In this document: one piece after another, positions 1 through 64,000 of the stretch
Layout of the letters: each line of letters starts with the position of its first letter
Position numbering within the stretch: the first letter of the stretch is position 1
Source of the DNA: a bacterium
Lineage (GTDB): Bacteria > Patescibacteriota > Minisyncoccia > Phycocordibacterales > SBAW01
DNA length: 64,000 nucleotides
Direction of reading: 5' to 3'
Assembly (NCBI GenBank): GCA_037139975.1
Contig: JBAXFJ010000001.1
Coordinates: forward strand, 48,586 to 112,585
Position numbers and translations under genes: made by a program
Notes under the pieces: model-generated
The model's input: only the letters and a program-made list of their open reading frames with translations
Database searches by the model: none
What the model was told of the DNA's origin: nothing

Positions 1-887
1 GTGCGATTATGTGTCCCCCACAACTCTTTAAAGCCCTGTGGAAAATGAAAATATACATCGTGCGCCGCGGCAGCATAGTGTGCGCGCTCGTTTTCGGCAT
101 GCTCGTGCCACTGCAAGTTTTTTTCCTGCATACCGAGCGTGCCTACCAAAAAGCTCCATGCAAACTTTCTCCAAGACTCATACACCTCTGTTTGAGTTTC
201 AGGTCGAATAAAGTATTGCATCTCCATCTGTTCGAGTTCGCGGACGCGAAAGATAAAATCGCGCGGGCTGATTTCATTACGAAAGGCTTTGCCAATTTGC
301 GCGATACCAAAGGGCAGCTTCGCGCGACTTGTATCAAGCACACTTTTGTAATTCACAAAAATAGAACCAGCGGTCTCGGGGCGCAGGTAGGCAACTGATG
401 AATCGTCTTCAATGGGGCCGACCCACGTCTTCATCATCATGTTGTACTTGCGTGGAGGAGTCAGCGTCTTTTTGCCACATACCGGACAGGCAACACCGTC
501 GAGCAGCTTGGTGAGCTCGTCTATATCGGTTGAGTCGGTATTCGCAAGATGGTCGGCACGCAGGCGCGAACCGCAGTTCTTACAATCAACGAGCGGGTCA
601 GTAAAACCGGCAACGTGGCCGCTCGCCTCCCACAGCTTTGGGTTTTGTATAATCGCGCCGTCGATACCAAAAATATTGTCTTGGTCCTGAACCACTTTTC
701 GCCACCACAGAGCTTTCAGATTGTTGGCAAGTTCGACACCGAGCGGGCCATAGTCCCAAAAACCAGCCAGACCGCCATAGATTTCGCTCGCAGGGAACAC
801 AAACCCGCGGCGTTTGCAGAGCGAGATTATCTTTTCCATAAGGCCTGCCTGCGCAGGCAGGTTTTCTGATTGTTCTGATTTATCCAT
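1..887 (-). CDS. glyQS: Glycyl-tRNA synthetase (class II, dimeric GlyQS type), N-terminal part; gene continues past window start
   Basis: Manual translation of the minus strand from the ATG at 887 gives MDKSEQSENLPAQAGLMEKIISLCKRRGFVFPASEIYGGLAGFWDYGPLGVELANNLK...GIAQIGKAFRNEISPRDFIFRVRELEQMEMQYF, typical of GlyRS. It is absent from the ORF track because no stop falls inside the window. An alternative start is the Met at 839. Confidence 0.8.
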   Translation of the reverse strand, partial: MDKSEQSENLPAQAGLMEKIISLCKRRGFVFPASEIYGGLAGFWDYGPLGVELANNLKALWWRKVVQDQDNIFGIDGAIIQNPKLWEASGHVAGFTDPLVDCKNCGSRLRADHLANTDSTDIDELTKLLDGVACPVCGKKTLTPPRKYNMMMKTWVGPIEDDSSVAYLRPETAGSIFVNYKSVLDTSRAKLPFGIAQIGKAFRNEISPRDFIFRVRELEQMEMQYFIRPETQTEVYESWRKFAWSFLVGTLGMQEKNLQWHEHAENERAHYAAAAHDVYFHFPQGFKELWGTHNR

Positions 888-902
888 ACAAGTTATTTGA
901 GT

Positions 903-2858
903 TTATTGTTTTGGCGCGACTTGCCCCATACTGCTGGTAAACCCTGAGTCACCCAAAAGCGCGGTGGTGGGTGCTGACGCTTGAGCGTTTACCCCAACCT
1001 GAGCAAACCTGTCTTGACCCACAAGCGTCACGTCGCTGGTGAGTGCGGGCGCCTGACCCACTTGGCTCGCACTTGGCGACAAATTCACCTGAAAGCTGCC
1101 GGTGAGCGCGGGGGCACTGTAACCTACCCCCGCTTTGATGTTGCCGATGTTCCAAGATACTGTGCGACTTGATTTATCATAGGTGATGCCACTCATCCCA
1201 TCTGCCTGCCTAAATTGCACATAGGGCGGCAGCGTTGCCGACACCGCAGCGCCCCCAATACTATTGGAAGAATTACGTATCGTCCAGACGACCGTGTAAG
1301 ACGTGGTTTGCTCGGCCACCGGCGGCATAGGACCCGTGTTCTGGAAGGAACCCGAATAGTGGGTCGCACTTGCCGCAAGCGCAAGCGCTGAAGAGACGCT
1401 TACTTGTGTTGTGGCGGCAGAGGAAACCGTTTGTGGCACACCCGCATCACCCCCCTGCCGCGTGCCCGAGACCGCCACGTTCAAGTTGATGGTCGGGTTG
1501 GTATACACCGTGCCGCCCGCCCCCGGAGAAAGCACTGAAAAACTGAATGGGAACGAACCGCTGCCACCAGGAGGCACGTGCGCCAAGACATCAAGCTGGT
1601 CTTTGGACCAGGTGATCGTCGAATTTGCCGATTGATAAAAACCGCTGCTGGTTTGTATTGAACCCGCATCGAGCATCGGTCCCGCAAGAGAAAGCACGAG
1701 CTGCAGGTTGGAGACGGTGTCGGGTAAATTATTTTGCCAAGTGACCGCCCCCTGCACCACCTGCCCTGCAGACACGGCAACCGTCTTTGCAACAACCCCG
1801 TTGATGGCGATGTGCGCCGTGATGAACGATTGATGAACCGTGAGCGTTTGTGGCACCGACAAGAACGGCGTTTTGACGTGTGTGTCGGTCACGTCGCTGT
1901 CTGACCCAACCAAGAAGGTGAAAACGCGCTGGTCACCATCTTGCCCGTCAATGGACCCATCAAGATGGATTGTTTTTGATGCGCCCGACTCCAACGTACC
2001 CAGCCGCCAAAAGTTTTGTCCTACATCTGCGGCTGGAGTCGCTTGCATTGCCGCAAACCCAAACGGGTATTGCCCCTCAAGCACAGTGTCATGTATAGGC
2101 GCATTCGAGTTGTTGGTTATGGTTACATCCGACCCGAACTGCTGGTTTGCAATCGCCTCACTTGGCATCGACACAACCAGCGAGACTGGCGAAGAACCCA
2201 CGATGAAATCGAGCTCTGTTTGCTTGGTGAATATCGCATTTGAACCCGGGATGTTGTATTGAAGCGTTGCAAGCACTTTTTGCGAAGCCCCCTCCTGCCC
2301 ATAGAAAATAGCACTTGCCGTACGCTTGAGTGCTTGACCAGAAAAAACAGTTCCTAGTGACTGTCGTGCGTGTACCAGCGCCTGCGACTGGTCAGCAGGG
2401 TCGCGCGTCGTTTGAGGATAGTCGAGCAAAAGGTCGACCATCTGGAGCGGCACCTGGTTGCGATTGTTGATTAAAATCTGAAAGGTTGTTGGTTTGCCGC
2501 CGTCGATGACCGAGGGTGCGACAATCTGCATGTCGATATTCTGTGGTGAGATGGTGTTGCCTCCAAAGAAAAACATGTATGCCGCGACACCCATTGCACC
2601 AACAAAAAATAGGGCCGAGGTAATAAAAAACTTTGTGGCAAACGACACTTCTTGCTTCTTTTTCATCTGCATAAATTGAAGGATGTCTGATTTTTGATGT
2701 GGTTGTTCCCCTCCCCACGCGGTGGGTACGTGCACATCCTGCATCGAGAGCGATGTGCGTTGCACAGGGTCGATGTCGGGAGTCTCAGTGCGCGAGTAAA
2801 GCGCGCTCTTCAAGTCGTCCACCGCATCGGCATTCTTCTTCTTCTTTCTGAAGGCCAT
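903..2858 (-). CDS. Large membrane-anchored surface protein with repeated beta-rich (Ig/CARDB-like) domains, hypothetical
   Basis: ORF 903..3080 trimmed to the Met at 2858 (MAFRKKKKNADAVDD...). It has an N-terminal TM helix (FFITSALFFVGAMGVAAYMFFF) followed by a long Thr/Ser/Gly/Val-rich extracellular region. The upstream extension of the ORF would overlap recO. Confidence 0.55.
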   Translation of the reverse strand: MAFRKKKKNADAVDDLKSALYSRTETPDIDPVQRTSLSMQDVHVPTAWGGEQPHQKSDILQFMQMKKKQEVSFATKFFITSALFFVGAMGVAAYMFFFGGNTISPQNIDMQIVAPSVIDGGKPTTFQILINNRNQVPLQMVDLLLDYPQTTRDPADQSQALVHARQSLGTVFSGQALKRTASAIFYGQEGASQKVLATLQYNIPGSNAIFTKQTELDFIVGSSPVSLVVSMPSEAIANQQFGSDVTITNNSNAPIHDTVLEGQYPFGFAAMQATPAADVGQNFWRLGTLESGASKTIHLDGSIDGQDGDQRVFTFLVGSDSDVTDTHVKTPFLSVPQTLTVHQSFITAHIAINGVVAKTVAVSAGQVVQGAVTWQNNLPDTVSNLQLVLSLAGPMLDAGSIQTSSGFYQSANSTITWSKDQLDVLAHVPPGGSGSFPFSFSVLSPGAGGTVYTNPTINLNVAVSGTRQGGDAGVPQTVSSAATTQVSVSSALALAASATHYSGSFQNTGPMPPVAEQTTSYTVVWTIRNSSNSIGGAAVSATLPPYVQFRQADGMSGITYDKSSRTVSWNIGNIKAGVGYSAPALTGSFQVNLSPSASQVGQAPALTSDVTLVGQDRFAQVGVNAQASAPTTALLGDSGFTSSMGQVAPKQ

Positions 2859-2883
2859 TACACAGAAGTATACTACAGCCTCG

Positions 2884-3543
2884 CTAGAGCCCCGTAGCAG
2901 TGAGGCTCTCGTTAATAGTGCGGATGAGGAAGGGGCGCGAGCGCGCCACTTCATCGGCAAGTTCGAGTGAGAAGAATCCGCCAACTGGCGGACCGGCCGA
3001 AGGGTTCGGCATAAACGGTGCAAGTTCCGTTGTCTGTGGCAAGTAGCCAAGGTTAGCAAGGACGCGCAGCACCAGCACACATTCTATCGACTCGGCATCT
3101 TTTTGACTTTCGGCACGCGCAAGGTGCGTGAGGCCATCGGTGACCAGCGCATAGAGCTCGGGCACCGACTCTTCACCATGAATGAGGCGCAAAAGTAATT
3201 TTGTGATACGTGCGAGCGACGCACGGCGCTGCGTGTGGGTAAAAGAACCTTGCTCAGCACCTTCTGTTTCCGCATTCTCGCTATTTTTAGGCAAAACAAG
3301 CAGCGCGCGTTCGGGACCCTCGACCCCCACCAGCTTCCATTCGTAGCGGCCACGCACTAAAGAAAAGCGCGCTTGCGTGAGTGTCTCGAGCCCATAGCGC
3401 AGCTTTGACTTGGCGAGGCGCGCGGAGCGGGCTGACGCACGAATGAGCCCCAGCTCTTTGGTGAACAATGCGACCGTGGTATTGGCCTCGCCTGCTCCAC
3501 GCTTGACCAACACCAACCCCTCGGTGACAAAAATCTTATGCAT
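2884..3543 (-). CDS. recO: DNA repair protein RecO
   Basis: N-terminus MHKIFVTEGLVLVKRGAGEANTTVALFTKELGLIRA and overall length (219 aa) match RecO. Its start overlaps the ileS stop by 8 nt. Confidence 0.8.
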   Translation of the reverse strand: MHKIFVTEGLVLVKRGAGEANTTVALFTKELGLIRASARSARLAKSKLRYGLETLTQARFSLVRGRYEWKLVGVEGPERALLVLPKNSENAETEGAEQGSFTHTQRRASLARITKLLLRLIHGEESVPELYALVTDGLTHLARAESQKDAESIECVLVLRVLANLGYLPQTTELAPFMPNPSAGPPVGGFFSLELADEVARSRPFLIRTINESLTATGL

Positions 3544-6500
3544 TCTCTTCTACAATCGTCAGTTCTGAAAGTCCTGTTGCCACCACGAGCGCGGCTTTGT
3601 GTTTGTGTGCAACCGTGGCTTCTTTTTCTGACACAACCAACTCATACACAGGTCTGTCTGAAATCACTAAGCCCTGGGTCTTGCGCCAGCCCTGGATGCG
3701 CCTCGTGAGGTCGCGCACAATTCCCTCTTCTTCAAGTTCAGGGGTGAGTTCTGTATCCAACCCGACTTCGCTGTTCAGGTTTTTGTCCTCTACAATTTCT
3801 TTGACGTTTATTTCTTCGGCAATGATTGCGCACAGCTCAGGCGAAAGCGTGAGTGTTTTAACTGAAAGTTTAGCGAGTGGTTGGCGGACCTTGATGCCTG
3901 CTTTCTCACGCTCTTGCAGCCCCAAAGAAGAGAGCTCGCGCACTTGGTTCATGTCTTTCAAAAGTTGCTCGTCTACCACCCCAGCCACAGGCCAATGTGC
4001 CAAGTGCACACTTTCTGCTTCGGTCTCATCCTCACTTTTTACCTTTTGGAACAAGTCCTCAGCAAAAAACGGCATTGCGGGCGCCATCACCAATGCGGTC
4101 GTGTAGAGCACGTGGCGCAACGTCGCAAGCGCTTGTTGTTTGTCGTCGCCATCAACTTTAAACCTATCGCGCGAGCGGCGTACATACCACGTCGAGAGGT
4201 CATCGATGAAGCTGGCCAGCGGCCGCATCGCCACGTCGAGCTCATATTTTTCAAACCCACTTGTTGTGTCACGTACCAATTCACCCAAACGTGAAAGGAT
4301 CCATCGATCTAATACATACAGGTCCGCCGAAACACGTCCTGCGAAAAAGTCCTCGGGCCTCCCTCGCCCGTCTTTAGACGAGCTTCGAGCCAGACTATTT
4401 TCTCGGACATCTTTCGGCTCCCCCATGCGCGAAGAAACTTCCAGCGAAGTGGGTACATACAACTCATAAAAACTTCGCACATTGTCGAGCCGCATCAAAA
4501 GTTTCTTGGCCACTTCTTCGACACTGCGCATCGAAAAGTTGAAGTCCTCGGCGTGCACTACCGACGAGCTCAAAAGTGTGTAGCGCAGGGCGTCAGCGCC
4601 ACATGAAGCGACCACGTCCATCGGGTCAGGATAATTCTTGAGGCGCTTGCTCATCTTTTGACCGTCTTGCGCCAGGACCATGCCATTCACGATGACATTT
4701 TTGTAGGGACTTTTGCCAAAGAGCGCAGTGCCCAAAACGATGAGCGAATAGAACCATCCGCGTGTCTGGTCGAGCCCTTCAGCGATGAAGTCGGCGGGAT
4801 AGCCTTTGGAAAACAGCCCGAGCATGCGCGTGGGGTGGAAGCCTTTTTTATTGAATGGATAGTGCCCGCGTGCAAACGGCATCGAACCCGACTCAAACCA
4901 ACAATCAAAGACGTCCGTGACACGCTTCCACTCACCATGTACCGCGTCGCCCAGCGGTACCTCGTCGATGTAGGGCCGGTGCAGGTCGAGCGCAAACGTG
5001 GCGCTGTGCGGATAGGCAATGAAGTCTATTTTTTTATGTTCAGCAAGAGTAAACAGATGCCCACGGTGTGTGCGCGACTCCATGTCTTTGTGGTCCGAAA
5101 TCGCGGCAATTTCGGTCAGGAGCCACGCAGGAACTTCGTGCGTCACAATGAGGATAGTCTTGCCACTATAGCGCTGCTCGATGTCAAACAAGAAGTCTCC
5201 CACCCGTGTGCGCACAGCATTGTAGTTTTCAGCCCCAACCAGGGCATGATTAAACTTGTCTGATAGCGTGGCAAAGAGCCCACGCCACTCTTCGATGCGT
5301 TTGCCTTCATGTTCTCCAAACTGAGTCTCGACGAGGCGCGTGTCGGTCATCACGACCGAGTTTTGCAAACCAAGCTCACGGCAAACAATCTGTGCGGTCT
5401 CTTGCGTGCGGACCAAAGGCGAGACAACAACCATGTCGATGCCCATCTTTTTGAGCGTCTGCGCCGAAGTGCGCACCTGCTCCTTCCCCACTTCGGTCAG
5501 ATTATTTTCTATTTCATTGGTTGAGTTGACGAACCCCTCAACATTGCTCTTGGCTTCACCGTGTCGCATCACCACATAGGTGTTGCCTGAGCGACGCACG
5601 AGCGAGAGCAGCTCTTTCACCGAGCCCACCACTTTCAATTCCTTGGTTTTGCTGTGACGCCACACGGGAATGGGCGCACCCCAGTAGCGGCTGCGTGAAA
5701 TAGCCCAGTCGGGCGCCGAGGCCAAGCCGTTTTGAAAACGCCCCACGCCCACATGGCCCGGCACCCAGGTCACCCTTTTGTTTTGGGCCAGGAGTTTTGG
5801 CTTGATGCTTTGCACATTTACAAACCACGAGTTCGCCGCCCAATTGAGCAGCGGCGTATCGCAGCGCCAACAGTGTGGGTAGGAGTGCGTAACTTTTTCA
5901 CTATGGAAAAGCAACCCGCGCTCTTTTAAATTTTCGATAATTTTTGCATCAGTCTCCATGTGCCGCCCTTTTGGCTTCACGGGCAGGTGGGCAAAGTCAG
6001 TGACGGTTGCCACAAACTTGCCTTCGTCGGTCACGTGGTGAATGAGTGGGATCTTTTCTTTTTGTGCCAATTCCAAGTCCTCGGCACCATAGGCAGGCGC
6101 CAAGTGCACGATGCCGGTGCCGTCTTCGAGCGTCACATAGGGCGCGGCATACACACGCCACGCGTGCGTTTTGTGTTTGTGCAAGTCGCCCACAAAATAA
6201 TCAAATGGCGGCGTGTATCGCTTGCCCACCAAGTCCTTTCCCAAAATCTCGCCATGGACTTTCACGTCGGCACCCAAAACCTTTTCGGCAAGTGCTTTTG
6301 CCACCACCACAAACCCATCGCCCACTTTTGCTTTCACATATACCGCTTCGGCATTAACCGCAGCAGCGGTATTGCCGGGGAGCGTCCAGGGCGTCGTCGT
6401 CCAAATGAGCAGTGAGGTTTCGGGCTCGTCCACCAGCGGCAGTTTGACGGTGACCGCAAAATCCTCGATGTCCGCATACCCCTGAGCCACCTCAAAGTTG

Positions 6501-7102
6501 GAAAGTGTGGTCGAGCAGCGCGGGCACAAATGCATCGCCTTGAAGCCTTCGTAGATGAGCTTTTTGCTGTGCAGGCGCTTGAACGCCCACCACACCGACT
6601 CGGTATAGGTGGCGTCCATCGTTTTGTAGTCGTTTTCCATGTCGGCCCAGCGCCCCATGCGCGGGATGATGCGCCTCCAGTCAGAGACGTCCTGCATGAT
6701 GCTCTTTCGCGCGGTCTCGTTAAATTTAGCGATGCCGAACTCTTCGATGTCGCGCTTGTTTTTAAATCCGAGTTGCTTCTCGACTAAATTTTCAACCGGG
6801 AGGCCATGGCAGTCCCAGCCCCACTGACGCGGCACGCGGAAGCCCTGCATGGTGCGGTAGCGCGGGATGGCGTCTTTGATTGATGACGCCAAGATGTGCC
6901 CATAGTGCGGCAAGCCGTTGGCAAACGGTGGGCCGTCATAAAAAATATACTCACCCTTGGGCGCGGGCTTTTGCAGCGACTTTTCAAAAATGTGGTGATT
7001 GTTCCAAAACGCGAGCACTTTCTCCTCGCGCTTTGCAAATTCTGATTTTGGCTTTTCGGGTTCGTGATGCAATTCCTCCCCTCCCTGGCTTTGCGTATCC
7101 AT
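3536..7102 (-). CDS. ileS: Isoleucyl-tRNA synthetase with an inserted histidine-phosphatase-like domain
   Basis: Class I motifs are present (PPFANGLPHYGHIL = HIGH region; KMSKRLKNYPDP = KMSKS). The editing-domain block TPWTLPGN is present. The protein is 1188 aa. About 200 aa (roughly aa 505-705, nt 4990-5590) carrying an RHGE motif are inserted between PIPVW and LHRPYID. Confidence 0.95.
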   Translation of the reverse strand: MDTQSQGGEELHHEPEKPKSEFAKREEKVLAFWNNHHIFEKSLQKPAPKGEYIFYDGPPFANGLPHYGHILASSIKDAIPRYRTMQGFRVPRQWGWDCHGLPVENLVEKQLGFKNKRDIEEFGIAKFNETARKSIMQDVSDWRRIIPRMGRWADMENDYKTMDATYTESVWWAFKRLHSKKLIYEGFKAMHLCPRCSTTLSNFEVAQGYADIEDFAVTVKLPLVDEPETSLLIWTTTPWTLPGNTAAAVNAEAVYVKAKVGDGFVVVAKALAEKVLGADVKVHGEILGKDLVGKRYTPPFDYFVGDLHKHKTHAWRVYAAPYVTLEDGTGIVHLAPAYGAEDLELAQKEKIPLIHHVTDEGKFVATVTDFAHLPVKPKGRHMETDAKIIENLKERGLLFHSEKVTHSYPHCWRCDTPLLNWAANSWFVNVQSIKPKLLAQNKRVTWVPGHVGVGRFQNGLASAPDWAISRSRYWGAPIPVWRHSKTKELKVVGSVKELLSLVRRSGNTYVVMRHGEAKSNVEGFVNSTNEIENNLTEVGKEQVRTSAQTLKKMGIDMVVVSPLVRTQETAQIVCRELGLQNSVVMTDTRLVETQFGEHEGKRIEEWRGLFATLSDKFNHALVGAENYNAVRTRVGDFLFDIEQRYSGKTILIVTHEVPAWLLTEIAAISDHKDMESRTHRGHLFTLAEHKKIDFIAYPHSATFALDLHRPYIDEVPLGDAVHGEWKRVTDVFDCWFESGSMPFARGHYPFNKKGFHPTRMLGLFSKGYPADFIAEGLDQTRGWFYSLIVLGTALFGKSPYKNVIVNGMVLAQDGQKMSKRLKNYPDPMDVVASCGADALRYTLLSSSVVHAEDFNFSMRSVEEVAKKLLMRLDNVRSFYELYVPTSLEVSSRMGEPKDVRENSLARSSSKDGRGRPEDFFAGRVSADLYVLDRWILSRLGELVRDTTSGFEKYELDVAMRPLASFIDDLSTWYVRRSRDRFKVDGDDKQQALATLRHVLYTTALVMAPAMPFFAEDLFQKVKSEDETEAESVHLAHWPVAGVVDEQLLKDMNQVRELSSLGLQEREKAGIKVRQPLAKLSVKTLTLSPELCAIIAEEINVKEIVEDKNLNSEVGLDTELTPELEEEGIVRDLTRRIQGWRKTQGLVISDRPVYELVVSEKEATVAHKHKAALVVATGLSELTIVEENA

Positions 7103-7164
7103 AGCCTAAAATATAGCACTTTCATGAACTTTTTGCTTTCTTTGGATTTTGGAGTATAAAAGAA

Positions 7165-7530
7165 ATGGAGTGTCAGCGACGAAAGGAACCCAACATGCCG
7201 AACGGTCCCCAACCAGCTTCGAATTTTTGGAAGAAACAGGACGGAACGCAGGACGAAGAAAAGATTGCCTTGTTGACCGAACTGTGGAACGAGCGTGACC
7301 CCAACGACCCAAGCAAGCCGCGCTACCCCGCCTCTGAGATAGGCACAAAGATGGGCGCAACGGCGGAGGCTATTACCCAGAAAGCAAAGAGGCTCAACCT
7401 GTCTAGGCGCACATCATCAATTCCCAAAAAAACACCGAACCCAAGAGATGGTACGAGTCGGTCTCCTGGAAGTGGTCGAATTCTCGGATCAACCCTGGAC
7501 ATCCTACCAAGCCTACGTGGTCACCAATAA
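7165..7530 (+). CDS. Hypothetical protein with a GcrA-like N-terminal helix-turn-helix
   Basis: ALLTELWNERDPND...ASEIGTKMGATAEAITQKAKRLNL resembles the GcrA N-terminal HTH. The likely start is the Met at 7195. Confidence 0.35.
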   Translation: MECQRRKEPNMPNGPQPASNFWKKQDGTQDEEKIALLTELWNERDPNDPSKPRYPASEIGTKMGATAEAITQKAKRLNLSRRTSSIPKKTPNPRDGTSRSPGSGRILGSTLDILPSLRGHQ

Positions 7531-7552
7531 TCCTTGGTGACTTTTTCTTTTT

Positions 7553-9322
7553 TTACATCTCCTCGGGCGCAGGGATGCCGAGCAGGGTCAAACCATTCTT
7601 CAATACACTTTCAAATGCTTCGGTGAGCAAAAGCGCAGACTGCGGATTGGGGCCGCCCACCACACGCTCAACCATATACCAACTATTAAACGCCGAGGCA
7701 AGCTCGGTGAGATAGGTGGTAACGTAGTGGGGCTCAAGCTCGGCAGCAGCGCGCTCGACGACTTCAGTAAAGTGAATGAGCGTGCGCTCGAGCGTTACTC
7801 GTGGATTTATAGGCGAAGAAAAATCAGATGTCGCAGCGTTCCCTGACCAACCTGCAGCGGAGACAGGTGATTTTTCTTCGCCTGAGCCTGCTATGACGCC
7901 AGCTTCTTTTGCGGCCTTCATGATAGACAGTGCGCGCACGCGCGCGTATTGCAGGTACGGCCCCGAATCGCCCTGGAGCGAGAGCGATTTTTCAGGATCG
8001 AAGATAATATCTTTGCCGCTCCCCTGCTTGAGCACTGCATATTTAATCGCGCCCACCGCGATTTGCTCGGCGGTTTTTTCCACATCTTTTAATTCCCTCC
8101 CCTGCATCTTTTCTTTCGCCGCGTCTTTCAAATCCATCAAGAGTGACTCGCCGGTTATCGCATTACCCTTGCGCGACGACATTTTGCCAGTCGTGAGTTT
8201 AAGGAAGCCATGAAAGCGTCCAATCATCTTGCCCTCGAGGTCGGGAAAGACAAGTTCTGCCGCCTTACGCACCACTTTGAAATAATCTTGTATCTCGTTT
8301 GCGGTAACGGTAATAGACAGCGCGAAATCGCCTTTTTCTTTTTTTGCTTCAACCAGCCCAAGCTCTTTAGCCTCGTAGGTGGGCAGGCCCTTGCTGTTTA
8401 CAAACACGCGGGTATGCAGGCCATACTGCTCGCCTTTAAACACCACTGCGCCTTCGCTCTCTTCGAACACCTCTGGATGTTTTTTGACGATCTCTAAACC
8501 AACCGGCCCCACCTGACTCTCAAAAAAATAGTAGTCAAATTTTGTACCCAGCATCGCATAGAGTTTTTCAAAATGCTCCAGAGACTGCGCTCTGCCCGCT
8601 TCATACAGCGCGTTTACTGCGGCATCGGTTTTTTCATAAATAATTTTGTTGAGCTCGTCTACTTCCTCTTTGTGTGCGTCATAGCGTTCAGAGCCAAAGA
8701 CGTATGCCTCGCCCCACAAGCTTTCAGGCTTTTGCTGTTTGCCCCAAATGGCTTTGGCAACATGCACCCCCACGTCGCCTTGGTAGTTGGCGCGCGCGAC
8801 CGTGGCGCCGGCAGCTTCAAACAGATGCGCTATAGACTCGCCAATGGTGTTGGTCATTAAGTGGCCAATATGAAACTCTTTAAACGGGTTTGGATCGGTG
8901 TACTCCACCATCACCTTCTGGCCCTTGAGGTCTGATTTGATTTCACCAAATTCGCCCCCTGCGATTTTTTCTATCTCACTCGCGACAGCCTCGTGCGAAA
9001 GAAAGAAGTTAATGAACCCTGGGCCCGCGATTTCTATTTTTGAAATCCCTTCTAATGAAATGGAGGGGGAAACTTTCTGAAGAAAATGGTCTGGCCGAGC
9101 GGAGCGAGGAGATCCGAGGACCTTTTCGGAAGAAAGTTTCTCCTGAAGCATCTCGGCGATCTCCCGCGGATTCTTTTCGAGCTGTTTTGCAGCAATGAGA
9201 GCCGCATTGGTAGAGTAGTCGCCATGACTCATATCGCCGGGCCGCTCCACCACAAATGGTGCATCGGGTACGCCGAGCTCAACAAGGGCTTTTTGGATTG
9301 CGATGTATAGTGCTTCGCGCAT
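7553..9322 (-). CDS. argS: Arginyl-tRNA synthetase
   Basis: 589 aa with an ArgRS-like N-terminal domain, an ...HIGHLMTNTIGESI... HIGH-like block and the typical C-terminal anticodon-binding region. Confidence 0.9.
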   Translation of the reverse strand: MREALYIAIQKALVELGVPDAPFVVERPGDMSHGDYSTNAALIAAKQLEKNPREIAEMLQEKLSSEKVLGSPRSARPDHFLQKVSPSISLEGISKIEIAGPGFINFFLSHEAVASEIEKIAGGEFGEIKSDLKGQKVMVEYTDPNPFKEFHIGHLMTNTIGESIAHLFEAAGATVARANYQGDVGVHVAKAIWGKQQKPESLWGEAYVFGSERYDAHKEEVDELNKIIYEKTDAAVNALYEAGRAQSLEHFEKLYAMLGTKFDYYFFESQVGPVGLEIVKKHPEVFEESEGAVVFKGEQYGLHTRVFVNSKGLPTYEAKELGLVEAKKEKGDFALSITVTANEIQDYFKVVRKAAELVFPDLEGKMIGRFHGFLKLTTGKMSSRKGNAITGESLLMDLKDAAKEKMQGRELKDVEKTAEQIAVGAIKYAVLKQGSGKDIIFDPEKSLSLQGDSGPYLQYARVRALSIMKAAKEAGVIAGSGEEKSPVSAAGWSGNAATSDFSSPINPRVTLERTLIHFTEVVERAAAELEPHYVTTYLTELASAFNSWYMVERVVGGPNPQSALLLTEAFESVLKNGLTLLGIPAPEEM

Positions 9323-9340
9323 AAAAATTACAGTACCCGC

Positions 9341-10468
9341 CTAGAGCGTGGTTGTCGAGAGTGCGGGGGCAGACAGGCTCTCTGCCACCGTGAACGAGAT
9401 GCGCCCTACCAGCGCCCCGCGGCCGGTCTCGATGTTGCAGCGCCACGCGCCCGGCGTGAGGCTGTTTTCGATGCTGTAGCCGCGATAGCCACCATCGCGC
9501 CCGCCGTTTATCGGGAATGAAACAAGCGAGCGCGTCTCCCAGTTTTTATTCGCTGTATTGTATTTCTCCCACCGGTGCACAATAGGAGCCCCGAGCCCAC
9601 CGGGCGCAAAGACCGCGCTGTAGCAATAGGCGCTTTGGTAGCTGTTCAGGGAGCTAAGTGTAGTGAACTGCGCGCTCGTATCGCGCCAAAAGACATACCA
9701 CGCTGGTTTTTCATAACTCGCAGTGTAGATGTCCCCCGCACTGTTTGCCTCGGGCAATACCGCGAGCGAATGGTAGATGCCAATTTCTTTCAGCGACAGT
9801 GGCACGGGCGGAATAATATTTAAAAAATAGAGACCATTAAACACGAGGCAGATACCAAGCGCGATACCCGCCACCTCGCGCAGCTGCCCCCGCTCACTGC
9901 GGCGAAATACAAAATGATGAAGTAGCGAAAGAAACCCCAGGATGATGCCAAGGCTGAGCGCACTACTCATCAAAAAGACATCCGTCCCGATGCGGTGCAA
10001 CAGAAACGTCGGCACGGCGATGACGCAGTACGTCAGGAGCAGGAAATAATAGACGGCAACATTAAAGCGCAGTTGCTCGTAGCGGCCTTTCAAAAATTCG
10101 TTCCCGAGTGCAAACGCGAGTAAGATACCAACAAATAAAAAGCTTCCTCCGATGGTCCCACTCTTGCCATAGAGGATGAGCAGGTTGTTAGCCAACCCTC
10201 CAAAACAAAATTGCAAAATGAGCAGGAGCGCGAGCGGCTCGGCAGGGTTTTCTTTCTCCATGTTGCGCCGGAGCGTGCGCATATTGAGCGCGAGGATAAT
10301 CGCCGCAGCAAAGAAGAGATAGAAGAGAAGCAGAACATTGTCGGCGACGCTGTCGGGGCGCTTGGCCAAAAACAGGTCAAACGAGAAACCAAACGCCAAC
10401 CCACCGAGGCCAATATGCCGCTGATACTTTGCCCAAAAGGAAATGAAGCGAGCCCATGCTTTTTGCAT
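9341..10468 (-). CDS. Polytopic membrane protein with C-terminal extracellular domain, hypothetical
   Basis: About 8 predicted TM helices followed by a soluble C-terminal domain. No recognisable motif. Confidence 0.55.
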   Translation of the reverse strand: MQKAWARFISFWAKYQRHIGLGGLAFGFSFDLFLAKRPDSVADNVLLLFYLFFAAAIILALNMRTLRRNMEKENPAEPLALLLILQFCFGGLANNLLILYGKSGTIGGSFLFVGILLAFALGNEFLKGRYEQLRFNVAVYYFLLLTYCVIAVPTFLLHRIGTDVFLMSSALSLGIILGFLSLLHHFVFRRSERGQLREVAGIALGICLVFNGLYFLNIIPPVPLSLKEIGIYHSLAVLPEANSAGDIYTASYEKPAWYVFWRDTSAQFTTLSSLNSYQSAYCYSAVFAPGGLGAPIVHRWEKYNTANKNWETRSLVSFPINGGRDGGYRGYSIENSLTPGAWRCNIETGRGALVGRISFTVAESLSAPALSTTTL

Positions 10469-10821
10469 GAGTATATTGTACTCTACTCACTACAACAACT
10501 AGCAATATACCGACTCTTATCTACCCTTGTCGCTCACATACAACTGCGAAGTCCCGAGCAGAGTTCTGTTTTGATCATACACGAAGACCGTATACTGCCC
10601 TTCGGCAACTCCTGAGAGCGCGATCGACCAGGTATTTCCGGCTGTTGATTGAGGATAGGTACTGCCAGAGCGAACGGTGAAATTAGCGTTACCCTGCAAC
10701 CCCACAATACTCAACAAATCGGTAGCCCCAGAGTATCCCTGCGCTGTGCTACTTGCCTGATTTGCTACACCAACCCCTCACACACGGCGAGGGGCTGGTG
10801 TTGACAGCAAAAAGGTAGTTT

Positions 10822-11187
10822 TTAGAGTTCAATAAACGTCAATTCTTTTATCTTTCTGAAACCGCGATCTCGAGTAACAAGCGGAGACTGTCGAGCAAGT
10901 GCGGTGGCGGCAATGGCGGCATCAGGGAGCGAGAGTTTATACGTCCTTCGCAGCGCGGCTGCAGACTCAGCAAGTTCGTTATCGAAGGGCACTGAAATAA
11001 AGTTGTCTATAAACTCCTTCATGCGCTCAAAGTCAACCTTAGACAAACCAGGGAGCGAAAAAAGTTCGGCAACAGAAATCGAAGAGACGAAAAGCGCCCG
11101 ACCCATTTCTTTTTGCTCGAGCACAAAATCGACAACTGCTTGTTCCCCGTTCAGATATGCAATGAGGATATTTGTATCAAGTGTCAT
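10822..11187 (-). CDS. vapC: PIN-domain toxin VapC
   Basis: MTLDTNILIAYLNGE... with acidic PIN residues (D4, E..., D...). 121 aa. The antitoxin gene lies immediately upstream. Confidence 0.8.
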   Translation of the reverse strand: MTLDTNILIAYLNGEQAVVDFVLEQKEMGRALFVSSISVAELFSLPGLSKVDFERMKEFIDNFISVPFDNELAESAAALRRTYKLSLPDAAIAATALARQSPLVTRDRGFRKIKELTFIEL

Positions 11188-11211
11188 ACTAAAAAGTAGT
11201 ATGTGGCTGTA

Positions 11212-11385
11212 TTACCTGCGTTTTAGTTTTGCAGAACGCTTCTCCCATTCTTTGCGCATAGCTTTTTGATATTTCACTCCTTGGGGGAGCTTACCCTTGA
11301 GCATTCCAGCCGCAACAACGAGGCTTTTCGGCAATTGATACCGAATATTCCCTATTTCCATAGATTTTACCACCATTCCTTTCAT
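11212..11385 (-). CDS. Putative antitoxin (VapB-like) of the VapBC pair
   Basis: Manually found 57-aa ORF MKGMVVKSMEIGNIRYQLPKSLVVAAGMLKGKLPQGVKYQKAMRKEWEKRSAKLKRR. It ends 24 nt upstream of vapC and is too short for the ORF track. Confidence 0.5.
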   Translation of the reverse strand: MKGMVVKSMEIGNIRYQLPKSLVVAAGMLKGKLPQGVKYQKAMRKEWEKRSAKLKRR

Positions 11386-11425
11386 GACCTACAGTATATC
11401 ACAACCAGTAAGAGAAGTATTAATT

Positions 11426-12694
11426 TTATACAAACACCTCGGGGATTGGGAATTTGGCGCACATAGTTTTTATCTCTTGGTGGATTGCTTCGAGTTTTGT
11501 TTTGTCGTCTTTATTTCTCAGCGCTTCAAGCATAAGCTCTGCCACGCGCGCACTCTCCCTTTCCATAAACCCGCGCGTGGTGATAGCCGGCGTACCAAAA
11601 CGGATACCCGAAGGGTCCATGGGACTGCGCGGGTCGTCGGCGATCATATTTTTATTGAGTGTAATGCCCACGGTGTCGAGCACTTCTTCGGCCTCTTTGC
11701 CAGAAACACCGAGCGAGCCAAACACGTCGGCCAGAATGAGATGGTTGGAGGTGCCGCCCGCGAGCATGCGCACGCCTTCTGTATGCAGCACCTCTTCCAT
11801 CGCTTTTGCATTCTTAAGTATCTGCTGTGCGTAGGTTTTAAAGCTTGGCTGGAGCGCCTCGCCAAAGGCGACCGCCTTGGCCGCGATGGTGTGCATCAAG
11901 GGGCCACCTTGGAAGCCCGGGAACACCGCTTTGTCTATTTGTTTTGCCAGACTCTCTGACTCGCGGGTGAGGATGATGCCGCCGCGCGGGCCGCGCAGCG
12001 TCTTATGCGTGGTCGAGGTCATCACATCAAAGCCGTAGTCAAAGGGGTTTTTGACCGCGCCGCCCGCGATGAGCCCTGCAATGTGCGCCGCGTCCATCAC
12101 CGCATACGCCCCCACCTCTTTTGCAATTGCCGAAATTTTTGCATAGTCGAGCTCGCGGCTGTAGGCCGAGTATCCCGCGAGTACGATCTTGGGCCGCGTC
12201 TCTTTAGCGACGCGGAGCATGTCGTCGTAGTCGATCTCGCCGGTCTCCACGTCTTTCATTTTGTAGCGCACAAAGTTAAAAAACTTGGTGATATAGGTAA
12301 CCGGGTGGCCGTGGGTCAAGTGCCCGCCATGGCTCAGATCCATTCCCAAAACGGTGTCGCCCGGCTGCAAGAGCGCAAAGTACATGCCGATGTTGGCGTT
12401 GGCGCCCGCGTGTGGCTGAACGTTGGCAAAGCCTGCGCCAAAGAGCTTTTTAACCCGCTCAATGGCAAGCTCTTCGGCTTGGTCGGTAAACTCCTGGCCG
12501 CCATAGTACCGCTTGCCGGGGTAGCCTTCAGAATACTTGTTGGTCAATATTGACCCCTGCGCCTCACGCACTGCTTTTGAAACATAGTTTTCAGACGGAA
12601 TTAACTCCAACCCCTCTCGCTCGCGTGTCTCTTCACCCTCGATGATGTCGAATACCGCCTTGTCTTGATTCTTGATGTGTTCGTAGTCGCTCAT
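11426..12694 (-). CDS. glyA: Serine hydroxymethyltransferase
   Basis: SHMT signature, including the ...TTHKTLRGPRGG... PLP-lysine motif. 422 aa. Confidence 0.95.
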   Translation of the reverse strand: MSDYEHIKNQDKAVFDIIEGEETREREGLELIPSENYVSKAVREAQGSILTNKYSEGYPGKRYYGGQEFTDQAEELAIERVKKLFGAGFANVQPHAGANANIGMYFALLQPGDTVLGMDLSHGGHLTHGHPVTYITKFFNFVRYKMKDVETGEIDYDDMLRVAKETRPKIVLAGYSAYSRELDYAKISAIAKEVGAYAVMDAAHIAGLIAGGAVKNPFDYGFDVMTSTTHKTLRGPRGGIILTRESESLAKQIDKAVFPGFQGGPLMHTIAAKAVAFGEALQPSFKTYAQQILKNAKAMEEVLHTEGVRMLAGGTSNHLILADVFGSLGVSGKEAEEVLDTVGITLNKNMIADDPRSPMDPSGIRFGTPAITTRGFMERESARVAELMLEALRNKDDKTKLEAIHQEIKTMCAKFPIPEVFV

Positions 12695-12708
12695 ATAAAC
12701 AGTATATC

Positions 12709-13371
12709 TTAACGTTTAAGTAATTTCTGCACTTCTGCATACACACGCTCACGTATCACCTCGCGCGAAAGCACCCCCTCCTTATCAGAACAGTCTATTT
12801 TCTTCCACGCATTGTTTTTCTGTATCAGCTTAAGCGCTTCTTGCCCCGCATTCAAAAGATAGCGCTCGTTTTTTTCGGCAAGATCTTTCTTTTTTGTTTT
12901 CAAAAGCTGAAGCGAAAGTGCGATAGGCAGGTTAAGACACAGAATCATATCTGGCCGAGGAAGACCAAACACCCCGTGCTCCATTTTGTCGAGCCACACC
13001 AAAAACTCTGTGCGCTTTTTGGCGTCCTTAATTTTCCCACCCTGGTGCATCTGGTTTGCGCTCACATACCTATCAAGCACCACCACCTTCCCTGCCGCAA
13101 GCCACTTTTCTATTTTTGCTTTTGATTCAAAACGATCTGCCGCATACAAGACCGAGGCGATGTGCGCATCGAGCGCTATGAAGTCACCATACTTTCCTGC
13201 CAAACACTCGCCCAGAAGCTTTCCAAAAAGATTATTTTGATATTGCGGAAAATCGAGCGTCTCAGTCGGAATCTTTTCTTTTTTTAAACGCGCAACCAAA
13301 AGCTTGGTTTGTGTCGCCTTCCCCACTCCATCGGAGCCGTCAATTACAATGAGTTTTCCTTTTTTGTCCAT
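12709..13371 (-). CDS. tmk: Thymidylate kinase
   Basis: P-loop GSDGVGKATQ and DRY motif (VVLDRYVSANQ). Start trimmed to MDKKGKLIVIDG. Confidence 0.85.
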   Translation of the reverse strand: MDKKGKLIVIDGSDGVGKATQTKLLVARLKKEKIPTETLDFPQYQNNLFGKLLGECLAGKYGDFIALDAHIASVLYAADRFESKAKIEKWLAAGKVVVLDRYVSANQMHQGGKIKDAKKRTEFLVWLDKMEHGVFGLPRPDMILCLNLPIALSLQLLKTKKKDLAEKNERYLLNAGQEALKLIQKNNAWKKIDCSDKEGVLSREVIRERVYAEVQKLLKR

Positions 13372-13419
13372 AGTGTTTGCTCGTGTGCACATATGATACA
13401 GTGTGGGTACAAAAATACC

Positions 13420-14097
13420 ATGGCGCTTTCAGACAAACGGATACTCGAAGAAAAGAAAAAAGGCGATATTGTCATCGAGCCCTTCAAACGCGAAAACTTG
13501 GCGACCTCGAGCTATGACGTCACCCTGGGCGAGTGGTTCTTCCGCGAACAGCCCACCATCTACAACCACAGCCTCTACAATATTTGGAGCCAGTCGCACA
13601 TGGAGCACGTCTGGGGCGCAAAAAACGTCCAGCGCGCCATCCCCGCAAAAGAAGCATTCAAGAAATATAACTTTCGCTGGGAGGGCATCAGCCCAAACGA
13701 CAAGGTAATCATTTTGCGCCCCGGCGAAACCATTTTAGCCCACACCCAGGAGTTTATTGGTGGCAAAGACCACATCACGACCATGATGAAGGCGCGCTCT
13801 TCGATGGGCCGCAACTTTATCGAGGTGTGCAAATGTGCCGGCTGGGGCGATGTGGGCTACATCAACCGTTGGACCATGGAGGTTACCAACAATTCGAAAA
13901 ACTACATCATCCCCCTCGTGGTTGGCCGACGCATCGCGCAAATTATCTTTTTTGAAACAGGGCCAATCCTCGAAGCGAGCTATGCAAAAAGCGGCAAGTA
14001 CCAAAGCGGCGACTCACTCGCCAAGCTCAAAAAAGAATGGAAGCCTGAAATGATGTTGCCCAAGCTCTACCTCGACAGAGACGCTAAGAAAAAGTAG
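13420..14097 (+). CDS. dcd: dCTP deaminase / dUTPase-superfamily protein
   Basis: Start trimmed to MALSDKRILEE. The ...ILAHTQEFIGG... block is typical of dCTP deaminase. Confidence 0.75.
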   Translation: MALSDKRILEEKKKGDIVIEPFKRENLATSSYDVTLGEWFFREQPTIYNHSLYNIWSQSHMEHVWGAKNVQRAIPAKEAFKKYNFRWEGISPNDKVIILRPGETILAHTQEFIGGKDHITTMMKARSSMGRNFIEVCKCAGWGDVGYINRWTMEVTNNSKNYIIPLVVGRRIAQIIFFETGPILEASYAKSGKYQSGDSLAKLKKEWKPEMMLPKLYLDRDAKKK

Positions 14098-14138
14098 AGT
14101 AACCGAGGAAGAACATACCAAAATAGGAGAAAAACATC

Positions 14139-14966
14139 ATGCTGACCTACAACAACGTACTCCGAAAGATCATGGATGAAGGCGTCGATCGAGTTGGCCG
14201 CAATGCGACAACGCGAGCGCTCTTTGCCATACAAATGCGCTTCAAGATGTCTGACGGCTTCCCCGCCGTCACCACAAAAAGGCTCGCGTTCAAAGCAGTC
14301 AAAAGCGAGCTGTTGTGGTTTCTCGAAGGGAGTAGCGACGATAACAGGCTGAAAGAGCTCAATGGGAGTGACACTACCATCTGGACTGATAATGCGCAGG
14401 CTGACTACTGGAAGCCCAAGGCTAAGTTTGAGGGCGACCTCGGACGCATCTATGGCGTGCAATGGCGGAAATGGCAAACGGTAGACGGGCGGATAGTCGA
14501 CCAAATGGCCGATGCGGTAGAGAAAATTAAAAAATCTCCGGCCGACAGGCGCATCATTGTCACCGCATGGAACCCGGGCGAAATCGACCAAATGGGCCTA
14601 CCGCCGTGCCACATGCTGTTTCAGTTTTTTGTGGCAGATGGCAAGCTTTCACTCCATATGGTACAGCGTAGCTGCGACATGTTTTTGGGTGTGCCGTTTA
14701 ACATCGCCTCATATTCATTACTTCTACACATGATGGCTCAAGTAACCGGCACCGTGGCAGACGAATGCATTTTGACACTCAATGACGCACACATCTACCA
14801 CGAACACTTCGACGCGGTCAAAGAGCAGCTATCCCGCGAACCCATGAAGCTTTGCAACCTTTGGCTCAACCCCGAGGTCAAAAGCATCGACGGCTTCACT
14901 ATGGACGATATTCGGCTTGAAAATTACGAAAGCCATCCAAGTATTAAAGCTCGGATGATCGTCTAG
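14139..14966 (+). CDS. thyA: Thymidylate synthase
   Basis: ThyA motifs: ...LPPCHMLFQFFV... (catalytic Cys) and ...DMFLGVPFNIASY... Confidence 0.95.
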   Translation: MLTYNNVLRKIMDEGVDRVGRNATTRALFAIQMRFKMSDGFPAVTTKRLAFKAVKSELLWFLEGSSDDNRLKELNGSDTTIWTDNAQADYWKPKAKFEGDLGRIYGVQWRKWQTVDGRIVDQMADAVEKIKKSPADRRIIVTAWNPGEIDQMGLPPCHMLFQFFVADGKLSLHMVQRSCDMFLGVPFNIASYSLLLHMMAQVTGTVADECILTLNDAHIYHEHFDAVKEQLSREPMKLCNLWLNPEVKSIDGFTMDDIRLENYESHPSIKARMIV

Positions 14967-14968
14967 CT

Positions 14969-15487
14969 ATGGCAGCACGTATCAGCGCTCTTGTCGCGCT
15001 TGGCAAAAACCGCGTCATTGGCAAAGGAAACGAGCTGCTTTGGCACATTCCTGACGATCTTAAGCGGTTTAAAGCGCTTACCCTTGGGCGCCCAGTCATC
15101 ATGGGGCGCAAGACGTTTGAATCAATAGTTGCGGCAATAGGCAAGCCACTTCCCGGCCGCACCAACATCGTTGTAACACGCGACCCGAGCTTTGTATCAA
15201 GGTTAAACCTTGATATGAGCGATGTGCTTGTTGTTAGTTCGCTCAAAGAAGCGCTTGAGAAAGCGAGCACCATGGACCAAGAAGAAATCTTTATCGGGGG
15301 TGGCGCACAAATCTACGAGCAAGTCTTACCCAAGGTTGATCGTCTATATCTGACTCTCATTGACGGCGAGCAAGAGGGCGATACTTTCTTTCCGCCCTAT
15401 GAACACCTATTCACCAAAAAAGTTTTTGAGGAGGAGCACGAGTGGCAAGGCTTAAAGTACACCTGGGTTGATTTAGAGAAAGAGTAG
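14969..15487 (+). CDS. folA: Dihydrofolate reductase
   Basis: MAARISALVALGKNRVIGKGNELLWHIPDDLKRFKALTLGRPVIMGRKTFESI is a typical DHFR N-terminus. It is translationally coupled to thyA. Confidence 0.9.
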   Translation: MAARISALVALGKNRVIGKGNELLWHIPDDLKRFKALTLGRPVIMGRKTFESIVAAIGKPLPGRTNIVVTRDPSFVSRLNLDMSDVLVVSSLKEALEKASTMDQEEIFIGGGAQIYEQVLPKVDRLYLTLIDGEQEGDTFFPPYEHLFTKKVFEEEHEWQGLKYTWVDLEKE

Positions 15488-15554
15488 TACTAAAGAAAAT
15501 CCCGCACCAGAAATGGCGCGGGTACTTTTTTGCCCAACAAGCAAAAGAACAGGA

Positions 15555-15881
15555 CTACTTACTTTTCATTACTTCGGGGACCAACTCGCCGAGTACCCAC
15601 GGTTCGATCTCCAGAACCTCGGCGAGCTTCAGCGTATTCACGAGCATTTTCGCTATCGCGATACGCAAAGCGCCGATATCCATGAGGTCGCCGTGGTCGG
15701 CCGCTTCGCCCTGGGCAGCAATCGCTCCAACCGACTTCATCATGTGCAGAGCGCTGTGCTTTACCGCAAAAGCCGTGCGCTGCTCACCAACGAGCTGCAC
15801 GAGTTCTGGATAGTGTTCCGGTGTGAACTGATAACGCTCCCCAATGAGCCGCATAAGAGCCACAAGATCAGTGGCAGCCAT
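15555..15881 (-). CDS. Small all-alpha protein, possibly a MazG-like nucleotide pyrophosphohydrolase
   Basis: 108 aa, helical, next to the nucleotide-metabolism genes. The family assignment is weak. Confidence 0.3.
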   Translation of the reverse strand: MAATDLVALMRLIGERYQFTPEHYPELVQLVGEQRTAFAVKHSALHMMKSVGAIAAQGEAADHGDLMDIGALRIAIAKMLVNTLKLAEVLEIEPWVLGELVPEVMKSK

Positions 15882-15936
15882 GGCTTTATCTCCTGATTAT
15901 GTTCAGATCAAAATCTATCACATTTTAGGAAAACTT

Positions 15937-16971
15937 CTACTTCTCCAACGCCTTCAAAACCTTCAGATACAGCTCCTCAACTATTTTCTTTTGCTTTGCA
16001 CCAGTGGTCACATAATGGTCGAGGCCCGGGGCCGAGTTTATCTCGAGCACACAGTAATTGCGAACGTCTTTTTTGTTTTTTGGCCCAACTTTAGGCGCCT
16101 GTGCGATATCGCCCTCTATCATCAAGTCGACCCCACAGAGGCGCAGGCCCATGTCGCGGGTGATGTTTACGGCAAGCTTTTGAAACAGTGGGTGCGCGGT
16201 ACTGGTCACATCAACCGAGTCGCCCCCGGTCGAGAGGTTGGCGTTGTCGAGTAAAAATACCCGCTCTTCCACCTTGGGCTTTGAAGCGAGCGAGAGCTTT
16301 TGTTGCCCCAGCTTGCGTGCGATGCGTGGGTCAGTCGGCTTTATTTGTGTGTCGCGCCCTGCTTTTTTAAATTCTGCTTGTTTTTGCGCAAGTAGTTGTT
16401 TGATACTCGAGCGGCCATCCCCCATCACAGAGAGCGGCACGCGCTCATAGGCCGAGATTACTTCACCGTCGAGCACCACAAGGCGGTAGTCGCGACCGGT
16501 TACTACATTTTGCACAAGCATCACTTTGTCATATGCAAAGATACTTCGTACCGCGCGATAGAAGTCTGCTTTGGTGAACACTTTTTCGACCCCCCTGCCT
16601 TGGCTGCCGCTGTTGGGCTTCACGATAACCGGTAGGCCGAGTTTTTGCGCATACACCCACGCAGTGTGTATGTTTCTTTTGGAATGTATCGTTTTTGACC
16701 ATTCGTCAGAGAAAAAAGCACGGCTACCAGGCACTACGCAGTAGCCTTGGCTTTTAAGAAAGAAGTTTGCATAGTCTTTGTCTTTTGAAATTTCAGTTGC
16801 GCCCAAGGGGTTAAGGTCGATGCTGTTGTATCTAAAATATGATTTCGCGCCACTTTTAAAAACAATCTGCCCGACCACGCCCCACTCGGGCTCTAAAAAA
16901 ACTCGCGCCCCAATACGGGGAGCGAGTTTTTTTAAAAGCGGGCTCAAAAAAGGTTTGGACGCTTTAGACAC
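15937..16971 (-). CDS. ATP-grasp family ligase (RimK / cyanophycin-synthetase-N-like)
   Basis: 344 aa with an ATP-grasp fold signature (...LPVIVKPNSGSQGRGV..., ...LEINSAPGL...). Confidence 0.6.
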   Translation of the reverse strand: MSKASKPFLSPLLKKLAPRIGARVFLEPEWGVVGQIVFKSGAKSYFRYNSIDLNPLGATEISKDKDYANFFLKSQGYCVVPGSRAFFSDEWSKTIHSKRNIHTAWVYAQKLGLPVIVKPNSGSQGRGVEKVFTKADFYRAVRSIFAYDKVMLVQNVVTGRDYRLVVLDGEVISAYERVPLSVMGDGRSSIKQLLAQKQAEFKKAGRDTQIKPTDPRIARKLGQQKLSLASKPKVEERVFLLDNANLSTGGDSVDVTSTAHPLFQKLAVNITRDMGLRLCGVDLMIEGDIAQAPKVGPKNKKDVRNYCVLEINSAPGLDHYVTTGAKQKKIVEELYLKVLKALEK

Positions 16972-16979
16972 AGAAGTGA

Positions 16980-17402
16980 TTATTTAATATCAACGCCCAT
17001 GCTTCGCGCAGTGCCGGCGATAATATTCATCGCGCCTTCGATGTTCTTTGCATTAAGGTCAACCATCTTTTGCTCAGCAATGGCACGGAGTTGGTCTTTT
17101 GAAAGCACGCCCACCTTGGCGGTGTTGGGCTTGCCTGAACCTTTGTCTTTGCCTATAGCCTTCATGATGAGGCCGGAGGCCGGAGGCGTCTTGAGCACAA
17201 AGTCGTACGAGCGGTCATCGTAAATGGTGATGATGCAAGGAATAAGATTGCCGATCATCGGCTGGGTTGCATCGTTAAAACGCTTGACGAATTCACCAAT
17301 GTTGATACCCGCGGGGCCGAGCGTGGTGCCCAAAGGAGGCGCGGGCGTAGCCTTGCCTGCTGGGGCGATTACCTTTATTTTCTTTACTATTTTCTTTGCC
17401 AT
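16980..17402 (-). CDS. rplK: 50S ribosomal protein L11
   Basis: MAKKIVKKIKVIAPAGKATPAPPLGTTLGPAGINIGEFVKRFND... is a canonical L11. Confidence 0.95.
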   Translation of the reverse strand: MAKKIVKKIKVIAPAGKATPAPPLGTTLGPAGINIGEFVKRFNDATQPMIGNLIPCIITIYDDRSYDFVLKTPPASGLIMKAIGKDKGSGKPNTAKVGVLSKDQLRAIAEQKMVDLNAKNIEGAMNIIAGTARSMGVDIK

Positions 17403-17482
17403 GGTGATTTTTTTGTGTAATGAGATACTACCTTAGACCAGCTTAATCTGCAATCTTTTTTATTTATTTTTACAAATCAAAA

Positions 17483-18034
17483 TTAGATCCTTTTGATTTG
17501 TAGAAAATCCAATTCAACTGGGGTTTCGCGACCAAACATCGAAACCAGCACTTTGATCTTGCCGCGCGCCTCGTCAACCTCACCCACCTTGCCGTCGAGG
17601 TCCTTAAACGGCCCGTCGACAATCGAAACCGCGTCGCCCACAGCCACATCGATAGCGTGCGTGACAGAACCTTCTTTCTCTTGCATGCGACCCAAGAGCA
17701 CATCGACTTCGTGCTGTTGCAGCGGCACTGGGTTGACCCCCGAGCCCACAAAGCCAGTGACGCGCGGCGTGTTGCGCACCACATACCACGACTGATCGTC
17801 AACAATCATCTCAACCAAAACGTAGCCAGGATACACTTTTTCTTCTTCCTCAACACGACGGCCACCCTTGATCTTGATGGTGCGCTCAGTTGGGACGATG
17901 ACATTGAAGATTTTGTCGCCAAGACCAAGCGACTCGATGCGCTGCTTAAGGTTGCGGGCAACCGCGTTTTCATAGCCGGCGTAGGTGTGAATAGCGTACC
18001 ACGCGCGCCCCAGATTGCTTTCTTGTTTTGCCAT
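17483..18034 (-). CDS. nusG: Transcription termination/antitermination protein NusG
   Basis: WYAIHTYAGYENAVARNLKQRIE... with a KOW motif at the C-terminus. Confidence 0.95.
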   Translation of the reverse strand: MAKQESNLGRAWYAIHTYAGYENAVARNLKQRIESLGLGDKIFNVIVPTERTIKIKGGRRVEEEEKVYPGYVLVEMIVDDQSWYVVRNTPRVTGFVGSGVNPVPLQQHEVDVLLGRMQEKEGSVTHAIDVAVGDAVSIVDGPFKDLDGKVGEVDEARGKIKVLVSMFGRETPVELDFLQIKRI

Positions 18035-18076
18035 AAAATGTATAGATGCGTTAAAAGGGTAAAAGCTACACAGAAC

Positions 18077-18253
18077 TTAGATGATTTTCTTGATGATAGC
18101 CGCAAAGAGGTAGTCAAGCAGCCCAAGGTATACGGCCACGGCGATTGAGATGCCAATAACCATAACGGTGTAGACAATGGCCTGCTGGCGCGTCGGCCAC
18201 AACACGTGTTTCATCTCGCCTTTCACCTCCTTGAAATAGTTTGTTATAGCCAT
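18077..18253 (-). CDS. secE: Preprotein translocase subunit SecE
   Basis: Manually found 58-aa ORF MAITNYFKEVKGEMKHVLWPTRQQAIVYTVMVIGISIAVAVYLGLLDYLFAAIIKKII. It sits upstream of nusG-rplK in the conserved secE-nusG-rplK order. The overlapping track ORF 17806..18177 is in another frame. Confidence 0.7.
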   Translation of the reverse strand: MAITNYFKEVKGEMKHVLWPTRQQAIVYTVMVIGISIAVAVYLGLLDYLFAAIIKKII

Positions 18254-18299
18254 GGTGTTTTTTGGTTAACTTGTTTATGCCCTGATTTTCGGCAATTTT

Positions 18300-18320
18300 A
18301 AAAGCCCCGGGGGGCTTTTT
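18300..18320. terminator. Palindromic GC hairpin flanked by A/T runs (bidirectional intrinsic terminator)
   Basis: AAAAGCCCCGGGGGGCTTTTT between the SIMPL gene stop (18380) and the secE start (18253). Confidence 0.5.
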
Positions 18321-18379
18321 ATAGCCCTATAGTACGGTTTTTGGTTGAGAAGTCAAGATACCCCAAACACTCTCCTAGA

Positions 18380-19225
18380 CTAACGGATCTCGTAGGTAAT
18401 AGACACGTCGTCGGTCACTTTGTTTTGACCCACAGAGATTTCAGGAGTGGCTGCTTTGTCTGCGGTCGCGCCCATAGCCATGCTGTACGCCATCGGCGCT
18501 GGTTGGCCGCCCGCGCCATTTTCATTGAACGAGACAACGCGTACCAAGGAGACGCCGAGCTGCTTTGCAAGCGCTTCAGCCTTCTCTTTTGCATCAGTAA
18601 TAGCTTTGTCGCGCGCGCCGGTTTGCACGGCTGTTGGATCGTCAAAGACAAATTGGAGCCCTGACACTTCGGTTGCGCCCTTACCACCAACTCCCGCAAG
18701 GGTGTCCCCCGCTTTTTTGGTATCACGCACTTTCACCGTGGTTGTTTGGCGCACTTCGTAGCCCTTGAGCACCTGGCGCCCAGATGGGCAATAGATTGCT
18801 GAACCTCCGTTTGGAGCGCCTACCGAGACTGGGGCAACTTGTGGACACGTCGCATTTTGATATTCGTACTGTGGTTGGATGGAATAGTCGGTGGTTTGAA
18901 TGTCTTTCTCGTCGATGCCTGCGCTTTTCAAATATATGGTGAGTGTGTTTGCCTTGGTGGTAGCATCTGACTGAGCGTCAGCAACACTCGCCTTGTCGGA
19001 GACAACCGAGAAACTGAACGTTGCAACGTCGGGAACCGCCAGCATCTCGCCGTGACCCGAAACAACGATGGTGTTGGTTGCAGCAATGCCCGTGCCCACA
19101 TACTTGAGGCTCATCAACCCACTCACCACCTCGACACCCAAAAACGCCGCAAGGAACACACATGTCACCAGAACCATCTTTCGTATCCACGCACCAACCT
19201 GACCTTCAAACAATGAGTTATTCAT
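18380..19225 (-). CDS. SIMPL-domain (DUF541) periplasmic protein
   Basis: N-terminal TM anchor followed by a SIMPL-like domain (VSGHGEMLAVPDVATFSFSV...). Confidence 0.7.
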   Translation of the reverse strand: MNNSLFEGQVGAWIRKMVLVTCVFLAAFLGVEVVSGLMSLKYVGTGIAATNTIVVSGHGEMLAVPDVATFSFSVVSDKASVADAQSDATTKANTLTIYLKSAGIDEKDIQTTDYSIQPQYEYQNATCPQVAPVSVGAPNGGSAIYCPSGRQVLKGYEVRQTTTVKVRDTKKAGDTLAGVGGKGATEVSGLQFVFDDPTAVQTGARDKAITDAKEKAEALAKQLGVSLVRVVSFNENGAGGQPAPMAYSMAMGATADKAATPEISVGQNKVTDDVSITYEIR

Positions 19226-19249
19226 AGCGTGTTGATTACTACTAATATT

Positions 19250-19942
19250 TTATTTGATGGAGTTAATTGCAGTCATGAATTGTGCCTCGGGCAAAGCTCC
19301 TGAGAGAGCAACCATTTTCTTTGTCTTGGTGTTTATCACAATAGTGAATGGGGTTCCGTTGCCACCATTCGCCTCTGCCTCAGTGGTATCGGCGTCTATT
19401 TTACTTTGATATTTTGCAGACGCTATGCATGCGGTATATTTTACCGAGTCGGCCCCAAACTGTTTGGCGAGCGTTGCTGAATACTCGGGCGAAAGACTTG
19501 CCTGATTGGTAAACACCGCATCAGCATATTTCCAAAAACCTGTATTCCCTAATTGTTCGGCTATGCACTCGGACGCGAGCGCCGCTGGCCCCGCGTTGGG
19601 GTGGATGCTCGTGAGTGGAAGCTGACGATAGACCCAGGCAATTTGCCCATTTGAGTTGTCAACAATCTTTTTAAGTGTTGGGTACACCATCGAGCAGTAC
19701 GGACACTGGAAGTCAGAAAACTCAACCAGCACAATCGACGCGTTCGGTGAACCGGTGATGTGGTCGCTTGCGGACACAGGGCGGATGTTGAGCGCGGTGG
19801 GTGAAGGCGCCGCGCCGCCAAGCGCCACGGCCCCTGTTGGCTGCGCTGGGTGCATGTTTGCAAAGACAATTGCACCCGCAACGATCACCCCTGCAATGAT
19901 AATAGAAACTGAAGGACTTAATTCAAGTTTTTTGACTGACAT
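19250..19942 (-). CDS. Membrane-anchored DsbA-family thiol:disulfide oxidoreductase
   Basis: CPYC active site within a thioredoxin fold. N-terminal TM helix. Confidence 0.75.
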   Translation of the reverse strand: MSVKKLELSPSVSIIIAGVIVAGAIVFANMHPAQPTGAVALGGAAPSPTALNIRPVSASDHITGSPNASIVLVEFSDFQCPYCSMVYPTLKKIVDNSNGQIAWVYRQLPLTSIHPNAGPAALASECIAEQLGNTGFWKYADAVFTNQASLSPEYSATLAKQFGADSVKYTACIASAKYQSKIDADTTEAEANGGNGTPFTIVINTKTKKMVALSGALPEAQFMTAINSIK

Positions 19943-19983
19943 GCACTCAGTATAGCATCTTTCTTTTTTCTGCTATATTGTGA

Positions 19984-20409
19984 GTGCGCATGTTACAAGA
20001 ATTTAAACAGTTTTTGCTCCGAGGCAATGTGGTTGACCTGGCGGTGGGTGTTGTGGTCGGCGCGGCGTTTGGTGCAGTGGTGACCGCCCTTGTGGCCGAC
20101 CTCCTTACCCCTTCTATCGCCGCCATAGCAAAAGTGCCCGACTTTGGCGGCCTAAGCTTTACCCTTAACGGCAGCAAGTTTATGCTGGGGCACCTCATCA
20201 ACGCGCTCGTCTCATTCCTGCTTGTTGCATTCGCTGTCTTCTTTTTTATCGTCAAACCTATGAACTTGCTCGTGGGCCGAAGCCACACCGAAGCCCCCGC
20301 CGACCCCACCACAAAAAAGTGCTCCGAGTGCTTAAGCGAAATCCCCATCGCCGCAACACGTTGTGCCTATTGCACCCAAGCAGTCAAAGAAAGTAGCTCT
20401 GCTATTTAA
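19984..20409 (+). CDS. mscL: Large-conductance mechanosensitive channel
   Basis: MLQEFKQFLLRGNVVDLAVGVVVGAAFGAVVTALVADLL is the canonical MscL TM1. Confidence 0.9.
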   Translation: MRMLQEFKQFLLRGNVVDLAVGVVVGAAFGAVVTALVADLLTPSIAAIAKVPDFGGLSFTLNGSKFMLGHLINALVSFLLVAFAVFFFIVKPMNLLVGRSHTEAPADPTTKKCSECLSEIPIAATRCAYCTQAVKESSSAI

Positions 20410-21185
20410 AATTCATTCAATCGCGCATCAATCTCTGCCTCTTCACTTTCGGCTATGTGGTGTCGCCGAATGACGATGAAAAGCACCAGGGCAAGCAGGA
20501 CACCGAGCGCTGTTGGATAAAACGCCCACGGGTTACCCACAACATAGCGCACTCCCGTGAGGGTAAAAAGCAACGTTGCAACAGACGCGGTTGCAACGGC
20601 GCCATGCTTCTTCTTTGCGTGAGCGCTCGCGCGATTGACCGTACTACTTGCAGTTTGATTGTCCATCTGCCCAATCTGAGCATCTGTCTGATTGAGAAAT
20701 TCCTTCGACCAACCAATCCCCGCATCAAGCGCGCCAAGCGCCACCCTGCGGCCGCCATCAATAAAACTGAAGGCATCCCCCGTATACGCAAAAATAGCGC
20801 CCAACTCAGAACTTGTGCCGCCCGAGCCTGTATTATTTGCGGCGTTGCCAGAGTCACCACCAACAGTAGCGCTAGTTGAAGTGGACTGTGTGTTTTGACT
20901 AGCATTAGAAGAATCATTTCCTGGACTAACTGTTGGCTCTGTCGTCTGAGCAGGCACTTCGGGGGTTGTTGCGGGCGGATTATTCACTGGCTTTACAGGG
21001 GGTATGTTTGCAGGTGTGTTGTCAATTGGAATGATTTGATAGGTGGGCGGCGTTGGGTCGGGTGAGCCGGTCACATAGTAGCCAGCAACCGCGACCTTTG
21101 TTCCTTCTGTATTGAGCGCAAGTTTGTGCCACCGCGTCACGTCGACCTGCACCATGACTGGTTTTTGTATGGGCACATCTATCAT
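20406..21185 (-). CDS. Hypothetical low-complexity protein with C-terminal TM anchor
   Basis: Pro/Thr/Ser-rich central region and a C-terminal hydrophobic segment. Confidence 0.45.
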   Translation of the reverse strand: MIDVPIQKPVMVQVDVTRWHKLALNTEGTKVAVAGYYVTGSPDPTPPTYQIIPIDNTPANIPPVKPVNNPPATTPEVPAQTTEPTVSPGNDSSNASQNTQSTSTSATVGGDSGNAANNTGSGGTSSELGAIFAYTGDAFSFIDGGRRVALGALDAGIGWSKEFLNQTDAQIGQMDNQTASSTVNRASAHAKKKHGAVATASVATLLFTLTGVRYVVGNPWAFYPTALGVLLALVLFIVIRRHHIAESEEAEIDARLNEF

Positions 21186-21192
21186 GTTTCCA

Positions 21193-22365
21193 TTATACGA
21201 CCTCGCGGAACACGAGGTCGAGCCCTGCAGCGCTCGCTTCCAGCGTCAGCTGCCTACAAACAGCAAATCCTGCTTCACGTATTGTTTCTTTTTGTTTAGA
21301 TAAAAGTGTAAGGAGTGTTTGGTGTGCAGCTTTAATGCTTTCTTTGTTGGTGCCACAAAAAATACTTGTCTCGTCGGTCAGATAATCAGCCAAACCTCCC
21401 GCACGCGAGCTGAGCACTGTGCATCCCGCCGCCAAACCTTCAAGCCCTACGGTGCCAAACGGCTCGTGCAGCGATGGGACAATGAGCGCATCGGCAGCGC
21501 GCAGCGCGCGGATTTTGTCTGCATCATAGAGCGCGTCAAGCATGTAGACGTTATGCTCCCGACTCACTTTTTCTTTGATAGCTTGCAGACACGTTGGGCT
21601 GACCCCGTCTTTCGGGCCAATAAAAATTAGGTCGACTTCTTTGGGGACGCGCGCATCGCAGAGCGGGAGCACGCCCTTCACCTCTGCAAATCGCCCAAGA
21701 AAAACTATTTTAACTCTCCCCTTCCCACCTGGGAGCACATACGGCTTTTCTTCACGTCTCTTCTCATTCCATTTTTCAAAATCTATACCATTGCGCACCA
21801 GTCGTGTTTTTTTTGCAAATGGTAAAACTTTTTGGTGCTGTGCTGCGTACGCTTGTGATATCTGCACAACTCGGTCAGCGCGTCCTAGGCCGCGCACTTC
21901 CATCTCGCACAGGGCACTGTGTATTGCGCGCTCGGCTGGAACGTTGAGGTTGAGCCCAAACGTGTACCCCTCTTGTGCGAGCAGCACGGGCGAGAGAGAC
22001 ATGCGCACAACCAACGGCACATTAAAAAAATCCGCCGTCTCACTCGCGGCCTGATACACAGACCAGTCGTACGCATACACAAGATTTGGTTTGGGGAACG
22101 AGATAGCTTCAGCAAAGTAGTGTGCCTGGGCAAGCAGTGTATCGAGCGGTCCGAACTTTGTTTCAGTATAGGGCGAGAAAACTTCGTGGTACCCAACAAC
22201 AAAGCCAGGAGCTGCTGTGCCCCCCAACGGAAAACCAACCACATAAAATTCATACCCATATTTAGAAGAAAGCAATTCAAAAACAGGGGCAGCGTTGGCG
22301 CCCATACCGCCCGAAGCGCGCTGAAATCGGTCTGGAATTATAACCAGCACTTTTTTCTTTTGCAT
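21193..22365 (-). CDS. Glycosyltransferase family 1 (GT4-like)
   Basis: ...LIVPSLHEPFGTVGLEGLAAGCTVL... matches the GT1 EX7E region. 390 aa. Confidence 0.8.
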   Translation of the reverse strand: MQKKKVLVIIPDRFQRASGGMGANAAPVFELLSSKYGYEFYVVGFPLGGTAAPGFVVGYHEVFSPYTETKFGPLDTLLAQAHYFAEAISFPKPNLVYAYDWSVYQAASETADFFNVPLVVRMSLSPVLLAQEGYTFGLNLNVPAERAIHSALCEMEVRGLGRADRVVQISQAYAAQHQKVLPFAKKTRLVRNGIDFEKWNEKRREEKPYVLPGGKGRVKIVFLGRFAEVKGVLPLCDARVPKEVDLIFIGPKDGVSPTCLQAIKEKVSREHNVYMLDALYDADKIRALRAADALIVPSLHEPFGTVGLEGLAAGCTVLSSRAGGLADYLTDETSIFCGTNKESIKAAHQTLLTLLSKQKETIREAGFAVCRQLTLEASAAGLDLVFREVV

Positions 22366-22412
22366 TCACTAGATACTACCACCTGCACCGCACACAGTTG
22401 CTCGCTTGAAAA

Positions 22413-22988
22413 TTATTTTTTTAGATACTCCCCCGCAAAGTTCACGTTCATCCCCCACCCGCAACTCCAACTAGTATCTGTCTGTACCTGCAGCTTTTTC
22501 CCGCGGAAGATAAAACCAATAACACATGGTTCGTTGCCTGCGGGGCTGAAATCATACTTTGAAGAAACATAGTGCGCAACCCCATTCTGGACTGTGGTGG
22601 TGGCATTAAGGTCGCCCGTGTTGGTGTCCAACTGATTTCCATTTTCGTCATAGTAGGGATAAAAGGCTATGCCTGATATGTGCACCGTGGACCCTTCTAC
22701 AAAATCAACCGTGATTTCTGACCCTGTTCCATCCGAAGCAAGATACTCACCCTTGAGGCTGCTGTTGTCAGCAGTAACTACAGAAGAAACCGCTGGAGTG
22801 TTTTTTATTGTTGAAGCTTGCGTAGAAATTTTTACTTGCGCAGCGTGGCCGGCGTTTTCATGCGCAAGGATTGCTGCAACGAGCTTGGGCACCCAAAAAC
22901 TTTGCAGCGCAATAAGCCCAAGACCTATAAAAATCAGGGCGAGAAGAAACATACGAACCGCTTTCACCATATTCATGATTAGTATCAT
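22413..22988 (-). CDS. Hypothetical secreted/membrane-anchored protein
   Basis: N-terminal TM/signal sequence. No motif recognised. Confidence 0.45.
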   Translation of the reverse strand: MILIMNMVKAVRMFLLALIFIGLGLIALQSFWVPKLVAAILAHENAGHAAQVKISTQASTIKNTPAVSSVVTADNSSLKGEYLASDGTGSEITVDFVEGSTVHISGIAFYPYYDENGNQLDTNTGDLNATTTVQNGVAHYVSSKYDFSPAGNEPCVIGFIFRGKKLQVQTDTSWSCGWGMNVNFAGEYLKK

Positions 22989-23177
22989 ACACCAGTTAGA
23001 AAGAGCATGGTCGTGGGCGACACTTTTTCAATGTTTAAAAAAGTTCAATTAAGAACCATCAGGGGTGCCGTTGTAGAGGACGTTAGAACTGTTTTTGAGT
23101 TAAAAAATGATGCGACGGTGTATATCCCCGCATTCTATCCTACTCTTTGAGCCCTCGAACAAGCTTACACTTTGTTT

Positions 23178-23783
23178 TTAACGCCAGATCAATGTATTAA
23201 CCACTTCATTAAGTTGAGACTTCGTACCGTACCCATACATTACCATTCGCAAATACACTCCAGGATATCTCGGGATTTCTATAAAGTACATTGCGCCAAC
23301 CCCTTCGCCGCCAGGAGAGGTATAGGCCAGCTGACCTTTTATCGTCGTTGTGCTGAAAGTATAGCCATCAAGATCCTGTAACATAGAAGTTCTGTCTCGA
23401 ATAACTATTTCAATTTTGCTATTTCCTTTTCCAAAGGAGTCGTTTTGAGGTTGAGGACTTTCTTGATGATAAAGAGAAATGATCTCCGAAGGATGATTAG
23501 AGTCTCTTACCCACCAGTTGGAATATGCAAACGAGAACCCGTACTTACTATCTTCATATGTCCCGGGTCCGCGCATTCGGTTTGTGTCTGTAGTCTGCAC
23601 TACCTCACTCGGAGCAGGCATTTGAATAGTGTTTGTTATTTGTGTCGTCGTTACGGTTTTGTTGGTAGCAACAGATGGAGTTTTGTTTTTTTGTATATAA
23701 AAATACATGCCCCCGCCAACAACGAGAAATGCAACAACCGCAAGTACGATCGGCAGCAAAAAACCCTTTTTAAAATTTTTCAT
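23178..23783 (-). CDS. Hypothetical membrane-anchored protein
   Basis: N-terminal TM helix (LLPIVLAVVAFLVVGGGMYFYI). No motif recognised. Confidence 0.45.
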   Translation of the reverse strand: MKNFKKGFLLPIVLAVVAFLVVGGGMYFYIQKNKTPSVATNKTVTTTQITNTIQMPAPSEVVQTTDTNRMRGPGTYEDSKYGFSFAYSNWWVRDSNHPSEIISLYHQESPQPQNDSFGKGNSKIEIVIRDRTSMLQDLDGYTFSTTTIKGQLAYTSPGGEGVGAMYFIEIPRYPGVYLRMVMYGYGTKSQLNEVVNTLIWR

Positions 23784-23858
23784 GACTTTAGTCTAGCACT
23801 AGTTCGAACCTCAAAAAGGGCACCAAAAACACGCTTGCGAAACAACCCTCAAAAACGC

Positions 23859-23877
23859 TGGGTGGCTACAGGGAATC
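23859..23877 (-). repeat. Direct repeat of the 3'-terminal 19 nt of tRNA-His (tgggtggctacagggaatc)
   Basis: Identical to 24042..24060 and lies 183 bp away. The flanks (cgcttgcgaaacaaccc vs cgcgttgcgaaacagccc) are also partly duplicated. Confidence 0.6.
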
Positions 23878-24003
23878 CTCTTCCCCCGAAACGTTTCAGT
23901 CGCAGGGGCGACATAGAAACGCTTCTCCTCCAGAGCCGGCACGTTTGCTTCACCCTATCGGCGCAAACGTTGCTTTCGATTCCCTAACAACGCTCGCGTT
24001 GCG

Positions 24004-24034
24004 AAACAGCCCGACCAAAAGGCCGGGCTGTTTT
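24004..24034. terminator. 13-bp stem hairpin with AAAA loop and T-run, immediately 3' of tRNA-His
   Basis: AAACAGCCCGaCCAAAAGGcCGGGCTGTTTT. Confidence 0.5.
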
Positions 24035-24041
24035 ATCACCG

Positions 24042-24116
24042 TGGGTGGCTACAGGGAATCGAACCCTGATCGAGAGCTCCACAAGCTCCAGTGTTGACCG
24101 TTACACCATAGCCACC
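24042..24116 (-). tRNA. tRNA-His (anticodon GTG) with encoded G-1
   Basis: Manual fold: 8-bp acceptor stem including G-1:C73, U8, D-stem GTGT/ACAC, anticodon loop TTGTGGA, T-loop TTCGATT. CCA is only partly encoded. Confidence 0.85.
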
Positions 24117-24193
24117 ATATTACTTAGACCCCTCATGTCACACCCGCCCACCATATATACACGCTTACACTAGCACAAGAGCACTTTAGCAGA

Positions 24194-25239
24194 TTAGGGG
24201 TGAAAGAAAAAGGCGACCGCGATGATAGCGTATGCGATGAGCAGCTGCGCGCCCTCGAGCCAATTACTCTCGCCGTCGGCGACGACGAGGTTGACCATGA
24301 GCACCGAGAGGACAATCGCGATGAGCTCGAATATATTGAACACTAAGTTCATGGGGCTGTGGAAAAAGAGCGAGATGATGACGAGCAACGGAGCGACCAG
24401 CATCGCGATTTGCGTTGCCGAGCCGATGGTGATATTGAGCGCCAAGTCCATTCGATTTTTGAGCGCGACCGTGATAGCCGAAGCGTGCTCGGCGGCGTTG
24501 CCGATAATAGCTATAAAAATGACACCGACAAAAAGCTCGGTCCAGCCGAGCTGGAGCACCAGCGGCTCGATGGCGCCGACCAAGATTTCGCTCACCCACG
24601 AAACAAGAAGTGTCGCGACAAGGAGCGTGAGGACTGAGCGCAGCACGCTCCACCTTGGTTCATACTTCCCCACCTCTTCGGTGTAGAGGTGTTTGTGCGT
24701 GCGGAGCGAGAAGAAAAGCCCGGCCAGGTACATGAGGATGAGCGCGCATGAAACCCAAAGGCTTAGGTGCTCAATAATGCGCGTGCCAGCAGTAGGCGCA
24801 GTGAGCAAGAATATCGCCGGCATCACGAGCGCGATGACCGCCAAGAAGAGCGTCGAGCCACCCGCCACCGCGCCTGTTTTATTAAACGACTGCTTCTCGC
24901 GCTTCCAGCCGCCGGCAAACATCGCAAAACCAAGAACCAAGAGCAGGTTGCCGATTATCGAGCCGGTTATCGACGCTTTTACAACTTCAATCAATCCCGC
25001 CCGCAGGGCAAAGATGCCGATAATGAGTTCGGTAGCGTTACCAAACGTGGCGTTGAGGAGGCCACCAAGCGCGGAGTTTGTGCGCGAGGAGAGCTCCTCG
25101 GTTGCCTCGCCAATAAACTTGGCCAGCGGCACAATAGCAAGTGCGCAGAGAAAGAAAACAATGGTGGGCGAGATATGTAAAAAATGCGCCCCAATGGCGA
25201 CGGGCACAAACACAAGCAGGGCGAGAAAGAAATTTTGCA
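24194..25239 (-). CDS. cax: Ca2+/H+ antiporter (CaCA family)
   Basis: GNATELIIGIFALRAGLIEVVKASITGSIIGNLLLVLG and the second alpha-repeat GNAAEHASAITVALKNRMDLALNITIGSATQI. The start probably lies at MQNFFLALLVF; the track ORF begins at the GTG at 25336. My own count of the A-run near 25256 differs from the track by 1 nt, so the start is approximate. Confidence 0.8.
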
Positions 25240-25266
25240 TGGGGTAACTATAGCGCAAAAATATGT

Positions 25267-25285
25267 GTGCCCGGGAGAGGACTCG
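25267..25285 (-). repeat. 19-nt fragment identical to the 3' end of tRNA-Leu (putative distal att repeat)
   Basis: gtgcccgggagaggactcg matches 29680..29698 within tRNA-Leu, in the same orientation and 4.4 kb away. Confidence 0.6.
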
Positions 25286-25351
25286 GTCACAGATACTTTC
25301 TCGGCTCAGAAATTTCTGCGACCCCGCCTCAGTCACCTTCGCTCCTTCCGG
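25285..25351 (-). promoter_or_regulatory. Conserved intergenic module, copy a (upstream of cax)
   Basis: GGTCACA(A/G)AT - palindrome - TTCGCGACCCC..CTC... - TCGCTCC..CCGG. Copies b and c are at 31172 and 31391. Confidence 0.4.
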
Positions 25352-25366
25352 CCTTCGAGTCCTACG

Positions 25367-25414
25367 ACCAAAAAGTTAAAACCGGCACAAGGCCGGTTCT
25401 CAACTTTTCGGTGC
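25367..25414 (-). terminator. Copy of the tRNA-Leu trailer hairpin (AACCGGC-acaag-GCCGGTT plus T-run)
   Basis: 48-nt identity with 29635..29682. Reads as a terminator on the minus strand. Confidence 0.5.
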
Positions 25415-25770
25415 TGTAATTATACACTTTGCGCGAACCTTTTTCGAGCGGAAACTGGACGAATGAACCGAAGCCCCACGCACTGGCGAGTACGCCAGCA
25501 ACCCCGAAAGAAAAAATACTCCTTGCATTTCTGATTTGGCGGGGGTGAAATTTTTCTTGAAAAAGGAAAGGGTGTTTTTCTTTCGGGGTTCTGCCCTCCA
25601 AGTATTCGGGCAGTGCGTGGGGCTTCAATACGGACTCGGCAAAGCGAAAATCTGTTTTTCTGGAGAAAAGGATTTTTCGCTTTGCCTCGACTGATTTTCC
25701 GCCCGCAGGAGGGGTCTGGGGAGGAATGCGGGCGGGAATCCCAATTCGCTTTTTCGGAAAATTTTCCGCC
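25415..25770 (+). repeat. Repeat X (356 bp), copy 1, with nested perfect palindromes
   Basis: Perfect inverted copy at 27261..27616. Internally GAAGCCCCACGCACTG...CAGTGCGTGGGGCTTC (16 bp) encloses AACCCCGAAAGAAAAA...TTTTTCTTTCGGGGTT (16 bp). Track ORF 25362..25628 lies inside it. Confidence 0.7.
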
Positions 25771-25772
25771 CT

Positions 25773-26459
25773 CTAAGAATTAGCAGAAATTTTTCTTGGA
25801 AAGAGTTTACAAAAAATAAGTCCGAAAATTAAACCAGATAAATGTCCCCAATTATCAATTTCAAATGAATCTAACGCCTTTTTGTTTTCAGCAAAGCTGA
25901 AAATCAAAAATAAAAAGATGATCATACCAAAACCTAGTAGATATTCTTTGAATGTTAATTTTGGTATGTCTAACAAGTAAGCAGCGGCTAAACCAAATAA
26001 TCCAGCGGAAGCTCCTGCTGATACCATTGGGTTAGAAAAGAAAAATATTGAAATTGATGAGAGTACTCCACTAAAAATAAAGATTGACAAAAAACGACCA
26101 GCTTTTACGTTTCTTTCATAAAGCGACAATATTCCCAAGAATGATAAATTTGTCCATAGATGTAATAAGTTAAGGTGTATAAAATTGTGTGTGATTGTTT
26201 GTACGAACCACCAAGGAGTAAACGTGTATAAATTATTTACACCTAAAATTACAAACCAATTTTCATTCAACTCATTAAAAGTTCCACTAGAAAGGACGAA
26301 GAAAGTAACGATCAAAAGTATACCCAACCAGAATGTTGCTTGAATTTTTTTGAAACTTTCCCAATAACCTGGTATTTTGGCTTGTAAATCGTTAGGACTG
26401 GGTCGTAAGAAAAAAAGAGTAATGGTCCATACAAGTATGGTTAATAAAAACAGCGTCAT
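25773..26459 (-). CDS. Rhomboid-family intramembrane serine protease
   Basis: Six-TM protein with a GASAGLFGL (GxSx) motif and NWGHLSGLIFG (catalytic His). Confidence 0.65.
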   Translation of the reverse strand: MTLFLLTILVWTITLFFLRPSPNDLQAKIPGYWESFKKIQATFWLGILLIVTFFVLSSGTFNELNENWFVILGVNNLYTFTPWWFVQTITHNFIHLNLLHLWTNLSFLGILSLYERNVKAGRFLSIFIFSGVLSSISIFFFSNPMVSAGASAGLFGLAAAYLLDIPKLTFKEYLLGFGMIIFLFLIFSFAENKKALDSFEIDNWGHLSGLIFGLIFCKLFPRKISANS

Positions 26460-26462
26460 ATT

Positions 26463-26906
26463 TTAAGAAGACTTAGAAAGTAGAAATTCTCTTGTCTTGT
26501 CATCTAATTTTGCGAGCTTCTCAACCCCCTTTAGTTGTGCGTTAAGAATAAGTTTTCTACCGTTAGAAAAAACTAATTGCAAAGGAGCTTGCAGAAATCC
26601 CTTGCCAAGTTTCATTTTTGAAATTTCAGCATAAGAGAAAAAATTGTATGTTTCTGGCTTACCCCATAAACTTAGTTTATGAAGATGCATGCCGTTATTT
26701 GTAACTCCAACATAATAGATTCGCATACCAAAAAACATAAACGGACCAATCAAAAAGAACCACCAAATTGGAGGTGTGTAAGACGCTTGGAAAAAACCAA
26801 TTAGTTCTTCTCCTTGATTAAGACGTGGCAAGATAATATCGCTTTTAATTTGTTCTTTAGTCATATTTTTTATTAGGTAATAATTAAATTTATTTCTTTT
26901 CGACAA
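26463..26906 (-). CDS. Hypothetical membrane-associated protein (bacterial PH-domain-like)
   Basis: 147 aa with a central hydrophobic hairpin (PPIWWFFLIGPFMFFGMRIYYVG). Confidence 0.45.
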   Translation of the reverse strand: MSKRNKFNYYLIKNMTKEQIKSDIILPRLNQGEELIGFFQASYTPPIWWFFLIGPFMFFGMRIYYVGVTNNGMHLHKLSLWGKPETYNFFSYAEISKMKLGKGFLQAPLQLVFSNGRKLILNAQLKGVEKLAKLDDKTREFLLSKSS

Positions 26907-26948
26907 CGCTATTCATAAGTCTACCCCCCCCCGACACTTTTGCAATAC

Positions 26949-27155
26949 TCATTTTATCAAATCGTCAACGCTAATCTCAAGGGCTTTCGCGACCTTTTTT
27001 AGTGTTTCTAGTGTCGGGTTTTTATTTTCTCCAGACTCCATTTTGATAAGCGTATTATTGGCGACATCGGCCAGTCTTGCCAACTTCTCTTGCGAAAGCC
27101 CTTTGGCTTCCCTTAATCGCTTTATATTGTTTGATAAATTTTGGCTTGTTGACAT
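26949..27155 (-). CDS. XRE-family helix-turn-helix transcriptional regulator
   Basis: IKRLREAKGLSQEKLARLADVANNTLIKMESGENKNPTLETLKKVAKAL is a classic Cro/C1-type HTH. 68 aa. Confidence 0.75.
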   Translation of the reverse strand: MSTSQNLSNNIKRLREAKGLSQEKLARLADVANNTLIKMESGENKNPTLETLKKVAKALEISVDDLIK

Positions 27156-27260
27156 ATTACCATTAAGAGATTAACATTATAGTAGAGGTATCCATTTACC
27201 TGTTACTACTATGATGTTACACCAAAATTTTAAACAAATCAATATGTGGAATCTTTTTGT

Positions 27261-27616
27261 GGCGGAAAATTTTCCGAAAAAGCGAATTGGGATTCCCGCC
27301 CGCATTCCTCCCCAGACCCCTCCTGCGGGCGGAAAATCAGTCGAGGCAAAGCGAAAAATCCTTTTCTCCAGAAAAACAGATTTTCGCTTTGCCGAGTCCG
27401 TATTGAAGCCCCACGCACTGCCCGAATACTTGGAGGGCAGAACCCCGAAAGAAAAACACCCTTTCCTTTTTCAAGAAAAATTTCACCCCCGCCAAATCAG
27501 AAATGCAAGGAGTATTTTTTCTTTCGGGGTTGCTGGCGTACTCGCCAGTGCGTGGGGCTTCGGTTCATTCGTCCAGTTTCCGCTCGAAAAAGGTTCGCGC
27601 AAAGTGTATAATTACA
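27261..27616 (-). repeat. Repeat X, copy 2 (inverted relative to copy 1)
   Basis: Reverse complement of 25415..25770. Contains track ORF 27211..27708. Confidence 0.7.
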
Positions 27617-27664
27617 GCACCGAAAAGTTGAGAACCGGCCTTGTGCCGGTTTTAACTTTTTGGT
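27617..27664 (+). terminator. Trailer hairpin copy 2 (inverted orientation), shared junction between repeats X and Y
   Basis: Reverse complement of the 48-nt core at 25367..25414 and 29635..29682. Confidence 0.5.
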
Positions 27665-27910
27665 GTCTGTATTGTACCAAACTCGCACCTATTTCCAAAA
27701 CAAAGTGAGGTAATGACTTCGCACGCTCCGCGTGCGTGGTGACTTGAAACTAAATCGTACGCTCGGATTCTGCGCGCCTCGTCCGCTCCCTGCGGTCGCG
27801 GGAGCAAAAACCAAAAATTTTCCTTCCTTAATTTTAGATTTTCGGCGGGGGGTGTGGGGGGAGCCGACAAAAAATGGAAAGGAAATTTTTGGTTTTGCTT
27901 CGCCGTTTCA
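27665..27910 (+). repeat. Repeat Y (about 246 bp), copy 1, highly structured
   Basis: Inverted copy at 29385..29634. Internal ~21-bp stem AAAACCAAAAATTTTCCTTCC / GGAAAGGAAATTTTTGGTTTT plus hairpins CGCACGC-TCCG-CGTGCG and GCTCCC-N9-GGGAGC. Confidence 0.7.
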
Positions 27911-28140
27911 GTCTCCGAAAAGAGCATCATTATTTTATCATATTTTGATTGCTCTTTTCTCCGCCCTCACGGCGAGACGAGGCGCTTCCTCTCAGCGTTT
28001 GGTGGTAGTTTGAAACTCTGTGTCTTCGGTGACTGGTGGTGATAAACCAAGAAAGCGGAACCTCGCCATACAAAATTCTTTAAGGAATGGCGAGGCACAA
28101 ATCTATATGTGCTTGACCCACCCTCCCGTTCGCGCACAAC

Positions 28141-28183
28141 AATCCCCGCCGTTTTTAGGAAAAATTATAAAACGGCGGGGATT
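28141..28183. terminator. 15-bp perfect-stem hairpin downstream of the pilin gene
   Basis: AATCCCCGCCGTTTT-taggaaaaattat-AAAACGGCGGGGATT. Confidence 0.5.
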
Positions 28184-28209
28184 GCTCCCTTGAAAACCGA
28201 AACTACTAA

Positions 28210-28716
28210 CTACCAAGAGCTACATGCAGGTTCTCCACTGCATATCATCCATGCCCATGTCGGACGAACGGGGTCATAAAACGCCTGTCCTGAACTCGGA
28301 AAACTTTCAGGTCCATTTGCATGCGAGAGTAATTTATAATTTGTTCCATTAGACTGGTAAAGAAATCCAGACCAGCCACTCGTGTCACCACTCGGATCAG
28401 CAGGTAAAACCGAAATATATGTCGGGGTCAATCCGGGAATATAAGCATTTGCACCGCTTGTGGTTCGACTTCCGCCGTTGGCGCTCAATCCATACCAAAC
28501 GCCACTTGTTGATGGATACGAATTATTACTGTCCAGATAAAGTTCAAGTGCTGTTTGTAGTTGTTTCAGCTCCGATTTACGATAAGCATCTCTAGCTTTC
28601 CCTCTTGCACTGTTTAAGCTCGCGAGAACAACACTTGAAAGTATTCCGATGATAGCAATGACGACAAGAAGTTCGATGAGTGTAAAACCTTTTGAATTGT
28701 TTTTTTGTAAAAACAT
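28210..28716 (-). CDS. Type IV pilin (prepilin with N-terminal methylation motif)
   Basis: KGFTLIELLVVIAIIGILSSVVLASL is the class III signal peptide / pilin N-terminus. Confidence 0.8.
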   Translation of the reverse strand: MFLQKNNSKGFTLIELLVVIAIIGILSSVVLASLNSARGKARDAYRKSELKQLQTALELYLDSNNSYPSTSGVWYGLSANGGSRTTSGANAYIPGLTPTYISVLPADPSGDTSGWSGFLYQSNGTNYKLLSHANGPESFPSSGQAFYDPVRPTWAWMICSGEPACSSW

Positions 28717-28726
28717 AATTGAAATA

Positions 28727-29068
28727 TTAAAATCGTTCCTGCAAGCGCGGCGGCGCGTTTTCAGGATAGATTATTTTTTGACCCGGAGGTGCTTCGAGTT
28801 TCGCTTTGCTTCCTCCGCCACTAAACAGAAAAATAATCACGACAATAATCGCCACCGCTACAAATCCAATCAAAACATAATTTGCCTGCTTTTCGTCTTT
28901 GATATATCCGCCGGAATACTTGATGACCCACTGAACTATTTTGGGCGTTGGCGTTTGAAAAGATCGAGGTCGTTGAAACTCCTCGCCCTCAAACACTATT
29001 TTCCCCGGTTCGTTGTTTTGGTCCATAACTTTATAAAAAGTGTTGTTGCAGATTTTAGTTTTCCACAA
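28727..29068 (-). CDS. Hypothetical single-TM membrane protein
   Basis: 113 aa with a C-terminal TM helix (VLIGFVAVAIIVVIIFLF). Confidence 0.45.
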   Translation of the reverse strand: MWKTKICNNTFYKVMDQNNEPGKIVFEGEEFQRPRSFQTPTPKIVQWVIKYSGGYIKDEKQANYVLIGFVAVAIIVVIIFLFSGGGSKAKLEAPPGQKIIYPENAPPRLQERF

Positions 29069-29116
29069 CTATTTTAATTGTATCACTTACGCCCCCCCCG
29101 CAAACGAAAAAGGGGG

Positions 29117-29323
29117 CTACTTCAACAACTTATCCACTGAAACGCCGAGCGCTTGCGCCAATCGTTCCAATTGCTGGATAGTGATGTTTTTCTTGCCATT
29201 CTCGATTGCACTCATATAACTTCTGTCCATATCTAACTTACGACAAATATCGCCTTGCGACATTTTACGGCGAAGCCGTATCTGTTTGATATTCTGTCCG
29301 AGTTTTTTGGAAATTTGAGCCAT
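29117..29323 (-). CDS. XRE-family helix-turn-helix transcriptional regulator
   Basis: IKQIRLRRKMSQGDICRKLDMDRSYMSAIENGKKNITIQQLERLAQAL. 68 aa; paralogous in architecture to 26949..27155. Confidence 0.75.
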   Translation of the reverse strand: MAQISKKLGQNIKQIRLRRKMSQGDICRKLDMDRSYMSAIENGKKNITIQQLERLAQALGVSVDKLLK

Positions 29324-29384
29324 ATTTTAGATATCCACAGTTTAGCAATTATTGCTTTTTTATTCCATATGGTATTATAGTTCC

Positions 29385-29634
29385 ATATGACAACGGCGAA
29401 GCAAAACCAAAAATTTCCTTTCCATTTTTTGTCGGCTCCCCCCACACCCCCCGCCGAAAATCTAAAATTAAGGAAGGAAAATTTTTGGTTTTTGCTCCCG
29501 CGACCGCAGGGAGCGGACGAGGCGCGCAGAATCCGAGCGTACGATTTAGTTTCAAGTCACCACGCACGCGGAGCGTGCGAAGTCATTACCTCACTTTGTT
29601 TTGGAAATAGGTGCGAGTTTGGTACAATACAGAC
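29385..29634 (-). repeat. Repeat Y, copy 2 (inverted)
   Basis: Reverse complement of 27665..27910. Confidence 0.7.
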
Positions 29635-29677
29635 ACCAAAAAGTTAAAACCGGCACAAGGCCGGTTCTCAACTTTTC
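29635..29677 (-). terminator. Intrinsic terminator directly 3' of tRNA-Leu (original copy of the trailer hairpin)
   Basis: On the minus strand: GCACC-gaaaagttgag-AACCGGC-cttgt-GCCGGTT-TTAACTTTTT. Confidence 0.55.
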
Positions 29678-29763
29678 GGTGCCCGGGAGAGGACTCGAAC
29701 CTCCACGCCCGTGAGGGCTTATCCACCTCAAGGATAAATGTCTACCAATTTCAACACCCGGGC
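29678..29763 (-). tRNA. tRNA-Leu (anticodon GAG), long variable arm
   Basis: Manual fold: acceptor GCCCGGG/CCCGGGC, anticodon stem TATCC/GGATA with loop TTGAGGT, variable stem CCC-tcac-GGG, T-loop TTCGAGT, discriminator A. Confidence 0.85.
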
Positions 29764-29774
29764 AACAGGTGTAA

Positions 29775-30296
29775 TTATGCCGCAACTTCCTCCGTTTGTG
29801 GAGCTTCAGTAGCGACGTCTACCTCTACTGCTGGCGCAGTATCCAAAATTTCATCTTCAATCAATGGAGCAACTTCGGCACCTTTCTTTGCAGATGGCGC
29901 CATCTGCACCGACTTGCGCATCGCGCGCTTGACCTCGCGAGTGGCTTTGGTGCGGATGAAATAGAGCTTGGCGCGACGCACCTCGGCACGGCGAAGGATC
30001 TCGATGGAGTCGATCATAGGAGAATAGAGCGGAAAAATCTTTTCAGTCCCGACGCCGCTGGCAACCTTGCGGACGGTAAACATCGAGCCGGCCTCGGTGC
30101 CGTGCTTGACCGCCAAGATGAGCCCCTCGAACGCCTGGGTGCGGGCACTCTTGGTCAACACCTCTTTTTTGTTGGCGCCTTTGGTCTTTTTGAGTTCAAC
30201 GATTTTCTGCCAGACACGCACGGTGTCGCCCGAGCGGAGCCCAAGGCCTGCGCGCTCTTTCATATCAATTGGCGTTGTTTGTATTGCTGATTTCAT
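29775..30296 (-). CDS. rplS: 50S ribosomal protein L19 with C-terminal acidic extension
   Basis: ...RSGDTVRVWQKIVE..., ...FTVRKVASGVGTEKIFPLYSPMIDSIEI... is a canonical L19 core. Confidence 0.9.
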   Translation of the reverse strand: MKSAIQTTPIDMKERAGLGLRSGDTVRVWQKIVELKKTKGANKKEVLTKSARTQAFEGLILAVKHGTEAGSMFTVRKVASGVGTEKIFPLYSPMIDSIEILRRAEVRRAKLYFIRTKATREVKRAMRKSVQMAPSAKKGAEVAPLIEDEILDTAPAVEVDVATEAPQTEEVAA

Positions 30297-30414
30297 TGCT
30301 TAGAGACTGTACCACAGAGCAAAGCACTACGCAAAACACAAACCTTCAGGAGTACAAAAATTTCCTGCTGATAAATTTTCTCAATCCTCGCGCCGACGCG
30401 CTCAGAAGCCTCCT

Positions 30415-31152
30415 TTAGGCTTGTTTTTGCTCCGACAAAATCGCTTCTGCTGTCACAAAATCGGCGGGCAAGGGCGCGGCAAACGTCACCGTTTTGCCTG
30501 TTTTTGGATGTGTCAGGGTTACCGACAATGCATGGAGCGCAAGACGTTTGAACCCAAGCAAAGAAGCGCGCCCAGGCGCATACAGCCGGTCGCACACAAC
30601 AGGGCGCTGCAAAGAAGCAAAGTGCACGCGGATCTGGTGCGTGCGGCCCGTCTTGGGGAAGACTTCCGCATAGGAGACTTCGGGCGAACGGGCGATGATG
30701 CGAAACGTTGTGAGCGCATCGCGCATCAGGCCGTGCGCGCTTTTGGCTTTGACTGAACGAGGACCTGAACCACCGCGGCTGCTGCCGATGGGCTTGTCGA
30801 TGATCCCACGGTCGTCTTTGATGTTGCCATACACAAACACGCGATAGGTTTTTTGCACTTCCCTGTCATGAAACTGTGCCTTCAAATTCTCGTATGACTC
30901 CTGCGTACGAGCAACCAAAAGCACGCCCGACGTCTCGCGGTCGATGCGGTGTACGATGCCCGGCCGCTGAATAACCACCCCCGATTCGAGCGTTTGCTCT
31001 TCCCCCACACCCTCGAGCTCGGGATATTTGGGCAGGAGCCAATCCACCAGCGTGGACTTGGGTGACCGCCCATCAGCATGAACGCTTAAGCCCGCAGGCT
31101 TGTCTATAACGATAAGCGAGTCGTCTTCAAAAAGGATTATTGGTTCGGGCAT
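30415..31152 (-). CDS. RluA-family pseudouridine synthase
   Basis: ...HRIDRETSGVLLVAR... contains the catalytic Asp motif. Confidence 0.85.
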   Translation of the reverse strand: MPEPIILFEDDSLIVIDKPAGLSVHADGRSPKSTLVDWLLPKYPELEGVGEEQTLESGVVIQRPGIVHRIDRETSGVLLVARTQESYENLKAQFHDREVQKTYRVFVYGNIKDDRGIIDKPIGSSRGGSGPRSVKAKSAHGLMRDALTTFRIIARSPEVSYAEVFPKTGRTHQIRVHFASLQRPVVCDRLYAPGRASLLGFKRLALHALSVTLTHPKTGKTVTFAAPLPADFVTAEAILSEQKQA

Positions 31153-31171
31153 AGAGGTGTTGGAGGGACTC

Positions 31172-31250
31172 GGTCACAAATAAATTTTCTGCAGAAAATT
31201 TTTCGCGACCCCGGCTCGCGGTCTCGCCTGCTGGCTCGACATCGCTCCGG
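31172..31250 (-). promoter_or_regulatory. Conserved intergenic module, copy b (between tRNA-Val and the rluA-like gene)
   Basis: GGTCACAAAT-AAATTTTCTGCAGAAAATTT-TTCGCGACCCCGGCTCGCGGT...CATCGCTCCGG. Confidence 0.4.
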
Positions 31251-31285
31251 CTTTCTCGCCCCTCGGATAAATGCTATCGCATTTG

Positions 31286-31358
31286 TGCGCGGTGAGGGGC
31301 TCGAACCCCCGACCTTCTCTGTGTAAAAGAGTTGCTCTACCAACTGAGCTAACCGCGC
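31286..31358 (-). tRNA. tRNA-Val (anticodon TAC)
   Basis: Manual fold: acceptor GCGCGGT/ACCGCGC, D-arm GCTC-AGTTGGTA-GAGC, anticodon loop TTTACAC, T-loop TTCGAGC. CCA is not encoded. Confidence 0.85.
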
Positions 31359-31390
31359 ATTATTGTTTGTTTTGTGCCTTTTGCACACTT

Positions 31391-31479
31391 GGTCACAAAT
31401 ACATTTCTGACGAAATGTTTCGCGACCCCACCTCGCGGTTTTTGCCTTTCGCTACGCTCAAACAAAAACATCGCTCCGG
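31391..31479 (-). promoter_or_regulatory. Conserved intergenic module, copy c (between tRNA-Arg and tRNA-Val)
   Basis: GGTCACAAAT-ACATTTCTGACGAAATGT-TTCGCGACCCCACCTCGCGGT...CATCGCTCCGG. Confidence 0.4.
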
Positions 31480-31529
31480 TTCACAAACGCTAAAAAAGTA
31501 AACCAATTTACTTTTTCTTAACGCGTTTG

Positions 31530-31601
31530 TGCCCCCGCGAGGAATCGGACCTCGATAGCCGGCTTAGAAGTCCGGAGTTCTATCCATTAAACTACAGGGG
31601 C
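31530..31601 (-). tRNA. tRNA-Arg (anticodon TCT)
   Basis: Manual fold: acceptor GCCCCTG/CGGGGGC (U6-G67), anticodon loop CTTCTAA, T-arm CGAGG-TCCGATT-CCTCG. Confidence 0.8.
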
Positions 31602-31645
31602 GACTCTGGGGGCCTGCAGGTGTACAATACCATCACAACCCAATT

Positions 31646-32143
31646 ATGGCTACTTTTCTCAAACAAAAATATTGGCACGAGCTTTTTGAAGCGGGCGTTG
31701 CCTTTAAAGCACTCAACAGCGTGTGGGAGGTGCTGGGCGGCGTCTTTTTGCTCACCCGCCTGCACTTTTGGTTTACGCACCTGGTTGTCCACATCAGTAA
31801 CTCAGAATTCCTCGGCGAGCACGGCGACTTTTTGTCGCGCCTTCTAACCACTCAAGTGTCACACCTCGCGGCCGACTCAACACGTCTCTTTGTCGGTCTG
31901 TACCTCCTCTTCCACGGACTCATGAATGCTTTTTTGGCCTTTAACCTCTACCGCAATCGCCTGTGGTCGTACCCTGTCTCGATTGCCTTCACCTCACTTT
32001 TTCTTGTGTACCAAACATATCGACTGTTCCACACCCATTCCCCACTCCTGCTTTTCATCACCGTGCTCGATGTATTCTTCATCATCCTCACCTGGCATGA
32101 GTGGCAGTTTCAGAAACAAAAAGTAACGAGCAAAGAGAGTTGA
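31646..32143 (+). CDS. Hypothetical 4-TM membrane protein (DUF2127-like)
   Basis: 165 aa with four hydrophobic helices. Confidence 0.5.
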   Translation: MATFLKQKYWHELFEAGVAFKALNSVWEVLGGVFLLTRLHFWFTHLVVHISNSEFLGEHGDFLSRLLTTQVSHLAADSTRLFVGLYLLFHGLMNAFLAFNLYRNRLWSYPVSIAFTSLFLVYQTYRLFHTHSPLLLFITVLDVFFIILTWHEWQFQKQKVTSKES

Positions 32144-32149
32144 GTGACT

Positions 32150-32542
32150 TTAATGCGCCTGTGAGCCCGTGGGGGCATTTGATTCAAAAAGATAGAGAGG
32201 TTCGAAGCCGCCTTCGGGTAGCGGCTCGCCACCACTGGCCAGGATCATTGCCCGACTTTCAAGACCCATCATCGAGCGGGGCGCGAGGTTGGTTGCAAAT
32301 GCACATTTTTTACCCACCAACACCGTGGTATCGGGAAAATGCTTGGCGATGCCTGAAATTACCTGCCGCTCTTCGCTTCCAAAATCTACTTTAAGTTTTA
32401 AAAGTTTTTCCGAACCCTCCACTGGTTCGACAGAAAGAATCTCGCCCACGCGAATTTCTACTTTTTTAAAATCATCAATAGATATGTATGATGTTTTGGG
32501 CGTCTCTTCTTTCTGAATTTCTTTTTGTATTTCTTCTTCCAT
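32150..32542 (-). CDS. csaA: tRNA-binding protein (CsaA / EMAP-like OB-fold domain)
   Basis: ...IDDFKKVEIRVGEILSVEPVEGSEKLLKLKVDFGSEERQVISGIAKHF... matches the tRNA-binding arm family. Confidence 0.7.
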   Translation of the reverse strand: MEEEIQKEIQKEETPKTSYISIDDFKKVEIRVGEILSVEPVEGSEKLLKLKVDFGSEERQVISGIAKHFPDTTVLVGKKCAFATNLAPRSMMGLESRAMILASGGEPLPEGGFEPLYLFESNAPTGSQAH

Positions 32543-32596
32543 ATTTGTTTTGGTTTTAAAGGCGACTCCTCAGCTTTGGGAGGTGTTGCCTTGATT

Positions 32597-33022
32597 CTAG
32601 CTGTTTCTTTGGTTTCGGTCGAGATAACTCTGCAAAATTAGTGCCGCAGCAGAGGCATCGAGCTTTACATGTGATGGGTTTTCTTTTCTTGACCCGTCGG
32701 GTGCAAACTGCCGGGCCGCAGCCATGCTCGTCAAAAATTCTTTTTCATACACAACTGGAACACCTGCAAGCTCTGGTAAATTTTCAAGACTTTTTTTAAA
32801 CTCAGCAACCTTTTCCATCACCGTGTTTGCTTCGCCCTGGAAGTTGTGCGACTCGCCCACCACCACTTGCCCCACCCCCTCTTTTTTTACAATATCCACA
32901 ATCTCCTCAAGCGCACTTGGCCCCGCCTTCACCGTGCTGTGAGGAAACGCAAGCGTCCCCGTCTCATCTGAGACAGCCACACCGATGCGCTTTGTGCCAA
33001 AGTCTATACCAAGGGATTTCAT
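32597..33022 (-). CDS. ruvX: Holliday-junction resolvase-like RNase H-fold protein RuvX/YqgF
   Basis: MKSLGIDFGTKRIGVAVSDETGTLAFP is the canonical YqgF N-terminus. Confidence 0.85.
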   Translation of the reverse strand: MKSLGIDFGTKRIGVAVSDETGTLAFPHSTVKAGPSALEEIVDIVKKEGVGQVVVGESHNFQGEANTVMEKVAEFKKSLENLPELAGVPVVYEKEFLTSMAAARQFAPDGSRKENPSHVKLDASAAALILQSYLDRNQRNS

Positions 33023-33023
33023 G

Positions 33024-33110
33024 GGCGGAGGAGGTGAGATTCGAACTCACGGTACCTTGCGGCACTCCTGTTTTCAAGACAGGTGCACTAAACCACTATG
33101 CGACTCCTCC
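33024..33110 (-). tRNA. tRNA-Ser (anticodon TGA), long variable arm
   Basis: Manual fold: acceptor GGAGGAG/CTCCTCC, anticodon stem CCTGT/ACAGG with loop CTTGAAA, T-arm GTGAG-TTCGAAT-CTCAC, discriminator G. Confidence 0.85.
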
Positions 33111-33183
33111 AATAAAACACACAATACACTTTTTATGTGCTGCGTGCCACATCCATTCGAGAATTTACTTGTATACTAAAGCT

Positions 33184-33648
33184 ATGGCAGATGGGACTAT
33201 TTCCTGGCAGGTAGCAACACACACGCACTATGAACGCTCGCCCGACTGGTATTGGACACTCGGCGTTGTGGCAGTGGTGGGTGCGGGCATCTCCATCTAT
33301 TTCAGCAACATGCTTTTTGCGCTCATCTTGTTGATTGGCGCAAGCTCGGTCGGCATGCTCGTGGCGCGTGGACCGCGCGAACACCTCGTCTCGCTTGGTG
33401 CGCGCGGCGTTTCGATGGACGGAACACTCTACCCTTACGAATCGGTACAGTCGTTTTGGGTCGAACAGCACGTTGAGACCCCTCGACTTTTTTTGACCAC
33501 ATCAAACTTTCTACACCCACACATCATCATCCCGCTTGATTCCGTCGCACACGGTGAAGAAGTGCGTGGCCACCTCGCACAATATGCCGAAGAAACAGAG
33601 CGCCTCCCCCGCTTTAGCGAAGAGGTCGCAGAAATCTTCGGATTGTAG
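33184..33648 (+). CDS. Hypothetical 2-TM membrane protein
   Basis: Track ORF 32827..33648 trimmed to the Met at 33184 (MADGTISWQ...); the upstream part would overlap tRNA-Ser and ruvX. Confidence 0.45.
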   Translation: MADGTISWQVATHTHYERSPDWYWTLGVVAVVGAGISIYFSNMLFALILLIGASSVGMLVARGPREHLVSLGARGVSMDGTLYPYESVQSFWVEQHVETPRLFLTTSNFLHPHIIIPLDSVAHGEEVRGHLAQYAEETERLPRFSEEVAEIFGL

Positions 33649-33662
33649 TAGTGTGTTGATAC

Positions 33663-33737
33663 GCTCCCGTCGTTCAACGGATAGGACGCATCCTTGCGGA
33701 GGATGCAATGTAGGTTCGATTCCTGCCGGGAGCACCA
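33663..33737 (+). tRNA. tRNA-Arg (anticodon GCG), CCA encoded
   Basis: Manual fold: acceptor GCTCCCG/CGGGAGC, anticodon stem CATCC/GGATG with loop TTGCGGA, T-arm GTAGG-TTCGATT-CCTGC, 3' end ACCA. Confidence 0.8.
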
Positions 33738-33831
33738 AGTAGGAAATTGCAAGGTGGAGCTCGCCGCCGCGTCGGACGCGGCGGCTCGCGCGTACTGTGT
33801 TTTGGGCTCGAATTCAAATTGGCGATTTCGC
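33732..33831 (+). repeat. IR1-left: 100-bp perfect terminal inverted repeat, starting inside the tRNA-Arg 3' end
   Basis: gcaccaagtaggaaattgcaagg...ggcgatttcgc. Exact reverse complement at 35257..35356. Contains the GC palindrome GCCGCCGCG-tcgga-CGCGGCGGC. Confidence 0.8.
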
Positions 33832-35201
33832 AGAGAATGGTTCGCGCCGATGTTTTTCAGAAATGCTGTCATTCCGCTCAAGTCATTGTGGGAAAGCAGA
33901 TTCGCGGCTTGATTCAAGGACTTTACAAACTCACGAGCTGGTTCGAGCCAAGACACGCCCCTTTGTTCGATGTCGGTGATTTTTTCCTCAACCCTCACTT
34001 TTTGAGATATGAGGATATTCTTTTTGGCGGCGTACTCTGCTGTGGATAGCGCGTCGGCGAGGTAGAGGTTGAGCAACTTTTCTAGTTGGTTGTCCAGTGT
34101 GGTGAGTTCGGTTTTCAAGTTCTCCGCTTCTAGCTTTGCCTCCTCTTTTGCTTTCGTTTCCTCGCTCTCCAACGCCGCCAAAACTTTCTGCGTGTCTTGG
34201 CTCGATAAAGAAACTTTTTGCAGAAACGATTTGATTTGGTTTTCAAGCACATCTTCGCGCAAATATTTCTCGGTACATGCGCCTCGTTTTTTGGTACAGC
34301 GATAGTAGGTGTAGATTCCGCCGTTTCCTTTTGCATATTGCGCTGTAATGCTTGCTCCGCACGAGGCGCACTTCATTAGTCCGAGAAATGCGAATTTGTG
34401 CTTTTTCGTTTCGTGTGTGTTGCCGCGCTTGCTCATCATTTCTTGGCATAAATCAAAAAGTTTCTTTGCAACCAACGGCTCGTGAGTTCCCTCAAAGATT
34501 TCCGCCTTGTATCTCATCAGGCCGATGTAGAACGGATTTTGTAGAATATGCTGAACATTGCTTAATGACACGGGGTTGTTCGCGTTCGTTTTGAGGTCTT
34601 GTTCGGCGCACCAATTTGCGAGAGATTTTAGCGTGTAAGCTCCAGTGGAATACAGTTCGAATAGTTTTTGTACTTTTGGAGCGTTGATGCTGTCCACGTC
34701 AATTCCCCGTGTCTTGGGGTTGTTTATGTATCCCACCGGAGCCCAACCGGGCCAGACGCCGTTCCGTATCTTTTGCCGCAAACCTCGTTTTACGTTTTCT
34801 CGCAAATTGTCGGAGAAATATTTGCTCTGTCCAAAAGCAATATTCAGCATGAACAAACCTTGTGGCGTTGGTTCAAACCAGTGGGTCGGAAATTTGAGGG
34901 AACGAATCAAGCCGCGATCCACCATGTGGATTATCTTGCCCCCGTCTACTGAATTACGCGCGAGACGGTCGGGGTGCCAAGATATGATGCCGTCTGCTTT
35001 CCCACGCTCAATGAATGACAGCATTTCTGCGAACCCTGTTCGCCCGGGCTCTTTTGCGGTTTTCGCCTCGTAGAACGAGGCGACAATATCAAATTTTTCT
35101 TTGGCGGAATACGAAAAAAGCTCAGCAAGCTGAGCTTGGATGCTTAGGACTTGGCGGTCATCTTCTTCGGTGCTTTTCCTTGCGTAGATTACATATTTCA
35201 T
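33832..35201 (-). CDS. Large serine recombinase (resolvase/integrase family); 3' end uncertain
   Basis: MKYVIYARKSTEEDDRQVLSIQAQ... is the catalytic-Ser N-terminus (S10). A recombinase domain, Cys4 zinc ribbon (CASCGAS...CTKKRGAC) and coiled coil follow. The ORF stays open through IR1-left and the tRNA antisense down to 33435. Confidence 0.8.
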
Positions 35202-35256
35202 ATCTCGTTGTGATTACTTGCTAAAGGAATGCCAAAAAGTTTTCTTTTTCCCGAAA

Positions 35257-35356
35257 GCGAAATCGCCAATTTGAATTCGAGCCCAAAACACAGTACGCGC
35301 GAGCCGCCGCGTCCGACGCGGCGGCGAGCTCCACCTTGCAATTTCCTACTTGGTGC
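35257..35356 (-). repeat. IR1-right (inverted copy of 33732..33831)
   Basis: Perfect 100-bp match. Includes cctacttggtgc, the antisense of the tRNA-Arg 3' end. Confidence 0.8.
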
Positions 35357-35449
35357 AGGATACTTGAATTAGTGCGAACCAGCTTCCGCGCCGCCGAAGG
35401 CGGCGCAAACCCCCCGCAGAAAATGCAGGCGGCGAAGCCGCACCGCTCG
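35353..35449 (+). repeat. IR2-left: about 97-bp perfect inverted repeat abutting IR1-right
   Basis: gtgcaggatacttgaattagtgcgaacc...gccgcaccgct. Reverse complement at 36418..36513. Contains GCGCCGCC-gaag-GCGGCGC. Confidence 0.8.
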
Positions 35450-35587
35450 AAAACCGCAAAAGAGCCCGGTGAAAAACATCGGCGCAAACCATTCTCTTTC
35501 GGTGCGGGCGAAGCCCGCTCTGAATTTGTTTCGGGAAAAAGAAAACTTTTTGTCATACAATTTATTTATTAACTCGTTGCTAATTTT

Positions 35588-36340
35588 ATGAATCGAGGAT
35601 TTGCGAACATTGCTTTGATAATCGCTCTAGTCGTTGCCATTATTGGCGGCGCAAGTTATTGGGCTTGGTCGCAAAAGTCGAGCGCGCCTGAAACTTCCGC
35701 AACGACTAAACTGCCAAGTCCACAGCCGAAACCGAACGTAACGAATCAAGTTTCAAATCAGCCAATAAAAACGCAGTACGATGTTGAAACTGATGGTGGA
35801 TTTGGGAATGTTTGCGGAACGTCAACCCAGAGACTTGTGCGAGCGACGTTCGATGGTAAAAAATGGGCCACCACAACACTCTCGGAGTTAGGAACACCAG
35901 GGAAAGACGCCCCACTTTACTGGTTCTTTTCAGCTCCCACAAAAAGCAATCTAATTTTCTTAGGTTCTGCGCATTGTTTTACTGAAGGCGGAGGAGGTGG
36001 TATTTGGTCTTACAGTCTAAAAACCGGTGCGCTCGATGCACTGAGCTTTCCCTACGGCAACCGAGCTCCCACCGATGTATCGCCAGATGGTGCAAGAGTC
36101 GTACAAGTACAAGCGGACATACGGTCTGAAAATCAGACTCTGAGTCTTCTTGACCTCGTCAAAAATACTTCCACTGTGTTGGTGACACTTCCGCAGGGAA
36201 AACATTTTGAGTTTGGTTGCGAACCACTTTCTCCTTGTACGACATCCTCATTACACTGGGTAGATAATTCAACGGTCGAGTACAGTGTCTATGAATCTTC
36301 GCAGACTCCAATAGAGACACATCGGATCAACCTTCCGTAG
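35588..36340 (+). CDS. Hypothetical secreted protein (N-terminal signal/TM anchor)
   Basis: 250 aa. Sole gene between IR2-left and IR2-right. Confidence 0.5.
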   Translation: MNRGFANIALIIALVVAIIGGASYWAWSQKSSAPETSATTKLPSPQPKPNVTNQVSNQPIKTQYDVETDGGFGNVCGTSTQRLVRATFDGKKWATTTLSELGTPGKDAPLYWFFSAPTKSNLIFLGSAHCFTEGGGGGIWSYSLKTGALDALSFPYGNRAPTDVSPDGARVVQVQADIRSENQTLSLLDLVKNTSTVLVTLPQGKHFEFGCEPLSPCTTSSLHWVDNSTVEYSVYESSQTPIETHRINLP

Positions 36341-36417
36341 AACTTCTAATTTCAAAGAACGATGGTGCGTGCTCCGCACGCGCGTACCTAGTCCGCCAAA
36401 GAAAAATTTGATATTGT

Positions 36418-36513
36418 CAGCGGTGCGGCTTCGCCGCCTGCATTTTCTGCGGGGGGTTTGCGCCGCCTTCGGCGGCGCGGAAGCTGGTTCGCACTAATTC
36501 AAGTATCCTGCAC
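36418..36513 (-). repeat. IR2-right
   Basis: Reverse complement of 35353..35449. Confidence 0.8.
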
Positions 36514-36524
36514 AGATTAAAAAG

Positions 36525-36549
36525 AAAAATCCCCATTCCGGGGATTTTC
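36525..36549. terminator. Bidirectional hairpin AAAATCCCC-attcc-GGGGATTTT
   Basis: Lies between IR2-right and the rpsT stop. Confidence 0.6.
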
Positions 36550-36567
36550 TGATTTATGTAAAGACTT

Positions 36568-36837
36568 TTATTTAGAAACCTTGAGCATTTTTGCCACACT
36601 TGCCTTGCGGCGAGCCGCGGTGTTCTTCTTTATTACCCCGCGCTTGAGCGCCTTGTCGATTGCTTTGTATGCCGTGGCGAGGGCCACGACTCCTTCTTTG
36701 CCTGCGCCCGTGCCAGCTTCCTTAACTGCGCGGACACCTTTAATACCTGCACGCATAGCCAACTTGCGCCCGATATTCATCGACTTTTTGCGCAGCGACT
36801 GGCGATGCGCCTTCTTTGCTCCTCTGGTGATTGCCAT
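36568..36837 (-). CDS. rpsT: 30S ribosomal protein S20
   Basis: MAITRGAKKAHRQSLRKK... Confidence 0.9.
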   Translation of the reverse strand: MAITRGAKKAHRQSLRKKSMNIGRKLAMRAGIKGVRAVKEAGTGAGKEGVVALATAYKAIDKALKRGVIKKNTAARRKASVAKMLKVSK

Positions 36838-36900
36838 AGAAAGAGATTACCCTACCCCGCCCCAAAAGACAAGTTTCTCCTTACCTTGTATAGTTATCGC

Positions 36901-37494
36901 ATGATAGGAAAACTCACGGGCCAGTTTGGCGGCACCACACTCGAAGAGTGTGTGGTTGTGGACGTCGCGGGCGTCGGGTATGTTGTGCGGGTCCCCACCG
37001 CGACCCGAGAATGGTGCGTCAAAGCCCATAAGGACCCGGTCTTGGGACTCCTCTCACTCTATATACACACCGCAGTGCGCGAAGACGCCATCGACCTCTA
37101 TGGTTTCCCCACCGAAGCAGAGCTCAGCTTTTTTAAACAGCTCATGAGCGTCTCGGGCATCGGCCCAAAAACTGCGTTGGGGATTTTTGACAAGGCCGAC
37201 GTGAGCGGGCTCGAGAGAGCCATCCGCGCAAGCGACATGGCGACGCTCACCAACGCATTTGGTATCAGCAAAAAGCTCGCCGAGCGCCTGGTGGTTGAGC
37301 TGCGCGACAAAATCAAAGCCACCACCCCCTCGCACGATGCGTTGCAGGCACAAGGCAAAAATAATGACGCTGAGGTCATCGAGGCGCTCATGGCGCTGGG
37401 CTACAATGCCGCCGAGAGTCGCGCCGCACTCAAGAACATTCCTCCTGCCGAGGATATGCGCGAGCGCCTGGGCAAAGCACTCAGAAATATATGA
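36901..37494 (+). CDS. ruvA: Holliday junction branch-migration protein RuvA
   Basis: MIGKLTGQF...VDVAGVGYVVRV...LMSVSGIGPKTALGI. Confidence 0.9.
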   Translation: MIGKLTGQFGGTTLEECVVVDVAGVGYVVRVPTATREWCVKAHKDPVLGLLSLYIHTAVREDAIDLYGFPTEAELSFFKQLMSVSGIGPKTALGIFDKADVSGLERAIRASDMATLTNAFGISKKLAERLVVELRDKIKATTPSHDALQAQGKNNDAEVIEALMALGYNAAESRAALKNIPPAEDMRERLGKALRNI

Positions 37495-38807
37495 AATCTT
37501 TCATCAAAAAACTCATTCCCCAAAAGCTGCTCGAACTCTACCACCTGGCGTTCGCCTATGGCGGCGCAGCGTGGTATCGCTTTCCTTCCCGCACGCTTTT
37601 TGTGATAGGCATCACCGGCACTAAAGGCAAGTCGACCACATCAGAACTTGTCGCTGCTGTTTTGAGAGAAGCTGGGCACACGGTTGCAGTGGCTTCGACT
37701 ATCCATTTTGAAATTGATGCGGCTGATGGCTGTGGTAATCACACGAGCACGCGCGAGCCAAACTTGTTTAAAATGACAATGCCTGGGCGCGCCTACCTGC
37801 AAAAATTTATGCGCCGCGCAGTCGACGCAGGCTGCACTCACGCGGTCATCGAGATGACCTCGGAAGGCGCACGACAATTTCGCCACAAAGGCATTGCACT
37901 CGACGCGCTTGTCTTTACCAACCTGCAGCCTGAACACATCGAGTCACACGGCAGCCTTGAGGCGTATGCTGCGGCAAAGCTTTCGCTCGCACAAAGCCTC
38001 GAGCACTCGCCCAAGCGCCCACGCATCATGGTCGCGAACGCCGACGATGCGTACGGCGAGAAGTTTCTGGAGACAGACGTCGAGCTGCGCGTGCCATTTT
38101 CTCTGCATGATGCCGACCCATGCACCGTCGACGACACCAGCATGCGCTTTTTGTATAAACCTGCCGGCCATTCTGGCGGGAAAGGTGAATTATTTACTGT
38201 ACCGTTGCCCGGCCTCTTTAACCTGAGAAATATTTTAGGCGTACTGGCTTTGGGTGACGCAATGCACATCTCTCTTGCGACCATGAAACGCGCGCTCGAG
38301 CACATCGCTCCTGTTGCGGGCCGTGCCGAACGTGTTGAACGAGGACAGAGTTTTGCTGTGGTGGTTGATTATGCACACACGCCTGACTCATTGCGGGCGC
38401 TCATAGAAGCGTATCGGCCTCCTGAAAAAGAAGAGGCTCTGAAAAGAAAAATAATTTGTATTATGGGTTCGACTGGTGGCGGCCGCGACCAGTGGAAGCG
38501 CCCACTCATGGGGAAAATTGCTGACGAGCTGTGCGACAGCGTCTATCTGACCAACGAAGACCCCTATGACGAAGATCCACAGAAAATAGTGACTGCTATC
38601 AAAGCGGGCTTCACCACACAAACGCCACACGTCGTGCTCGACCGCCGCGAGGCCGTTCGCGCAGCACTGAAAGAAGCGCGCGAGGGTGATGTGGTTTTAA
38701 TCACCGGCAAAGGCACCGACCCCTATATCATGGGCCCCCACGGCTCAAAACAAGACTGGAGCGACAAGCGAGTTGCTGAGGAAGAACTGGATAACTTGCT
38801 TCACTAA
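37491..38807 (+). CDS. Mur-ligase-family protein (MurE-like; no N-terminal domain)
   Basis: GITGTKGKSTT P-loop, Mur-ligase central and C-terminal domains (DYAHTPDSL). Confidence 0.7.
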   Translation: MKSFIKKLIPQKLLELYHLAFAYGGAAWYRFPSRTLFVIGITGTKGKSTTSELVAAVLREAGHTVAVASTIHFEIDAADGCGNHTSTREPNLFKMTMPGRAYLQKFMRRAVDAGCTHAVIEMTSEGARQFRHKGIALDALVFTNLQPEHIESHGSLEAYAAAKLSLAQSLEHSPKRPRIMVANADDAYGEKFLETDVELRVPFSLHDADPCTVDDTSMRFLYKPAGHSGGKGELFTVPLPGLFNLRNILGVLALGDAMHISLATMKRALEHIAPVAGRAERVERGQSFAVVVDYAHTPDSLRALIEAYRPPEKEEALKRKIICIMGSTGGGRDQWKRPLMGKIADELCDSVYLTNEDPYDEDPQKIVTAIKAGFTTQTPHVVLDRREAVRAALKEAREGDVVLITGKGTDPYIMGPHGSKQDWSDKRVAEEELDNLLH

Positions 38808-38835
38808 TATCCCAAAAGTACGATACTATACACGC

Positions 38836-39069
38836 ATGGCAGGAGGAGAAGACAAACCAGCACCCATGAACCCTTGGGAGCCTGTGCTTTTGCTTGTGGG
38901 GGCTTTAATCATTGGTACGGTGTTGATCTGGCAACGTGGTGGATTCTCGGGCGTACGAAGCGCTGGCAGCGTTCTGATCAACCCACCCCAAACAAATACT
39001 ATTGAGCCCAATACACAAACAACACCAACAGACGCCTCAAGCACTCAAACAACACAGCCAACGCCTTAA
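38836..39069 (+). CDS. Small hypothetical membrane protein
   Basis: MAGGEDKPAPMNPWEPVLLLVGALIIGTVLIW..., trimmed from track ORF 38773..39069. Confidence 0.3.
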   Translation: MAGGEDKPAPMNPWEPVLLLVGALIIGTVLIWQRGGFSGVRSAGSVLINPPQTNTIEPNTQTTPTDASSTQTTQPTP

Positions 39070-39087
39070 TCACCCAACACTATAGAC

Positions 39088-39489
39088 ATGCTCAACCCGT
39101 TCCCCCACTTGCTCAACTATGGTTTTTTTGCGCCGACGCTTTTGCGCGTGACCGTGGCGTGCCTTATGTTCTTTATTGCACAACAGGCGTGGCTCGGAGC
39201 AAAAACTATTGCGGCAATACCCTTTCCTCTGGTTGGAAAAACAAAACCCTGGGTGATACACATTGCCGCAGGCATCACCGCGCTCGTGGGACTTACTCTG
39301 TTTTTTGGATACAACACCCAGTGGGCCGCACTGGTGGGCATCCTCATTGCAATCAAGCTCACTTATTTTAGAAAACAGCTCGGACAAACCATCGGGCTTC
39401 CTGTTTTAGCATATGCTTTTTTGGTTATACTCTGCGCATCGCTTCTCCTCACGGGCGCAGGAGCACTCGCGTTTGACCTGCCGTTGTAA
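39088..39489 (+). CDS. Hypothetical 4-TM membrane protein
   Basis: 133 aa, hydrophobic. Confidence 0.45.
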   Translation: MLNPFPHLLNYGFFAPTLLRVTVACLMFFIAQQAWLGAKTIAAIPFPLVGKTKPWVIHIAAGITALVGLTLFFGYNTQWAALVGILIAIKLTYFRKQLGQTIGLPVLAYAFLVILCASLLLTGAGALAFDLPL

Positions 39490-39509
39490 AAATACGAGGC
39501 GGTGGTAGT

Positions 39510-39992
39510 TTGTGGAGGCATATGATTTTAATTCTCCACAACATTCGCAGTGTCCATAATGTGGGCTCAATTTTTCGTACTGCAGATGCAGCAGGTGTCT
39601 CTCGCATCATCCTGTCGGGATATACCCCAACCCCGCTCGACCGTTTTGGCCGCGAACGCAGCGACTTTGCGAAGGTGTCGTTGGGCGCCGAAAAAACCGT
39701 TGCTTGGACTCAGGTGAAGACACTTGGGGCAACGCTCACAAAACTTAAAAAAGAGCATTGCTGCGTTGTGGCAATTGAGCAAGACAAGCGCTCGGTTCCC
39801 CTCTTTGGTTTCACCCCACACAAAGAACAAGAGTTGGTGGTCATTGTGGGAAACGAAGTGCGCGGCATCTCAAAACCACTGCTCAAAAAGTGCGACGCCA
39901 TTCTCGAGATCCCCATGCACGGCACAAAAGAATCACTCAACGTCTCGGTCACCGCCGGCATCGCCCTGTTCGTGCTCACCCAAAAAATCTAA
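39510..39992 (+). CDS. SpoU-family (TrmH/TrmL-like) RNA 2'-O-methyltransferase
   Basis: ...IRSVHNVGSIFRTADAAGV... and ...VIVGNEVRGIS...ILEIPMHGTKESLNVSVTAGIALFVL form the SPOUT knot. Confidence 0.8.
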   Translation: MWRHMILILHNIRSVHNVGSIFRTADAAGVSRIILSGYTPTPLDRFGRERSDFAKVSLGAEKTVAWTQVKTLGATLTKLKKEHCCVVAIEQDKRSVPLFGFTPHKEQELVVIVGNEVRGISKPLLKKCDAILEIPMHGTKESLNVSVTAGIALFVLTQKI

Positions 39993-40052
39993 TTTGGTCC
40001 GCCCTGTTGAAATTCGTAAATAGAACCATTGTCTGCTATACTACAAAGGTAT

Positions 40053-40125
40053 CCGCCCATAGCTCAGTTGGTAGAGCAATTCCCTTTTAAGGAAGTGGTC
40101 CTTGGTTCGAATCCAAGTGGGCGGA
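40053..40125 (+). tRNA. tRNA-Lys (anticodon TTT)
   Basis: Manual fold: acceptor CCGCCCA/TGGGCGG, U8, D-arm GCTC-AGTTGGTA-GAGC, anticodon loop CTTTTAA, T-arm CTTGG-TTCGAAT-CCAAG, discriminator A. CCA not encoded. Confidence 0.85.
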
Positions 40126-40126
40126 C

Positions 40127-40954
40127 ATGAATGATTTCAGACAGCAGTGCATTGAACTAAGAGACAAAGACTACACACTTCCTGAAATTGTGCGCATGAC
40201 GGGAAGAGCAAAGAGTTCGGTCTATTTCCATATACGGAACCTTCCACTCAGCGCACTGAAACAGCAAAATATTAAGGAACGCTCTCGGAAACAGGCGTCA
40301 CAAATCGCCCTCGCGAGAAAAGGGAAAAGTATTCGTATCTTTCGGCCTTTTTCAACATGGGACGTACCGACCGTATGTCTTGTGTCCCACCTGCTTTTTG
40401 ACGGAGAAGTAAATAATCGTGGATGTACCTATAATAATAGAAATATTTCGTTACTAAAACGCGTAGAGGCGTGCATGAAGGGAGTGTATGATTTTGAACC
40501 AAAGAAGTATAAAAATACATTAACTGGCGTACTACGAATTAGTTATTACAACGTTGCCTTGGGCGCATATATGCAACAGAAATCTTTGCAACTACTCGAT
40601 GAGATTGTTGAAGCGCCGAAAGAACTCAAGCGTGAATTCCTTCGAGCGTTTTTTGATGACGAAGGATGTATGGACTTTAGACCAAAAGAGAGACGGCGAG
40701 GAGTGCGCGGGTATCAAAAAAATACCAGGATATTAAAGAGTATACAAACACTTCTCGCAGATTTTTACATTACCGCAACACTCAAACTCCCCAATGAAGT
40801 TGTGGTTACCGGTAAAAATAACCTTCAAAAGTTCCAACAAGAAATCAACTTTTCTCCAGGAATTTTTATAAACGGAGAACGATCAAACAGTATTTGGAAA
40901 GAAAATTTAGAGAAACGAGAATTACTCATTCGCGCACTCAATTCGTTCAAGTAA
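40127..40954 (+). CDS. Free-standing LAGLIDADG-type (double-motif) endonuclease-like protein with N-terminal HTH
   Basis: Two LAGLIDADG-like motifs (HLLFDGEVNNRG and AFFDDEGCMD). The start is 2 nt after the tRNA-Lys 3' end. Confidence 0.55.
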   Translation: MNDFRQQCIELRDKDYTLPEIVRMTGRAKSSVYFHIRNLPLSALKQQNIKERSRKQASQIALARKGKSIRIFRPFSTWDVPTVCLVSHLLFDGEVNNRGCTYNNRNISLLKRVEACMKGVYDFEPKKYKNTLTGVLRISYYNVALGAYMQQKSLQLLDEIVEAPKELKREFLRAFFDDEGCMDFRPKERRRGVRGYQKNTRILKSIQTLLADFYITATLKLPNEVVVTGKNNLQKFQQEINFSPGIFINGERSNSIWKENLEKRELLIRALNSFK

Positions 40955-40985
40955 CCAACGCTCTTGTGAATCAGCGCAGGACTAT

Positions 40986-41669
40986 TTAAAGCGTGAGCGC
41001 GAAACGCTCAAGCAAGAGCGCGAGGTCACCTGCGCCGCGGTGAGAGTCATGATAGAGCGAGACGAGCGTTCGAGATAATTTGTGTAACTCGGCTTTTGCA
41101 TATTTCGAGCTCGGGCCGCTGGTGAGCATTTGTCGCACCTTCCACACCAAGATGCCCGCAGTGGCCTCGGGCTTCTCCCCCGCTGCAGATGACTTCACAA
41201 TGCCAAGCCAGAGCCGCTTTCTGTCACGACTCGCGAGCGCCGCAGTGACACTAAACGGATCAAAGCCTTTGTCTTTTTTGACTGGCGCTTTGTGCACTTC
41301 TATTTTTGCACCAGTCTTTTCAAGCACAGTGGTTGGGCCTTTCAACAACTTTTCTTCTTCAAAGAGAAAGAGGTGTGCTGACACTTGCAATTCTTTTGCC
41401 AATTTCAAAAACTCCTCCCCCCGTTCGCCCGCGAGTGCGCCCGAAAAGCGAAATGCGAGCACCCCACCAAAAAGCGTCTCGGTCCGCGCAAGCGAAAGCA
41501 TTTCTTCTGCGTTCAGATTCTGCCAATCCAAGTCTTCGGGCGTAGCCGAAGCAAAAACTTCTTGAGGAAATGGTCTGGCCCGAAGCTCGCCCGAAAGCGA
41601 GCGAGGGAGGCCCGAGGACCTTTCTGAAAGAAGTTTTTGCGGAGGATTTCCAACAACAACATGTATCAT
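40986..41669 (-). CDS. holA: DNA polymerase III delta-subunit-like protein (short)
   Basis: The C-terminal helical domain resembles HolA. ATGA overlap with the polA stop. The start was chosen as MIHVVVG. Confidence 0.35.
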   Translation of the reverse strand: MIHVVVGNPPQKLLSERSSGLPRSLSGELRARPFPQEVFASATPEDLDWQNLNAEEMLSLARTETLFGGVLAFRFSGALAGERGEEFLKLAKELQVSAHLFLFEEEKLLKGPTTVLEKTGAKIEVHKAPVKKDKGFDPFSVTAALASRDRKRLWLGIVKSSAAGEKPEATAGILVWKVRQMLTSGPSSKYAKAELHKLSRTLVSLYHDSHRGAGDLALLLERFALTL

Positions 41670-44050
41670 AGTTTCAATTCGTGCATGTCGCCCCAATTTT
41701 TGCCGCGCTTCCCTTCCACCGTAAATGGGATGCCTCGGCTTTTTTGACGTGAGACGATTCCTTCCATAATTTCTCTAACCTTTGGCGCATACGTGGCGAC
41801 TTTTTCTTCTGTAACCTCAAACACTAACTCGTCATGCACGTGCAACAGCAGGTGCACTGTGTCGTCGAGCTTCTCTTTCTCTATCCATGCACCCATTGCA
41901 ACCATCGCCAACTTGTTGATGTCGGCCGAAGTTCCCTGAATGGGCGCGTTGATGGCCATGCGCTCCGCAGACGCGCGCACAAAGGGAATGGTTGACTGAA
42001 TGCCTTCAAAATATCTGCGGCGACCAAAAAGTGTCTCGGTGTAACCTAAGCGCGCCGCGTCTTGTTTAACGCCCTCAAGATAGCTCGCCAGGCGTGGAAA
42101 CGCGGCAAAGTACTGATTAAAAAATTCTTGTGCCTCTGCGCGACTGGTTCCCAAAGACTCGCGCAGCGCACTCACCCCCATGCCATAGAGGATGCCAAAG
42201 TTGATGATTTTTGCACGACGGCGCTGTTCATAGGTGACGTTGTCCTGTGCCACCCCAAAAACCCGGGCCGCAACTTCAGCATGAACATCGCGACCATTTT
42301 TAAATATCTCAGTAAGTGCGTCATCTTCAGAAAGAAGCGCAGCGATGCGCAGCTCTATTTGCGAGTAATCAAACGAGACCAGCTCCATCCCCTCGCTCGC
42401 CACAAAGGCATGACGAATAGCCCGACCAAGTTCGGTTTTAATGGGAATGTTTTGGAGGTTTGGGTCTTTGGAGGCAACTCTCCCTGTGGTGGTTCCTGTT
42501 TGTATGTATGTCGTGTGGAGCTTTTTGTGGTCATCAAGCAGTGTGGGGATGGTGTCGATATAGGTCGAAAGCAGTTTTTGTAATTCGCGATGCGCCAGGA
42601 TGTCGGCGATGGCAGGGTGCAGATCGCGCATCTTTTCGAGCTCAGACTCGCGCGTCGAACGTTGTCCAGTGGCTGTCTTTTTTTGGTTTTTAGGCACCAA
42701 GAGCAGCCGGTCAAACAACACTTCACCAAGCTGCTTGGGCGAATTGATGTTGAATTCACCCCCCGCTGCTTCATAGATGCGTGCGGCTATTTTTTTGAGT
42801 TCTGCTGAATAGGTCTCTGAAAGCTGTTTCAAAAAGTCGGTGTCGATGGTGACGCCCCACGTCTCCATTGTGCGCAGCACCGGCGCCAGTGGCAGCTCTA
42901 TCTTTTCATATACAAAACCAAGGCTATTTTCTTGTATCTGCTCCAGAATATTCTTTCTCGCCTCTTCAAAGACACGGCTCTTGCCTGCGTTGTATACATC
43001 ATCAAGGTCGGGACTGCTGATGTTTGAGTCCAACACCCAGACCGCAAGCGCTATTTTTTGCAGCTCGCGCGGGTCAACGGCCTCAACTTGTGCGTGTTCG
43101 GCAGCGTCTTCTTCAAGAAGTAGCCCCGGCTGCAGCAGCGCCTTGACCCTTCCCACCAGTGCGCGAAATTCAAGTTCAGACAACAAAGCAAACACCTTGT
43201 CTGTCTCAAGACTCTCGCGCCACTCGCGCTCCGGGAGCGAAAAGTTGATAGGCGCGTCGCGCCGAATGGTCGCCAATTCTCTTGAAAAGAGAGCGTCTTT
43301 TTCGTGGTTGGCTACCAACTCAGCAAAACGCTTTTGTATGCCTGACTGCTTTGCTACCGCTTCTACCCCCTCTTTCTCTATTGCTTGATATATTTTCTCG
43401 ATACTGCCAAACGTCCCAAGCAGCTTCATCGCGCTCCCCTCGCCCACACCAGGCACGCCTTTGATGTTATCGCTCGCGTCACCCATAATGCCCTTGAGGT
43501 CGGGTATCGCGTGCGGCCCAAAACCAAAACGCTCCACGATTGCCGCTTCGTCATACAGAATGGTTTCAGACAAACCTTTCTTAAAGGTAAAGACGCGCAC
43601 GCGTTCGTCGTCGATGAGCTGCAGCATATCCATGTCGCCCGAGGCGATGACCACGTCAACGTCGTGTTGCTTCATCTCCTCGGTCACTGTGCCGATGACG
43701 TCGTCGGCCTCAAACCCAGGCGCTTCATACCACGGAATATTAAATGCCCTGAGCACGTCGCGCGACCGACCAAACTGCGCCACCAGCGCGTCGTCGGTTT
43801 TGGCCCGATGCGCTTTATAGTCTTCATACACTTCGTGCCGATGTGTCGGGCCTGCCAAGTCATATGCCGCGACAATATAGTCGGGTTTCAAGTCACTGAC
43901 TGCTTTCAGTAGAATCGAGACCAATCCATAGAGCGCGCCTGTTGGCTCTCCCGCCTTGGTCGAAAAGTCGGGCAGCGCGTGGTATGCCCGATGCAAAATG
44001 CCGTGCATGTCGAGCAGCACCAACCGCTTTTTGTCTTTCTGCCCTTTCAT
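41666..44050 (-). CDS. polA: DNA polymerase I (5'-3' exonuclease + polymerase)
   Basis: FEN-like N-terminus (...LVLLDMHGILHRAYHAL...) and PolA motifs A/B/C (...DYSQIELRIAA..., ...RRRAKIINFGILYG..., ...LLHVHDELVFE...). Confidence 0.95.
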   Translation of the reverse strand: MKGQKDKKRLVLLDMHGILHRAYHALPDFSTKAGEPTGALYGLVSILLKAVSDLKPDYIVAAYDLAGPTHRHEVYEDYKAHRAKTDDALVAQFGRSRDVLRAFNIPWYEAPGFEADDVIGTVTEEMKQHDVDVVIASGDMDMLQLIDDERVRVFTFKKGLSETILYDEAAIVERFGFGPHAIPDLKGIMGDASDNIKGVPGVGEGSAMKLLGTFGSIEKIYQAIEKEGVEAVAKQSGIQKRFAELVANHEKDALFSRELATIRRDAPINFSLPEREWRESLETDKVFALLSELEFRALVGRVKALLQPGLLLEEDAAEHAQVEAVDPRELQKIALAVWVLDSNISSPDLDDVYNAGKSRVFEEARKNILEQIQENSLGFVYEKIELPLAPVLRTMETWGVTIDTDFLKQLSETYSAELKKIAARIYEAAGGEFNINSPKQLGEVLFDRLLLVPKNQKKTATGQRSTRESELEKMRDLHPAIADILAHRELQKLLSTYIDTIPTLLDDHKKLHTTYIQTGTTTGRVASKDPNLQNIPIKTELGRAIRHAFVASEGMELVSFDYSQIELRIAALLSEDDALTEIFKNGRDVHAEVAARVFGVAQDNVTYEQRRRAKIINFGILYGMGVSALRESLGTSRAEAQEFFNQYFAAFPRLASYLEGVKQDAARLGYTETLFGRRRYFEGIQSTIPFVRASAERMAINAPIQGTSADINKLAMVAMGAWIEKEKLDDTVHLLLHVHDELVFEVTEEKVATYAPKVREIMEGIVSRQKSRGIPFTVEGKRGKNWGDMHELKL

Positions 44051-44544
44051 ACCACTTCAATATACCGCGAATCATCGCTCGCAACGCCCTCCGTCTCGCC
44101 CAAGGGCGGGTCGGACGAAAAGCTGAGGGTCAGGTCGGGTTTGGGCAGCACACCCGCGAGCCGCTCGGGCCACTCGACACACACTAAGTTTCTAGAGTCA
44201 CGTAAGAACTCTTCAGGTTTTAGTGTTTGAAATTCTTCTGGTGTATTTAAGCGATACGCATCAATATGTATCAGCTTCCTGAAAGGCGACGCCTTGGAGA
44301 GGTTGGGGGCTAAGGCGTTGCCTTGGGAGATTTCATACGATTTCATCAAAACATACGTTGGACTTTGAACCACACCCTCAACACCCAGTGCTTTTGCGAG
44401 TGCCTGCATGAAAGTAGTTTTTCCTGCCCCTAGGTTGCCCGACAGCGCTAAAAGATACGCTCCATTCTCTTGAGGAGTCTGTTTAATTTTTTTTAAAATC
44501 TGCCTAGCAAAATCCCCTAACTCTTCCAATCGTACCTTTTGCAT
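44047..44544 (-). CDS. tsaE: tRNA threonylcarbamoyladenosine biosynthesis ATPase TsaE
   Basis: ...LLALSGNLGAGKTTFMQALAKALGV... is the P-loop. Confidence 0.8.
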   Translation of the reverse strand: MQKVRLEELGDFARQILKKIKQTPQENGAYLLALSGNLGAGKTTFMQALAKALGVEGVVQSPTYVLMKSYEISQGNALAPNLSKASPFRKLIHIDAYRLNTPEEFQTLKPEEFLRDSRNLVCVEWPERLAGVLPKPDLTLSFSSDPPLGETEGVASDDSRYIEVV

Positions 44545-44618
44545 AAAAGTAGCCTAGCACAACTCACTCAAGGCGACACCTTCCAGAGCTAAGGAGTCGC
44601 CTTAAAACCAAAACATCA

Positions 44619-46310
44619 GTGTACAATAGACATATGGTAGTTTTTGCAGATGCAGAACAAGAAAAACACCTCGACTTTCTCAAACGGCACGAGGAGGAAG
44701 AGTTGGCACAGATGCTCTCGCACAAGTATGGCGTCGAATACATCGACCTGTCACTCGTTTCCATCAACACTGACGCACTGCGTCTGGTGCCCGAACAAGA
44801 AGCACGCACCATCGAAGCCGCTGCCTTTGGCCAGGTGGGTAAACGCCTCAGCCTCGCGGTACGCGCACCCGAAAGTGTGGCCGCAAAAGAGCTCATCGAA
44901 AAACTTAAAAATCTTGGATACACGATCACCGTGTTTATGTGTTCACAAGAAAGTCTTAAGCACGCCTTTGAGCGTTATGCCGACCTTTCGTATGCGTCGA
45001 GCAGTAAAGCGGGAGTGCTCGAACTCTCGAGCGCTGACCTTGAAGCATTACTCACCAAAGTCGGCAACCTCGGTGACATCAGCAGACTCATCAACGAAGC
45101 AATCAGCATGAAGCGTACCTATCGCATCTCTCGCATCCTGCAAGTTGTCCTCGCGGGCGGCCTCGCGATGAACGCTTCCGACATCCACCTTGAACCAGAA
45201 GAATTGACGGTTCGCCTGCGGTACCGACTCGACGGCATCTTGATTGACGTGCTCACCTTTGACCATGAAACCTACCACCTGGTGCTGTCTCGCCTCAAAC
45301 TCATCTCAGGCCTCAAACTCAACGTCACGGGCGAAGCTCAAGACGGACGCTTCAGCATCAAGCTTCACGGCGACGACGTCGAAATGCGCACGTCGATCCT
45401 CCCCAGCAATTATGGCGAAGCGGTGGTGATGCGTATCCTTAACCCAAAAGCTATTGGCGTCCCCCTCAACGAGCTGGGAATTGAACCAAAACTCCTTACA
45501 CGACTCGAACAGGAGATCCAAAAACCAAACGGCATGATCCTCACCACCGGCCCCACCGGCTCAGGCAAGACCACCACACTCTATGCCTTTTTGCGACGCG
45601 TCAACGAACCAGGGACAAAAATAATTACTATTGAAGACCCAATTGAGTATCACCTTCCCATCGTGCAAACACAGGTGGAAAAAGGCTACACCTTTGCCGA
45701 AGGTCTGCGCAGCGCGCTGCGTGCCGACCCAGACGTCATCATGGTGGGTGAGATCCGCGACGGCGAAGTGGCGACCACCGCCATCAACGCGGCGCTCACG
45801 GGGCACTTGGTTTTTTCGACACTGCACACCAACAACGCGGCGGGTGCCTTCCCCCGCCTCATCGACATGGGGATAAATGAAAAAGTAATCAGTTCGGCCG
45901 TCACCGTCGCGATGGCACAGCGACTCATCCGCACGCTCTGTGTAAAATGTAAAAAAGTCCGCCCCCTTGAACCCAAAGAACAGGAGTTGATTGACGCCTA
46001 CATGAAAGGCCTAGTTGACCAGGCGCTCGTCCCACAAAACACCAAAGAGGTGTCTGACGCAAACAAGGGCGGCTGCGAGGCGTGTGGGGGCCGCGGCTAC
46101 AAAGGCCGCATCGGCATCTATGAAGCGATTTTTATGGATTCAAAAATTGAAGACGTGTTGCGCAGCAAACCAAGCGAGCGTGAGATCTTGGCGGCTTCTC
46201 GGGCACAAGGCATCCCCACCATGCAAGAAGACGGTATCTTAAAAGTCCTTAGAGGTGTCACGTCGCTCAGCGAGCTTGGTCGCGTCATCGACTACAACCA
46301 AGCCTTGTAA
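44619..46310 (+). CDS. pilB: Type IV pilus / type II secretion assembly ATPase (PilB/GspE family)
   Basis: GSPII_E N-terminal domain, Walker A GPTGSGKTT, and the Cys tetrad (CVKCKK...CEACGGRG). Confidence 0.9.
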   Translation: MYNRHMVVFADAEQEKHLDFLKRHEEEELAQMLSHKYGVEYIDLSLVSINTDALRLVPEQEARTIEAAAFGQVGKRLSLAVRAPESVAAKELIEKLKNLGYTITVFMCSQESLKHAFERYADLSYASSSKAGVLELSSADLEALLTKVGNLGDISRLINEAISMKRTYRISRILQVVLAGGLAMNASDIHLEPEELTVRLRYRLDGILIDVLTFDHETYHLVLSRLKLISGLKLNVTGEAQDGRFSIKLHGDDVEMRTSILPSNYGEAVVMRILNPKAIGVPLNELGIEPKLLTRLEQEIQKPNGMILTTGPTGSGKTTTLYAFLRRVNEPGTKIITIEDPIEYHLPIVQTQVEKGYTFAEGLRSALRADPDVIMVGEIRDGEVATTAINAALTGHLVFSTLHTNNAAGAFPRLIDMGINEKVISSAVTVAMAQRLIRTLCVKCKKVRPLEPKEQELIDAYMKGLVDQALVPQNTKEVSDANKGGCEACGGRGYKGRIGIYEAIFMDSKIEDVLRSKPSEREILAASRAQGIPTMQEDGILKVLRGVTSLSELGRVIDYNQAL

Positions 46311-46673
46311 CCCCCACACAAGAAGGCGCGGAGGTGCAGCTGCATCGTAAAAGCACTGAGACACGCAGAAAAAATAGGTCAACTTGGCGAGAGCAAAAGA
46401 GAAGAGTAAACTAGAGAGCAGTTCAAGCTGGCGTACCTCTAAGCAATACTATTTTTGATAAATCAAAAATCGGAAGGCTGCTAATAAGGATGACCTCCGC
46501 AACCCATCCAAAGATGGGCACCGAGGAGTCCTCGAAGTAGTTCCAAAAACCCGTGAAGGCCATATTGCTTAGAGATATGCACGCTCGAATCAAAATCGTA
46601 AGCGGGATGCTGGTTCAAATGCGAACTACGAACACGCGAGTACCTAAGAGAAGGTTAGCATACTAATTATTTT

Positions 46674-47717
46674 ATGTCAAGCGAGCCAGAAATCAGCCAG
46701 GAGCCTAGCCCCGCGCAACAAAAAGAGCCTTCAAACAATACCTTTCTTGATCAAACCTTGCGCCCCGCTTCATGGAGTGAATATGTGGGCCAGGACGCCA
46801 TTAAAAACAACCTTCAAATTCTGATTTCAGCTGCCCGCGAGCGCAAACACCCGCCCGAGCACATTCTTTTCTATGGCCCACCAGGACTCGGCAAGACCAC
46901 CCTCGCGCACCTCATCGCCGAGGAGCAGGGAGCGGCACTGCGCTCAACATCAGGCCCCGCCATCGAGCGCGTGGGCGACCTGGCTGCCTTGCTCAACAAC
47001 TTAAACTCGGGCGATATTTTATTTATCGATGAGATTCACCGCCTCTCGCGCGCAATCGAAGAAGTCCTCTACCCCGCGATGGAGTCGGGCGTTTTGAATA
47101 TTATGATCGGTAAGGGCCCTTCTGCCAGAACAGTTGAACTGCCGCTGCCGCCGTTTACTTTGATAGCCGCCACCACACGCATCGCAAGCCTCTCGGCACC
47201 ACTGCGCTCGCGCTTCTCGGGCGGCGTCTTTCGACTTGAGTTTTATTCAGACACCGACATCGAGCGCATCGTTGCCCGCTCGGCAAAGATTTTGGGCGTC
47301 GAGGTCGAGGCAAGCGGCGTGAGCGAAATCGCAAAGCGCAGCCGCTTTACCCCGCGCACGGCCAACTATTTGCTCAAGCGGGCGCGCGACTATGCCCAGC
47401 TGCAAAAAGTCCCGCTTTCAAAAAAAGTAGTTGACGAAGCCTTGGCGATGCTTGAGGTCGACTCACTTGGACTCACCCCGCTCGACCGACGCCTACTCGA
47501 AGTGCTCATAACACGCTTCCACGGCGGCCCCGCGGGTGTTTCTTCTTTGGCCGCAGCCTTGGCCGAAGAACCCGCCACTGTGTCTGAAGTCCACGAACCC
47601 TTTCTCCTACAACTCGGCCTCATCGAACGCACCCCTCGCGGCCGCGTCGCCACCAAAAAAGCATATGAGCATTTAGGAAAAGAAGTCCCGCGGGATTTGA
47701 GTGAAAAGTTGCTATAA
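46674..47717 (+). CDS. ruvB: Holliday junction ATP-dependent DNA helicase RuvB
   Basis: ...ILFYGPPGLGKTTLAHLIA..., ...ILFIDEIHRL... Confidence 0.95.
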   Translation: MSSEPEISQEPSPAQQKEPSNNTFLDQTLRPASWSEYVGQDAIKNNLQILISAARERKHPPEHILFYGPPGLGKTTLAHLIAEEQGAALRSTSGPAIERVGDLAALLNNLNSGDILFIDEIHRLSRAIEEVLYPAMESGVLNIMIGKGPSARTVELPLPPFTLIAATTRIASLSAPLRSRFSGGVFRLEFYSDTDIERIVARSAKILGVEVEASGVSEIAKRSRFTPRTANYLLKRARDYAQLQKVPLSKKVVDEALAMLEVDSLGLTPLDRRLLEVLITRFHGGPAGVSSLAAALAEEPATVSEVHEPFLLQLGLIERTPRGRVATKKAYEHLGKEVPRDLSEKLL

Positions 47718-47762
47718 GAGTGCCTACTTTTTCTTTTTTAAAAGAGCGAGTATATTGTCTAC

Positions 47763-48293
47763 ATGTCCGGACACAACAAGTGGAGCAAGATAAAGCACAA
47801 AAAGGCGGCGACTGATGCGCGCAAGAGCAAGGTGTTTTCAAAAATGGTGCGGTTTATTACCGTTGAGGCCAAAAAAGCCAAAGGCGACAAAAACTCGCCC
47901 GGCCTCCGGCTCGCTATAGAAAAAGCACGGGCCGAGAATATGCCCGCCGACAACATCGAGCGCGCCATCTCCAAAGCCTCGGCTTCGTCGGACAACCTCG
48001 AGCAGGTGGTATACGAAGCATATGGACCGGGCGGCGCGGCTATTGTGATAGAGGGCTACACCGATAATAAAAACCGTACCGTGCAAGAAATCAAACACAT
48101 TTTGAGCAAAAACGACGGCTCGTTTGCCGCCCAGGGCGCGGCGATGTGGGCGTTCCAGAAAAACGCCGAGGGTAAACTCGAGCCCCTCTCCCCGGTCGAC
48201 CTCTCGGACGACGACCTCGAAAAACTCGCGGTCATCATCGACGAGCTTGAAGAACAAGACGACGTGAGCGAGGTATATACGAACGCCGCCTAG
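47763..48293 (+). CDS. yebC: YebC/PmpR-family transcriptional regulator (short form)
   Basis: MSGHNKWSKIKHKKAATDARKSKVFSKM is the canonical YebC N-terminus. Confidence 0.85.
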   Translation: MSGHNKWSKIKHKKAATDARKSKVFSKMVRFITVEAKKAKGDKNSPGLRLAIEKARAENMPADNIERAISKASASSDNLEQVVYEAYGPGGAAIVIEGYTDNKNRTVQEIKHILSKNDGSFAAQGAAMWAFQKNAEGKLEPLSPVDLSDDDLEKLAVIIDELEEQDDVSEVYTNAA

Positions 48294-48341
48294 TTCAAAC
48301 TCTTTTTAGGAACTACGTTGTGCTTGGTTTATGATTAGCCT

Positions 48342-48836
48342 ATGAGAGTCCTCGCATTTGACCCGGGGTTTGAGCGGCTGGGGGCCGCAGTTTTGGAGAA
48401 AAATCCGCCAGCTGGCGGAGTCGGCAAAGATGTCCTTCTACATTCCGAGTGTATCCACACCAGCCCCAAACTTAGCTTTGAAGAGCGGCTTTTACTGCTC
48501 GGCAAAGAGACTGAGGGTTTAATTACAAAGTGGCAGCCGGACATGGTCGCCATTGAGGACGTATATTTTGAAAACAACGCTAAGACCGCTATGCAGGTGG
48601 CCGAGGTGTGCGGCATGCTCAAATACATTGCTTTGTCACACGGCGCGCCCCTCACCCACTACTCACCGTTACAGGTGAAAGTCGCGATTACTGGCTATGG
48701 CAAAAGCGACAAGGTGGCGGTGGCGCACATGGTTGCACGGCTCGTTGCTCTGCCCGAAAAAAAACGCCTTGACGACGAAATCGATGCAATTGCAGTGGGT
48801 TTGACATGCTTGGCCTCCACTCGTTTGCCTTCATAG
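48342..48836 (+). CDS. ruvC: Crossover junction endodeoxyribonuclease RuvC
   Basis: MRVLAFDPGFERLGAAVLE...MVAIEDVYFENNAKTAMQVAE is the catalytic DEDD scaffold. Confidence 0.9.
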   Translation: MRVLAFDPGFERLGAAVLEKNPPAGGVGKDVLLHSECIHTSPKLSFEERLLLLGKETEGLITKWQPDMVAIEDVYFENNAKTAMQVAEVCGMLKYIALSHGAPLTHYSPLQVKVAITGYGKSDKVAVAHMVARLVALPEKKRLDDEIDAIAVGLTCLASTRLPS

Positions 48837-48967
48837 AAATATCAAAAAGATTACGGTATTCTGCGACTATCCACAGGGCTCTAGAATACGACTTGCAAAG
48901 GATATCAGATTTGGTACAACACTGATGTTACGGGCACATTCGTGATTACTAAATAAAAACAGTATAT

Positions 48968-49099
48968 ATGTTTGATGAGTTTGAGCCGGGGGCAGAGTTT
49001 GCCGCGCTTGAAGACGAGCTTGATGAAGACACTGAGCTCGATGATGAAGAAACAGATGATGATGTTGACGACGAAGATTTAGAAGACGAAGAGATATAG
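48968..49099 (+). CDS. Small highly acidic peptide (43 aa), hypothetical
   Basis: MFDEFEPGAEFAALEDELDEDTELDDEETDDDVDDEDLEDEEI, followed immediately by a strong terminator. Confidence 0.25.
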   Translation: MFDEFEPGAEFAALEDELDEDTELDDEETDDDVDDEDLEDEEI

Positions 49100-49100
49100 G

Positions 49101-49135
49101 AAAAACGCGCTCTGCAATCAGAGCGCGTTTTTTTG
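49101..49135. terminator. Strong bidirectional intrinsic terminator
   Basis: AAAAACGCGCTCTG-caat-CAGAGCGCGTTTTTTT. Confidence 0.75.
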
Positions 49136-49150
49136 AATCTTATTTCACCT

Positions 49151-50308
49151 TTATTTTACGGTTATTTTTAAGAATCGGTGTTTACCGATGCGTAGCGTTG
49201 TATCTTTTGTGATAGCGGCTGTCCCCTCAGTTAGTTTTTCACCTTCTACTTCCCCCACCGCACCCGCTTCAAGCAGGCGGCGCAACTCACTTTTTGAATC
49301 ACCAAGTGTGGTGAGCGCGTCCAAAAGAGTGCTTCCTTTCTCAACAACTACTTCAGGAATGTTTTCTGGCACGCCGCCGTCTGAAAACGTATTGGTGAAG
49401 TCTTCTTCTGCCTTCTGTGCTGCTTCAGTGTTGTGGTACATCGTCACAATCTCGCGCGCCAAGCGCATCTTGGCTTCTTTAGGGTGGCCTGCGAGGATTT
49501 GTTTGATCTCACCTTCGGGCACATCGGTGCATATTTCAAAGTAGCCTGGCACGAGCTCGTCTTTAAGCGACATAAGTTTGCCATACATGTCTGCTGGGAC
49601 ATCGTCGAGATAGACGCAGTTGTTGTATGACTTACTCATCTTGCGGCCATCGAGGCCTTCAATAAGGCGGAGCGTGAGCACAAACTTCTCCCGCTTACCA
49701 AACGCACGCTGCAAGTGTCGTCCTGCAAGCATGTTGAATTCTTGGTCCGAGCCGCCCAACTCGCAGTCAACGTCGAGCATAACTGAGTCGTAGCCCACCA
49801 TGAGCGGGTAAAGAAACTCGTGCAGAGCAATTGGCTTGCCTTCTTCCATCCGTTTTTGAAACATGTCGCGCTGGAGCATCTGCTGCACGGTGAAATTGCT
49901 TGCGAGATTTACAATTTCAGAAAAGTTTAGCGGCTGGAGCCATTCATCATTGTAGCGAACTTCAACTTTTGAAAAATCGAGAATTTTTGAAGCTTGTTCT
50001 TTGTAAGTTTGGAAATTCTGTTCTACTTGGTCTTTCGTGAGCGAGACCCGAGCGGCGTCGCGACCTGTGGGGTCGCCGATCATTGCAGTGAAACTTCCTA
50101 CGAGAAATATCACATGGTGTCCCGCATCGGTAAAACTCTTTAATTTTCGCAGTGGTACTGCGTGCCCAAGGTGTATCCGAGCACCCGTTGGGTCAATCCC
50201 CCAGTAGATACGCAACGGCTCGCCCGATGCCAGTTTTTTGACTGCAAGTTCTTTTGGAATCACATTTTCCACACTCCGTGTAAGCAAGTTTGCGTTCATA
50301 CGCAACAC
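49151..50308 (-). CDS. tyrS: Tyrosyl-tRNA synthetase
   Basis: Class I motifs (GIDPTGARIHLGH, KMSKS) plus a C-terminal S4-like RNA-binding domain. 385 aa. Confidence 0.8.
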   Translation of the reverse strand: MLRMNANLLTRSVENVIPKELAVKKLASGEPLRIYWGIDPTGARIHLGHAVPLRKLKSFTDAGHHVIFLVGSFTAMIGDPTGRDAARVSLTKDQVEQNFQTYKEQASKILDFSKVEVRYNDEWLQPLNFSEIVNLASNFTVQQMLQRDMFQKRMEEGKPIALHEFLYPLMVGYDSVMLDVDCELGGSDQEFNMLAGRHLQRAFGKREKFVLTLRLIEGLDGRKMSKSYNNCVYLDDVPADMYGKLMSLKDELVPGYFEICTDVPEGEIKQILAGHPKEAKMRLAREIVTMYHNTEAAQKAEEDFTNTFSDGGVPENIPEVVVEKGSTLLDALTTLGDSKSELRRLLEAGAVGEVEGEKLTEGTAAITKDTTLRIGKHRFLKITVK

Positions 50309-50342
50309 TGTACCACAGCCGTGCGCGTGATAGAATGCCGCT

Positions 50343-52493
50343 ATGAAGAAGCCTTATGCAGTGCGACATTGGCGCGGAATTATTCTGTGGCTTCTGAGCC
50401 TCTGCTTCTTGTTGGGGGGTGGCCTATTCTTGTGGGCGGCGACCCTACAGTTGCCCGACATCACCTCGATTGAAAATCGCAAGATGGACCAATCCCTCAA
50501 AATATATGACAAGACGGGTAGCGTCTTGCTCTATAACATGAACAGCGGTGCACAACGCACCGTGGTGACGCTCGACAACATCTCGCCCAACATCCAAAAC
50601 GCCACCATTTCAATTGAGGACCCAAACTTTTATACCAACCATGGCATTGAGGTGCGGGCAATCCTGCGAGCGCTTCTGGCAGACCTCACGCCAGGGGGTG
50701 TCACCCAAGGTGGCTCAACCATCACCCAACAGGTGATCAAAATGTCGGTTCTCACCACCGACAAAACAATTACACGCAAACTCAAGGAGTGGGTGCTTGC
50801 ACTCAAGATAGAAAAAGTGCTTTCAAAACAGCAAATCTTGCAACTCTATCTCAACCAAGCATCCTATGGCGGCAACATGTATGGTGTTGAGCAAGCGTCC
50901 GAAACCTTTTTTGGCAAACATGCCAGCGAGGTAACGGTTCCCGAGGCAGCCTACTTGGCAGCAATCATCAATGCGCCCACCTTCTATTCGCCCTATGGGA
51001 GCCACAAAAAGGCCTTGGACGCGCGTAAAGACCTTGTGCTCGATGAAATGTTCAAGCACGGCTACATAAACACACAACAACGAGACGAGGCCAAGAAAAC
51101 CCTGGTGACATTCTTAACTCCAAAAATATCATCAATCACCGCGCCGCACTTTGTCTTTTACGTGCAGCAATATCTGGAAAATAAATACGGTGAAAGTGTT
51201 CTTGAAGAGGGTGGTTGGAGCGTCATCACCTCACTCGACGCCGACCTGCAGGCAAAAGCCGAAGAAGTGGTGCAGGCACATGCGCAAAGCAACCAGACAG
51301 ACTTTAACGCATCAAATGCTGGGCTCATTGCCCTTGACCCGCAGACGGGGCAGATCCTTGCGATGGTTGGTTCACGAAACTATTTTGACACCACCATCGA
51401 TGGTAACTTCAACGTGACTCTGGCAGCACGCCAACCGGGCTCAGCGTTCAAGCCATTTGCGTATGCTGAAGCATTCACAAAAGGATATACGCCCGATACG
51501 GTGGTATTCGATGTACATACTCAGTTTTCAACTTCATGTAAACCAGATGACTTTAGCAGCACGCCACCCTGTTACTCTCCGGTAAACTACGATAATGCAT
51601 TCTTAGGTCCCATGACACTCCGAAACGCACTCGCGCAGTCAAGAAACGTCCCCGCCGTTAAAACCCTCTACCTTGCAGGACTTCCCGATACACTCAAACT
51701 TGCAAAGTCTATGGGCATCACAACCCTAGGAGACCCAAATCAGTATGGTCTCACACTCGTGCTGGGTGGTGGTGAAGTGCGGCTCCTTGATATGGCGAGC
51801 GCGTATGGCACCTTTGCACAAAATGGCGTTCACCACACTCCTGTGTCCGTACTGCAGATCAAAGATGCGGGCGGTACAATCATTGAAGACAATACACAAA
51901 ATCCTGGTGACCAGGTGTTGCCGGGTGTCGTGGCTGAACAGGTGAACGACATACTTTCCGACTCAGTTGCACGCGCGCCACTGAACGAGAATGACCTACT
52001 TTCCTTTCCTGGTCGTGATGTGGCAGTTAAAACCGGTACCACCAATAATTACAAAGATGCGTGGACTGTTGGCTATACCCCCAACTTGGTCGTCGGTATG
52101 TGGGCAGGAAACAATAACAACACCCCTATGGTGCGTAAGGTGTCTGGTTTTATTGTTGGGCCTATGTGGCACGAATTTATGGCCTATGCGCTTACCAAAA
52201 CACCCAACCAATCCTTCACTCGCACCGAGCACGATATAAGTGCTCTGAAGCCCGTTTTGCGCGGTGTGTGGCAAACTCCAGGCACGGACGGACAAGTCCA
52301 CGAGATACTGTATTGGGTAAATAAAGATGATCCAAATGGATCCATACCAAACAACCCTGCGGGTGATTCACAATTTACCCTCTGGGACATTCCTGTTCAA
52401 AACTGGGTCGCCCAGCACAGCATTCCCCTTCCATCCGTAACAATTTCACCAACAAATCAAAACCTTGGGCCTTTGGTGCAACCAATACAATAA
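50343..52493 (+). CDS. Bifunctional class A penicillin-binding protein (transglycosylase + transpeptidase)
   Basis: GT51 motifs (...GGSTITQQVIK..., ...EIENRF..-like block) and transpeptidase SAFKPF (SxxK) and KTGTT. Confidence 0.9.
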   Translation: MKKPYAVRHWRGIILWLLSLCFLLGGGLFLWAATLQLPDITSIENRKMDQSLKIYDKTGSVLLYNMNSGAQRTVVTLDNISPNIQNATISIEDPNFYTNHGIEVRAILRALLADLTPGGVTQGGSTITQQVIKMSVLTTDKTITRKLKEWVLALKIEKVLSKQQILQLYLNQASYGGNMYGVEQASETFFGKHASEVTVPEAAYLAAIINAPTFYSPYGSHKKALDARKDLVLDEMFKHGYINTQQRDEAKKTLVTFLTPKISSITAPHFVFYVQQYLENKYGESVLEEGGWSVITSLDADLQAKAEEVVQAHAQSNQTDFNASNAGLIALDPQTGQILAMVGSRNYFDTTIDGNFNVTLAARQPGSAFKPFAYAEAFTKGYTPDTVVFDVHTQFSTSCKPDDFSSTPPCYSPVNYDNAFLGPMTLRNALAQSRNVPAVKTLYLAGLPDTLKLAKSMGITTLGDPNQYGLTLVLGGGEVRLLDMASAYGTFAQNGVHHTPVSVLQIKDAGGTIIEDNTQNPGDQVLPGVVAEQVNDILSDSVARAPLNENDLLSFPGRDVAVKTGTTNNYKDAWTVGYTPNLVVGMWAGNNNNTPMVRKVSGFIVGPMWHEFMAYALTKTPNQSFTRTEHDISALKPVLRGVWQTPGTDGQVHEILYWVNKDDPNGSIPNNPAGDSQFTLWDIPVQNWVAQHSIPLPSVTISPTNQNLGPLVQPIQ

Positions 52494-52496
52494 AAT

Positions 52497-53600
52497 CTAA
52501 CGGTTCATTGGCATCACGAGGTATAGAAACGATTCATCAACCGCATCTTTAACCAAAATTGGTTTACCTGGGCCGTTTGCAAAAATCCGGATACTGTCAC
52601 CTACAATAGGCAGGATACTGTCAGCTAAGTAGCGACTATTGAACGACATTGAGAGTTCGTTGCCTTTAACTGTAGCGCGCACTGTTGAAGTCTGCTCCCC
52701 CACATCTGAGTTCTTTGAAGAAAGCATGATCGCTTTTTTTGTAGGGTCAATAACCATTGTTACTTGTAAAAATTTATCGGCAAAAATAGCAAGCGACTTG
52801 AGCGCGCTAGACACTTCTTCACGAAGAACCACCCCCTCGGTAGTAAATTCTTTTGGAATAATTTGTGTGTAGTTTGGAAACGAACCATCGATAATACGAC
52901 TTGTGTAATAGGTGTTTTCAATGTGCGCTGAAATTTGATTTTCGTTGTAATAGATATCTATATCGCCTGACACACCTTCCAAAATACGCATAAGCTCTGC
53001 GGCATTGCGCGCAGGAAAGAGTAGTTGTGGCACCACACCCCCAGAGCGTAGTGGTATTGTCTTCTCAGCAAGACGAAAAGAGTCGGTTGCCACTGCGGTG
53101 AGCTTTCTTCCATCACCACATAACAATACGCTTTGTAGTTCTGGTTTAACCGTCGAGGTTGATGCACATCCAACGACATTCTTGATAGCACGCGCCAAAT
53201 CTGCACTTTTTATGGTAAATGATTTGTCTGCAGAAACCCTTGGAAGCACCGGAAAATCTTCAGTAGGGAGTGTTTTGATTGATGCAGCAACACGCTCTGT
53301 TTCCAGCCGCAACGACTCCCCAACCAACGAACCAACTATTGTTTTCCCTTGAGCGTTATGAATAAAACCTACAAGAACAACAGCAGGCACCGCAACCGTA
53401 CCATTCTCCAACACTTTTGCAGGAACCACAATTTCAACACCGCACTCGAGGTTGGTTGCACGTAGTAGTAATCGACCGTTTTCAGCGATGAGCAACACCG
53501 CACCAAGAACAGGTAGGTTTGCGCGTTTCTCTGCAAACCGAGCTGCAACTGCAACCGCCTTCATGAGTTGTTCTGTTGTTGTTTCAAATTTCATATACAA
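52497..53600 (-). CDS. dnaN: DNA polymerase III beta sliding clamp
   Basis: MKFETTTEQLMKAVAVAARFAEKRANLPVLGAVLL... Three-domain length. Downstream of dnaA. Confidence 0.9.
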   Translation of the reverse strand: MYMKFETTTEQLMKAVAVAARFAEKRANLPVLGAVLLIAENGRLLLRATNLECGVEIVVPAKVLENGTVAVPAVVLVGFIHNAQGKTIVGSLVGESLRLETERVAASIKTLPTEDFPVLPRVSADKSFTIKSADLARAIKNVVGCASTSTVKPELQSVLLCGDGRKLTAVATDSFRLAEKTIPLRSGGVVPQLLFPARNAAELMRILEGVSGDIDIYYNENQISAHIENTYYTSRIIDGSFPNYTQIIPKEFTTEGVVLREEVSSALKSLAIFADKFLQVTMVIDPTKKAIMLSSKNSDVGEQTSTVRATVKGNELSMSFNSRYLADSILPIVGDSIRIFANGPGKPILVKDAVDESFLYLVMPMNR

Positions 53601-53858
53601 AAAATCTATTATTACTAGGGGTGTGGATTACTCGGATAAGTCCATAATAGCCTTACAGGACTTTGTGGTTTTGTGTGTGCCGCATTGTGTCATAACTGTA
53701 TAGAGATGTGTGGATGTGTGGATAAAGTAAGTTACGTTTTGTTTTTTATAGGGAGAGCGTTTTTTTCCCGACTTGTACACGGTGTATTCCAATGCTGTCC
53801 CCATAGATATTCTTTTGTTATACACAGGGTTATACATACAGTGTCCACACAAGCATGC
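53601..53858. promoter_or_regulatory. Candidate chromosomal origin (oriC): DnaA-box cluster plus AT-rich tract in the dnaA-dnaN spacer
   Basis: DnaA-box-like 9-mers: tgtggatta (53622), tgtggatgt (53710), tgtggataa (53718, a perfect TTATCCACA complement) and tgtccacac (53842). AT-rich tract gttttgttttttatagg... Confidence 0.5.
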
Positions 53859-55199
53859 CTACTTCAACATGAGGCGAATTTGATGCAGTTCTTGTGAGAG
53901 AATACTGTCGTTCAATATATCGCTGCGTATTTTATCACATGAGTGGATCACTGTGGTGTGGTCACGACCACCAAGCTTCTCCCCTATGGTTGGAAACGAT
54001 ATTTTAAAATCCTCACGCAAGATAAACATAATCATCTGTCGCGGACGCACCACCTCTTTGCGCCGTGTTTTCTCATACACACTCGCTTCATCAATGCCGT
54101 AGAAGCTTGCTATGGTGCGCACCACTTCCTGCACAGAAATAGCTTTTTTTGCAAGGGTGCCAGCGCTACGTAAGAGGTTTTTTGCATCAACAATAGTGAG
54201 TGGAATATTGCGTAGTTCGAACTGTATCAACAGAAGATTGAGTGCACCCTCGAGTTCACGCACGTTGCCTTCTATGGTCTCCGCCAGGTAGGCAAGCACC
54301 TCGTCTGGTAAAAGTACGTTGTGTGCGGCTGTTTTTGCGCGTACGATGGCATAGCGGGATTCGTGGTCAGGTGGCGTCACCGAGACAACCATCCCTGACC
54401 CAAGACGCGACTTGATGCGGTCTTCGAGGTTTTGAATCATGTTTGGGTGTTGATCGGACGAAAAAACCAGCTGTTTATTGCCATCATGCAGGTAGTTGAA
54501 TAGGTGAAAAAACTCTTCTTTTGTTTTTTCCATTTTTGCCAGGAACTGGATGTCGTCCATGATGAGTAGATCGTATTGACGATATTTTTCTTTAAAACTA
54601 TTCACCTTTCCAGACTGCACGGAATTGATGTAGTCCATGGAAAACTTCTCGGAGGTAAGATAGAGCACTTTTCGGTCTGGTGTGTTGACGCGGAAATGGT
54701 TGCCAATGGCTTGTATCAGGTGTGTTTTACCCAAACCAGTAGGTCCATAGATCAACAGAGGGTTATACGCACTTCCCGGTCGCTTGATGACGGCTTGTGC
54801 TGCGGCGTGGGCCAGTTCATTGAACGGACCGACCACAAATGACGCTAAAGAAAAGCGCGGATTTAGGTTGGTTTTTGCGTGAACGCTCTCAAGAGGTAGT
54901 TCAAAAGGGGTCGTGGGTGGATGGAGTATTTCATCAGCTTGTTTTTTTGGGTTGCGAGAAATGCTGTATTCAACTGAACGAACACTGCTCTCGAGTCCAC
55001 GCAATGAACGTAAAACATCTTTATGAAATTTTGTTGAAAGCCAGTCTCGAGCAAATTGACTAGGGACTCCAAGAGAAACAACTCCATCTTCAACGCGCAG
55101 AATGTGTGTATCTTTGAACCAGGTGTTGAAGTTTGGTTTAGAAATGCTCAGCTCCAGCTCAACAAGTGCATTTTCCCAAAGTTCTTTTGTGGTGGTCAT
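53859..55199 (-). CDS. dnaA: Chromosomal replication initiator protein DnaA
   Basis: Start trimmed to MTTTKELWENALVELE. AAA+ Walker A IYGPTGLGKTHL. C-terminal DnaA-box-binding HTH. Confidence 0.9.
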   Translation of the reverse strand: MTTTKELWENALVELELSISKPNFNTWFKDTHILRVEDGVVSLGVPSQFARDWLSTKFHKDVLRSLRGLESSVRSVEYSISRNPKKQADEILHPPTTPFELPLESVHAKTNLNPRFSLASFVVGPFNELAHAAAQAVIKRPGSAYNPLLIYGPTGLGKTHLIQAIGNHFRVNTPDRKVLYLTSEKFSMDYINSVQSGKVNSFKEKYRQYDLLIMDDIQFLAKMEKTKEEFFHLFNYLHDGNKQLVFSSDQHPNMIQNLEDRIKSRLGSGMVVSVTPPDHESRYAIVRAKTAAHNVLLPDEVLAYLAETIEGNVRELEGALNLLLIQFELRNIPLTIVDAKNLLRSAGTLAKKAISVQEVVRTIASFYGIDEASVYEKTRRKEVVRPRQMIMFILREDFKISFPTIGEKLGGRDHTTVIHSCDKIRSDILNDSILSQELHQIRLMLK

Positions 55200-55367
55200 A
55201 GTAAAAGGTGTGCGTATGAGTACTCTAAGAGTACGGGAGTGTGGACGCACAGTCAAAAGAAGCATTTGTGTGCACAAGTTGTGCGTAAGATGGGGACAGT
55301 GTAGTATTGACACATGTCGCAAACATACCAACCAAAAAAGAGGAAGCGAGCCAGAACGCATGGTTTT

Positions 55368-55463
55368 TTGAAGCGCACCGCAAGCCCAACAGGCGCAAAG
55401 GTGCTTCTGCGCCGACGTCGCAAAGGTCGTGCAAAACTCACGGTTTCTCGCAAGGTAAAATAG
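55368..55463 (+). CDS. rpmH: 50S ribosomal protein L34, internally shortened (31 aa, TTG start)
   Basis: Manual ORF (M)[30 protein letters not shown]. The MKRT N-terminus and GRxVLxRRRxKGRxxLTV C-terminus match L34, but the central ~15 aa (THGFRARM block) are absent. Directly upstream of rnpA. Confidence 0.5.
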
Positions 55464-55481
55464 CATCAAACAAAATCTCTT

Positions 55482-55811
55482 ATGCTTGCGCGAAAGAGCC
55501 GCATAGGCAAACAAGGGCTCGCTGAGGTATTCCGTGTCGGAAAACCCTTTCGTACAAGCCTACTTTCCATCAAATACCTCCCCTCCCCTGGCGTACTTCA
55601 GTGTGCGGTGGTGATATCTAAAAAGGTGGCAAAGAAAGCGGTCGAGAGAAACCGTGTTCGTCGGGCAGTATATCGAGCGCTCGTGCCCTCTGTTGCGCAA
55701 GAAAACAAAAAGCACGGTAAACTGGTAGTGTTCGTGCAAAAAATCCCTGCCGACCCGCTCACGCCAGCTTTTGTGGCTGATATGGAAAGTGTGTGGAAAA
55801 AAATAAACTAA
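55482..55811 (+). CDS. rnpA: Ribonuclease P protein component
   Basis: ...KKAVERNRVRRAVYRAL... is the RNR motif. 109 aa. rpmH-rnpA-yidC order. Confidence 0.8.
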   Translation: MLARKSRIGKQGLAEVFRVGKPFRTSLLSIKYLPSPGVLQCAVVISKKVAKKAVERNRVRRAVYRALVPSVAQENKKHGKLVVFVQKIPADPLTPAFVADMESVWKKIN

Positions 55812-55827
55812 CTCATAATTTTGAAAC

Positions 55828-56556
55828 ATGTTTGAAACTGTTTTGGTACAACCAATATACAATGTGTTTGTTTTTTTAATTGGCGTGATGCCCGGCGGCA
55901 GCGTTGGGCTCGCTATTATTGCACTTACGCTACTCATTCGCGCGCTATTTTATCCTGCATTCACCGCTTCCATCCGCACCCAGATGGGTATGCAGGCGCT
56001 GCAGGGCGAACTGGATGATATAAACACACAATACCCCGGCAAAGAAAAAGCAGAAGAACGAGCAAAAAAGACTATGGAGCTCTACAAAGAGCACAAAGTG
56101 CACCCGTTTGCTGGTTTCTTGGCGCTGCTCGTACAAATTCCCGTCTTTATTGCGCTCTATTTTGCTTTTTTTCGCCAAGGACTACCCCACATCGCAGAGC
56201 GCTTGCTCTACCCCTTTGTACACGCGCCGAGCGTTGTGCAGGTGGACTTCTTTGGCCTCATGAACTTGCTCTCGCCCCACAACATCATGCTTTCGGTGCT
56301 GGTTGTTTTGTTGCAGGGTGCTGTGGCATACCTCTCACTTGGGCGTATGAGTAATAGTGGTACAAAGACTGCTCCAGAAAAACAAGCAGCACAGAGGCTC
56401 CAACAACAGATGATGCTCTACTTTCTCCCCGCTCTGATGGGGGTTGTGTCCTACTCGCTCCCGGCTGCTGTGGGGCTCTATTTTGCTACTACAAACGCGG
56501 TTTCTGTTGGTCAAGAATGGCTCATTCGCCGTCAAAACAACTCCACACTCAAGTAA
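55828..56556 (+). CDS. yidC: Membrane protein insertase YidC (short, SpoIIIJ-like form)
   Basis: Five-TM core with ...MQALQGELDDINTQYPGKEKAEERAKKTMELYKEHKVHPFAGFLALLVQIPVFIALY... Confidence 0.9.
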   Translation: MFETVLVQPIYNVFVFLIGVMPGGSVGLAIIALTLLIRALFYPAFTASIRTQMGMQALQGELDDINTQYPGKEKAEERAKKTMELYKEHKVHPFAGFLALLVQIPVFIALYFAFFRQGLPHIAERLLYPFVHAPSVVQVDFFGLMNLLSPHNIMLSVLVVLLQGAVAYLSLGRMSNSGTKTAPEKQAAQRLQQQMMLYFLPALMGVVSYSLPAAVGLYFATTNAVSVGQEWLIRRQNNSTLK

Positions 56557-56603
56557 AAGGCACAAGATTTGCCCACCTACCCAGCCTGGAGTATTGTGGG
56601 TGT

Positions 56604-57083
56604 ATGAGTCCTGAGAATCTTAAACAGCTCACTAAAAAAATGTTAGAGCTCCTCGGTGCAGAAGAAGTTTCAATAGTAGTCACCACTGGGCACAGAACCG
56701 TGGTAGCAGTGATCACACAAGAGAAAGACGCTGAACGGTTTGTTGGAAAAGATGGTGAGCATCTGCGCGCGCTCAACAACGTGATGCGCCGCCTGGTTGA
56801 AAAAGAGCATAACCTGCCCGAACGTCAGGCGGGCGAAAAGTCCCCAGGCTTTTTGATTGATATAAACGGCCACCACGAAGCAGAAGCTGAAAAGGTCCGC
56901 ACTGGTGCGCGGGTTTTGGCGCAACGTGTGCGCCTGTTTAAACACGATATCGAGATGGAGCCCATGTCCTCCTATGAGCGCCTCGTGGTGCACGAGCTGT
57001 TTGCTGAAGACTCTGAAATCAAAACTGAATCAGCAGGTGAAGGAAAATTCCGCCACATCGTCTTGAAATACGCTAAAGCCTAA
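56604..57083 (+). CDS. jag: Jag/KhpB-like R3H-domain RNA-binding protein
   Basis: KH-like domain plus R3H (...YERLVVHELF...). Start chosen at MSPENLKQL, after the yidC stop. Confidence 0.65.
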   Translation: MSPENLKQLTKKMLELLGAEEVSIVVTTGHRTVVAVITQEKDAERFVGKDGEHLRALNNVMRRLVEKEHNLPERQAGEKSPGFLIDINGHHEAEAEKVRTGARVLAQRVRLFKHDIEMEPMSSYERLVVHELFAEDSEIKTESAGEGKFRHIVLKYAKA

Positions 57084-58323
57084 CGCCCCAGAGGGAGCGG
57101 TCGCCGCGGGTGATGTAGAGCAAATATTTGCCATCTTGTGAGAGCGCCACTTGAGTGATGTCGGCCCTCTCTCCGCCTTGCTTACTGCCGGGGAGAGCGA
57201 GCAAGCTGGTGACACCGTACTGCACATCGAAACTAAAGATGCCGTCTTGGCTGTGGGCAAGCCCCATGTGCCATAGGTCGAGGTAGTCGGGTGAGACGCT
57301 CGCGAGCGGTGCCGCGCACACGGCAACCACAGTGTTGAGTGGATTCCACACACAGCGCTCGGGAAATGGGTTGAATGGAAGTGGTGCGTCACGCCCGGTC
57401 TGTACGTCGTGGACAAAGCTGGCGGGCAACGCTCCCCCACCCTCGTTTTTTTGGAACAGTACTTTTGAAAAGTCGTTGTTGGCGCTGGCGGTGAGACCAG
57501 GCGCAGTGACGAGCAGCGAGGTGCCTCCTGTTTTGACTGAGACCGAGAAGGTGACCCCCAGCAGGCCCGCTGCTGACTTGCTTTGTGCAAGGAGGATGCC
57601 CGCACTTGGCCACGACACCACGAGTTCCTCGAGTGGCAGTGAAAAAAGTTTTTTACTATTAAAGCTATTAGTGTTGGTCACATACCCGCCCGAACCCACA
57701 CCCTCTTGCAGGAGGTATGTAATTGACTGCCCGTCGGGAGAAACAGCAAGACTCGTGATGCCGGCTGGTAAAAAGTGCACCCGTGGTGGCGTCTGCCCCG
57801 CCGCAAGCGAGCTCGATGCTACAGGGAAGCCAACATACACCGTTTTGACCGTGCCGCCCTCAGTGTATTGAGCCACCATACCACCCCCCTGCCCCAACCA
57901 AAGCTCTGTTGCGAGGCCAGGGATGGTGGTGTTGGAGACGATACGGGCAATGGCGCCCGGCACGTCGAGCGGTATGTCAAATGTGTGGCCGTTGTCCGCC
58001 ATGGTATAGCGCGCGAGCGTGGTGGTGGGGTTGCTTGTCTGTATAAAAGTCGCACCAATCACAGGGCCCTCAGCGATTTTAAAGATTTTGCTTGTGGGCA
58101 CCGCTTGCCCAGCATACGTACCGTCCTGCACCACGTTGGTACTGGTGCTGTTGCCGCCGGTTGAAAAAGTCACGCTGTTGCTGCTGCCAAACAGCCCGCC
58201 CACAGCCTTGATGGGGCTTGGAGCCGTCTTTGGAGACACCAACGCCCACAGGAGCCACAGTAAAAACACCGCCCCCAGAAGCGCAACCGACCAAGTGATT
58301 ATTTTTTTTAATGTTTTGGACAT
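57073..58323 (-). CDS. Secreted beta-propeller (TolB/PD40-like repeats) protein
   Basis: Signal anchor MSKTLKKIITWSVALLGAVFLLWLLWAL, then repeated ...SPDG..I.Y... units (AVSPDGQSITYL, LSQDGKYLLYI). Confidence 0.5.
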   Translation of the reverse strand: MSKTLKKIITWSVALLGAVFLLWLLWALVSPKTAPSPIKAVGGLFGSSNSVTFSTGGNSTSTNVVQDGTYAGQAVPTSKIFKIAEGPVIGATFIQTSNPTTTLARYTMADNGHTFDIPLDVPGAIARIVSNTTIPGLATELWLGQGGGMVAQYTEGGTVKTVYVGFPVASSSLAAGQTPPRVHFLPAGITSLAVSPDGQSITYLLQEGVGSGGYVTNTNSFNSKKLFSLPLEELVVSWPSAGILLAQSKSAAGLLGVTFSVSVKTGGTSLLVTAPGLTASANNDFSKVLFQKNEGGGALPASFVHDVQTGRDAPLPFNPFPERCVWNPLNTVVAVCAAPLASVSPDYLDLWHMGLAHSQDGIFSFDVQYGVTSLLALPGSKQGGERADITQVALSQDGKYLLYITRGDRSLWGVRL

Positions 58324-58328
58324 GTTTT

Positions 58329-59270
58329 TTAAGGTGCCACACCAATTCCACCACCGTTTGTTGGAATAACGGAAGAACAAATGCCAGTTTGCATCTTTTG
58401 ACACGCTGGTTGACTGCCCGTAAAAGTTCCTTTGAAAATAGTCCCCACAAAATGAAAGAACCCCTGAGGACAATCAAGATTCTGGTTTGGGTTGCTTGGA
58501 TTTGCAATAGTAAAAATTCCATTACCCTGGGAGCATAAATTGGCGTCTAATTGTGTTTGTGTGTAGTTTGGTTGCCCAGCAATGGTGACAACAGAGTTAT
58601 TTGTCACAGGATTAAGGGCTTGGTTGCAGCTGATGAGTTGTGGGTTGATGGTGTTGAGGATGATGTACGAACCAAGCAACAGGAGCAGTCCCCACACCGA
58701 CGTCTGCAAGCTCATCTTTGCAGCAGCCTTGGTGCCCACCACTGCTGAGGTCATGTACATGATGCCCGAGTAGACAAACGACACCACGGCCATCAGCCCA
58801 CCGAGGAATATAGTCAAACGCAGCAACCCATTCAAAAGTGCACAAAAATTTGCCTGCCCACCTTGGGGGATGAAAGGCAGCGGCTCAAGTGGGCGGTAGG
58901 TTATAAGAATACTTGTCTGAGTGTCGTTTGCACCGTTGGTTTGGTGAACAGTGCCGTCAGGACACCCCCCGCTTTGAAGAGAGTAGACTGGTAAAAATGT
59001 ACCATTGTCTTGCTTACTAGCACACCCAGTTATTCCAGAGGGAGTTATTGGAGGCACAACTATAGGTGTTGTTGCTGGTGCGGTGACAATTGGAGGAGCT
59101 GGAGGTGTTGGTAATGCAGACGCTGGTGTGCCATTAGGAAAAATACTGCATGTGCCGTCAGGTTGGGAGTACATCCCATTAGCACAGGCATATGCTGACG
59201 TAGGAGAAATAAATAAGACCGAACTAAACAATACTGCACTTAATCCAACCTGTGTAATGAAGTTTTTCAT
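58329..59270 (-). CDS. Hypothetical secreted protein: Pro/Thr-rich linker, paired TM helices, Cys-rich C-terminus
   Basis: Start chosen at MKNFITQVGLSAVLF. Two hydrophobic helices separated by a short GTKAAAK loop resemble a VirB2/TrbC pilin core; this is speculative. Confidence 0.4.
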   Translation of the reverse strand: MKNFITQVGLSAVLFSSVLFISPTSAYACANGMYSQPDGTCSIFPNGTPASALPTPPAPPIVTAPATTPIVVPPITPSGITGCASKQDNGTFLPVYSLQSGGCPDGTVHQTNGANDTQTSILITYRPLEPLPFIPQGGQANFCALLNGLLRLTIFLGGLMAVVSFVYSGIMYMTSAVVGTKAAAKMSLQTSVWGLLLLLGSYIILNTINPQLISCNQALNPVTNNSVVTIAGQPNYTQTQLDANLCSQGNGIFTIANPSNPNQNLDCPQGFFHFVGTIFKGTFTGSQPACQKMQTGICSSVIPTNGGGIGVAP

Positions 59271-60340
59271 AGTCCAAAGAGTGATGAGAAGAGCGATTTG
59301 GCGGCTTGGCCAAAGGTGATTTGCAGATTGTTTTGCGCTGCTTGGACGAGCTTGCTGTTGTCGGTGTTTTGAATAGACACGCCCACCGCGGCGGCGCCTG
59401 CCCCCTGCCCCGTCTGGCGCAAGGTGAGCATGCCGCGCGCGCTGTCGGGGCCGTTTGCGTCTTGCCCGCCGAGCGTCCACGCATAGAGGAGGTTGCCGTT
59501 TTGGACGCTCGAGTTTGCAAAGTAGTAGGGCTGTGCCTGCAGGGTCACCTCGCTCTGACCCAGCGAGAGGTTGTTTTGGAACGCGCCGTCGAGCAGCTCG
59601 CCGCGCAGCGCATCGTGGTCATAGATTACTACCTGTGGGTTGCTTGCAGGAATGACAATGTCGGCCTGCCCCACTTTTTTGCCATTAAACAAGACGTCCA
59701 CGCTCACCGCTTCTTCGCTGTGCAACTGGCTGCCATCAAACCCAAAGACGTTGCGCCCCAGGCCTGAACTTGCGGGTTGCGCGTCCCCATTCAATTTCCA
59801 TTGAAACGAAAGTTTGTCGACTCCAAGCAGCGAGCGGCCCGAGACGATGGTAGGGAACGCCACCACACGCACATGCGAACCGGCGCTGTAGAGCGCTTTG
59901 CCCAAGTAGAGTGGTGGTACCGAGGTGTCTGCCTCCCACAGCAGGTTGACTGTGGACGGTGCAAAGACAAAGTCTTTGCTGAATGAGCCGTTGGTGGGCG
60001 ACTTGATGTCGACGTGGATGTGCGTGGCGCTCCCGACGCCACCAGTCATAAACTTGAGTGTCGACTGCCCCACCCCGCTTTGTACTACTTTGTCGTTCAT
60101 ACTCCAGGTGATCTGTGAGTCGCCCAAGAACGTGCCCACACCGTTTATTTCAATATATTCCAGTGCGTTGGGGCCAGGGGTTTCGGGTGAGAGGATATAT
60201 TGCAACGGGTCGGGCGCTGCCCCGCCCCCGCTGCCCGAGATCTGTGCGTGGGCGAGGTGCCCGCCCATAAGCGCAAAGAAAAAGAAGGTTGGTATGAAAA
60301 GAAGCGAGAGGAAAAATGTGTATGGGTGTTTGTGGTGCAT
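59267..60340 (-). CDS. Hypothetical secreted protein
   Basis: Start chosen at MHHKHPYTFFLSLLFIPTFFFFALMG (signal peptide). No motif recognised. Confidence 0.4.
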   Translation of the reverse strand: MHHKHPYTFFLSLLFIPTFFFFALMGGHLAHAQISGSGGGAAPDPLQYILSPETPGPNALEYIEINGVGTFLGDSQITWSMNDKVVQSGVGQSTLKFMTGGVGSATHIHVDIKSPTNGSFSKDFVFAPSTVNLLWEADTSVPPLYLGKALYSAGSHVRVVAFPTIVSGRSLLGVDKLSFQWKLNGDAQPASSGLGRNVFGFDGSQLHSEEAVSVDVLFNGKKVGQADIVIPASNPQVVIYDHDALRGELLDGAFQNNLSLGQSEVTLQAQPYYFANSSVQNGNLLYAWTLGGQDANGPDSARGMLTLRQTGQGAGAAAVGVSIQNTDNSKLVQAAQNNLQITFGQAAKSLFSSLFGL

Positions 60341-60341
60341 A

Positions 60342-61085
60342 TTATGCGGCGCGTGCAAAAGGAGCACGGTTTACTGCGGTTGGGGCATTAGCATTTGCTG
60401 GCGGTGCTTTTTGGGTGATACCATCGAACGAATTTTTGAAATTCAGAGGCGTTCTTTGGGCTACGGCACTGTTTCGCTGATTGTCGTTTGCAGGAGTTTG
60501 CCCACCAAGTGTGCGCGCCACTTGTGCCCCAGCGGACACCGCTCCTGCAACTGCCCCGACCCCGCCCTTTGATGTCACTGCAGTGGCGACTTTTGCCACA
60601 GCAGACAGCACACCGTTTCCCTCTTTTGCTTTGGCTTTGAGGACACAGCGCACCGCCATCACCGTCCAACCCGGGGCCACATCGAGCCCGGGTATCAATT
60701 CAAACAAACTGCCACCCACAACACTAGTGAGGTCAAACATTCCAAACATCCCAAGTGCCGTCACTAATGCTGAACCAAACACAATGCTGACGCAGATGTT
60801 TATTGCTATCCCAACCCCGATGCCGAGGGGTACGCCAAAAGGGCTTGCGAGCGCAAAGGTCGCACCCGCTATTGCGCCACACTTTACGGCATCGATGACG
60901 CCTGAAATAACATTGCCCGCAGAGTTGTAGCAGACAGCTGCCCCGGCGGCTGCTCCTGCTGCGCCCGCGCCAATAGGTGTTGCTGCGGTTAAAGCACTCC
61001 CCATCGTCAAAAACGCCCAGCTGAGTGCTGCTTGCAAGCCGTCTATAAATAGTGCAAATAAAATAACGAGCCCACCTTTTGCCAT
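60342..61085 (-). CDS. Gly/Ala-rich polytopic membrane protein (possible VirB6/TrbL-like channel component)
   Basis: Multiple TM helices rich in G/A/V. Immediately downstream of the VirB4-like ATPase. Confidence 0.4.
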   Translation of the reverse strand: MAKGGLVILFALFIDGLQAALSWAFLTMGSALTAATPIGAGAAGAAAGAAVCYNSAGNVISGVIDAVKCGAIAGATFALASPFGVPLGIGVGIAINICVSIVFGSALVTALGMFGMFDLTSVVGGSLFELIPGLDVAPGWTVMAVRCVLKAKAKEGNGVLSAVAKVATAVTSKGGVGAVAGAVSAGAQVARTLGGQTPANDNQRNSAVAQRTPLNFKNSFDGITQKAPPANANAPTAVNRAPFARAA

Positions 61086-61118
61086 GCTCCTATTGTACCC
61101 TCTATTTTCTTTCCTGTT

Positions 61119-62966
61119 TTATTTTGTTGCGGGTGTCTGTGGAGTAGTGGATGTTGTGGGGGCAAGGTCGGCGCGCTGTTTGCGCAGGGCAAGCACCTGT
61201 GACGGGTCTGAGGTGATGATTTGGTCTTCGGTGTATGAGGCGATGACTTTGATGGCCACGTGTTTGAGTCCTGCAAAGAAAATCCCCTCCCCCACGTCTG
61301 ACTCGAGCAACAGGTATTTCTCTTCGTCCGAAAGATTAAACGTTTTTTGCAGATTGTCGATGGTTGAAGGCGACTGTTTGAGGAGAATTTGAATGCTGGA
61401 GTTGGTGATCATGGGCAGCCCATAGGGGCTTTTGAGGAAGTCGTCGACGTCTTGGGTGATGGTGGCAAGCCCGAGGAAGTATTTGCGACCGCGCTTGGCG
61501 AGCCCATAGAGGAAGCTCGCGGTGTCGTCGCTCTTCATCATCCACCACGCCTCGTCAATGACCAGCAAGCGTTTCTTGAGGTTTTTGCGCACGACGTTCC
61601 AGATGAAATGGGTGATGAGGTACATCGCCACGGGCTTGAGGTCATCTTCCATGTCGCGGACCGAAAAGACCACGAACTTTTTATTGAGGTCGACGTTGGT
61701 TGGCTCGTTGATGAAGCCCGACCAGGTACCCTTGGTGTACTTGGAAAGACGCTGCACCAAAGAGTCTGACCCTTCCATGCCCGAGAGCACCAGTTCAAAG
61801 TCAGAGAGCAGTGGCGGCTCCACCTCGGCAAAATTGCTGTCGACGGTGATGTCTTTGAGCGCATAGGTCTCGGTGATGGCGCGGTCGATGATGGCGTCTT
61901 CTTCGGGGGTGAGGCCACCAAGCATGAGGCGAAAGAGTCCCACCAGTGCCACGATGTTGGAACGCAAGATGTCTGCGGCGCTTTCGTCTTCACGCGGTGG
62001 GGTGAGGTCAAAGGGGTTGATGTGGTGTTCGGAGTTAAGGCTGATGTTGAAATAGCGCCCCCCCACCGTAGTGGCCAGGAATTCATATTCGCGCTCGGGG
62101 TCGATGACGATAACGTCGGTGTCGAACATCAATGTGCGAAGGATCTCGAGTTTTGTGGAATAGGATTTACCAGAACCCGACTTGGCAAAAATCACCGAGT
62201 TGTAGTTTTCGAGCGAAAAGCGGTCAAACAAGACGAGTGACGCGTTGTGCCGGTTGACGCCATAGAGGATGCCTTTGTTGGAGGTGAGATCAAACGAGAC
62301 AAACGGAAAGATGGATGACAAAGGACTGGAGTTGAGTTTGGAGTTGACCGAGATTTCGTCGAGACCAAGCGGCAAGGTGCTGCGGAAACCCTCCACCTGC
62401 TGAAAGAGCGCTGGTTTTATATAAATCAGACGTGACTCAAGCATCGACTTGATCTCAGACTCGGCTTTGTTGAGATCTTCCAGGTTGTTGCCATAGAGCG
62501 TGATGTATACGCCCACATCAAAGATCTTTTCTTGTGCTTGCTGCAGTTGGTCGCGCAGCGTCTCGAGGTCTTGGTGGGCGGTGTCGAGCATCGGGTCGCG
62601 CACCAACCCTTTTTCCTCGCGTGCCATGATCTGTGACTGTACCTCAGCAACCTTTTTTTGGAACTTTTTGAGAATATCGCCCGAGTCGATGGGGTGGATA
62701 AATACTGAAATGTCGAACACGCGGTCGAGGTTGATGATGGGCGAAAACCATGAGTCGGTCAGCGTGCGTGGGTAGGACATCACGAAAAATGTGCGTGCTA
62801 TTTTGTCGCCCAGGTTGATCTCGCGCGGCGTCACCTTGAGCGCCGAGGGGGCGATGACGTCTTGCAGCTCCAACACGCCCTGCTTGTAGATCTGCTCGGG
62901 CAGGATGGACGCCATACCAACGGGTGCGTTATTGTTTTTTGGTTTTAAAAAGTCGAGTAGTGCCAT
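61119..62966 (-). CDS. virB4: VirB4/TrbE-family type IV secretion ATPase (C-terminal ATPase part)
   Basis: Walker A FAKSGSGKS, Walker B LLVIDEAWWMM, conserved ...GLATITQDVDDF... Confidence 0.8.
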   Translation of the reverse strand: MALLDFLKPKNNNAPVGMASILPEQIYKQGVLELQDVIAPSALKVTPREINLGDKIARTFFVMSYPRTLTDSWFSPIINLDRVFDISVFIHPIDSGDILKKFQKKVAEVQSQIMAREEKGLVRDPMLDTAHQDLETLRDQLQQAQEKIFDVGVYITLYGNNLEDLNKAESEIKSMLESRLIYIKPALFQQVEGFRSTLPLGLDEISVNSKLNSSPLSSIFPFVSFDLTSNKGILYGVNRHNASLVLFDRFSLENYNSVIFAKSGSGKSYSTKLEILRTLMFDTDVIVIDPEREYEFLATTVGGRYFNISLNSEHHINPFDLTPPREDESAADILRSNIVALVGLFRLMLGGLTPEEDAIIDRAITETYALKDITVDSNFAEVEPPLLSDFELVLSGMEGSDSLVQRLSKYTKGTWSGFINEPTNVDLNKKFVVFSVRDMEDDLKPVAMYLITHFIWNVVRKNLKKRLLVIDEAWWMMKSDDTASFLYGLAKRGRKYFLGLATITQDVDDFLKSPYGLPMITNSSIQILLKQSPSTIDNLQKTFNLSDEEKYLLLESDVGEGIFFAGLKHVAIKVIASYTEDQIITSDPSQVLALRKQRADLAPTTSTTPQTPATK

Positions 62967-62987
62967 GATGTATTTGTTTAGTATGCG

Positions 62988-63668
62988 CTATTGTTTTGCC
63001 AGCTCGGTGATCTGAAGTGGTTTTTCAAGTTCGCCCGGGTTGAAGAGTTTGTAGAAGAGCTCAATAATCTCTTCAGTGCCGAGGCTGGCAACGCGTACCC
63101 CTGTGCGCACCAGGCCTTGTTCGATGACCGCAACACGCTCTTCTATTTGAGCACGATATTGTTCAAACACCTCGTCGGGTATGGTACTGCTCGTGCCGTT
63201 GCTGCCGCTTTTGCCGCTCGAAAAGAAACTGCCCAGCGCCCCAAGCGCGCCACCCTTGCGCGCGAGTAGCGCGGGGTCATAGGACACAATCACAAAGAAG
63301 TTCTTGGTCATGATGTTTGCACGCTCGGTAAAGTCTTTGATGAACGAAATGTATTCGCGCACCTGGATCTTCATCAGGTCGTCGAGTGTTGCTGCGTAGC
63401 GCTCCTCAAGCAGGGCGACATAGGGGCGGATGTCGAGGGCGCGTGATTCAACAAAAAACTGGACCGTAAACTCGAGCGAGTTGAGGAAGTTTTGGAACTG
63501 TCCAATGACCGCCTCTTGTTCGTCGGCAGACTTGAGCGCCAGGTTGATGGACGACGCCATCAAAATGGCGCGCAACGAGCCGTCTTTAAGCACCACGATG
63601 CCGCCCCGCACCTCCTTGAGGGGAACGAAGTCCTGAGTTGCTTGTGCGTTTTGTGCTTGGTTGGCCAT
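62988..63668 (-). CDS. VirB4-like N-terminal domain encoded as a separate ORF
   Basis: ...VPLKEVRGGIVVLKDGSLRAILMASSINLALKSADEQE... resembles the CagE/TrbE/VirB4 N-terminal region. The ORF ends 22 nt before the ATPase ORF. Confidence 0.5.
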   Translation of the reverse strand: MANQAQNAQATQDFVPLKEVRGGIVVLKDGSLRAILMASSINLALKSADEQEAVIGQFQNFLNSLEFTVQFFVESRALDIRPYVALLEERYAATLDDLMKIQVREYISFIKDFTERANIMTKNFFVIVSYDPALLARKGGALGALGSFFSSGKSGSNGTSSTIPDEVFEQYRAQIEERVAVIEQGLVRTGVRVASLGTEEIIELFYKLFNPGELEKPLQITELAKQ

Positions 63669-63670
63669 GG

Positions 63671-64000
63671 TTATATTTCAAATACGGTGGGGATGGTTTT
63701 GCTCGTCCCCACGTCTGAGCGGTCTTTGATGTTGAGCGACCACGCCAAGTCTCGCAGTTTGCTTTCAGTGACATGAGGGACGTCCATGACGCGGGATTCT
63801 GGCGCGGGGCTTGGCCGCGCTGTGGGCTCTACTGTGGATACGCGCTGCTTCCAGATGTAGAGCTTCTTGCTTATGAAGAATCGAAACGCGTGTTCAACTG
63901 CAACAATAAATGGCCGATCATTGACCGTATAAAATGCAAAAATTAGTGCCAGCACCACAAACGGCGTTGCCGCCAATAGCGCAAAGAAAAATGGGAGCAA
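63671..64000 (-). CDS. Small 2-TM membrane protein (VirB3-like?), 5' end beyond window
   Basis: Hydrophobic N-terminal part LPFFFALLAATPFVVLALIFAFYTV. The reading frame is still open at the window edge. Confidence 0.35.
   Translation of the reverse strand: MLPFFFALLAATPFVVLALIFAFYTVNDRPFIVAVEHAFRFFISKKLYIWKQRVSTVEPTARPSPAPESRVMDVPHVTESKLRDLAWSLNIKDRSDVGTSKTIPTVFEI

Follow-up and report, generated by a model that had tools for sequence, protein, structure and literature searches.

Structure of the tRNA-Leu island

What kind of element places two gene cassettes, each enclosed by long inverted repeats, at the end of a tRNA gene with no recombinase gene among them? This question is raised by the region beside tRNA-Leu(gag) in the window analyzed here, by which we mean the whole 64-kb stretch of Patescibacteria DNA (Table 1). 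A repeat search of the window confirmed the two bracketed cassettes that an earlier note had described, and delimited two perfect inverted repeat pairs: I1, with arms of 404 nt (25367-25770 and 27261-27664), and I2, with arms of 291 nt (27617-27907 and 29392-29682), both 100% complementary. The arms of I1 and I2 overlap in a 48-nt hairpin (hp2), which is also found in two direct copies, hp1 and hp3. Without the hairpin, the arms of cassette A consist of X, whose 356 nt and perfect inverted copies agree with the first description, and those of cassette B consist of Y, also perfect inverted copies, although 243 nt long rather than the approximately 246 nt first given. Repeats of such length and identity cannot have originated by chance, and self-comparison of the 64-kb window detected no further copy of X or Y.

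The two cassettes are compositionally foreign, with a GC content of ~32% in cassette A and ~43% in cassette B against 52-57% in the flanks, and this, together with the tRNA-Leu anchor, supports the proposal of a tRNA-linked island of foreign DNA. A Pfam search of the island ORFs bore out the absence of a recombinase inside it and the assignments of the rhomboid protease, the N_methyl pilin and the two XRE (HTH_3) regulators. The 133-aa protein of cassette A, formerly called PH-like, had no Pfam match and no resemblance to the bPH_2 protein of a related locus (L013). Within perfect arms, the cassettes therefore hold XRE, an unknown protein and a rhomboid protease, and XRE, a small unknown protein and a pilin, respectively; in other loci, conservation of cassette A is restricted to the XRE gene and its upstream region. 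The cassettes had also been considered promoter-less, which is not confirmed, since promoter-like sites occur at each of the four arm tips and at the XRE-A start. These face outward from the tRNA-proximal Y arm (29601-29628, plus strand), the distal Y arm (27698-27671, minus strand) and the distal X arm (25447-25419, minus strand), and two more lie on the plus strand, at the X tip (27584-27612) and directed into X (27149-27177).

Table 1. Features of the tRNA-Leu(gag) island and of the sister element at tRNA-Arg(gcg), in window coordinates.
Feature	Position	Strand	Evidence or remark
19-nt copy of tRNA-Leu 3' end	25267-25285	-	Exact direct repeat D7; ends in core CAC; distal island boundary
81-nt spacer	25286-25366	.	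Decayed tRNA T-arm-like piece (AGGACTCGAA) beside hp1
Hairpin hp1	25367-25414	-	Terminator-like on minus strand
X arm, distal	25415-25770	-	I1; core 25474-25735, sense minus, as cassette A operon
Cassette A, unique part	25771-27260	-	ORFs, gene calls, Pfam
Rhomboid protease, cassette A	25773-26459	-	Pfam
133-aa protein, cassette A	26463-26864	-	No Pfam match
XRE-A, cassette A	26949-27155	-	Pfam HTH_3
X arm, tRNA-proximal	27261-27616	+	I1, 100%; core 27296-27557 (sense plus) and type-1 tip
Hairpin hp2, common to both pairs	27617-27664	+	Inverted relative to hp1/hp3; terminator-like on plus strand
Y arm, distal (inverted)	27665-27907	-	I2
Cassette B, unique part	27908-29391	-	ORFs, gene calls, Pfam HTH_3 and N_methyl
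Conserved non-coding stretch, cassette B	27908-28209		74-84% identity to L011 and L060
Type IV pilin-like protein, cassette B	28210-28716	-	Pfam N_methyl
99-aa protein, cassette B	28727-29026	-	No Pfam match; membrane protein according to the earlier note
XRE-B, cassette B	29117-29323	-	Pfam HTH_3
Y arm, tRNA-proximal	29392-29634	+	I2, 100%; Y core hairpin and type-2 long tip
Hairpin hp3, "CC...GG" mini-unit	29635-29682	-	Terminator-like on minus strand behind tRNA; LSR-unit slot
tRNA-Leu(gag), array anchor	29678-29763	-	ARAGORN; Rfam tRNA, 43 bits
tRNA-Arg(gcg), anchor of sister element	33663-33737	+	ARAGORN; junction reading
LSR gene	33726-35201	-	Pfam Resolvase, Recombinase, Zn_ribbon_recom
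LSR unit	33732-35356	-	Arms a 33732-33831, a' 35257-35356; inverted repeat 100 nt, 100%
Arg cargo cassette	35353-36513	+	Arms b 35353-35447, b' 36419-36513; inverted repeat 95 nt, 100%
250-aa predicted membrane or secreted protein, Arg cargo cassette	35588-36340
30-nt copy of LSR 5' coding region, Arg cargo cassette	36389-36418

A sister element and its family in Patescibacteria

Only 4 kb from the Leu island, a second chained pair of inverted repeats in the same window brackets a large serine recombinase (LSR) gene and a cargo gene. The LSR is distantly similar to the integrases of SPbeta and A118, with 22-31% identity to phage integrases, and its ORF continues antisense through tRNA-Arg(gcg) to 33435. 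Four independent assemblies contain the Arg-type unit with conserved sequence and spacing, its arms lying 1421-1426 nt apart in L008, L009 and L010, and the cargo arms are kept in L008 and L009 around a different cargo. The arm pairs of L009 are merely 85% and 89% complementary, so that the two copies must be physically distinct.

The layout of the Leu and Arg loci recurs in dozens of independent Patescibacteria assemblies, some with diverged arms, and the LSR family is very large, its named members all being Patescibacteria. Complete members follow the order tRNA 3' end, LSR unit, cargo cassette and flank, with arms of 93-159 nt in the LSR unit and of 330-490 nt in the cargo cassette (X-type). 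Every junction has (G/A)CAC, or the complement of it, as its core; the outer two are in direct orientation, and the inner one is an inverted copy of the predicted excision site. X, when used as a spurious-ORF bait, gave 779 matches, and it was present on at least 120 metagenome contigs in a 30-mer scan. Its usual context is XRE, X, LSR and tRNA, with the LSR abutting the tRNA 3' end, and the LSR was convergent with the tRNA in all 13 fetched loci showing both an LSR and an adjacent tRNA. This comparison supports the idea that the repeat-bracketed cassettes belong, as modules, to a mobile system driven by recombination. It also shows that the system is not recombinase-free in kind, because complete members carry an LSR between the tRNA and the cassette and the related element in our window is intact. 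The Leu-type LSR is absent from the 64-kb window, which makes present-day mobility of the Leu island hypothetical, and neither a circular form nor an empty site was recovered, the GTDB relatives sharing merely ~59% amino-acid identity. These are widespread mobile elements of ultra-small Patescibacteria with a seemingly undescribed architecture, and the family is characterized by insertion at tRNA gene ends, invertible repeat-bracketed modules and a conserved folded non-coding element.

The latter is the core of X, of ~260 nt, which folds with compensatory covariation and a strand bias. The fold comprises 64 pairs, with 98.9% of cells paired and compensatory double changes at 13 pairs; none of 500 shuffles was as good, and slid controls reached ~50%. 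G-U cells numbered 188 and A-C cells 14, and no Rfam match was obtained for the core. The covariation points to a conserved folded single-stranded element, most likely RNA, although G-T wobble also forms in single-stranded DNA. It is probably read from the XRE side towards the tip, and the orientation of the promoter-like and terminator-like sites agrees with this reading.

The arms end in recurrent tips: the type-1 tip of X ends GTGTATAATTACAGCAC, and the type-2 long tip of Y, a common tip with 118 matches in other loci and a consensus from n=87, ends TTGGTACAATACAGACAC. The tRNA-proximal X arm is 95-97% identical to L011, L012 and L013. According to our junction reading, the tRNA-Leu 3' end (...GGGCAC) meets the hairpin at the core CAC, in the position that an LSR unit occupies in complete members, and all three LSR-unit slots of the island are filled by a hairpin of 44-48 nt. 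The 48-nt hairpin is therefore probably not merely the tRNA trailer that it had been taken for, since its equivalents elsewhere are collapsed LSR units. In L057 and L111, hairpins made of genuine LSR-arm tips lie between the X tip and the tRNA, L047 has a longer collapse of a real LSR arm beside the X tip, and L110 has a similar mini-hairpin in the LSR-unit slot. The Leu hairpin's own sequence was found nowhere as an LSR-arm tip, and it could alternatively be a native tRNA terminator.

Proposed origin of the array and inversion of its units

Taken together, these data lead us to interpret the Leu region, with a probability of roughly 0.7, as two cargo cassettes without an LSR that form an array and derive from a family of Patescibacteria elements driven by LSRs and targeted to tRNA genes. 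As to the integration chemistry, the origin of the hairpins, the agent of inversion and the function of X, we infer the following. A circular element consisting of an LSR unit and cargo would be integrated by the LSR through a crossover in the CAC core, at the discriminator/CCA position of the tRNA, with the cassette tips acting as recombinase half-sites that mimic the tRNA 3' end. Successive integrations would build up arrays, in which LSR units may decay to hairpins and leave cassettes mobile solely through an LSR in trans. The X core would have a different place in each arm: in the proximal one it would lead the LSR transcript, and in the distal one it would form the 3' UTR of the cargo operon. 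The LSR model offers no purpose for the internal inverted site or for arms that greatly exceed a recombinase site in length.

The same arms bear on a second and rather unlikely interpretation, in which the locus is a phase-variable multiple-inversion switch, similar to a shufflon or inverton, whose perfect repeats would chiefly serve to flip the cassettes frequently, through RecA or an LSR acting in trans, and so to vary surface proteins such as the pilin and the rhomboid protease within the population. Every long arm holds an entire junction site, and successive sites point in opposite directions, so that in the LSR model, too, each unique segment can invert. The LSR frame ends inside its own arm, which leaves the gene intact in both orientations, and among the cargo products are a pilin-like protein and a rhomboid protease, an intramembrane enzyme. 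Invertible units, as proposed in the earlier note, are indeed supported by LSR units found in both orientations in other genomes (as in L127, L116 and L079), with flip breakpoints that fall within the arms; the flipping agent may be the LSR or homologous recombination. However, LSRs at X tips were strongly biased in orientation (18 canonical against 4 flipped), and in nearly all loci XRE neighbors the arm closer to the LSR or to the tRNA. Moreover, the invertible part of each cassette begins with an XRE regulator of its own and has promoter-like sites, so that a change in expression is not obvious and phase variation of the promoter-switch type is unlikely. L076 and the L017/L106 pair show possible flips of the cargo that would also fit a switch, but these may be arbitrary choices of the assembler, because 100%-identical arms longer than the reads make segment orientation unreliable in short-read assemblies, a caveat that extends to the Leu cassettes.

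The left boundary of the island is a feature in favor of a classical tRNA island from a tyrosine-integrase element, in which a 19-nt repeat would be the att core and the inverted repeats unrelated secondary duplications. The direct repeat of the tRNA 3' end (GTGCCCGGGAGAGGACTCG) is exact, as first reported, with its second copy at 29679-29697, one base away from the position originally given. LSR integration normally creates no 19-nt direct repeat, which leaves the left boundary (25267-25366) unaccounted for by the LSR model, and 25285-25330 matches, at 87% identity, the spacer that separates tRNA-Arg(gcg) from tRNA-Arg(ccg) in L004. Foreign GC content and partial tRNA 3' ends at distal ends elsewhere, for example in L099 and L130, are also in line with such an origin. 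Nevertheless, we consider it improbable, given that no tyrosine recombinase was found in the six island ORFs or the genes called ~10 kb on either side, that arms, tips and core junctions match the LSR element family, and that bracketing by inverted repeats is a conserved family trait rather than a local accident.

A composite transposon or MITE pair, with X and Y as miniature elements, a transposase elsewhere and the genes between them flanked by chance, is very improbable: X is highly conserved, multi-copy in metagenomes and often on very short contigs, and the cassette ends read TG...CA, but target-site duplications are lacking (the flanking cores being inverted rather than direct), the 64-kb window has no extra copies, and X, although as widespread as a MITE family would be, is not randomly scattered, since it is never solitary, always lies between XRE and one of three partners (an LSR arm, a collapsed hairpin or a tRNA), and, where paired (24 loci), is inverted with tips outward in all cases. 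It is similarly hard to credit an assembly artefact, in which strain-level inversion polymorphism would have led a de Bruijn path twice through X, Y and hairpin nodes that exist as single copies, for although the arms are 100% identical and exceed typical k-mers, the contig comes from a SPAdes-style metagenome assembly and contigs of relatives (L003, L004) break at the Leu locus, diverged arm pairs exist elsewhere (L009, L092 92%, L039 87%, L117 82%, LSR arms of L020 86%), the same layout is found in NCBI, ENA and JGI assemblies from different pipelines, and L011 ("contig_2384") may, judging by its name only, be a long-read assembly.

Comparison with known systems

The element family to which the proposed array of LSR-less cassettes belongs can be compared with LSR elements and prophages (A118/LI, SPbeta SprA, phiC31, Bxb1), which have the same set of Resolvase, Recombinase and zinc ribbon domains, a recombinase gene beside the attachment site, and outer junctions with a short core in direct orientation. 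A tRNA T-loop-like motif is positioned 13 nt from the core in tRNAs and 17-19 nt away in cassette tips, an offset reminiscent of the zinc-domain motif, which is displaced by 5 bp between attP and attB (PMC3783163). In contrast to these prophages, the Patescibacteria element is tiny, comprising an LSR with one to a few cargo genes and lacking genes for phage functions, replication or transfer. Its two unique parts are each enclosed by long inverted repeats, which are often perfect, and the element contains within it an inverted copy of its presumed attP. The reading frame of the recombinase terminates within a repeat arm and runs across the junction into the tRNA. Furthermore, the elements are chained, with a conserved folded non-coding module alongside.

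Prochlorococcus tycheposons, in the part of their description considered here (10.1101/2020.12.28.424599), are likewise cargo elements that integrate at few tRNA genes and accumulate as arrays within hypervariable islands, where degraded remnants and partial copies of the tRNA are left behind. They mostly use tyrosine recombinases, with a minority using a large serine recombinase, usually carry replication modules and are bounded by direct partial-tRNA repeats, whereas modules bracketed by inverted repeats or a conserved structured non-coding arm are not presented as features in that part of the text (10.1101/2020.12.28.424599).

Three further comparisons are drawn from general knowledge. The yeast 2-micron plasmid (FLP/FRT) and plastid genomes have two unique segments separated by long identical inverted repeats and exist as flip-flop isomers. 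The Patescibacteria element resembles them in its two unique segments, in repeats that contain the recombinase site and in the identity at which these are kept, but it differs in its serine rather than tyrosine recombinase and its integration at a tRNA, with no evident replication or copy-number role and no circular form found. Serine DNA invertases and shufflons switch gene 3' ends or promoters; Hin, Gin, Cin and Pin are small serine recombinases and Rci is a tyrosine recombinase, with sites of ~26 or 19 bp. Brackets of inverted sites, a recombinase gene inside or beside the segment, pilin cargo and alternating sites are common to both, while the Patescibacteria system has a 490-aa LSR, arms of 90-490 nt, whole operons with a regulator between them and a tRNA anchor. 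Lastly, the array resembles integrons in its small cassettes, its imperfect-palindrome hairpin sites between them and its fixed chromosomal platform; in contrast to integrons, it has no IntI tyrosine recombinase, attI or Pc promoter, its hairpins alternate in orientation, and each cassette has a regulator of its own as well as long inverted arms.

Organization of the island and of its sister element

The two long inverted repeats (IRs) that bracket cassettes A and B of the island beside tRNA-Leu(gag) (25267-29763) are present as the earlier note described them, and are slightly longer when the hairpin that they share is included; the copy of the tRNA-Leu 3' end that the note had reported was also found. 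Cassette A consists of three minus-strand genes, coding for an XRE regulator (XRE-A), a 133-aa protein and a rhomboid protease. Cassette B also has three genes on this strand: an XRE regulator gene comes first, a gene for a 99-aa protein with no match in Pfam second and an N_methyl pilin-like gene third. No recombinase was found among the island ORFs by Pfam, in agreement with the integrase- and transposase-free content described from sequence. The 133-aa protein has no Pfam hit, and the PH-like label given to it was not reproduced. The cassettes had also been called promoter-less, but consensus matches, which are not proof, place outward-pointing promoter-like sites at all four tips (the arm ends facing the junctions) and a further one (TTGACA-17-TAACAT) directed from the XRE-A start into X. 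The GC content of the cassette interiors is approximately 32% (A) and 43% (B), compared to 52-57% in the flanks. Exact copies of the island proteins were found in no other assembly, the source contig, NODE_6_length_247420_cov_69 of ENA assembly ERZ4222710, alone having them. Each cassette has a homopolymer tract in the equivalent position, past the XRE stop codon and ahead of the second gene: C9 at 26922-26935 and C8 at 29092-29100 as read on the plus strand (G9 and G8 in the coding sense). These are possible slipped-strand or attenuation sites. Elsewhere, a 49-nt inverted repeat of 90% identity pairs two distant intergenic regions (32546-32594 and 44568-44615).

Features of the tRNA-Leu(gag) island and the tRNA-Arg(gcg) element (window positions)
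Feature	Position	Length and identity	Remark
tRNA-Leu(gag)	29678-29763		minus strand
IR I1 (arms X)	25367-25770 and 27261-27664	404 nt, 100%	
IR I2 (arms Y)	27617-27907 and 29392-29682	291 nt, 100%	
Hairpin	overlap of IR I1 and IR I2; 25367-25414 and 29635-29682	48 nt	the two listed copies in direct orientation
Copy of tRNA-Leu 3' end	25267-25285	19 nt, exact	
tRNA-Arg(gcg)	33663-33737		its last bases are the start of the chained IR pairs
Arg LSR unit IR (arms a/a')	33732-33831 and 35257-35356	100 nt, perfect	whole-window self-comparison
Arg cargo cassette IR (arms b/b')	35353-35447 and 36419-36513	95 nt, perfect	whole-window self-comparison

The sister element at tRNA-Arg(gcg) (33663-36513) is intact. 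Its first IR pair encloses the gene of a large serine recombinase (LSR; 33726-35201) and its second that of a 250-aa protein, of unknown family and predicted to be secreted or in the membrane. LSRs combine three parts: a resolvase domain at the N-terminus that contains the catalytic serine, then a recombinase domain, then a zinc ribbon with a coiled-coil insert. The Arg enzyme matches the corresponding Pfam families PF00239 (Resolvase, E 2e-21), PF07508 (Recombinase) and PF13408 (Zn_ribbon_recom), its alignment with the relatives found next to X shows no variation in the YARKST motif or the zinc-ribbon cysteines, and the SPbeta and A118 integrases were its structure matches. It is a bona fide, though distant, LSR. 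The database search returned thousands of homologues, the best 120 of which are at least 67% identical, typically 490-520 aa long, often on 1.6-1.8-kb contigs, and from Patescibacteria wherever a lineage is named.

The reading frame of the Arg LSR ends within the tRNA-proximal arm and continues antisense through the tRNA; there is no stop where the homologues end (~492 aa) and the frame runs antisense to 588 aa (33435-33725). In this family the C-terminal tail is set by the sequence past the junction, and would thus differ between integrated, excised and flipped forms. Additionally, a 30-nt piece of the LSR 5' coding region (35082-35111, around codons 30-40) is repeated inverted at 36389-36418, just inside arm b' of the cargo cassette; this copy, 97% conserved in the related contigs L008 and L009, may serve as a regulatory site, an accessory site or the target of an antisense transcript.

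Three longer contigs from NCBI, ENA and JGI (L008, L009, L010) carry an LSR homologue between ~100-nt arms 1421-1426 nt apart. Each such unit directly adjoins a tRNA-Arg gene (anticodon tct, ccg or tcg) at its 3' end, and the LSR is convergent with the tRNA. L008 and L009 also have an adjoining second IR-bracketed cassette; the cargo protein is not conserved. The Arg-type junctions are conserved: the tRNA ends in GCAC followed by CAAGTAGGAAATTGCAAGG, and CCTTGCAATTTCCTACTTG is followed by GTGC and then AGGATACTTGAATTAG. The L009 arms are merely 85% and 89% complementary and are therefore two physical copies.

X is a conserved module of Leu-type elements

Using the translation of a spurious ORF across X as bait, we matched 779 database proteins. 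Many of them are 80-93% identical; the matches come from several lineages of Patescibacteria, for the most part on very short contigs. In the 162-kb contig L011, tRNA-Leu(gag) is followed by a 147-nt IR around a 510-aa LSR and then by a ~400-nt X-type IR that holds an XRE gene and a 183-aa gene, beyond which lie further cargo and a Y-like region. In L013, tRNA-Leu(tag) is followed by a 140-nt IR around a 522-aa LSR, X, an XRE gene and a bPH_2 protein gene, and in L012 an XRE cassette is flanked at both ends by X. XRE-A together with X (26843-27621) is 92% identical to L013 despite the different hosts, and X identity across hosts is 92-97%. The X-linked, Leu-type LSRs are 41-44% identical to the Arg-type enzyme. 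The island belongs to this family of elements.

An exact 30-mer of X matched at least 120 metagenome contigs. Among the matches listed, an XRE gene lies ~100-140 nt from X on its inner side and the LSR, where visible, ~130-440 nt away on the tip side, abutting the 3' end of a tRNA-Arg, Leu, Val, Tyr or Glu gene. All the double-X loci that we counted among these matches (24) have the two copies inverted, tips outward and 1.7-5 kb apart, with varied cargo, and many X copies stand at contig ends. MITEs and composite transposons have direct target-site duplications and dispersed genomic copies. The earlier note had considered a widespread MITE family scattered at random; X is indeed widespread, but its context is fixed among the at least 120 loci, self-comparison found no additional X or Y copies within the 64-kb window, and the cores on either side are in mirror orientation rather than directly repeated, so that we rejected a transposon of either kind.

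Longer arrays also occur: L050 has a chain of three consecutive IR-bracketed units (cargo, LSR and X cassette; 3755-9526), and in L020 (278-5705), whose LSR-unit arms are only 86% alike, an additional LSR-type arm lies beyond the distal X arm. In five loci (L070, L084, L094, L108, L115) an X tip with an outward promoter-like site precedes a tRNA gene, 4-67 nt from its 5' end, and such tips could drive transcription of the tRNA.

The X core folds

A consensus of the ~260-nt folded part of X, the X core, was built from 45 distinct cores and has 64 pairs in 8 helices, with 98.9% of cells paired. No shuffle out of 500 attained any of the measures, and slid controls were ~50% paired. Compensatory double changes occur at 13 pairs (for example GGCAAAGCG/CGCTTTGCC to GGTTTTGCC/GGCAAAACC). 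Furthermore, G-U cells greatly outnumber A-C cells (188 versus 14) and four G-U pairs are fixed; by this bias, the folded strand runs from the inner end to the tip, and so has the sense of the LSR gene in the proximal arm and that of the cargo operon in the distal arm. A cmscan of 23000-32000 (E-value limit 1) matched the tRNAs and returned no Rfam family for X or Y, a mir-991 match in Y being at chance level (25 bits against a gathering score of 100). X could be a recombinase-associated RNA, a regulatory leader or a single-strand DNA fold used after DNA uptake; in the mechanism proposed below it would act as RNA.

Junctions between units and anchoring at tRNA genes

LSR-type integrative elements lie at a specific target between attL and attR, both of which contain the same short crossover core, pointing the same way. 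This is the arrangement of the Arg element, in which the tRNA, GCAC and arm a at one end correspond to arm b', GCAC and the flank at the other, in direct orientation, and also of L011, where tRNA-Leu ends in GCAC before arm c and the X tip ends in ACAC before the flank. The targets adjoining LSRs in the fetched loci are always tRNA 3' ends; the elements are anchored at tRNA genes. None of the contigs searched for a circular form had a direct terminal overlap; the search turned up a 602-nt terminal inverted repeat in L042, and L020 was rejected as a circle, its distal arm being just 83% identical to the tRNA-side arm.

The units follow a regular grammar. Outward from the tRNA two kinds alternate, 'CC...GG' units, which are LSRs with arms a or c, and 'TG...CA' units, which are cargo with arms X, Y or b. 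All junctions read (G/A)CAC followed by C(A), or the complement, and the CCA of the tRNA is supplied by the arm tip. For an LSR and cargo pair, the outer junctions are in direct orientation, as expected of attL and attR, and the inner junction repeats, in inverted orientation, the site expected to form on excision. Cargo tips are of two homologous types, type 1 ending in GGTTCGCGCAAAGTGTATAATTACAGCAC (n=9; window X) and type 2 in GGTGCGAGCTTGGTACAATAnAgACAC (n=87; window Y), and LSR-arm-type sequence follows 59 of the 87 type-2 tips. A palindromic crossover dinucleotide, which would make each unit independently excisable, was rejected because type-2 tips have ACAC, with no palindromic dinucleotide at the junction. 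The tips also contain GGT(T/G)CG(A/C) 17-19 nt ahead of CAC, and the T-loop GGTTCGA of the tRNA stands 13 nt ahead of CAC. In the A118-type (LI) integrase, the zinc-domain motif is 5 bp nearer the centre in attB than in attP (PMC3783163), and the resemblance of the two spacings is suggestive only.

In the island, the three CC...GG slots are occupied by the 44-48-nt hairpin, each copy of which resembles a terminator on the strand along which a tRNA or X-sense transcript would arrive. In two loci (L057, L111) the slot that separates an X tip from the tRNA-Arg(cct) 3' end contains a hairpin whose halves are genuine LSR-arm tips (CAATACAGAACTCAACGGC), in L047 a longer collapse of a real arm adjoins an X tip, and similar mini-units are found in L110, L024 and L131. 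By analogy, we infer that the window hairpin is a collapsed LSR unit; this stays an inference because its sequence was found as a real LSR-arm tip in none of 133 loci nor in IMG/VR.

Orientation of the units

The inverted-repeat architecture is not an assembler artefact, and fold-back, MDA-chimera and hairpin-telomere origins do not suit the unique single-copy interiors. The LSR unit is flipped relative to X in L127, L116 and L079, with the bracketing IR pairs identified; with L050, apparently flipped and counted as such without a check against a relative, LSRs at X tips are in the canonical orientation in 18 cases and flipped in 4. Same-subfamily alignment places the flip breakpoints within the arms of L127 (against L101, L129 and L011) and L116 (against L013). 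The LSR remains intact in both orientations because its frame ends in its arm, and the flips are credible because these arms (93-114 nt) are shorter than the reads. Orientation isomers of LSR units exist.

Apparent cargo flips were seen in L076 and in the L017/L106 pair (99.8%), and they may reflect arbitrary decisions of the assembler, X arms being longer than the reads; the orientation of cassettes A and B may likewise be arbitrary. L025/L119 was discarded as an inversion pair since both fit one single arrangement. Gene orientation between such arms in short-read MAGs is unreliable, and contigs often break there.

The left boundary and the tRNA-Leu locus in relatives

The left boundary (25267-25366) is composite: it joins an inverted, decayed piece resembling a T-arm, a 46-nt stretch and the exact tRNA-Leu end. 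The 46-nt stretch is 87% identical to the tRNA-Arg(gcg)/tRNA-Arg(ccg) spacer of L004; the two tRNAs are in tandem in L004, L005 and L009, and tRNA-Arg(ccg) is absent from the window. This composition and the missing tRNA hint that the Arg and Leu loci were once rearranged with one another. The conserved neighbouring genes, for an RluA-type pseudouridine synthase and L19, assign the window to Candidatus Adlerbacteria (Patescibacteria/CPR). The nearest GTDB species representatives keep the order RluA-type pseudouridine synthase, L19, tRNA-Leu(gag), and two of their contigs stop at or close to this tRNA; at only ~59% amino-acid identity to the source genome they are too distant for an empty-site comparison, which was rejected. 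In the related Adlerbacteria genome L005 a different element (11247-15983), without long IRs, sits directly on the tRNA-Leu(gag) 3' end, with a primase/helicase-type gene and a 549-aa LSR (24% identical) whose frame enters the tRNA.

Proposed model and comparison with known systems

Patescibacteria have tiny genomes and depend on host cells, and they are generally regarded as having few classical mobile elements. In the mechanism that we favour, the LSR would cross over at CAC, cassette tips would serve as tRNA-mimicking half-sites, arrays would grow by successive integration and LSR units would decay to hairpins; the empty tRNA-Leu site would read tRNA-Leu ending in GGGCAC followed by ACATATTTTTGCG. 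Beyond this we tentatively propose, at a probability of roughly 0.3, that Patescibacteria possess a tRNA-anchored LSR system that captures and shuffles cassettes, with tips that mimic tRNA 3' ends, modules that are all invertible and participation of X. If true, this would be a functional analogue of integrons and shufflons based on serine-recombinase chemistry, in which each cassette brings new docking sites through its tips, every module inverts through sites embedded in long homogenised inverted repeats, and the folded X takes part at the 3' end of each cassette strand.

The family is very widespread, with thousands of recombinase homologues and at least 120 X contigs, has a simple grammar (tRNA end, recombinase unit and cargo cassette, all IR-bracketed) and has moved near-identical DNA between different host lineages. 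It bears on the open question of how Patescibacteria exchange and vary surface and accessory genes. Its natural LSRs and their sites form a compact set of pairs that may be directed at conserved features of tRNAs, X adds a conserved structured non-coding element that is new and shows clear covariation, and the model of array growth, inversion and decay is directly testable.

A literature search of incomplete coverage found no description of this architecture, so that a prior one is possible, and a paper on horizontal gene transfer in groundwater Patescibacteria makes no mention of recombinases or tRNAs. Nearest in concept are serine-integrase islands at tRNAs, and tycheposons, which combine a site-specific recombinase and a replication module with direct partial-tRNA repeats at a tRNA (10.1101/2020.12.28.424599). 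The island has the 19-nt partial tRNA repeat; its ORFs include no recombinase or replication gene, and no replication gene was seen in the related complete elements. The 2-micron plasmid, DNA invertase systems and integrons have a similar layout and differ in their defining features. Small serine invertases such as Hin and Gin are ~190 aa long with a C-terminal HTH and act on two ~26-bp sites with a Fis-bound enhancer, whereas the sole recombinase here has the LSR domains and a length of ~490 aa, and arm lengths range from 91 to 404 nt. Integrons combine the tyrosine recombinase IntI, attI and Pc with cassettes that each end in attC, in a single orientation. No tyrosine recombinase was found among the island ORFs (Pfam) or the genes called within ~10 kb on either side and, in contrast to integron cassettes, the hairpins here alternate in orientation and the cassettes begin with their own regulator.

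Follow-up and report, generated by a model that had tools for sequence, protein, structure and literature searches.

A 404-nt inverted arm of small gene cassettes in a patescibacterial contig, probably part of serine-recombinase elements at tRNA genes

The repeat analysed here, X, is one arm of a perfect inverted repeat around a small gene cassette, and we consider it likely that this non-coding arm belongs to a family of elements that are mobilised by a large serine recombinase (LSR) and insert at the 3' ends of tRNA genes. The genomes of CPR bacteria (Patescibacteria) are tiny, and descriptions of mobile elements in them are scarce. A single 25-nt sequence within X marks several hundred small, like-built cassettes, mostly in CPR and many of them beside an LSR at a tRNA. 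If our reading is right, such cassettes represent a major route of accessory-gene exchange among these organisms; a literature search of incomplete coverage returned no prior description of them. The window (the whole 64,000-nt stretch of DNA analysed) holds two chains of 100% identical inverted repeats, each beginning at a tRNA 3' end. The first of these, island 1, comprises the following features.

25267..25285, minus strand: 19-nt exact copy of the tRNA-Leu(gag) 3' end, a direct repeat with 29679-29697
25286..25366, unstranded: relic unit "module D", 77% similar to 31166-31217 and related to 31387-31439
25367..25770, unstranded: arm X
25771..27260, minus strand: cassette 1, about 1.5 kb between the X arms, GC 31-37%
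25773-26459, minus strand: rhomboid protease of cassette 1
26463-26864, minus strand: 133-aa ORF of cassette 1
26949-27155, minus strand: XRE-type HTH gene, the lead gene of cassette 1
27261..27664, unstranded: arm X', perfect inverted copy of X (self-comparison), holding a spurious 165-aa ORF at 27211-27708
27617..27907, unstranded: arm Y, with core C copy 2, a tRNA-like terminus and then hairpins; 100% complementary to 29392-29682
27908..29391, minus strand: cassette 2, between the Y arms
28210-28716, minus strand: pilin-like protein of cassette 2, with N_methyl motif
28727-29026, minus strand: 99-aa ORF of cassette 2
29117-29323, minus strand: XRE-type HTH gene of cassette 2
29392..29682, unstranded: arm Y', perfect inverted copy of Y, ending in core C copy 3 with a 5-nt overlap of the tRNA 3' end
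29678..29763, minus strand: tRNA-Leu(gag), the integration target of island 1 (tRNA search)

Arm X spans 404 nt and is 100% complementary to 27261-27664. The sequence-only reading, made from the letters and an ORF list, had placed the repeat at 25415-25770 (356 nt); the repeat itself is real, and the true arm is larger. Arms X and Y share a 48-nt core, core C, present in three copies at 25367 (plus strand), 27617 (minus strand) and 29635 (plus strand), and the X-armed and Y-armed units are chained at the 3' end of tRNA-Leu. The direct repeat and the logic of the junctions identify 25267-25285 as the distal, attR-like boundary of the whole island, and the 19-nt partial tRNA left there is the mark of tRNA-targeted integration as seen in tycheposons. 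Read by eye, module D also ends in a tRNA-3'-end-like fragment (25340-25369, plus strand). Two of the cassette proteins have exact matches on the source contig only. Island 1 thus carries two cassettes and no recombinase of its own; one is encoded in island 2, at a second tRNA.

33663..33737, plus strand: tRNA-Arg(gcg), the integration target of island 2
33732..35356, minus strand: LSR unit, bounded by a 100-nt perfect inverted repeat (33732-33831 with 35257-35356)
33850-35201, minus strand: LSR, whose ORF continues to 33435, across the core and the tRNA
35353..36513, plus strand: second unit, bounded by a 95-nt perfect inverted repeat (35353-35447 with 36419-36513)
35588-36340, plus strand: 250-aa ORF of the second unit

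The LSR carries the domains PF00239 Resolvase, PF07508 Recombinase and PF13408 Zn_ribbon_recom. The two units of island 2 share a 4-nt core, GTGC/GCAC, and an on-paper reconstruction of this island gives tRNA-Arg followed by a terminator. The islands of the window contain HTH, LSR and cargo genes only, the cargo including the rhomboid protease and the pilin-like protein.

Perfect inverted repeats of this length might be suspected of being products of SPAdes assembly, as the sequence comes from a short-read metagenome assembly (contig NODE_6 of ERZ4222710) and many related contigs end inside module M2 of X (described below). We regard this explanation as highly improbable. The same chained architecture turns up in dozens of assemblies made independently and, to judge from their contig names, with different assemblers, every arm-to-cassette junction is unique and so necessarily read-supported, and the diverged arms of older copies (83-95% identity) are not expected of an artefact. 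X itself is 91-96% identical at the DNA level in three further loci (L009, L010 and L011), where it forms inverted pairs around different cassettes. In a set of 94 inverted-repeat pairs with both ends within a contig, arm identity was at least 99% in 45 and below 95% in 30.

That X is structured and does not encode protein had been proposed from the sequence alone. The 88-aa ORF at 25362..25628 and the 165-aa ORF at 27211..27708 do exist as mechanical ORFs, and at least 803 database "proteins" match the 165-aa translation of X' at 65-96% identity, with source names that include Zambryski-, Terry- and Uhrbacteria. This might suggest a genuine conserved small protein, a possibility to which we attach next to no weight. 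Neither ORF has a Pfam match, and the database matches, most of them on short contigs, are 98-257 aa long and cover the query only in part. In homologues the distance between two conserved M2 anchors is 66, 67, 68, 70 or 73 nt. The spacings thus differ by 1, 2, 4 and 7 nt, none of these differences being divisible by three, and their remainders modulo 3 are divided among 44, 38 and 1 homologues; a constant reading frame is not maintained. Moreover, 8 of 83 homologues have an in-frame stop inside a 125-nt segment, the best-conserved "peptide" is merely the translation of a hairpin (H4), and substitutions are compensatory across stems. The doubt that the earlier reading cast on these ORFs was therefore well founded, and at least 803 "hypothetical proteins" in the databases are translations of a non-coding repeat.

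The structure of X is strong. The whole arm folds at -170 kcal/mol on the plus strand (z = -7.45) and at -166.6 kcal/mol on the minus strand (z = -9.31), and none of 100 shuffled sequences folded as well; X is thus far more stable than shuffled sequence, as its nested stems had led the sequence-only reading to expect. Those stems are present as described: GAAGCCCCACGCACTG (25471-25486) pairs perfectly with CAGTGCGTGGGGCTTC (25612-25627), AACCCCGAAAGAAAAA (25500-25515) nested within it pairs with TTTTTCTTTCGGGGTT (25575-25590), and the internal palindrome TTTTTCTTGAAAAA lies at about 25550-25563. The fold of arm Y is less striking (z of -3.3 and -4.5); the long-range stem of about 21 bp reported for Y is there, in an imperfect form of 28 nt with 82% complementarity (27807-27834 with 27869-27896). 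Rfam 15 at gathering thresholds matches only tRNAs in the window, and at E-values up to 5 adds only sub-threshold microRNA and snoRNA models. With no Rfam family for X, and with X found only as the paired arms of a cassette, the proposal of a free-standing RNA gene or MITE falls away, while the non-coding nature of X, and selection on structure in part of it, are borne out. X is instead modular, built from the following parts.

25367..25414, unstranded: core C copy 1, a 40-nt hairpin between inverted cores ..ACC and GGTG.., scored as intrinsic-terminator-like
25415..25470, unstranded: outer terminus of X, resembling a tRNA T-arm plus acceptor (a tRNA 3' half), minus-strand reading GGTTCGCGCAAAGTGTATAATTACAGCACC
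25471..25627, unstranded: module M1, the nested hairpins of the earlier reading, with a 16-bp outer stem, a 16-bp inner stem and two 6-bp side hairpins
25632..25738, plus strand: module M2, with GGACTCGG, hairpin H3 (25638-25686) and hairpin H4 (25697-25738)
25739..25770, unstranded: inner tail of X; the 100% inverted repeat stops at 25770

Of the functions that the sequence-only reading had offered for X, a recombination site or a terminator comes closest to the evidence, since the outer 48 nt hold a crossover core and a terminator-like hairpin. Across loci the termini of arms of this type, here called a-type, resemble tRNA 3' halves. A promoter scan also placed an outward-facing promoter-like site in the terminus of X (25447-25419, TCGAAA-17-TATAAT). 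For the outer ~80 nt of X we would suggest four roles: terminator, crossover core, outward promoter-like site and a half-site similar to a tRNA 3' half. In the window, X and Y show a clear outward extended -10 motif, as do 6 of 44 distinct arm termini; in the commonest terminus class it is not clear, and we treat it as a local observation and not as a general feature of the termini. At the inner arm boundary, recurrent CGCC(G/A)CC motifs and two alternative 17-nt hairpins were noted. No consistent rule was obtained for this boundary as a second crossover core, and the idea was set aside.

M1 is the part of X that most resembles a transposable repeat. It is a discrete 157-nt block whose perfect inverted termini measure 16 bp in the window and 15 bp in most relatives, and its distribution is patchy: only about 14 related copies were found, in various lineages and at 88-100% identity, and most arms that bear M2 lack it. 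Another hairpin block, module D, sits inserted in the H3 loop of one related locus (L226). M1 might therefore be a MITE-like palindromic insertion into a pre-existing arm, to which the remainder of X would be unrelated. We find this doubtful. The terminal inverted repeats expected of a MITE are present in M1, but there is no target-site duplication around it (the flanks read ..ATGAACC and AATACGG..), and the sequence that flanks the whole arm continues the inverted repeat, without direct repetition. M1 was never seen outside an a-type arm among the loci fetched; within the 64 kb only the two arm copies of M1 and X occur, and these are accounted for by arm duplication. It also covers just 157 of the 404 nt. 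X thus shares with MITEs and REP-like repeats that it is short, non-coding and hairpin-forming, with terminal inverted repeats and patchy distribution in its M1 part, and differs from them in having no target-site duplication, no dispersed copies found and a position always within a cassette arm. M1 itself would be an optional inserted hairpin module. With so little variation it offers almost no informative pairs for covariation, and its mismatches comprise 10 G-U and 17 A-C cells (8 and 6 pairs, respectively).

M2 is far more widespread. The H4 loop has a conserved stretch of 21 nt, AGGAGGGGTCTGGGGAGGAAT, and an exact 25-mer of M2, GCAGGAGGGGTCTGGGGAGGAATGC, occurs at 240 or more public loci, with at least 120 each in the genome and metagenome collections. 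Among the matches listed, most record titles name CPR lineages, and the loci often present inverted pairs around HTH-led cassettes, adjoining an LSR that abuts a tRNA. Conservation of the H4 loop does not depend on selection by the 25-mer, for 91 of 120 translated matches chosen otherwise carry PARIPPQTPPAGG exactly. The 25-mer was absent from viral contigs, which gives no link to catalogued viruses; six viral matches to the 16-mer of the M1 outer stem were taken as chance. In H3, five of the eight pairs have changed on both sides, with 99% of cells paired, and the covariation score was reached by none of 500 shuffles. The variants of its 5' strand (GGCAAAGCG, GGCAGGGCG, GGCGGGGC and GGTTTTGCG) are each accompanied by a matching 3' strand. 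Secondary structure is thus under selection in at least this part of X, and base pairing rather than a reading frame is conserved, as had been suspected from the palindromes; symmetric changes in a palindrome can equally reflect co-evolution with a dimeric DNA-binding protein. At two loci (L043 and L082) the H4 stem has been wholly replaced and its loop kept. A covariance model of M2 (R1) detects two copies in the window and no more, each scoring 123 bits; no diverged copy emerged in Y or island 2, where scores stay at or below 9 bits. By eye, a hairpin with a G-rich loop in arm Y (27855-27880) looks like an analogue.

The placement of M2 invites a regulatory explanation, in which M2 or all of X would be a cis-regulatory RNA (a leader, riboswitch-like element, attenuator or small RNA) read in the HTH sense and controlling the cassette operon. 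At dozens of loci M2 is fixed in orientation, with H4 toward the cassette and 110-250 nt ahead of the start of the XRE-type HTH gene. H3 covaries, many copies show H4 as a GC-rich stem with a short U run behind it, and the H4 loop holds two Shine-Dalgarno-like GGAGG motifs. A promoter-like site listed for arm Y by the promoter scan (27698-27671, minus strand) faces outward and would transcribe X' in the HTH sense. Nevertheless, we judge this explanation unlikely. An inverted copy always stands at the far end of the cassette, where a leader is impossible, and H4 occurs alone inside LSR arms beside tRNA-Gln with no HTH gene nearby (L043, L051 and L082). Between M2 and the HTH gene lie promoter-like sites, TTGATT-17-TAACAT and a TATAAT about 24 nt before the ATG, read by eye and not listed by the promoter scan; with these, M2 need not be in the HTH mRNA. 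M2 mismatches number 22 G-U against 9 A-C cells but 8 against 7 pairs, a count that favours neither strand, and no Rfam family matches. We would take M2 for the conserved cis-acting part of X. Most likely it functions in folded, single-stranded form, be it RNA or DNA, and a conserved factor of the host or the element would recognise its G-rich loops, each with TCTGGGG.

What these cassettes are part of is best seen at loci where an LSR homologue lies beside an M2 cassette, of which there are 35. In 27 of them the LSR gene ends at the 3' end of a convergent tRNA gene and in three it abuts an a-type arm, and the HTH genes upstream of the LSR are divergent from it in 20 of 20 cases. The junctions at locus L009 (a slash marks the junction) read tRNA..GCGCACC/AATAAGGAAC for the first, ..GATACACC/AATAAGGAAC for the second, which is internal and inverted, and ..GATACAC/AGGCAAGAG for the third. 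The same pattern recurs with a core of CCGCC or CCACC at more than 15 loci, and recombining the junction ends on paper yields a plausible attB and attP with a short core in common (CCGCC, CCACC or GCACC). An inverted, intact attP with arms of 95-404 nt is found inside the element in the window and at dozens of loci. From these arrangements a canonical element can be proposed. It would start at the tRNA 3' end with arm b2, inside which the LSR gene (convergent with the tRNA) has its 3' end, followed by the LSR gene; in its middle, arm b1 would abut arm a2 at a 3-5 nt core; and it would end with the XRE-type HTH gene (divergent from the LSR), cargo genes, arm a1 and the chromosome. Here b2 would be an inverted copy of b1 and a1 of a2, with X as an a-type arm, and the three junctions would be half-sites of attL (tRNA/b), a complete inverted attP (a/b) and attR (a/chromosome).

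Read in this manner, the junctions point to a small circle as the simplest free form; it would carry two inverted attP regions and would have integrated through one of them. In island 1, the 40-nt terminator hairpin stands where the LSR unit would be, and this island could be served in trans by the LSR of island 2, which has the GCAC(C) core in common with it. Two observations count against such mobilisation: no terminal direct repeats indicative of an excised circle occur among the 120 metagenome loci listed, and island 1 has no recombinase of its own. As to the former, the junction sequence of the circle equals that of the internal junction, and because of this a sequence search cannot find the circle. 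To our knowledge, LSRs are not known to require or retain a second, inverted attP. Some arrays also misfit a simple two-arc circle and need serial integrations, namely those of L020 and L230, with three to four chained units, and L202, where the LSR is flanked by two cassettes. At the related locus L011/L012 the cargo includes sugar-kinase and nucleoside-hydrolase genes.

The same arrangement could be read as an invertible-DNA switch of the shufflon or inverton kind, with the arms as recombination sites between which the recombinase flips each cassette: every unit lies between inverted repeats, the cores at its two sides are inverted, and a serine recombinase is encoded alongside. This we consider very unlikely. 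Orientation is fixed across genomes, as the 27 tRNA-convergent and three a-arm LSR genes and the uniformly divergent HTH genes attest; nearly a third of the arm pairs (30 of 94) fall below the 95% mark, unexpected for sites in active use; and arms of 100-400 nt far exceed the inversion sites known to us.

Integration through an LSR at a tRNA, which we favour, places the present elements near the serine integrase modules (phiC31, Bxb1, TP901-1). They share the Resolvase, Recombinase and zinc-ribbon domains, site-specific insertion, and junctions readable as attL/attR hybrids of an attP and attB with a short common core. Textbook serine integrase att sites are about 40-50 bp and without long repeats. 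Instead of a single attP lacking long end repeats, the present elements keep a complete inverted attP inside, with flanks of 100-400 nt on each side, and the inverted copy places each half of the element between perfect inverted repeats. They differ further in size (2.8-8 kb), in having no phage or conjugation genes, in targeting tRNA 3' ends and in an LSR reading frame that crosses the core. Neither the internal inverted attP nor the ultraconserved two-hairpin motif is found in textbook serine-integrase systems.

The tycheposons of Prochlorococcus likewise carry cargo, integrate specifically at tRNAs and form arrays or islands with partial tRNA copies, with an LSR in a minority of cases (bioRxiv 10.1101/2020.12.28.424599). 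Tyrosine recombinases drive most of them, replication genes are frequent, and 10-20 kb PICIs serve as the size comparison; the part of that report available to us gives no long inverted arms as a defining feature and mentions no conserved hairpin motif (bioRxiv 10.1101/2020.12.28.424599). The present elements are set apart by their occurrence in CPR genomes, their much smaller size and an HTH gene as sole constant partner. The hallmark genes named there, a lineage-specific tyrosine recombinase and a replication module, are absent from the islands of the window.

Integrons also form arrays of promoter-poor accessory cassettes beside a recombinase, with imperfect palindromic boundaries in which pairing is conserved over sequence. 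They rely on the tyrosine recombinase IntI, with attI, and on one attC of 57-141 nt at the end of each cassette, in direct order, the attC bottom strand being a proven substrate. The present cassettes instead have two long identical inverted arms each and a serine recombinase as neighbour. The yeast 2-micron plasmid and other circles of its kind resemble the proposed circle in consisting of two unique segments and a long inverted repeat that contains the recombination site. The 2-micron plasmid is flipped freely by the tyrosine recombinase FLP, whereas orientation is fixed in the present elements, whose circle is inferred from sequence.

CPR bacteria are thought to depend on competence machinery, and we would entertain, as a rather doubtful extension, the idea of a single-stranded DNA stage in the life of the elements, one that might follow competence uptake, for instance. 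The inverted arms would then pair into a dumbbell molecule whose central rod offers a double-stranded attP to the recombinase, and M2 would expose G-rich loops that contain CTG and would serve as an initiation site or promoter on the single strand. Owing to the inversion of the arms, one M2 copy would be in the orientation that works whichever strand is present. Each passage would restore perfect identity between the arms, in keeping with its decay in old copies. Such a life cycle, if true, would be new for an element with a serine recombinase. The CTX-phi attP(+), G4-type primase sites and plasmid single-strand origins are orientation-specific hairpins of small mobile DNA, with conserved loops and variable stems. 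M2 resembles these folded sites, a likeness that we take as a lead only, and its loops repeat a CTG-containing motif.

Repeat X is a non-coding cassette arm within a family of elements found integrated at tRNA genes and linked to genes for large serine recombinases (LSRs), an explanation that, taken as a whole, we regard as probable. The sequence-only reading had proposed a candidate structured RNA or a MITE. Its view of X as non-coding and structured stands, and X is neither an RNA gene nor a MITE; no Rfam family matches it. The repeat exceeds the bounds first assigned to it: 25367-25770 and 27261-27664 (X') are 100% complementary, as are the two copies of Y (27617-27907 and 29392-29682). Common to the X and Y pairs is a 48-nt overlap, core C, which occurs three times in alternating orientation and contains a terminator-like hairpin; the outer end of X comprises this core and a tRNA-like half-site. 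The parts of X, together with the two ends of the chain that it helps to form (island 1), are as follows.

25367-25414: core C, part of X
25415-25470: arm terminus, part of X
25471-25627: M1, the nested-hairpin module, part of X
25632-25738: M2, a two-hairpin module (H3 and H4), part of X
25739-25770: tail, part of X
29678-29763, - strand: tRNA-Leu(gag), its 3' end being the start of the island 1 chain
25267-25285: 19-nt exact copy of the tRNA-Leu(gag) end, end of the island 1 chain

The nested, perfect 16-bp stems reported for X are real (25471-25486 with 25612-25627, enclosing 25500-25515 with 25575-25590), as is the small internal palindrome TTTTTCTTGAAAAA; the analogous long stem claimed for Y exists, though its pairing is imperfect. 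When folded as a single strand, the 404-nt repeat proved far more stable than dinucleotide shuffles in either sense (+ strand, -170 kcal/mol; - strand, -166.6 kcal/mol; 7.5 and 9.3 SD beyond the shuffles, respectively), with less extreme values for Y (z of -3.3 and -4.5).

That X is not a protein gene was likewise borne out. Translated X' retrieves at least 803 database "proteins" at 65-96% identity, and these matches reflect nucleotide conservation, since the spacing between two invariant anchors varies among homologues (66, 67, 68, 70 or 73 nt) without keeping frame, an in-frame stop interrupts a 125-nt segment in 8 of 83 homologues, substitutions are compensatory across stems, and the best-conserved "peptide," PARIPPQTPPAGG, is one hairpin translated. 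A Pfam search of both ORFs in X and X' gave no match. Public databases contain at least 803 clustered "hypothetical proteins" that match this translation and appear to be a translated non-coding repeat. Many related contigs break within M2.

At 91-96% DNA identity, window positions 25471-25770 also occur in three further genomes, where inverted pairs again enclose unrelated cassettes. The loop of the last hairpin supplies a 25-mer with at least 120 exact matches in a species-representative genome collection, those listed including Saccharibacteria, many Parcubacteria groups, Woesebacteria, Levyibacteriota, and Doudna-, Magasanik-, Jackson- and Uhrbacteria. It has at least 120 more in JGI metagenomes and none among viral contigs. 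By record label, a few of the matching bins listed lie outside the Patescibacteria (CPR): a 472-kb contig labelled Nitrospirae (L023, MHEE01000015.1) and short contigs labelled Bacteroidetes, Gammaproteobacteria, Bdellovibrionales and Synergistaceae. Such labels would indicate either mis-binning or real spread beyond CPR. By BLAST across the 25-mer loci, only window positions 25627-25760 (M2) are near-universal, and M1 (25471-25627), whose stems had been stressed initially, occurs in about 14 copies; the layout of X is therefore modular.

The two hairpins of M2 form a conserved motif that covaries and keeps a fixed orientation towards a helix-turn-helix (HTH) gene. Among 83 distinct copies, 98.5% of H3 cells are paired and 5 of 8 pairs have changed on both sides; the whole structure beats 500 of 500 shuffles and all slid controls in both covariation score and cells paired. 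Most copies share an invariant H4 stem, in part because they were selected with the 25-mer; the stem is nevertheless wholly replaced in L043 and L082 (GGGCGGGGCGGC with GCCGCCCCGCCC) and also in L053, L108 and L117, with the 21-nt loop retained in all five. Both M2 loops, and in many copies the tail, carry (T/A)CTGGGG. M1 is very uniform, with 94% of cells paired and both-side changes in three cells only. A palindrome that co-evolves with a dimeric DNA-binding protein can likewise acquire symmetric changes; the M2 loops, being asymmetric and invariant, favour a hairpin over such a dyad operator, and a conserved factor may recognise M2 in the form of a folded single strand. G-U and A-C mismatches are equally spread and favour neither strand as the folded one, nor RNA over DNA. 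That M2 or X instead acts as a cis-regulatory RNA is a live alternative: in the window, the promoter-like site of Y would yield a transcript that spans X' in the sense of M2. In natural variants the hairpins behave like separable blocks. H3 has been lost between CTCGGC direct repeats in L221 (4071-4149) and L145, two head-to-head M2 copies have one H4 in common and no intervening cassette (L232:4891-5078), a single H4 lies between two divergent HTH genes (L208:3642-3748), and a foreign hairpin module sits inside the H3 loop of L226.

Mapping of 240 loci for M2, tRNAs, LSR and HTH homologues and inverted repeats yielded one recurrent design, ordered outward as tRNA 3' end, LSR unit and M2-armed cassette, with Ser (18), Ala (3), Gln (3), Arg (1), Asp (1) and Leu (1) tRNAs as targets. 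The LSR gene is convergent with the tRNA and lies between inverted arms of 95-150 nt spaced 1401, 1459 or 1483 nt apart; it ends at a tRNA in 27 of 35 cases and at another cassette arm in 3. Directly abutting this unit is the cassette, flanked by an M2-bearing arm pair of typically ~200 nt, its first gene encoding an XRE-type HTH protein divergent from the LSR (20/20). The fixed orientation of LSR, tRNA and HTH argues against an inversion switch. Arm pairs are at least 99% identical in 45 of 94 cases and below 95% in 30, so identity is high at copying and then decays, rather than being maintained in place. At the inner arm ends of eight loci (L072, L103, L128, L142, L161, L172, L230 and L237), two different 17-nt hairpins, ATTTTGCAAAGCAAAAT and GCCAGTTGAAAACTGGC, occupy mirror positions just within the identical part of both arms, followed by GCGCC(A/G)CCAA, which is similar to the tRNA-end core.

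The junctions suggest a route of integration. On one strand, L009 reads tRNA..GCGCACC/AATAAGGAAC at the first junction, ..GATACACC/AATAAGGAAC at the second, which is internal and inverted, and ..GATACAC/AGGCAAGAG at the third (slashes marking the junctions); by sequence these correspond in form to attL, attP and attR, with a common core, CAC(C). More than 15 loci show the same pattern with cores CCGCC or CCACC, the last tRNA bases. Cassette-arm termini resemble a tRNA T-arm and acceptor (GTTTCGAACTTTGTCCAACAAACACCGCC in the common class; GGTTCGCGC...ACAGCACC in X), so that each junction has one tRNA-like and one A-rich half. Cassettes, with both ends tRNA-like, alternate with units whose ends are both A-rich: LSR units, a 217-nt segment in L011 and, in island 1, the 40-nt C hairpin. 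The integrated element thus comprises attL, LSR, an inverted intact attP with long arms, HTH cassette and attR. We infer that the LSR recombines the junction of abutting cassette and LSR-unit arms with tRNA 3' ends, that the arms are duplicated attP flanks of a circular form, and that the simplest precursor would be a circle with two inverted attP regions, integrating via one; the longer arrays of L020, L202, L208 and L230 would then need serial integrations. No circular form was seen when terminal direct repeats were sought in the 120 metagenome loci listed.

In the window, each arm pair of island 1 encloses ~1.49 kb of lower GC. Both cassettes carry their genes on the - strand, beginning with a 68-aa XRE-type HTH protein, followed by a 133-aa ORF and a rhomboid protease in cassette 1 and by a 99-aa ORF and a pilin-like protein in cassette 2. 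Outward promoter-like sites within the termini of X and Y would drive transcription across the core. Island 2 (33732-36513), 4 kb off at tRNA-Arg(gcg), has the same design of chained perfect inverted repeats: an LSR between 100-nt repeats abuts a 250-aa ORF between 95-nt repeats, both units having the 4-nt core GCAC. Deleting island 2 on paper places a terminator directly after tRNA-Arg. Its LSR (33850-35201) may service island 1 in trans, given the same core, GCAC(C), and similar termini.

This LSR frame (33435-35201, - strand) has no stop before the att core and continues across the arm and on into the tRNA, for a length of 588 aa against the 450-aa domain-bearing part analysed; it is likewise open past the core in L083, L087, L091, L093, L094, L116, L022, L030, L054 and L080. 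The C-terminal tail would therefore differ between integrated and excised states.

These elements resemble serine-integrase elements in recombinase and junction logic, integrons in their cassette arrays with structured boundaries and, from the portion of the description available, tycheposons in tRNA-gene targeting and cargo arrays. As described in that portion, tycheposons lack both the M2 motif and an inverted, internal attP whose long arms are identical, and neither feature is known for serine integrases or integrons. A literature search of incomplete coverage found no description of such elements; the element design to which X leads is widespread and apparently undescribed, and the motif within it is ultraconserved.

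Several smaller features accompany the islands. An extra hairpin module, GTCACAGATAC...CGCGACCCCGCCTC, is found next to the tRNA-Leu remnant (25286-25366), downstream of tRNA-Val and tRNA-Arg(tct) (31166-31217 and 31387-31439) and within the H3 loop of M2 in L226 (4350-4440); it probably represents the relic of an arm or one more hairpin block capable of insertion. At 25340-25369 (+ strand), ..CCTTCGAGTCCTACGACCA looks like a tRNA 3' end facing tRNA-Leu across island 1, comparable to L011, where convergent tRNA-Val and tRNA-Leu bracket one cassette. A G-rich loop also tops a hairpin of arm Y, CGGC-GGGGGGTGTGGGGGGA-GCCG (27855-27880 and 29419-29444), which looks analogous to the M2 H4 loop GGGGTCTGGGG and is unscored by the covariance model. 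Two further inverted similarities in the window, 32549-32594 with 44568-44613 (46 nt at 85%) and 4330-4435 with 41533-41638 (106 nt at 72%), appear unrelated to the islands.

Follow-up and report, generated by a model that had tools for sequence, protein, structure and literature searches.

Three intergenic spacers in the 64-kb window (the whole stretch of DNA that was analysed) share a conserved module with a central palindrome. What is this module: a promoter or regulatory site for the gene that follows, a structured RNA, or the end of an inserted element? We put at about one half the probability that the copies represent a non-autonomous mobile or duplicative element at tRNA 3' ends, with a core that folds as a single strand, and not a promoter.

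The three copies in the window

The preliminary description had recorded three copies, and GGTCACARAT does occur exactly three times in the 64 kb, at 25285, 31172 and 31391 (copies A, B and C, respectively). A covariance model was made from these copies and the whole window was scanned with the filters off. Copies B, C and A scored 97, 94 and 74 bits, respectively, and the next-best score, 22.7 bits, was merely the reverse strand of copy B. There are thus exactly three copies in the window, far beyond chance. The original estimate of ~80 nt was too small: on the minus strand, the copies run from 25267 to 25363 (A), 31163 to 31264 (B) and 31385 to 31490 (C). The downstream sequence that was said to be shared by all three, TTCGCGACCCC, is exact in copies B and C, but copy A has TCTGCGACCCC.

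ARAGORN, Rfam and repeat comparison confirmed the tRNA or tRNA-fragment neighbours. The order on the minus strand is tRNA-Arg(tct), copy C, tRNA-Val(tac), copy B and rluA. Copy A precedes cax (ATG at 25240) and follows a 48-nt piece identical to the tRNA-Leu(gag) trailer; it is degenerate, with most of hairpin P1 missing in the alignment. Three of the seven tRNAs in the window carry the element.

Read 5' to 3' on the tRNA-sense strand, the element comprises X', a junction (GAAAG-like), hairpin P1, GG, hairpin P2 and X. X' and X are the 5' and 3' strands of an outer helix, P0. The features are, in the order of the minus strand:

31529 to 31601, minus: tRNA-Arg(tct), upstream of copy C (ARAGORN, Rfam)
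31482 to 31531, minus: hairpin 0 of copy C, CACAAACGC...GCGUUUGUG around a terminator-like hairpin (A-run, stem, U-run), its 5' arm beginning within the final bases of tRNA-Arg (sequence, folds)
31385 to 31490, minus: copy C, whole, with P1 at 31430-31480, the GG linker at 31428-31429, P2 at 31391-31427 and a weak P0 (covariance model, 94.3 bits; RNA fold z = -3.3 on the minus strand and -1.5 on the plus strand)
31285 to 31358, minus: tRNA-Val(tac), between copy C (upstream) and copy B (downstream) (ARAGORN, Rfam)
31269 to 31284, minus: hairpin 0 of copy B, AAAUGC GAUA GCAUUU (sequence, folds)
31258 to 31264, minus: X' of copy B (GAGGGGC), 5' strand of P0, complementary to the 3' strand of the tRNA-Val T-stem and to X (31163-31169) (folds)
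31211 to 31257, minus: junction GAGAAAG (31251-31257) and P1 (31211-31250) of copy B, the latter reading CCGG AG CG AU GUC..GAC CG CG AG CCGG (folds, alignment, covariation)
31172 to 31210, minus: P2 of copy B, base GGUCGCGAA / UUUGUGACC containing two G·U pairs, with one A bulged out and the distal stem variable (folds, covariation)
31163 to 31171, minus: X of copy B (GAGUCCCUC), 3' strand of P0, a decayed repeat of the tRNA-Val 3' part (GAGCCCCUC...), with the ATG of rluA next, at 31152 (repeat comparison, decay test)
29678 to 29763, minus: tRNA-Leu(gag), intact, with its displaced 3' end at 25267-25284 (ARAGORN, direct repeat, empty site)
29635 to 29682, minus: 48-nt trailer hairpin, which is hairpin 0 of the tRNA-Leu element (repeat comparison)
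25415 to 29634, no strand: 4.2-kb low-GC segment between the two 48-nt hairpins
25367 to 25414, minus: second, identical 48-nt trailer hairpin, directly preceding copy A in the RNA sense (repeat comparison)
25357 to 25363, minus: X' of copy A (AGGACUC), 5' strand of P0 (folds)
25285 to 25356, minus: core of copy A, with junction GAAGG, truncated P1 (25326-25356) and P2 (25285-25323) (covariance model, 74.4 bits; alignment)
25267 to 25284, minus: X of copy A, GAGUCCUCUCCCGGGCAC, whose 18 nt are identical to the tRNA-Leu(gag) 3' end from T-loop to discriminator, still attached to the native flank and cax (direct repeat; empty-site alignment with locus L001)

The 4.2-kb segment is a secondary insertion that separates tRNA-Leu from copy A. 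No integrase or recombinase was found in this island.

The fold of the core

The two boxes that had been read as conserved flanks of the palindrome, GGTCACAAAT and TTCGCGACC, do not stand apart from it: as the base strands of the palindrome's own hairpin, P2, they come together through G·U pairs of the minus strand. Together with P1 and the outer helix P0, P2 is predicted to form a three-way junction of ~85-100 nt. A stem-loop under structural selection had been proposed, with covariation in the palindrome as the check, and 126 copies lend this strong support: 96% of cells were paired and there were 473 double-change cells compared with 122 ± 9 in shuffles, the P2 alignment being fitted to a model that already contained P2. 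Sliding the partners dropped pairing to 26-55%. The 3-bp helix P1a covaries though it lies outside the model (CG 57, GC 31, AU 11, UA 5).

The fold is specific to one strand. The two G·U pairs at the base of P2 occur in 123 and 112 of the 126 copies and form on the tRNA-sense strand only. Relative to shuffles, the minus (tRNA-sense) strand gave z = -4.1 and -3.3 folded as RNA and -2.8 and -2.8 folded as DNA; this is far better than shuffles, which the opposite strand was not as either. The base of P2 is GGUCGCG / UGUGACC, and that of P0 is tRNA-derived (GGGAUUC / GAAUCCC and variants). The arm spacing varies from 14 to 46 nt, with the hairpins kept by compensatory changes. P0 averages 4.76 bp, compared with 3.01 ± 0.13 bp when the flanks are permuted, and is longest at L116 (15 bp). 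An acceptor-like outer stem is not general, as its mean length (6.26 bp) did not differ significantly from that of permuted controls (5.97 ± 0.17 bp). A subset of loci (L018, L022, L027, L042, L070 and L116) does have the full acceptor-like stem plus P0, in a tRNA-like shape.

A search of the 64-kb window with Rfam 15 at the gathering score returned tRNAs only. At E <= 10, the region 31100-31620 gave nothing over the element except YrlA (13.5 bits, E = 8.8), a match that is carried by tRNA-Val and is at chance level. Several known RNA classes were also considered and rejected. For a T-box (ACCGCGAG..GGUGGGG), the boxes come in the wrong order, and no downstream gene is related to aminoacyl-tRNA. 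For a type II hammerhead, mapped by eye, there is GAAA at the P0/P1 junction but no CUGANGA box. The small self-cleaving ribozymes (hammerhead, twister, pistol, hatchet, HDV-like) had no Rfam core match, and group II intron domain 5 and the group I P/Q/R/S boxes had no match by eye.

Position behind tRNA genes and signs of insertion

Using a strict pattern, we found the element at at least 120 loci in species-representative genomes; the pattern picks canonical copies, and the statistics describe these. The same pattern had 0 matches in 2.9 million viral contigs. Among the matches listed, the carriers were nearly all Patescibacteria, plus a few Elusimicrobia-labelled bins, and the sequence of the element was conserved across many candidate phyla. 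Partial coverage of the literature on Patescibacteria/CPR RNAs and on tRNA-gene integration, which falls short of proving absence, gave no description of the element, and it looks undescribed.

Among the matches listed, 92/120 (77%) have the 3' end of a same-strand tRNA or tmRNA within 250 nt upstream, where 3% would be expected, and the element is always on the strand of the tRNA. The targets include ~30 anticodon types (among the matches listed) and also tmRNA, and a few loci lie near rRNA genes. One core subfamily was found behind at least 12 different tRNAs. Between tRNA and element, a terminator-like hairpin with a T-run occurred in 45/80 spacers compared with 1/80 in shuffles (matches listed). 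At the other end, P2 finishes in GUGACC and runs straight into X (GAAUCC.. or ACAA..), with no U-run.

In ~30 copies (about a third; matches listed), the tRNA 3' end recurs as an exact repeat of 12-36 nt that begins 0-2 nt past P2. These direct repeats span T-loop position 57/58 to the tRNA 3' end and, among the matches listed, are perfect over 17 nt in 16/84 copies. The sequence just 5' of the core (X') is complementary to this tRNA-end repeat (X). The displaced X decays more slowly in the part that forms P0, with mismatches at 29/168 positions compared with 66/189 elsewhere, in an ungapped comparison where indels inflate the distal mismatches.

Relatives provide empty sites. At L001, an identical tRNA-Leu(gag) directly abuts the flank, followed by cax, that in the window comes after the displaced 18-nt X of copy A (25267-25284); the insertion therefore took place in the lineage of the window. 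At L004, tRNA-Val abuts rluA. In the closest relatives, L001 and L002, the same genes are kept and the element is absent at these sites; it is present in L004 and, in L003, at other tRNAs. L002 retains a short GGGCA repeat, which may be a scar, and presence and absence among the relatives could reflect losses rather than gains.

Other loci show variations on this arrangement. L084 has tandem copies, each with its own repeat, and at L003 two tandem copies run into a convergent SpoU gene. A 1.1-kb insertion at L024 carries two tRNAs and two ORFs and has the element at its end. At L027, CCA is found on the displaced X and not in the tRNA gene. Displaced tRNA tails and pseudo-ORFs also mislead annotation, and several gene callers place ORFs over the element (e.g. 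L003, 1686-1949).

At its start, the insert brings a substitute for the tRNA 3' end (X), which leaves the tRNA intact. A hairpin (often terminator-like) usually comes next, and the insert closes with X' and the folded core. The original tRNA 3' end (X) follows immediately after the core and pairs with X' as P0, closing the junction. In our reading, small protein-less insertions have probably entered tRNA and tmRNA genes in their 3' part, and the element is the right-hand end of each. A fragment of a known repeat or an IS end had been named as an outcome that would count against the original interpretation; the module does appear to be the conserved end of an insertion element that occurs repeatedly, though this element is not among the known ones.

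A possible route to this arrangement is as follows. The core would act as a folded single strand, which may be ssDNA or RNA (the two are indistinguishable from sequence). The molecule, folded through X':X, would recombine with the tRNA gene inside X to give the order X...X'-core-X, and the recombining enzyme would be supplied in trans. Several points weigh against this reading. There was no candidate for the trans-acting enzyme among 618 ORFs near ~110 copies: all-versus-all BLAST of ORFs within 3.5 kb found no recombinase, reverse-transcriptase or transposase clusters, and the clusters that were found reflect housekeeping synteny (L19, RluA, SmpB, CCA-adding enzyme). Nor was an excised or free form of the element seen. 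Each of the ~30 tRNA targets would require its own newly derived X and X'. Finally, long conservation of the core over very divergent lineages is also expected of a functional host RNA.

Comparison with known systems and other explanations

The order X...X'-core-X would parallel that of the ssDNA attP of phage CTX and of integron attC. When CTX integrates, its ssDNA and the target dsDNA exchange a single pair of strands (PMC3442271), and integron integrases recombine single- with double-stranded partners (PMC4792948). The attP(+) of CTX (which uses host XerCD) and attC have a strand-asymmetric, imperfect hairpin and two inverted target-like arms, ~90 nt apart, whose pairing is confined to one strand. 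The element shares both features in its predicted fold. As would suit a folded single-strand site, X' is complementary to X, and folding is limited to the tRNA-sense strand whether it is treated as RNA or as DNA. Like CTX, the element has no recombinase of its own, and the integrated order is the same: target repeat ... inverse arm - loop - target repeat. Unlike either system, its target is a tRNA gene and not dif or attI. Compared with attC the design is reversed, with the loop conserved and the stem derived from the target, and there are no R''/R' cores (RYYYAAC / GTTRRRY), no cassette arrays and no intI by the element.

The omega RNA of IS200/IS605 and the bridge RNA of IS110 also join a structured scaffold at the element end to a short target-matching stretch. 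However, the scaffold here is unrelated (no Rfam match) and the target-matching segment is paired in cis with X'. TnpB, IscB and the IS110 recombinase were absent in or near the element (618 ORFs, ~110 copies).

With MITEs and REP/BIME sequences, the element shares being short, protein-less, multi-copy, intergenic, hairpin-forming and polymorphic in presence between relatives. It differs from MITEs in lacking terminal inverted repeats (the insert has a tRNA 3' end on its left and GUGACC on its right), and its flanking repeats are 12-36 nt, variable and tRNA-derived instead of a fixed short target duplication. REP/BIME units are imperfect palindromes of ~35 nt with a GTAG-type 5' tetranucleotide, scattered after protein-coding genes. 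The element has another architecture and sequence, and 77% of copies are directly behind a tRNA or tmRNA (matches listed). Unlike both groups, its sequence is conserved over phylum-level distances.

Much of the same evidence would be accounted for by a family of non-coding RNA genes of the host, whose transcripts are made together with the tRNA or after it and freed by the tRNA-processing enzymes, but we consider this rather unlikely. P0, in copying the T-stem/acceptor 'top half', would serve as a handle for RNase P, RNase Z or the CCA enzyme; the three-way junction would bind a conserved protein or be catalytic; and the direct repeats would be by-products of new copies arising beside tRNAs. 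This fits the constant strand (matches listed), the sequence conservation over many candidate phyla, the preferential maintenance of the P0 part of X, and the conserved G·U pairs, purine-rich junctions (GAAAG, GGA/GA, GG) and bulged A that are typical of functional RNAs. The six loci with a tRNA-like shape fit too, as does the displaced X at L027 that has the CCA its tRNA gene lacks. Adjacent or fused tRNA-like helices are known from non-coding RNAs with tRNA-like handles (mascRNA/MALAT1, plant tRNA-snoRNA, the Y-RNA-like YrlA), and in some copies P0 and the outer stem similarly imitate the acceptor/T-arm top half. However, the outer stem is not general, and the terminator-like hairpin, present in 45 of the 80 spacers, often comes ahead of the element, unlike in those RNAs. 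No Rfam family matches, and only some tRNAs carry the element. The closest relatives do not have it at the same tRNAs, and it must thus be dispensable at any given site.

Genomic islands are classically recognized by their integration into a tRNA or tmRNA gene, in its T-loop or at its 3' end, where the end of the tRNA recurs as a direct repeat. Could the copies be remnants of integrase-mediated islands or prophages, with the core as the attP arm beside attR? The core would then comprise integrase/IHF-type binding sites and a terminator, the rest of the island having been deleted. Islands and prophages of tRNA-targeting tyrosine integrases share with the element the T-loop or extreme 3'-end target, the supply of a replacement 3' end by the insert (the displaced end becoming the far-side direct repeat) and tandem arrays. 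The tmRNA cases, the empty site, and larger insertions that end in the element (1.1 kb at L024; the 4.2-kb segment at the tRNA-Leu of the window) also point this way. Nevertheless, we regard this origin as improbable. There is no integrase near any of the ~110 copies and there are no matches in the viral contigs. Random deletions would not yield the uniform architecture, usually 100-250 nt in total. Compensatory changes with an arm spacing of 14-46 nt fit folding, not protein sites on a duplex, and the conserved G·T asymmetry of the arms would be pointless in duplex DNA. A duplex attP also has no need of X'; a strand-specific, covarying three-way junction beside a target-complementary X' sets the element apart from these islands.

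A termination or processing signal of stable-RNA operons (an RNase III-type site or a protein-dependent terminator) would suit the location downstream of tRNA and tmRNA and, at a few loci, near rRNA genes, and P2 is a long perfect duplex; but an intrinsic terminator would have a U-run after P2, a separate terminator-like hairpin usually precedes the element, and the tRNA-end repeats, X', tandem copies and empty sites would be left unexplained, making this very unlikely.

The promoter or operator module suggested in the preliminary description, for which the 20-45 nt between each window copy and the next same-strand gene or tRNA might speak, is barely credible: among the matches listed, the next feature is convergent in 40/92 cases (43%) at distances from 0 to >1000 nt, so the element is not a promoter, and the constant neighbour is the upstream tRNA or tmRNA and not the downstream gene. 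The tandem copies at L003 face the convergent SpoU gene, the orthologous genes at L001, L002 and L004 do without the element, the -10-like TATAGT ahead of cax is part of the native flank (it is also in element-free L001), and a consensus scan of 24000-34000 found no sigma-70-like hexamer pair within the three copies.

Returning to insertion at tRNA 3' ends, a bolder formulation can be offered tentatively: the element may be a protein-less, self-targeting mobile nucleic acid of a new class or, as an equally novel alternative, a phylum-wide RNA family that mimics the tRNA top half. In the mobile variant, a ~90-nt three-way-junction core with its target-complementary arm X' could enter any tRNA or tmRNA gene, in the T-loop or at the 3' end, as folded ssDNA or RNA. 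It would use host enzymes or its own catalysis, and would preserve the gene by duplicating the tRNA tail.

The genomes of Patescibacteria are tiny and contain little non-coding DNA, and despite this the ~100-nt element accompanies a sizeable share of the tRNA and tmRNA genes. In metagenome-assembled genomes, a covariance model of the element would flag insertions in tRNA flanks. If it is an RNA, the element would rank among the most widespread unannotated structured RNAs of the superphylum. If it is mobile, it would target tRNA genes as a minimal element, with no need for a gene of its own, and would account for the remodelling of tRNA flanks in Patescibacteria. The target-complementary arm beside a conserved scaffold suggests that the choice of site may be guided by base pairing, which would be of interest for programmable insertion.

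Three copies of a folded element

Three copies of a short intergenic motif had been claimed in the preliminary description, and an exact-motif search and a covariance model, both run over the whole window, bore this out. With zero mismatches, GGTCACARAT occurs in the 64-kb window only at 25285, 31172 and 31391; two copies match TTCGCGACCCC perfectly, and the third differs from it at two positions. The covariance model, built from the three copies and run unfiltered, gave scores of 97, 94 and 74 bits, and the next-best match (22.7 bits) was the reverse strand of copy B. The window contains exactly three copies:

25267-25363, minus strand, copy A (most of P1 lost)
31163-31264, minus strand, copy B
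31385-31490, minus strand, copy C

The gene neighbourhood is as first described: the minus-strand order is tRNA-Arg(tct), copy C, tRNA-Val(tac), copy B and an RluA-family gene, and copy A lies ahead of the Na/Ca-exchanger (cax) gene.

The 'conserved flanks' and 'variable palindrome' of that description are real as sequences but are not separate parts; both belong to one hairpin (P2). On the minus strand its base pairs GGUCGCGAA with UUUGUGACC, including two G·U pairs whose plus-strand equivalents are A·C mismatches. RNA fold z values were -4.1 (copy B) and -3.3 (copy C) on the minus strand, compared with -1.3 and -1.5 on the plus strand, and DNA folding parameters gave the same strand asymmetry. 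A second hairpin (P1), 5' of P2, consists of a 3-bp helix (NNC/GNN), an internal loop (GGA/GA), GCG/CGC and a distal part of variable length. An arm 5' of this core (X') pairs with the sequence directly after P2 (X), and the resulting helix, P0, closes a three-way junction. The junction strands (GAAAG-like and GG) are conserved and purine-rich, as is a bulged A in P2.

The proposed structural selection on the stem-loop, for which covariation had been named as the check, was upheld. In 126 copies aligned to the first model, which already contained P2 when the P2 columns were aligned, the 22 tested pairs were 96% paired, compared with 77% in shuffles and 26-55% with the partners slid; both-side changes were seen in 19 of these pairs, and there were 473 double-change cells against 122 +/- 9 in shuffles. 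Of the two G·U pairs, one is retained in 123/126 copies and the other in 112/126; P2 pairs 8 and 9 and every distal pair covary freely. The P1a helix, which lies outside the model, also covaries (CG 57, GC 31, AU 11, UA 5). The structure of the element is under selection. In many copies the distal end of P2 (GAG CG ACGG CG AG; e.g. L009, L016, L042 and L097, where L numbers denote loci or contigs of other genomes) repeats the minimal P1 motif, GAG CGCG ACGG CGCG AG (L012, L017, L024). The element thus has a pair of similar GA-flanked stem-loops, and a single factor might bind at both.

Insertion at tRNA and tmRNA genes

One genome per species was scanned with the pattern CGCGAGNNGGGGTCGCGN{14,44}TGTGACC (~2 chance matches expected), which gave at least 120 loci in species-representative genomes; every statistic refers to copies that this single strict pattern picked out of 8-kb blocks of metagenome-assembled genomes. 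The matches listed are nearly all from Patescibacteria (Paceibacterota and many Parcubacteria 'Candidatus ...bacteria' groups), and include Berkel- and Falkowbacteria, bins labelled Saccharibacteria and one clear chance match (Nocardia). Five contigs from Elusimicrobia/Elusimicrobiota-labelled bins (L038, L053, L084, L107, L113) carry canonical copies; unless these contigs are mis-binned, the element is not confined to Patescibacteria. The same pattern had no match in 2.9 million viral contigs. Spurious ORFs, from gene callers as well as ORF lists, cover copies of the element (L003 1686-1949; window 31137-31388 and 25141-25419), so public records probably list it wrongly as hypothetical proteins.

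A same-strand tRNA or tmRNA 3' end lies no more than 250 nt upstream in 92 of the 120 listed copies with enough upstream sequence, the random-position expectation in these loci being 3%, and the upstream tRNAs represent ~30 anticodon types. Five apparent exceptions lie behind a tmRNA gene detected by Rfam only; the others include second tandem members, tRNAs missed by ARAGORN, and copy A, which a later insertion has separated from its tRNA. A few copies adjoin rRNA operons (23S/5S) and not tRNAs (L006 971-1045; L015 3594-3664, convergent with the 5S gene).

Right after P2 (offset 0-2), ~30 listed copies repeat 12-36 nt of the upstream tRNA exactly, from T-loop position 57/58 (GAAUCC...) to the tRNA 3' end, +/- 2 nt. 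Identity to the tRNA is at least 9/17 in 37/84 tRNA-linked copies and perfect in 16/84; the remaining copies ('class 2', P0 type UUGUG/ACAA) repeat the first trailer bases instead. After copy A, GAGUCCUCUCCCGGGCAC is the final 18 nt of tRNA-Leu(gag), 4.4 kb distant. The empty site is seen in L001, where the cax start comes 24 nt after a tRNA-Leu(gag) identical to that of the window. In the window the flank shared with L001 (..UAUAGUUA..AUG) comes after the displaced 18-mer, and the trailer of the intact tRNA-Leu(gag) differs from it. Only 10 nt separate tRNA-Val from rluA in L004; in the window the same genes are kept apart by copy B plus a degenerate tRNA-Val tail (GAGUCCCUC CAACACC). The tandem copies in L084 each have their own repeat, a 1.1-kb insert in L024 (two ORFs, two tRNA genes) ends in the element and then a tRNA-Arg(tct) tail, and in L124 the post-element tail comes from a tRNA other than the adjacent one. 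One core subfamily (e.g. minimal P1 GGAGCGCGACGGCGCGAG, P2 loop CAGCAG) recurs downstream of 12 or more different tRNAs and combines with either kind of P0. The tRNA-tail repeats, empty sites, tandems, L024, L124 and the shared subfamily demonstrate that the element arrives by insertion, at the T-loop or 3' end of tRNA/tmRNA genes, and that the insert carries a replacement tRNA tail, so that the tail is duplicated.

By its RluA protein, the window belongs to a Patescibacteria/Paceibacterota metagenome-assembled genome. The closest relatives examined (L001 and L002; RluA identity 77-79%) have no copy despite having kept the tRNA-Arg/tRNA-Val/rluA/L19/tRNA-Leu/cax synteny. The more remote L003 and L004 are copy-bearing: in L003 a tandem pair follows tRNA-Lys, two copies follow tRNA-Leu, and tRNA-Arg(gcg) is also occupied; L004 shares the site of copy C, tRNA-Arg(tct), and is occupied at tRNA-Arg(gcg) as well. 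In L027 (reverse strand, P2 at 1763-1806 in oriented coordinates) the displaced tRNA-Ser tail ends ...CUCUCUCCGCCA, with CCA, and the intact upstream gene reads ...CCGC then aaa, with no encoded CCA; this hints at a tail from a mature tRNA or another gene copy.

X' does not copy the 5' half of the T-arm but is reverse-complementary to the beginning of X:

P0 pairings (X' with X)
GGGAUUC with GAAUCCC
CAGGAAUC with GAUUCCUG
AGGACUC with GAGUCCU
15 bp in L116

The mean P0 length is 4.76 bp, compared with 3.01 +/- 0.13 when 3' flanks are swapped among copies. Imperfect repeats have 29/168 mismatches to the tRNA in the first eight positions (the P0 part) and 66/189 in the next nine, an ungapped comparison in which indels inflate the difference. 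In copy B the acceptor part has decayed while the P0 part persists; its C-to-U change leaves a G·U pair in place. P0 is not just a relic.

Other insertions at the same flanks

Window positions 25367-29682 hold two consecutive ~1.5-kb segments, each between perfect inverted repeats:

25367-25770 and 27261-27664, inverted repeat, 404 nt
27617-27907 and 29392-29682, inverted repeat, 291 nt

Every boundary carries a 48-nt tRNA-Leu trailer hairpin. Each segment encodes a 68-aa HTH_3 protein and a rhomboid protease or type IV pilin-like gene, has no recombinase, and has a GC content of 0.40-0.45 compared with ~0.52 in the surroundings. Invertible cassettes might explain this arrangement, as might an island or an error in MAG assembly. 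In L001 (916-1581) a 221-aa ORF between inverted tRNA-Val and rluA, with no Pfam match on record, has an HTH-like N-terminus and a motif (...LGIALYWGEGGK...) resembling LAGLIDADG homing endonucleases; it is a further insertion at the same tRNA flank. L003 has a MazE/PemK toxin-antitoxin pair between tRNA-Val and rluA (9404-9984) and, just after two tandem element copies, an island adjoining tRNA-His (11564-20380) with a large serine recombinase, Prim-Pol and methyltransferase. The same tRNA flanks are hot spots for insertion.

Mechanism and competing readings

The element combines a conserved, strand-specific fold with a target-complementary arm, and has no linked protein gene. We read it, with a probability of roughly 0.5, as a non-autonomous insertion element whose core would be a folded single strand (RNA or ssDNA) served by a hypothetical trans-acting enzyme. 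A molecule self-folded via X':X would recombine with the tRNA gene inside X, giving tRNA(X) - spacer - X' - core - X with the arms placed as observed; it is from this order that we infer such recombination. There are precedents in CTX phage, whose single-stranded attP is integrated by host XerCD (PMC3442271), and in integron attC hairpins, which are inserted as folded sites (PMC4792948). The element is like CTX attP and attC in arm topology and strand asymmetry, but unlike them in sequences, targets and known enzymes. The folding strand in the window is the lagging-strand template (elements on the minus strand, left of dnaA at ~54-55 kb, near which GC skew turns), which offers an opportunity for folding and proves nothing. 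By the overlapping contig L126, dnaA, dnaN, rnpA and yidC fall at ~52-56 kb of the window together with the cumulative GC-skew minimum, making ~53.9-55.3 kb the likely replication origin; PrgI-, TraC- and TraG-like type IV secretion genes are located at 61-64 kb.

That the copies are instead a host ncRNA family, released via tRNA-like handles, is possible but doubtful. A tRNA-like outer stem is present in some copies (L018, L022, L027, L042, L070, L116) and is not general, and simple co-transcription with the tRNA is weakened by a separate terminator-like hairpin with a T-run in 45/80 tRNA-element spacers, compared with 1/80 after shuffling. Loops of this hairpin 0, between tRNA and element, recur across genomes (CUGC in L084, L052, L107 and L066; GAAUACGUGGA in L012, L015 and L037), so it may be a conserved part of the insert, beyond a mere terminator. 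Descent from integrase-borne islands is unlikely: the element shares the target and tRNA-tail repeat of classical integrative islands but differs in lacking the integrase. There is no conserved protein neighbour, with integrase, transposase and reverse transcriptase absent among 618 nearby ORFs and from the window's 4.2-kb segment. A processing or termination signal is less probable still; no U-run follows P2, so the element is not an intrinsic terminator. The promoter or regulatory module for the next gene that was first suggested is scarcely credible, because the downstream feature of listed copies (same-strand ORF 41, convergent ORF 38, same-strand tRNA 11, convergent tRNA 2; 40 of 92 convergent) has no constant relation to the element.

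Among known repeats, a MITE was rejected, the element being without terminal repeats or a fixed target duplication, and so was a REP element. Rfam has no family for it, and no description was found in the literature searched.

The mobile-element and ncRNA readings are not exclusive, since a mobile element could exert its effect as RNA. The chance that the core is something categorically new is substantial, though below even; we rate the element as a tRNA-targeting insertion element, a known kind, in a new form.
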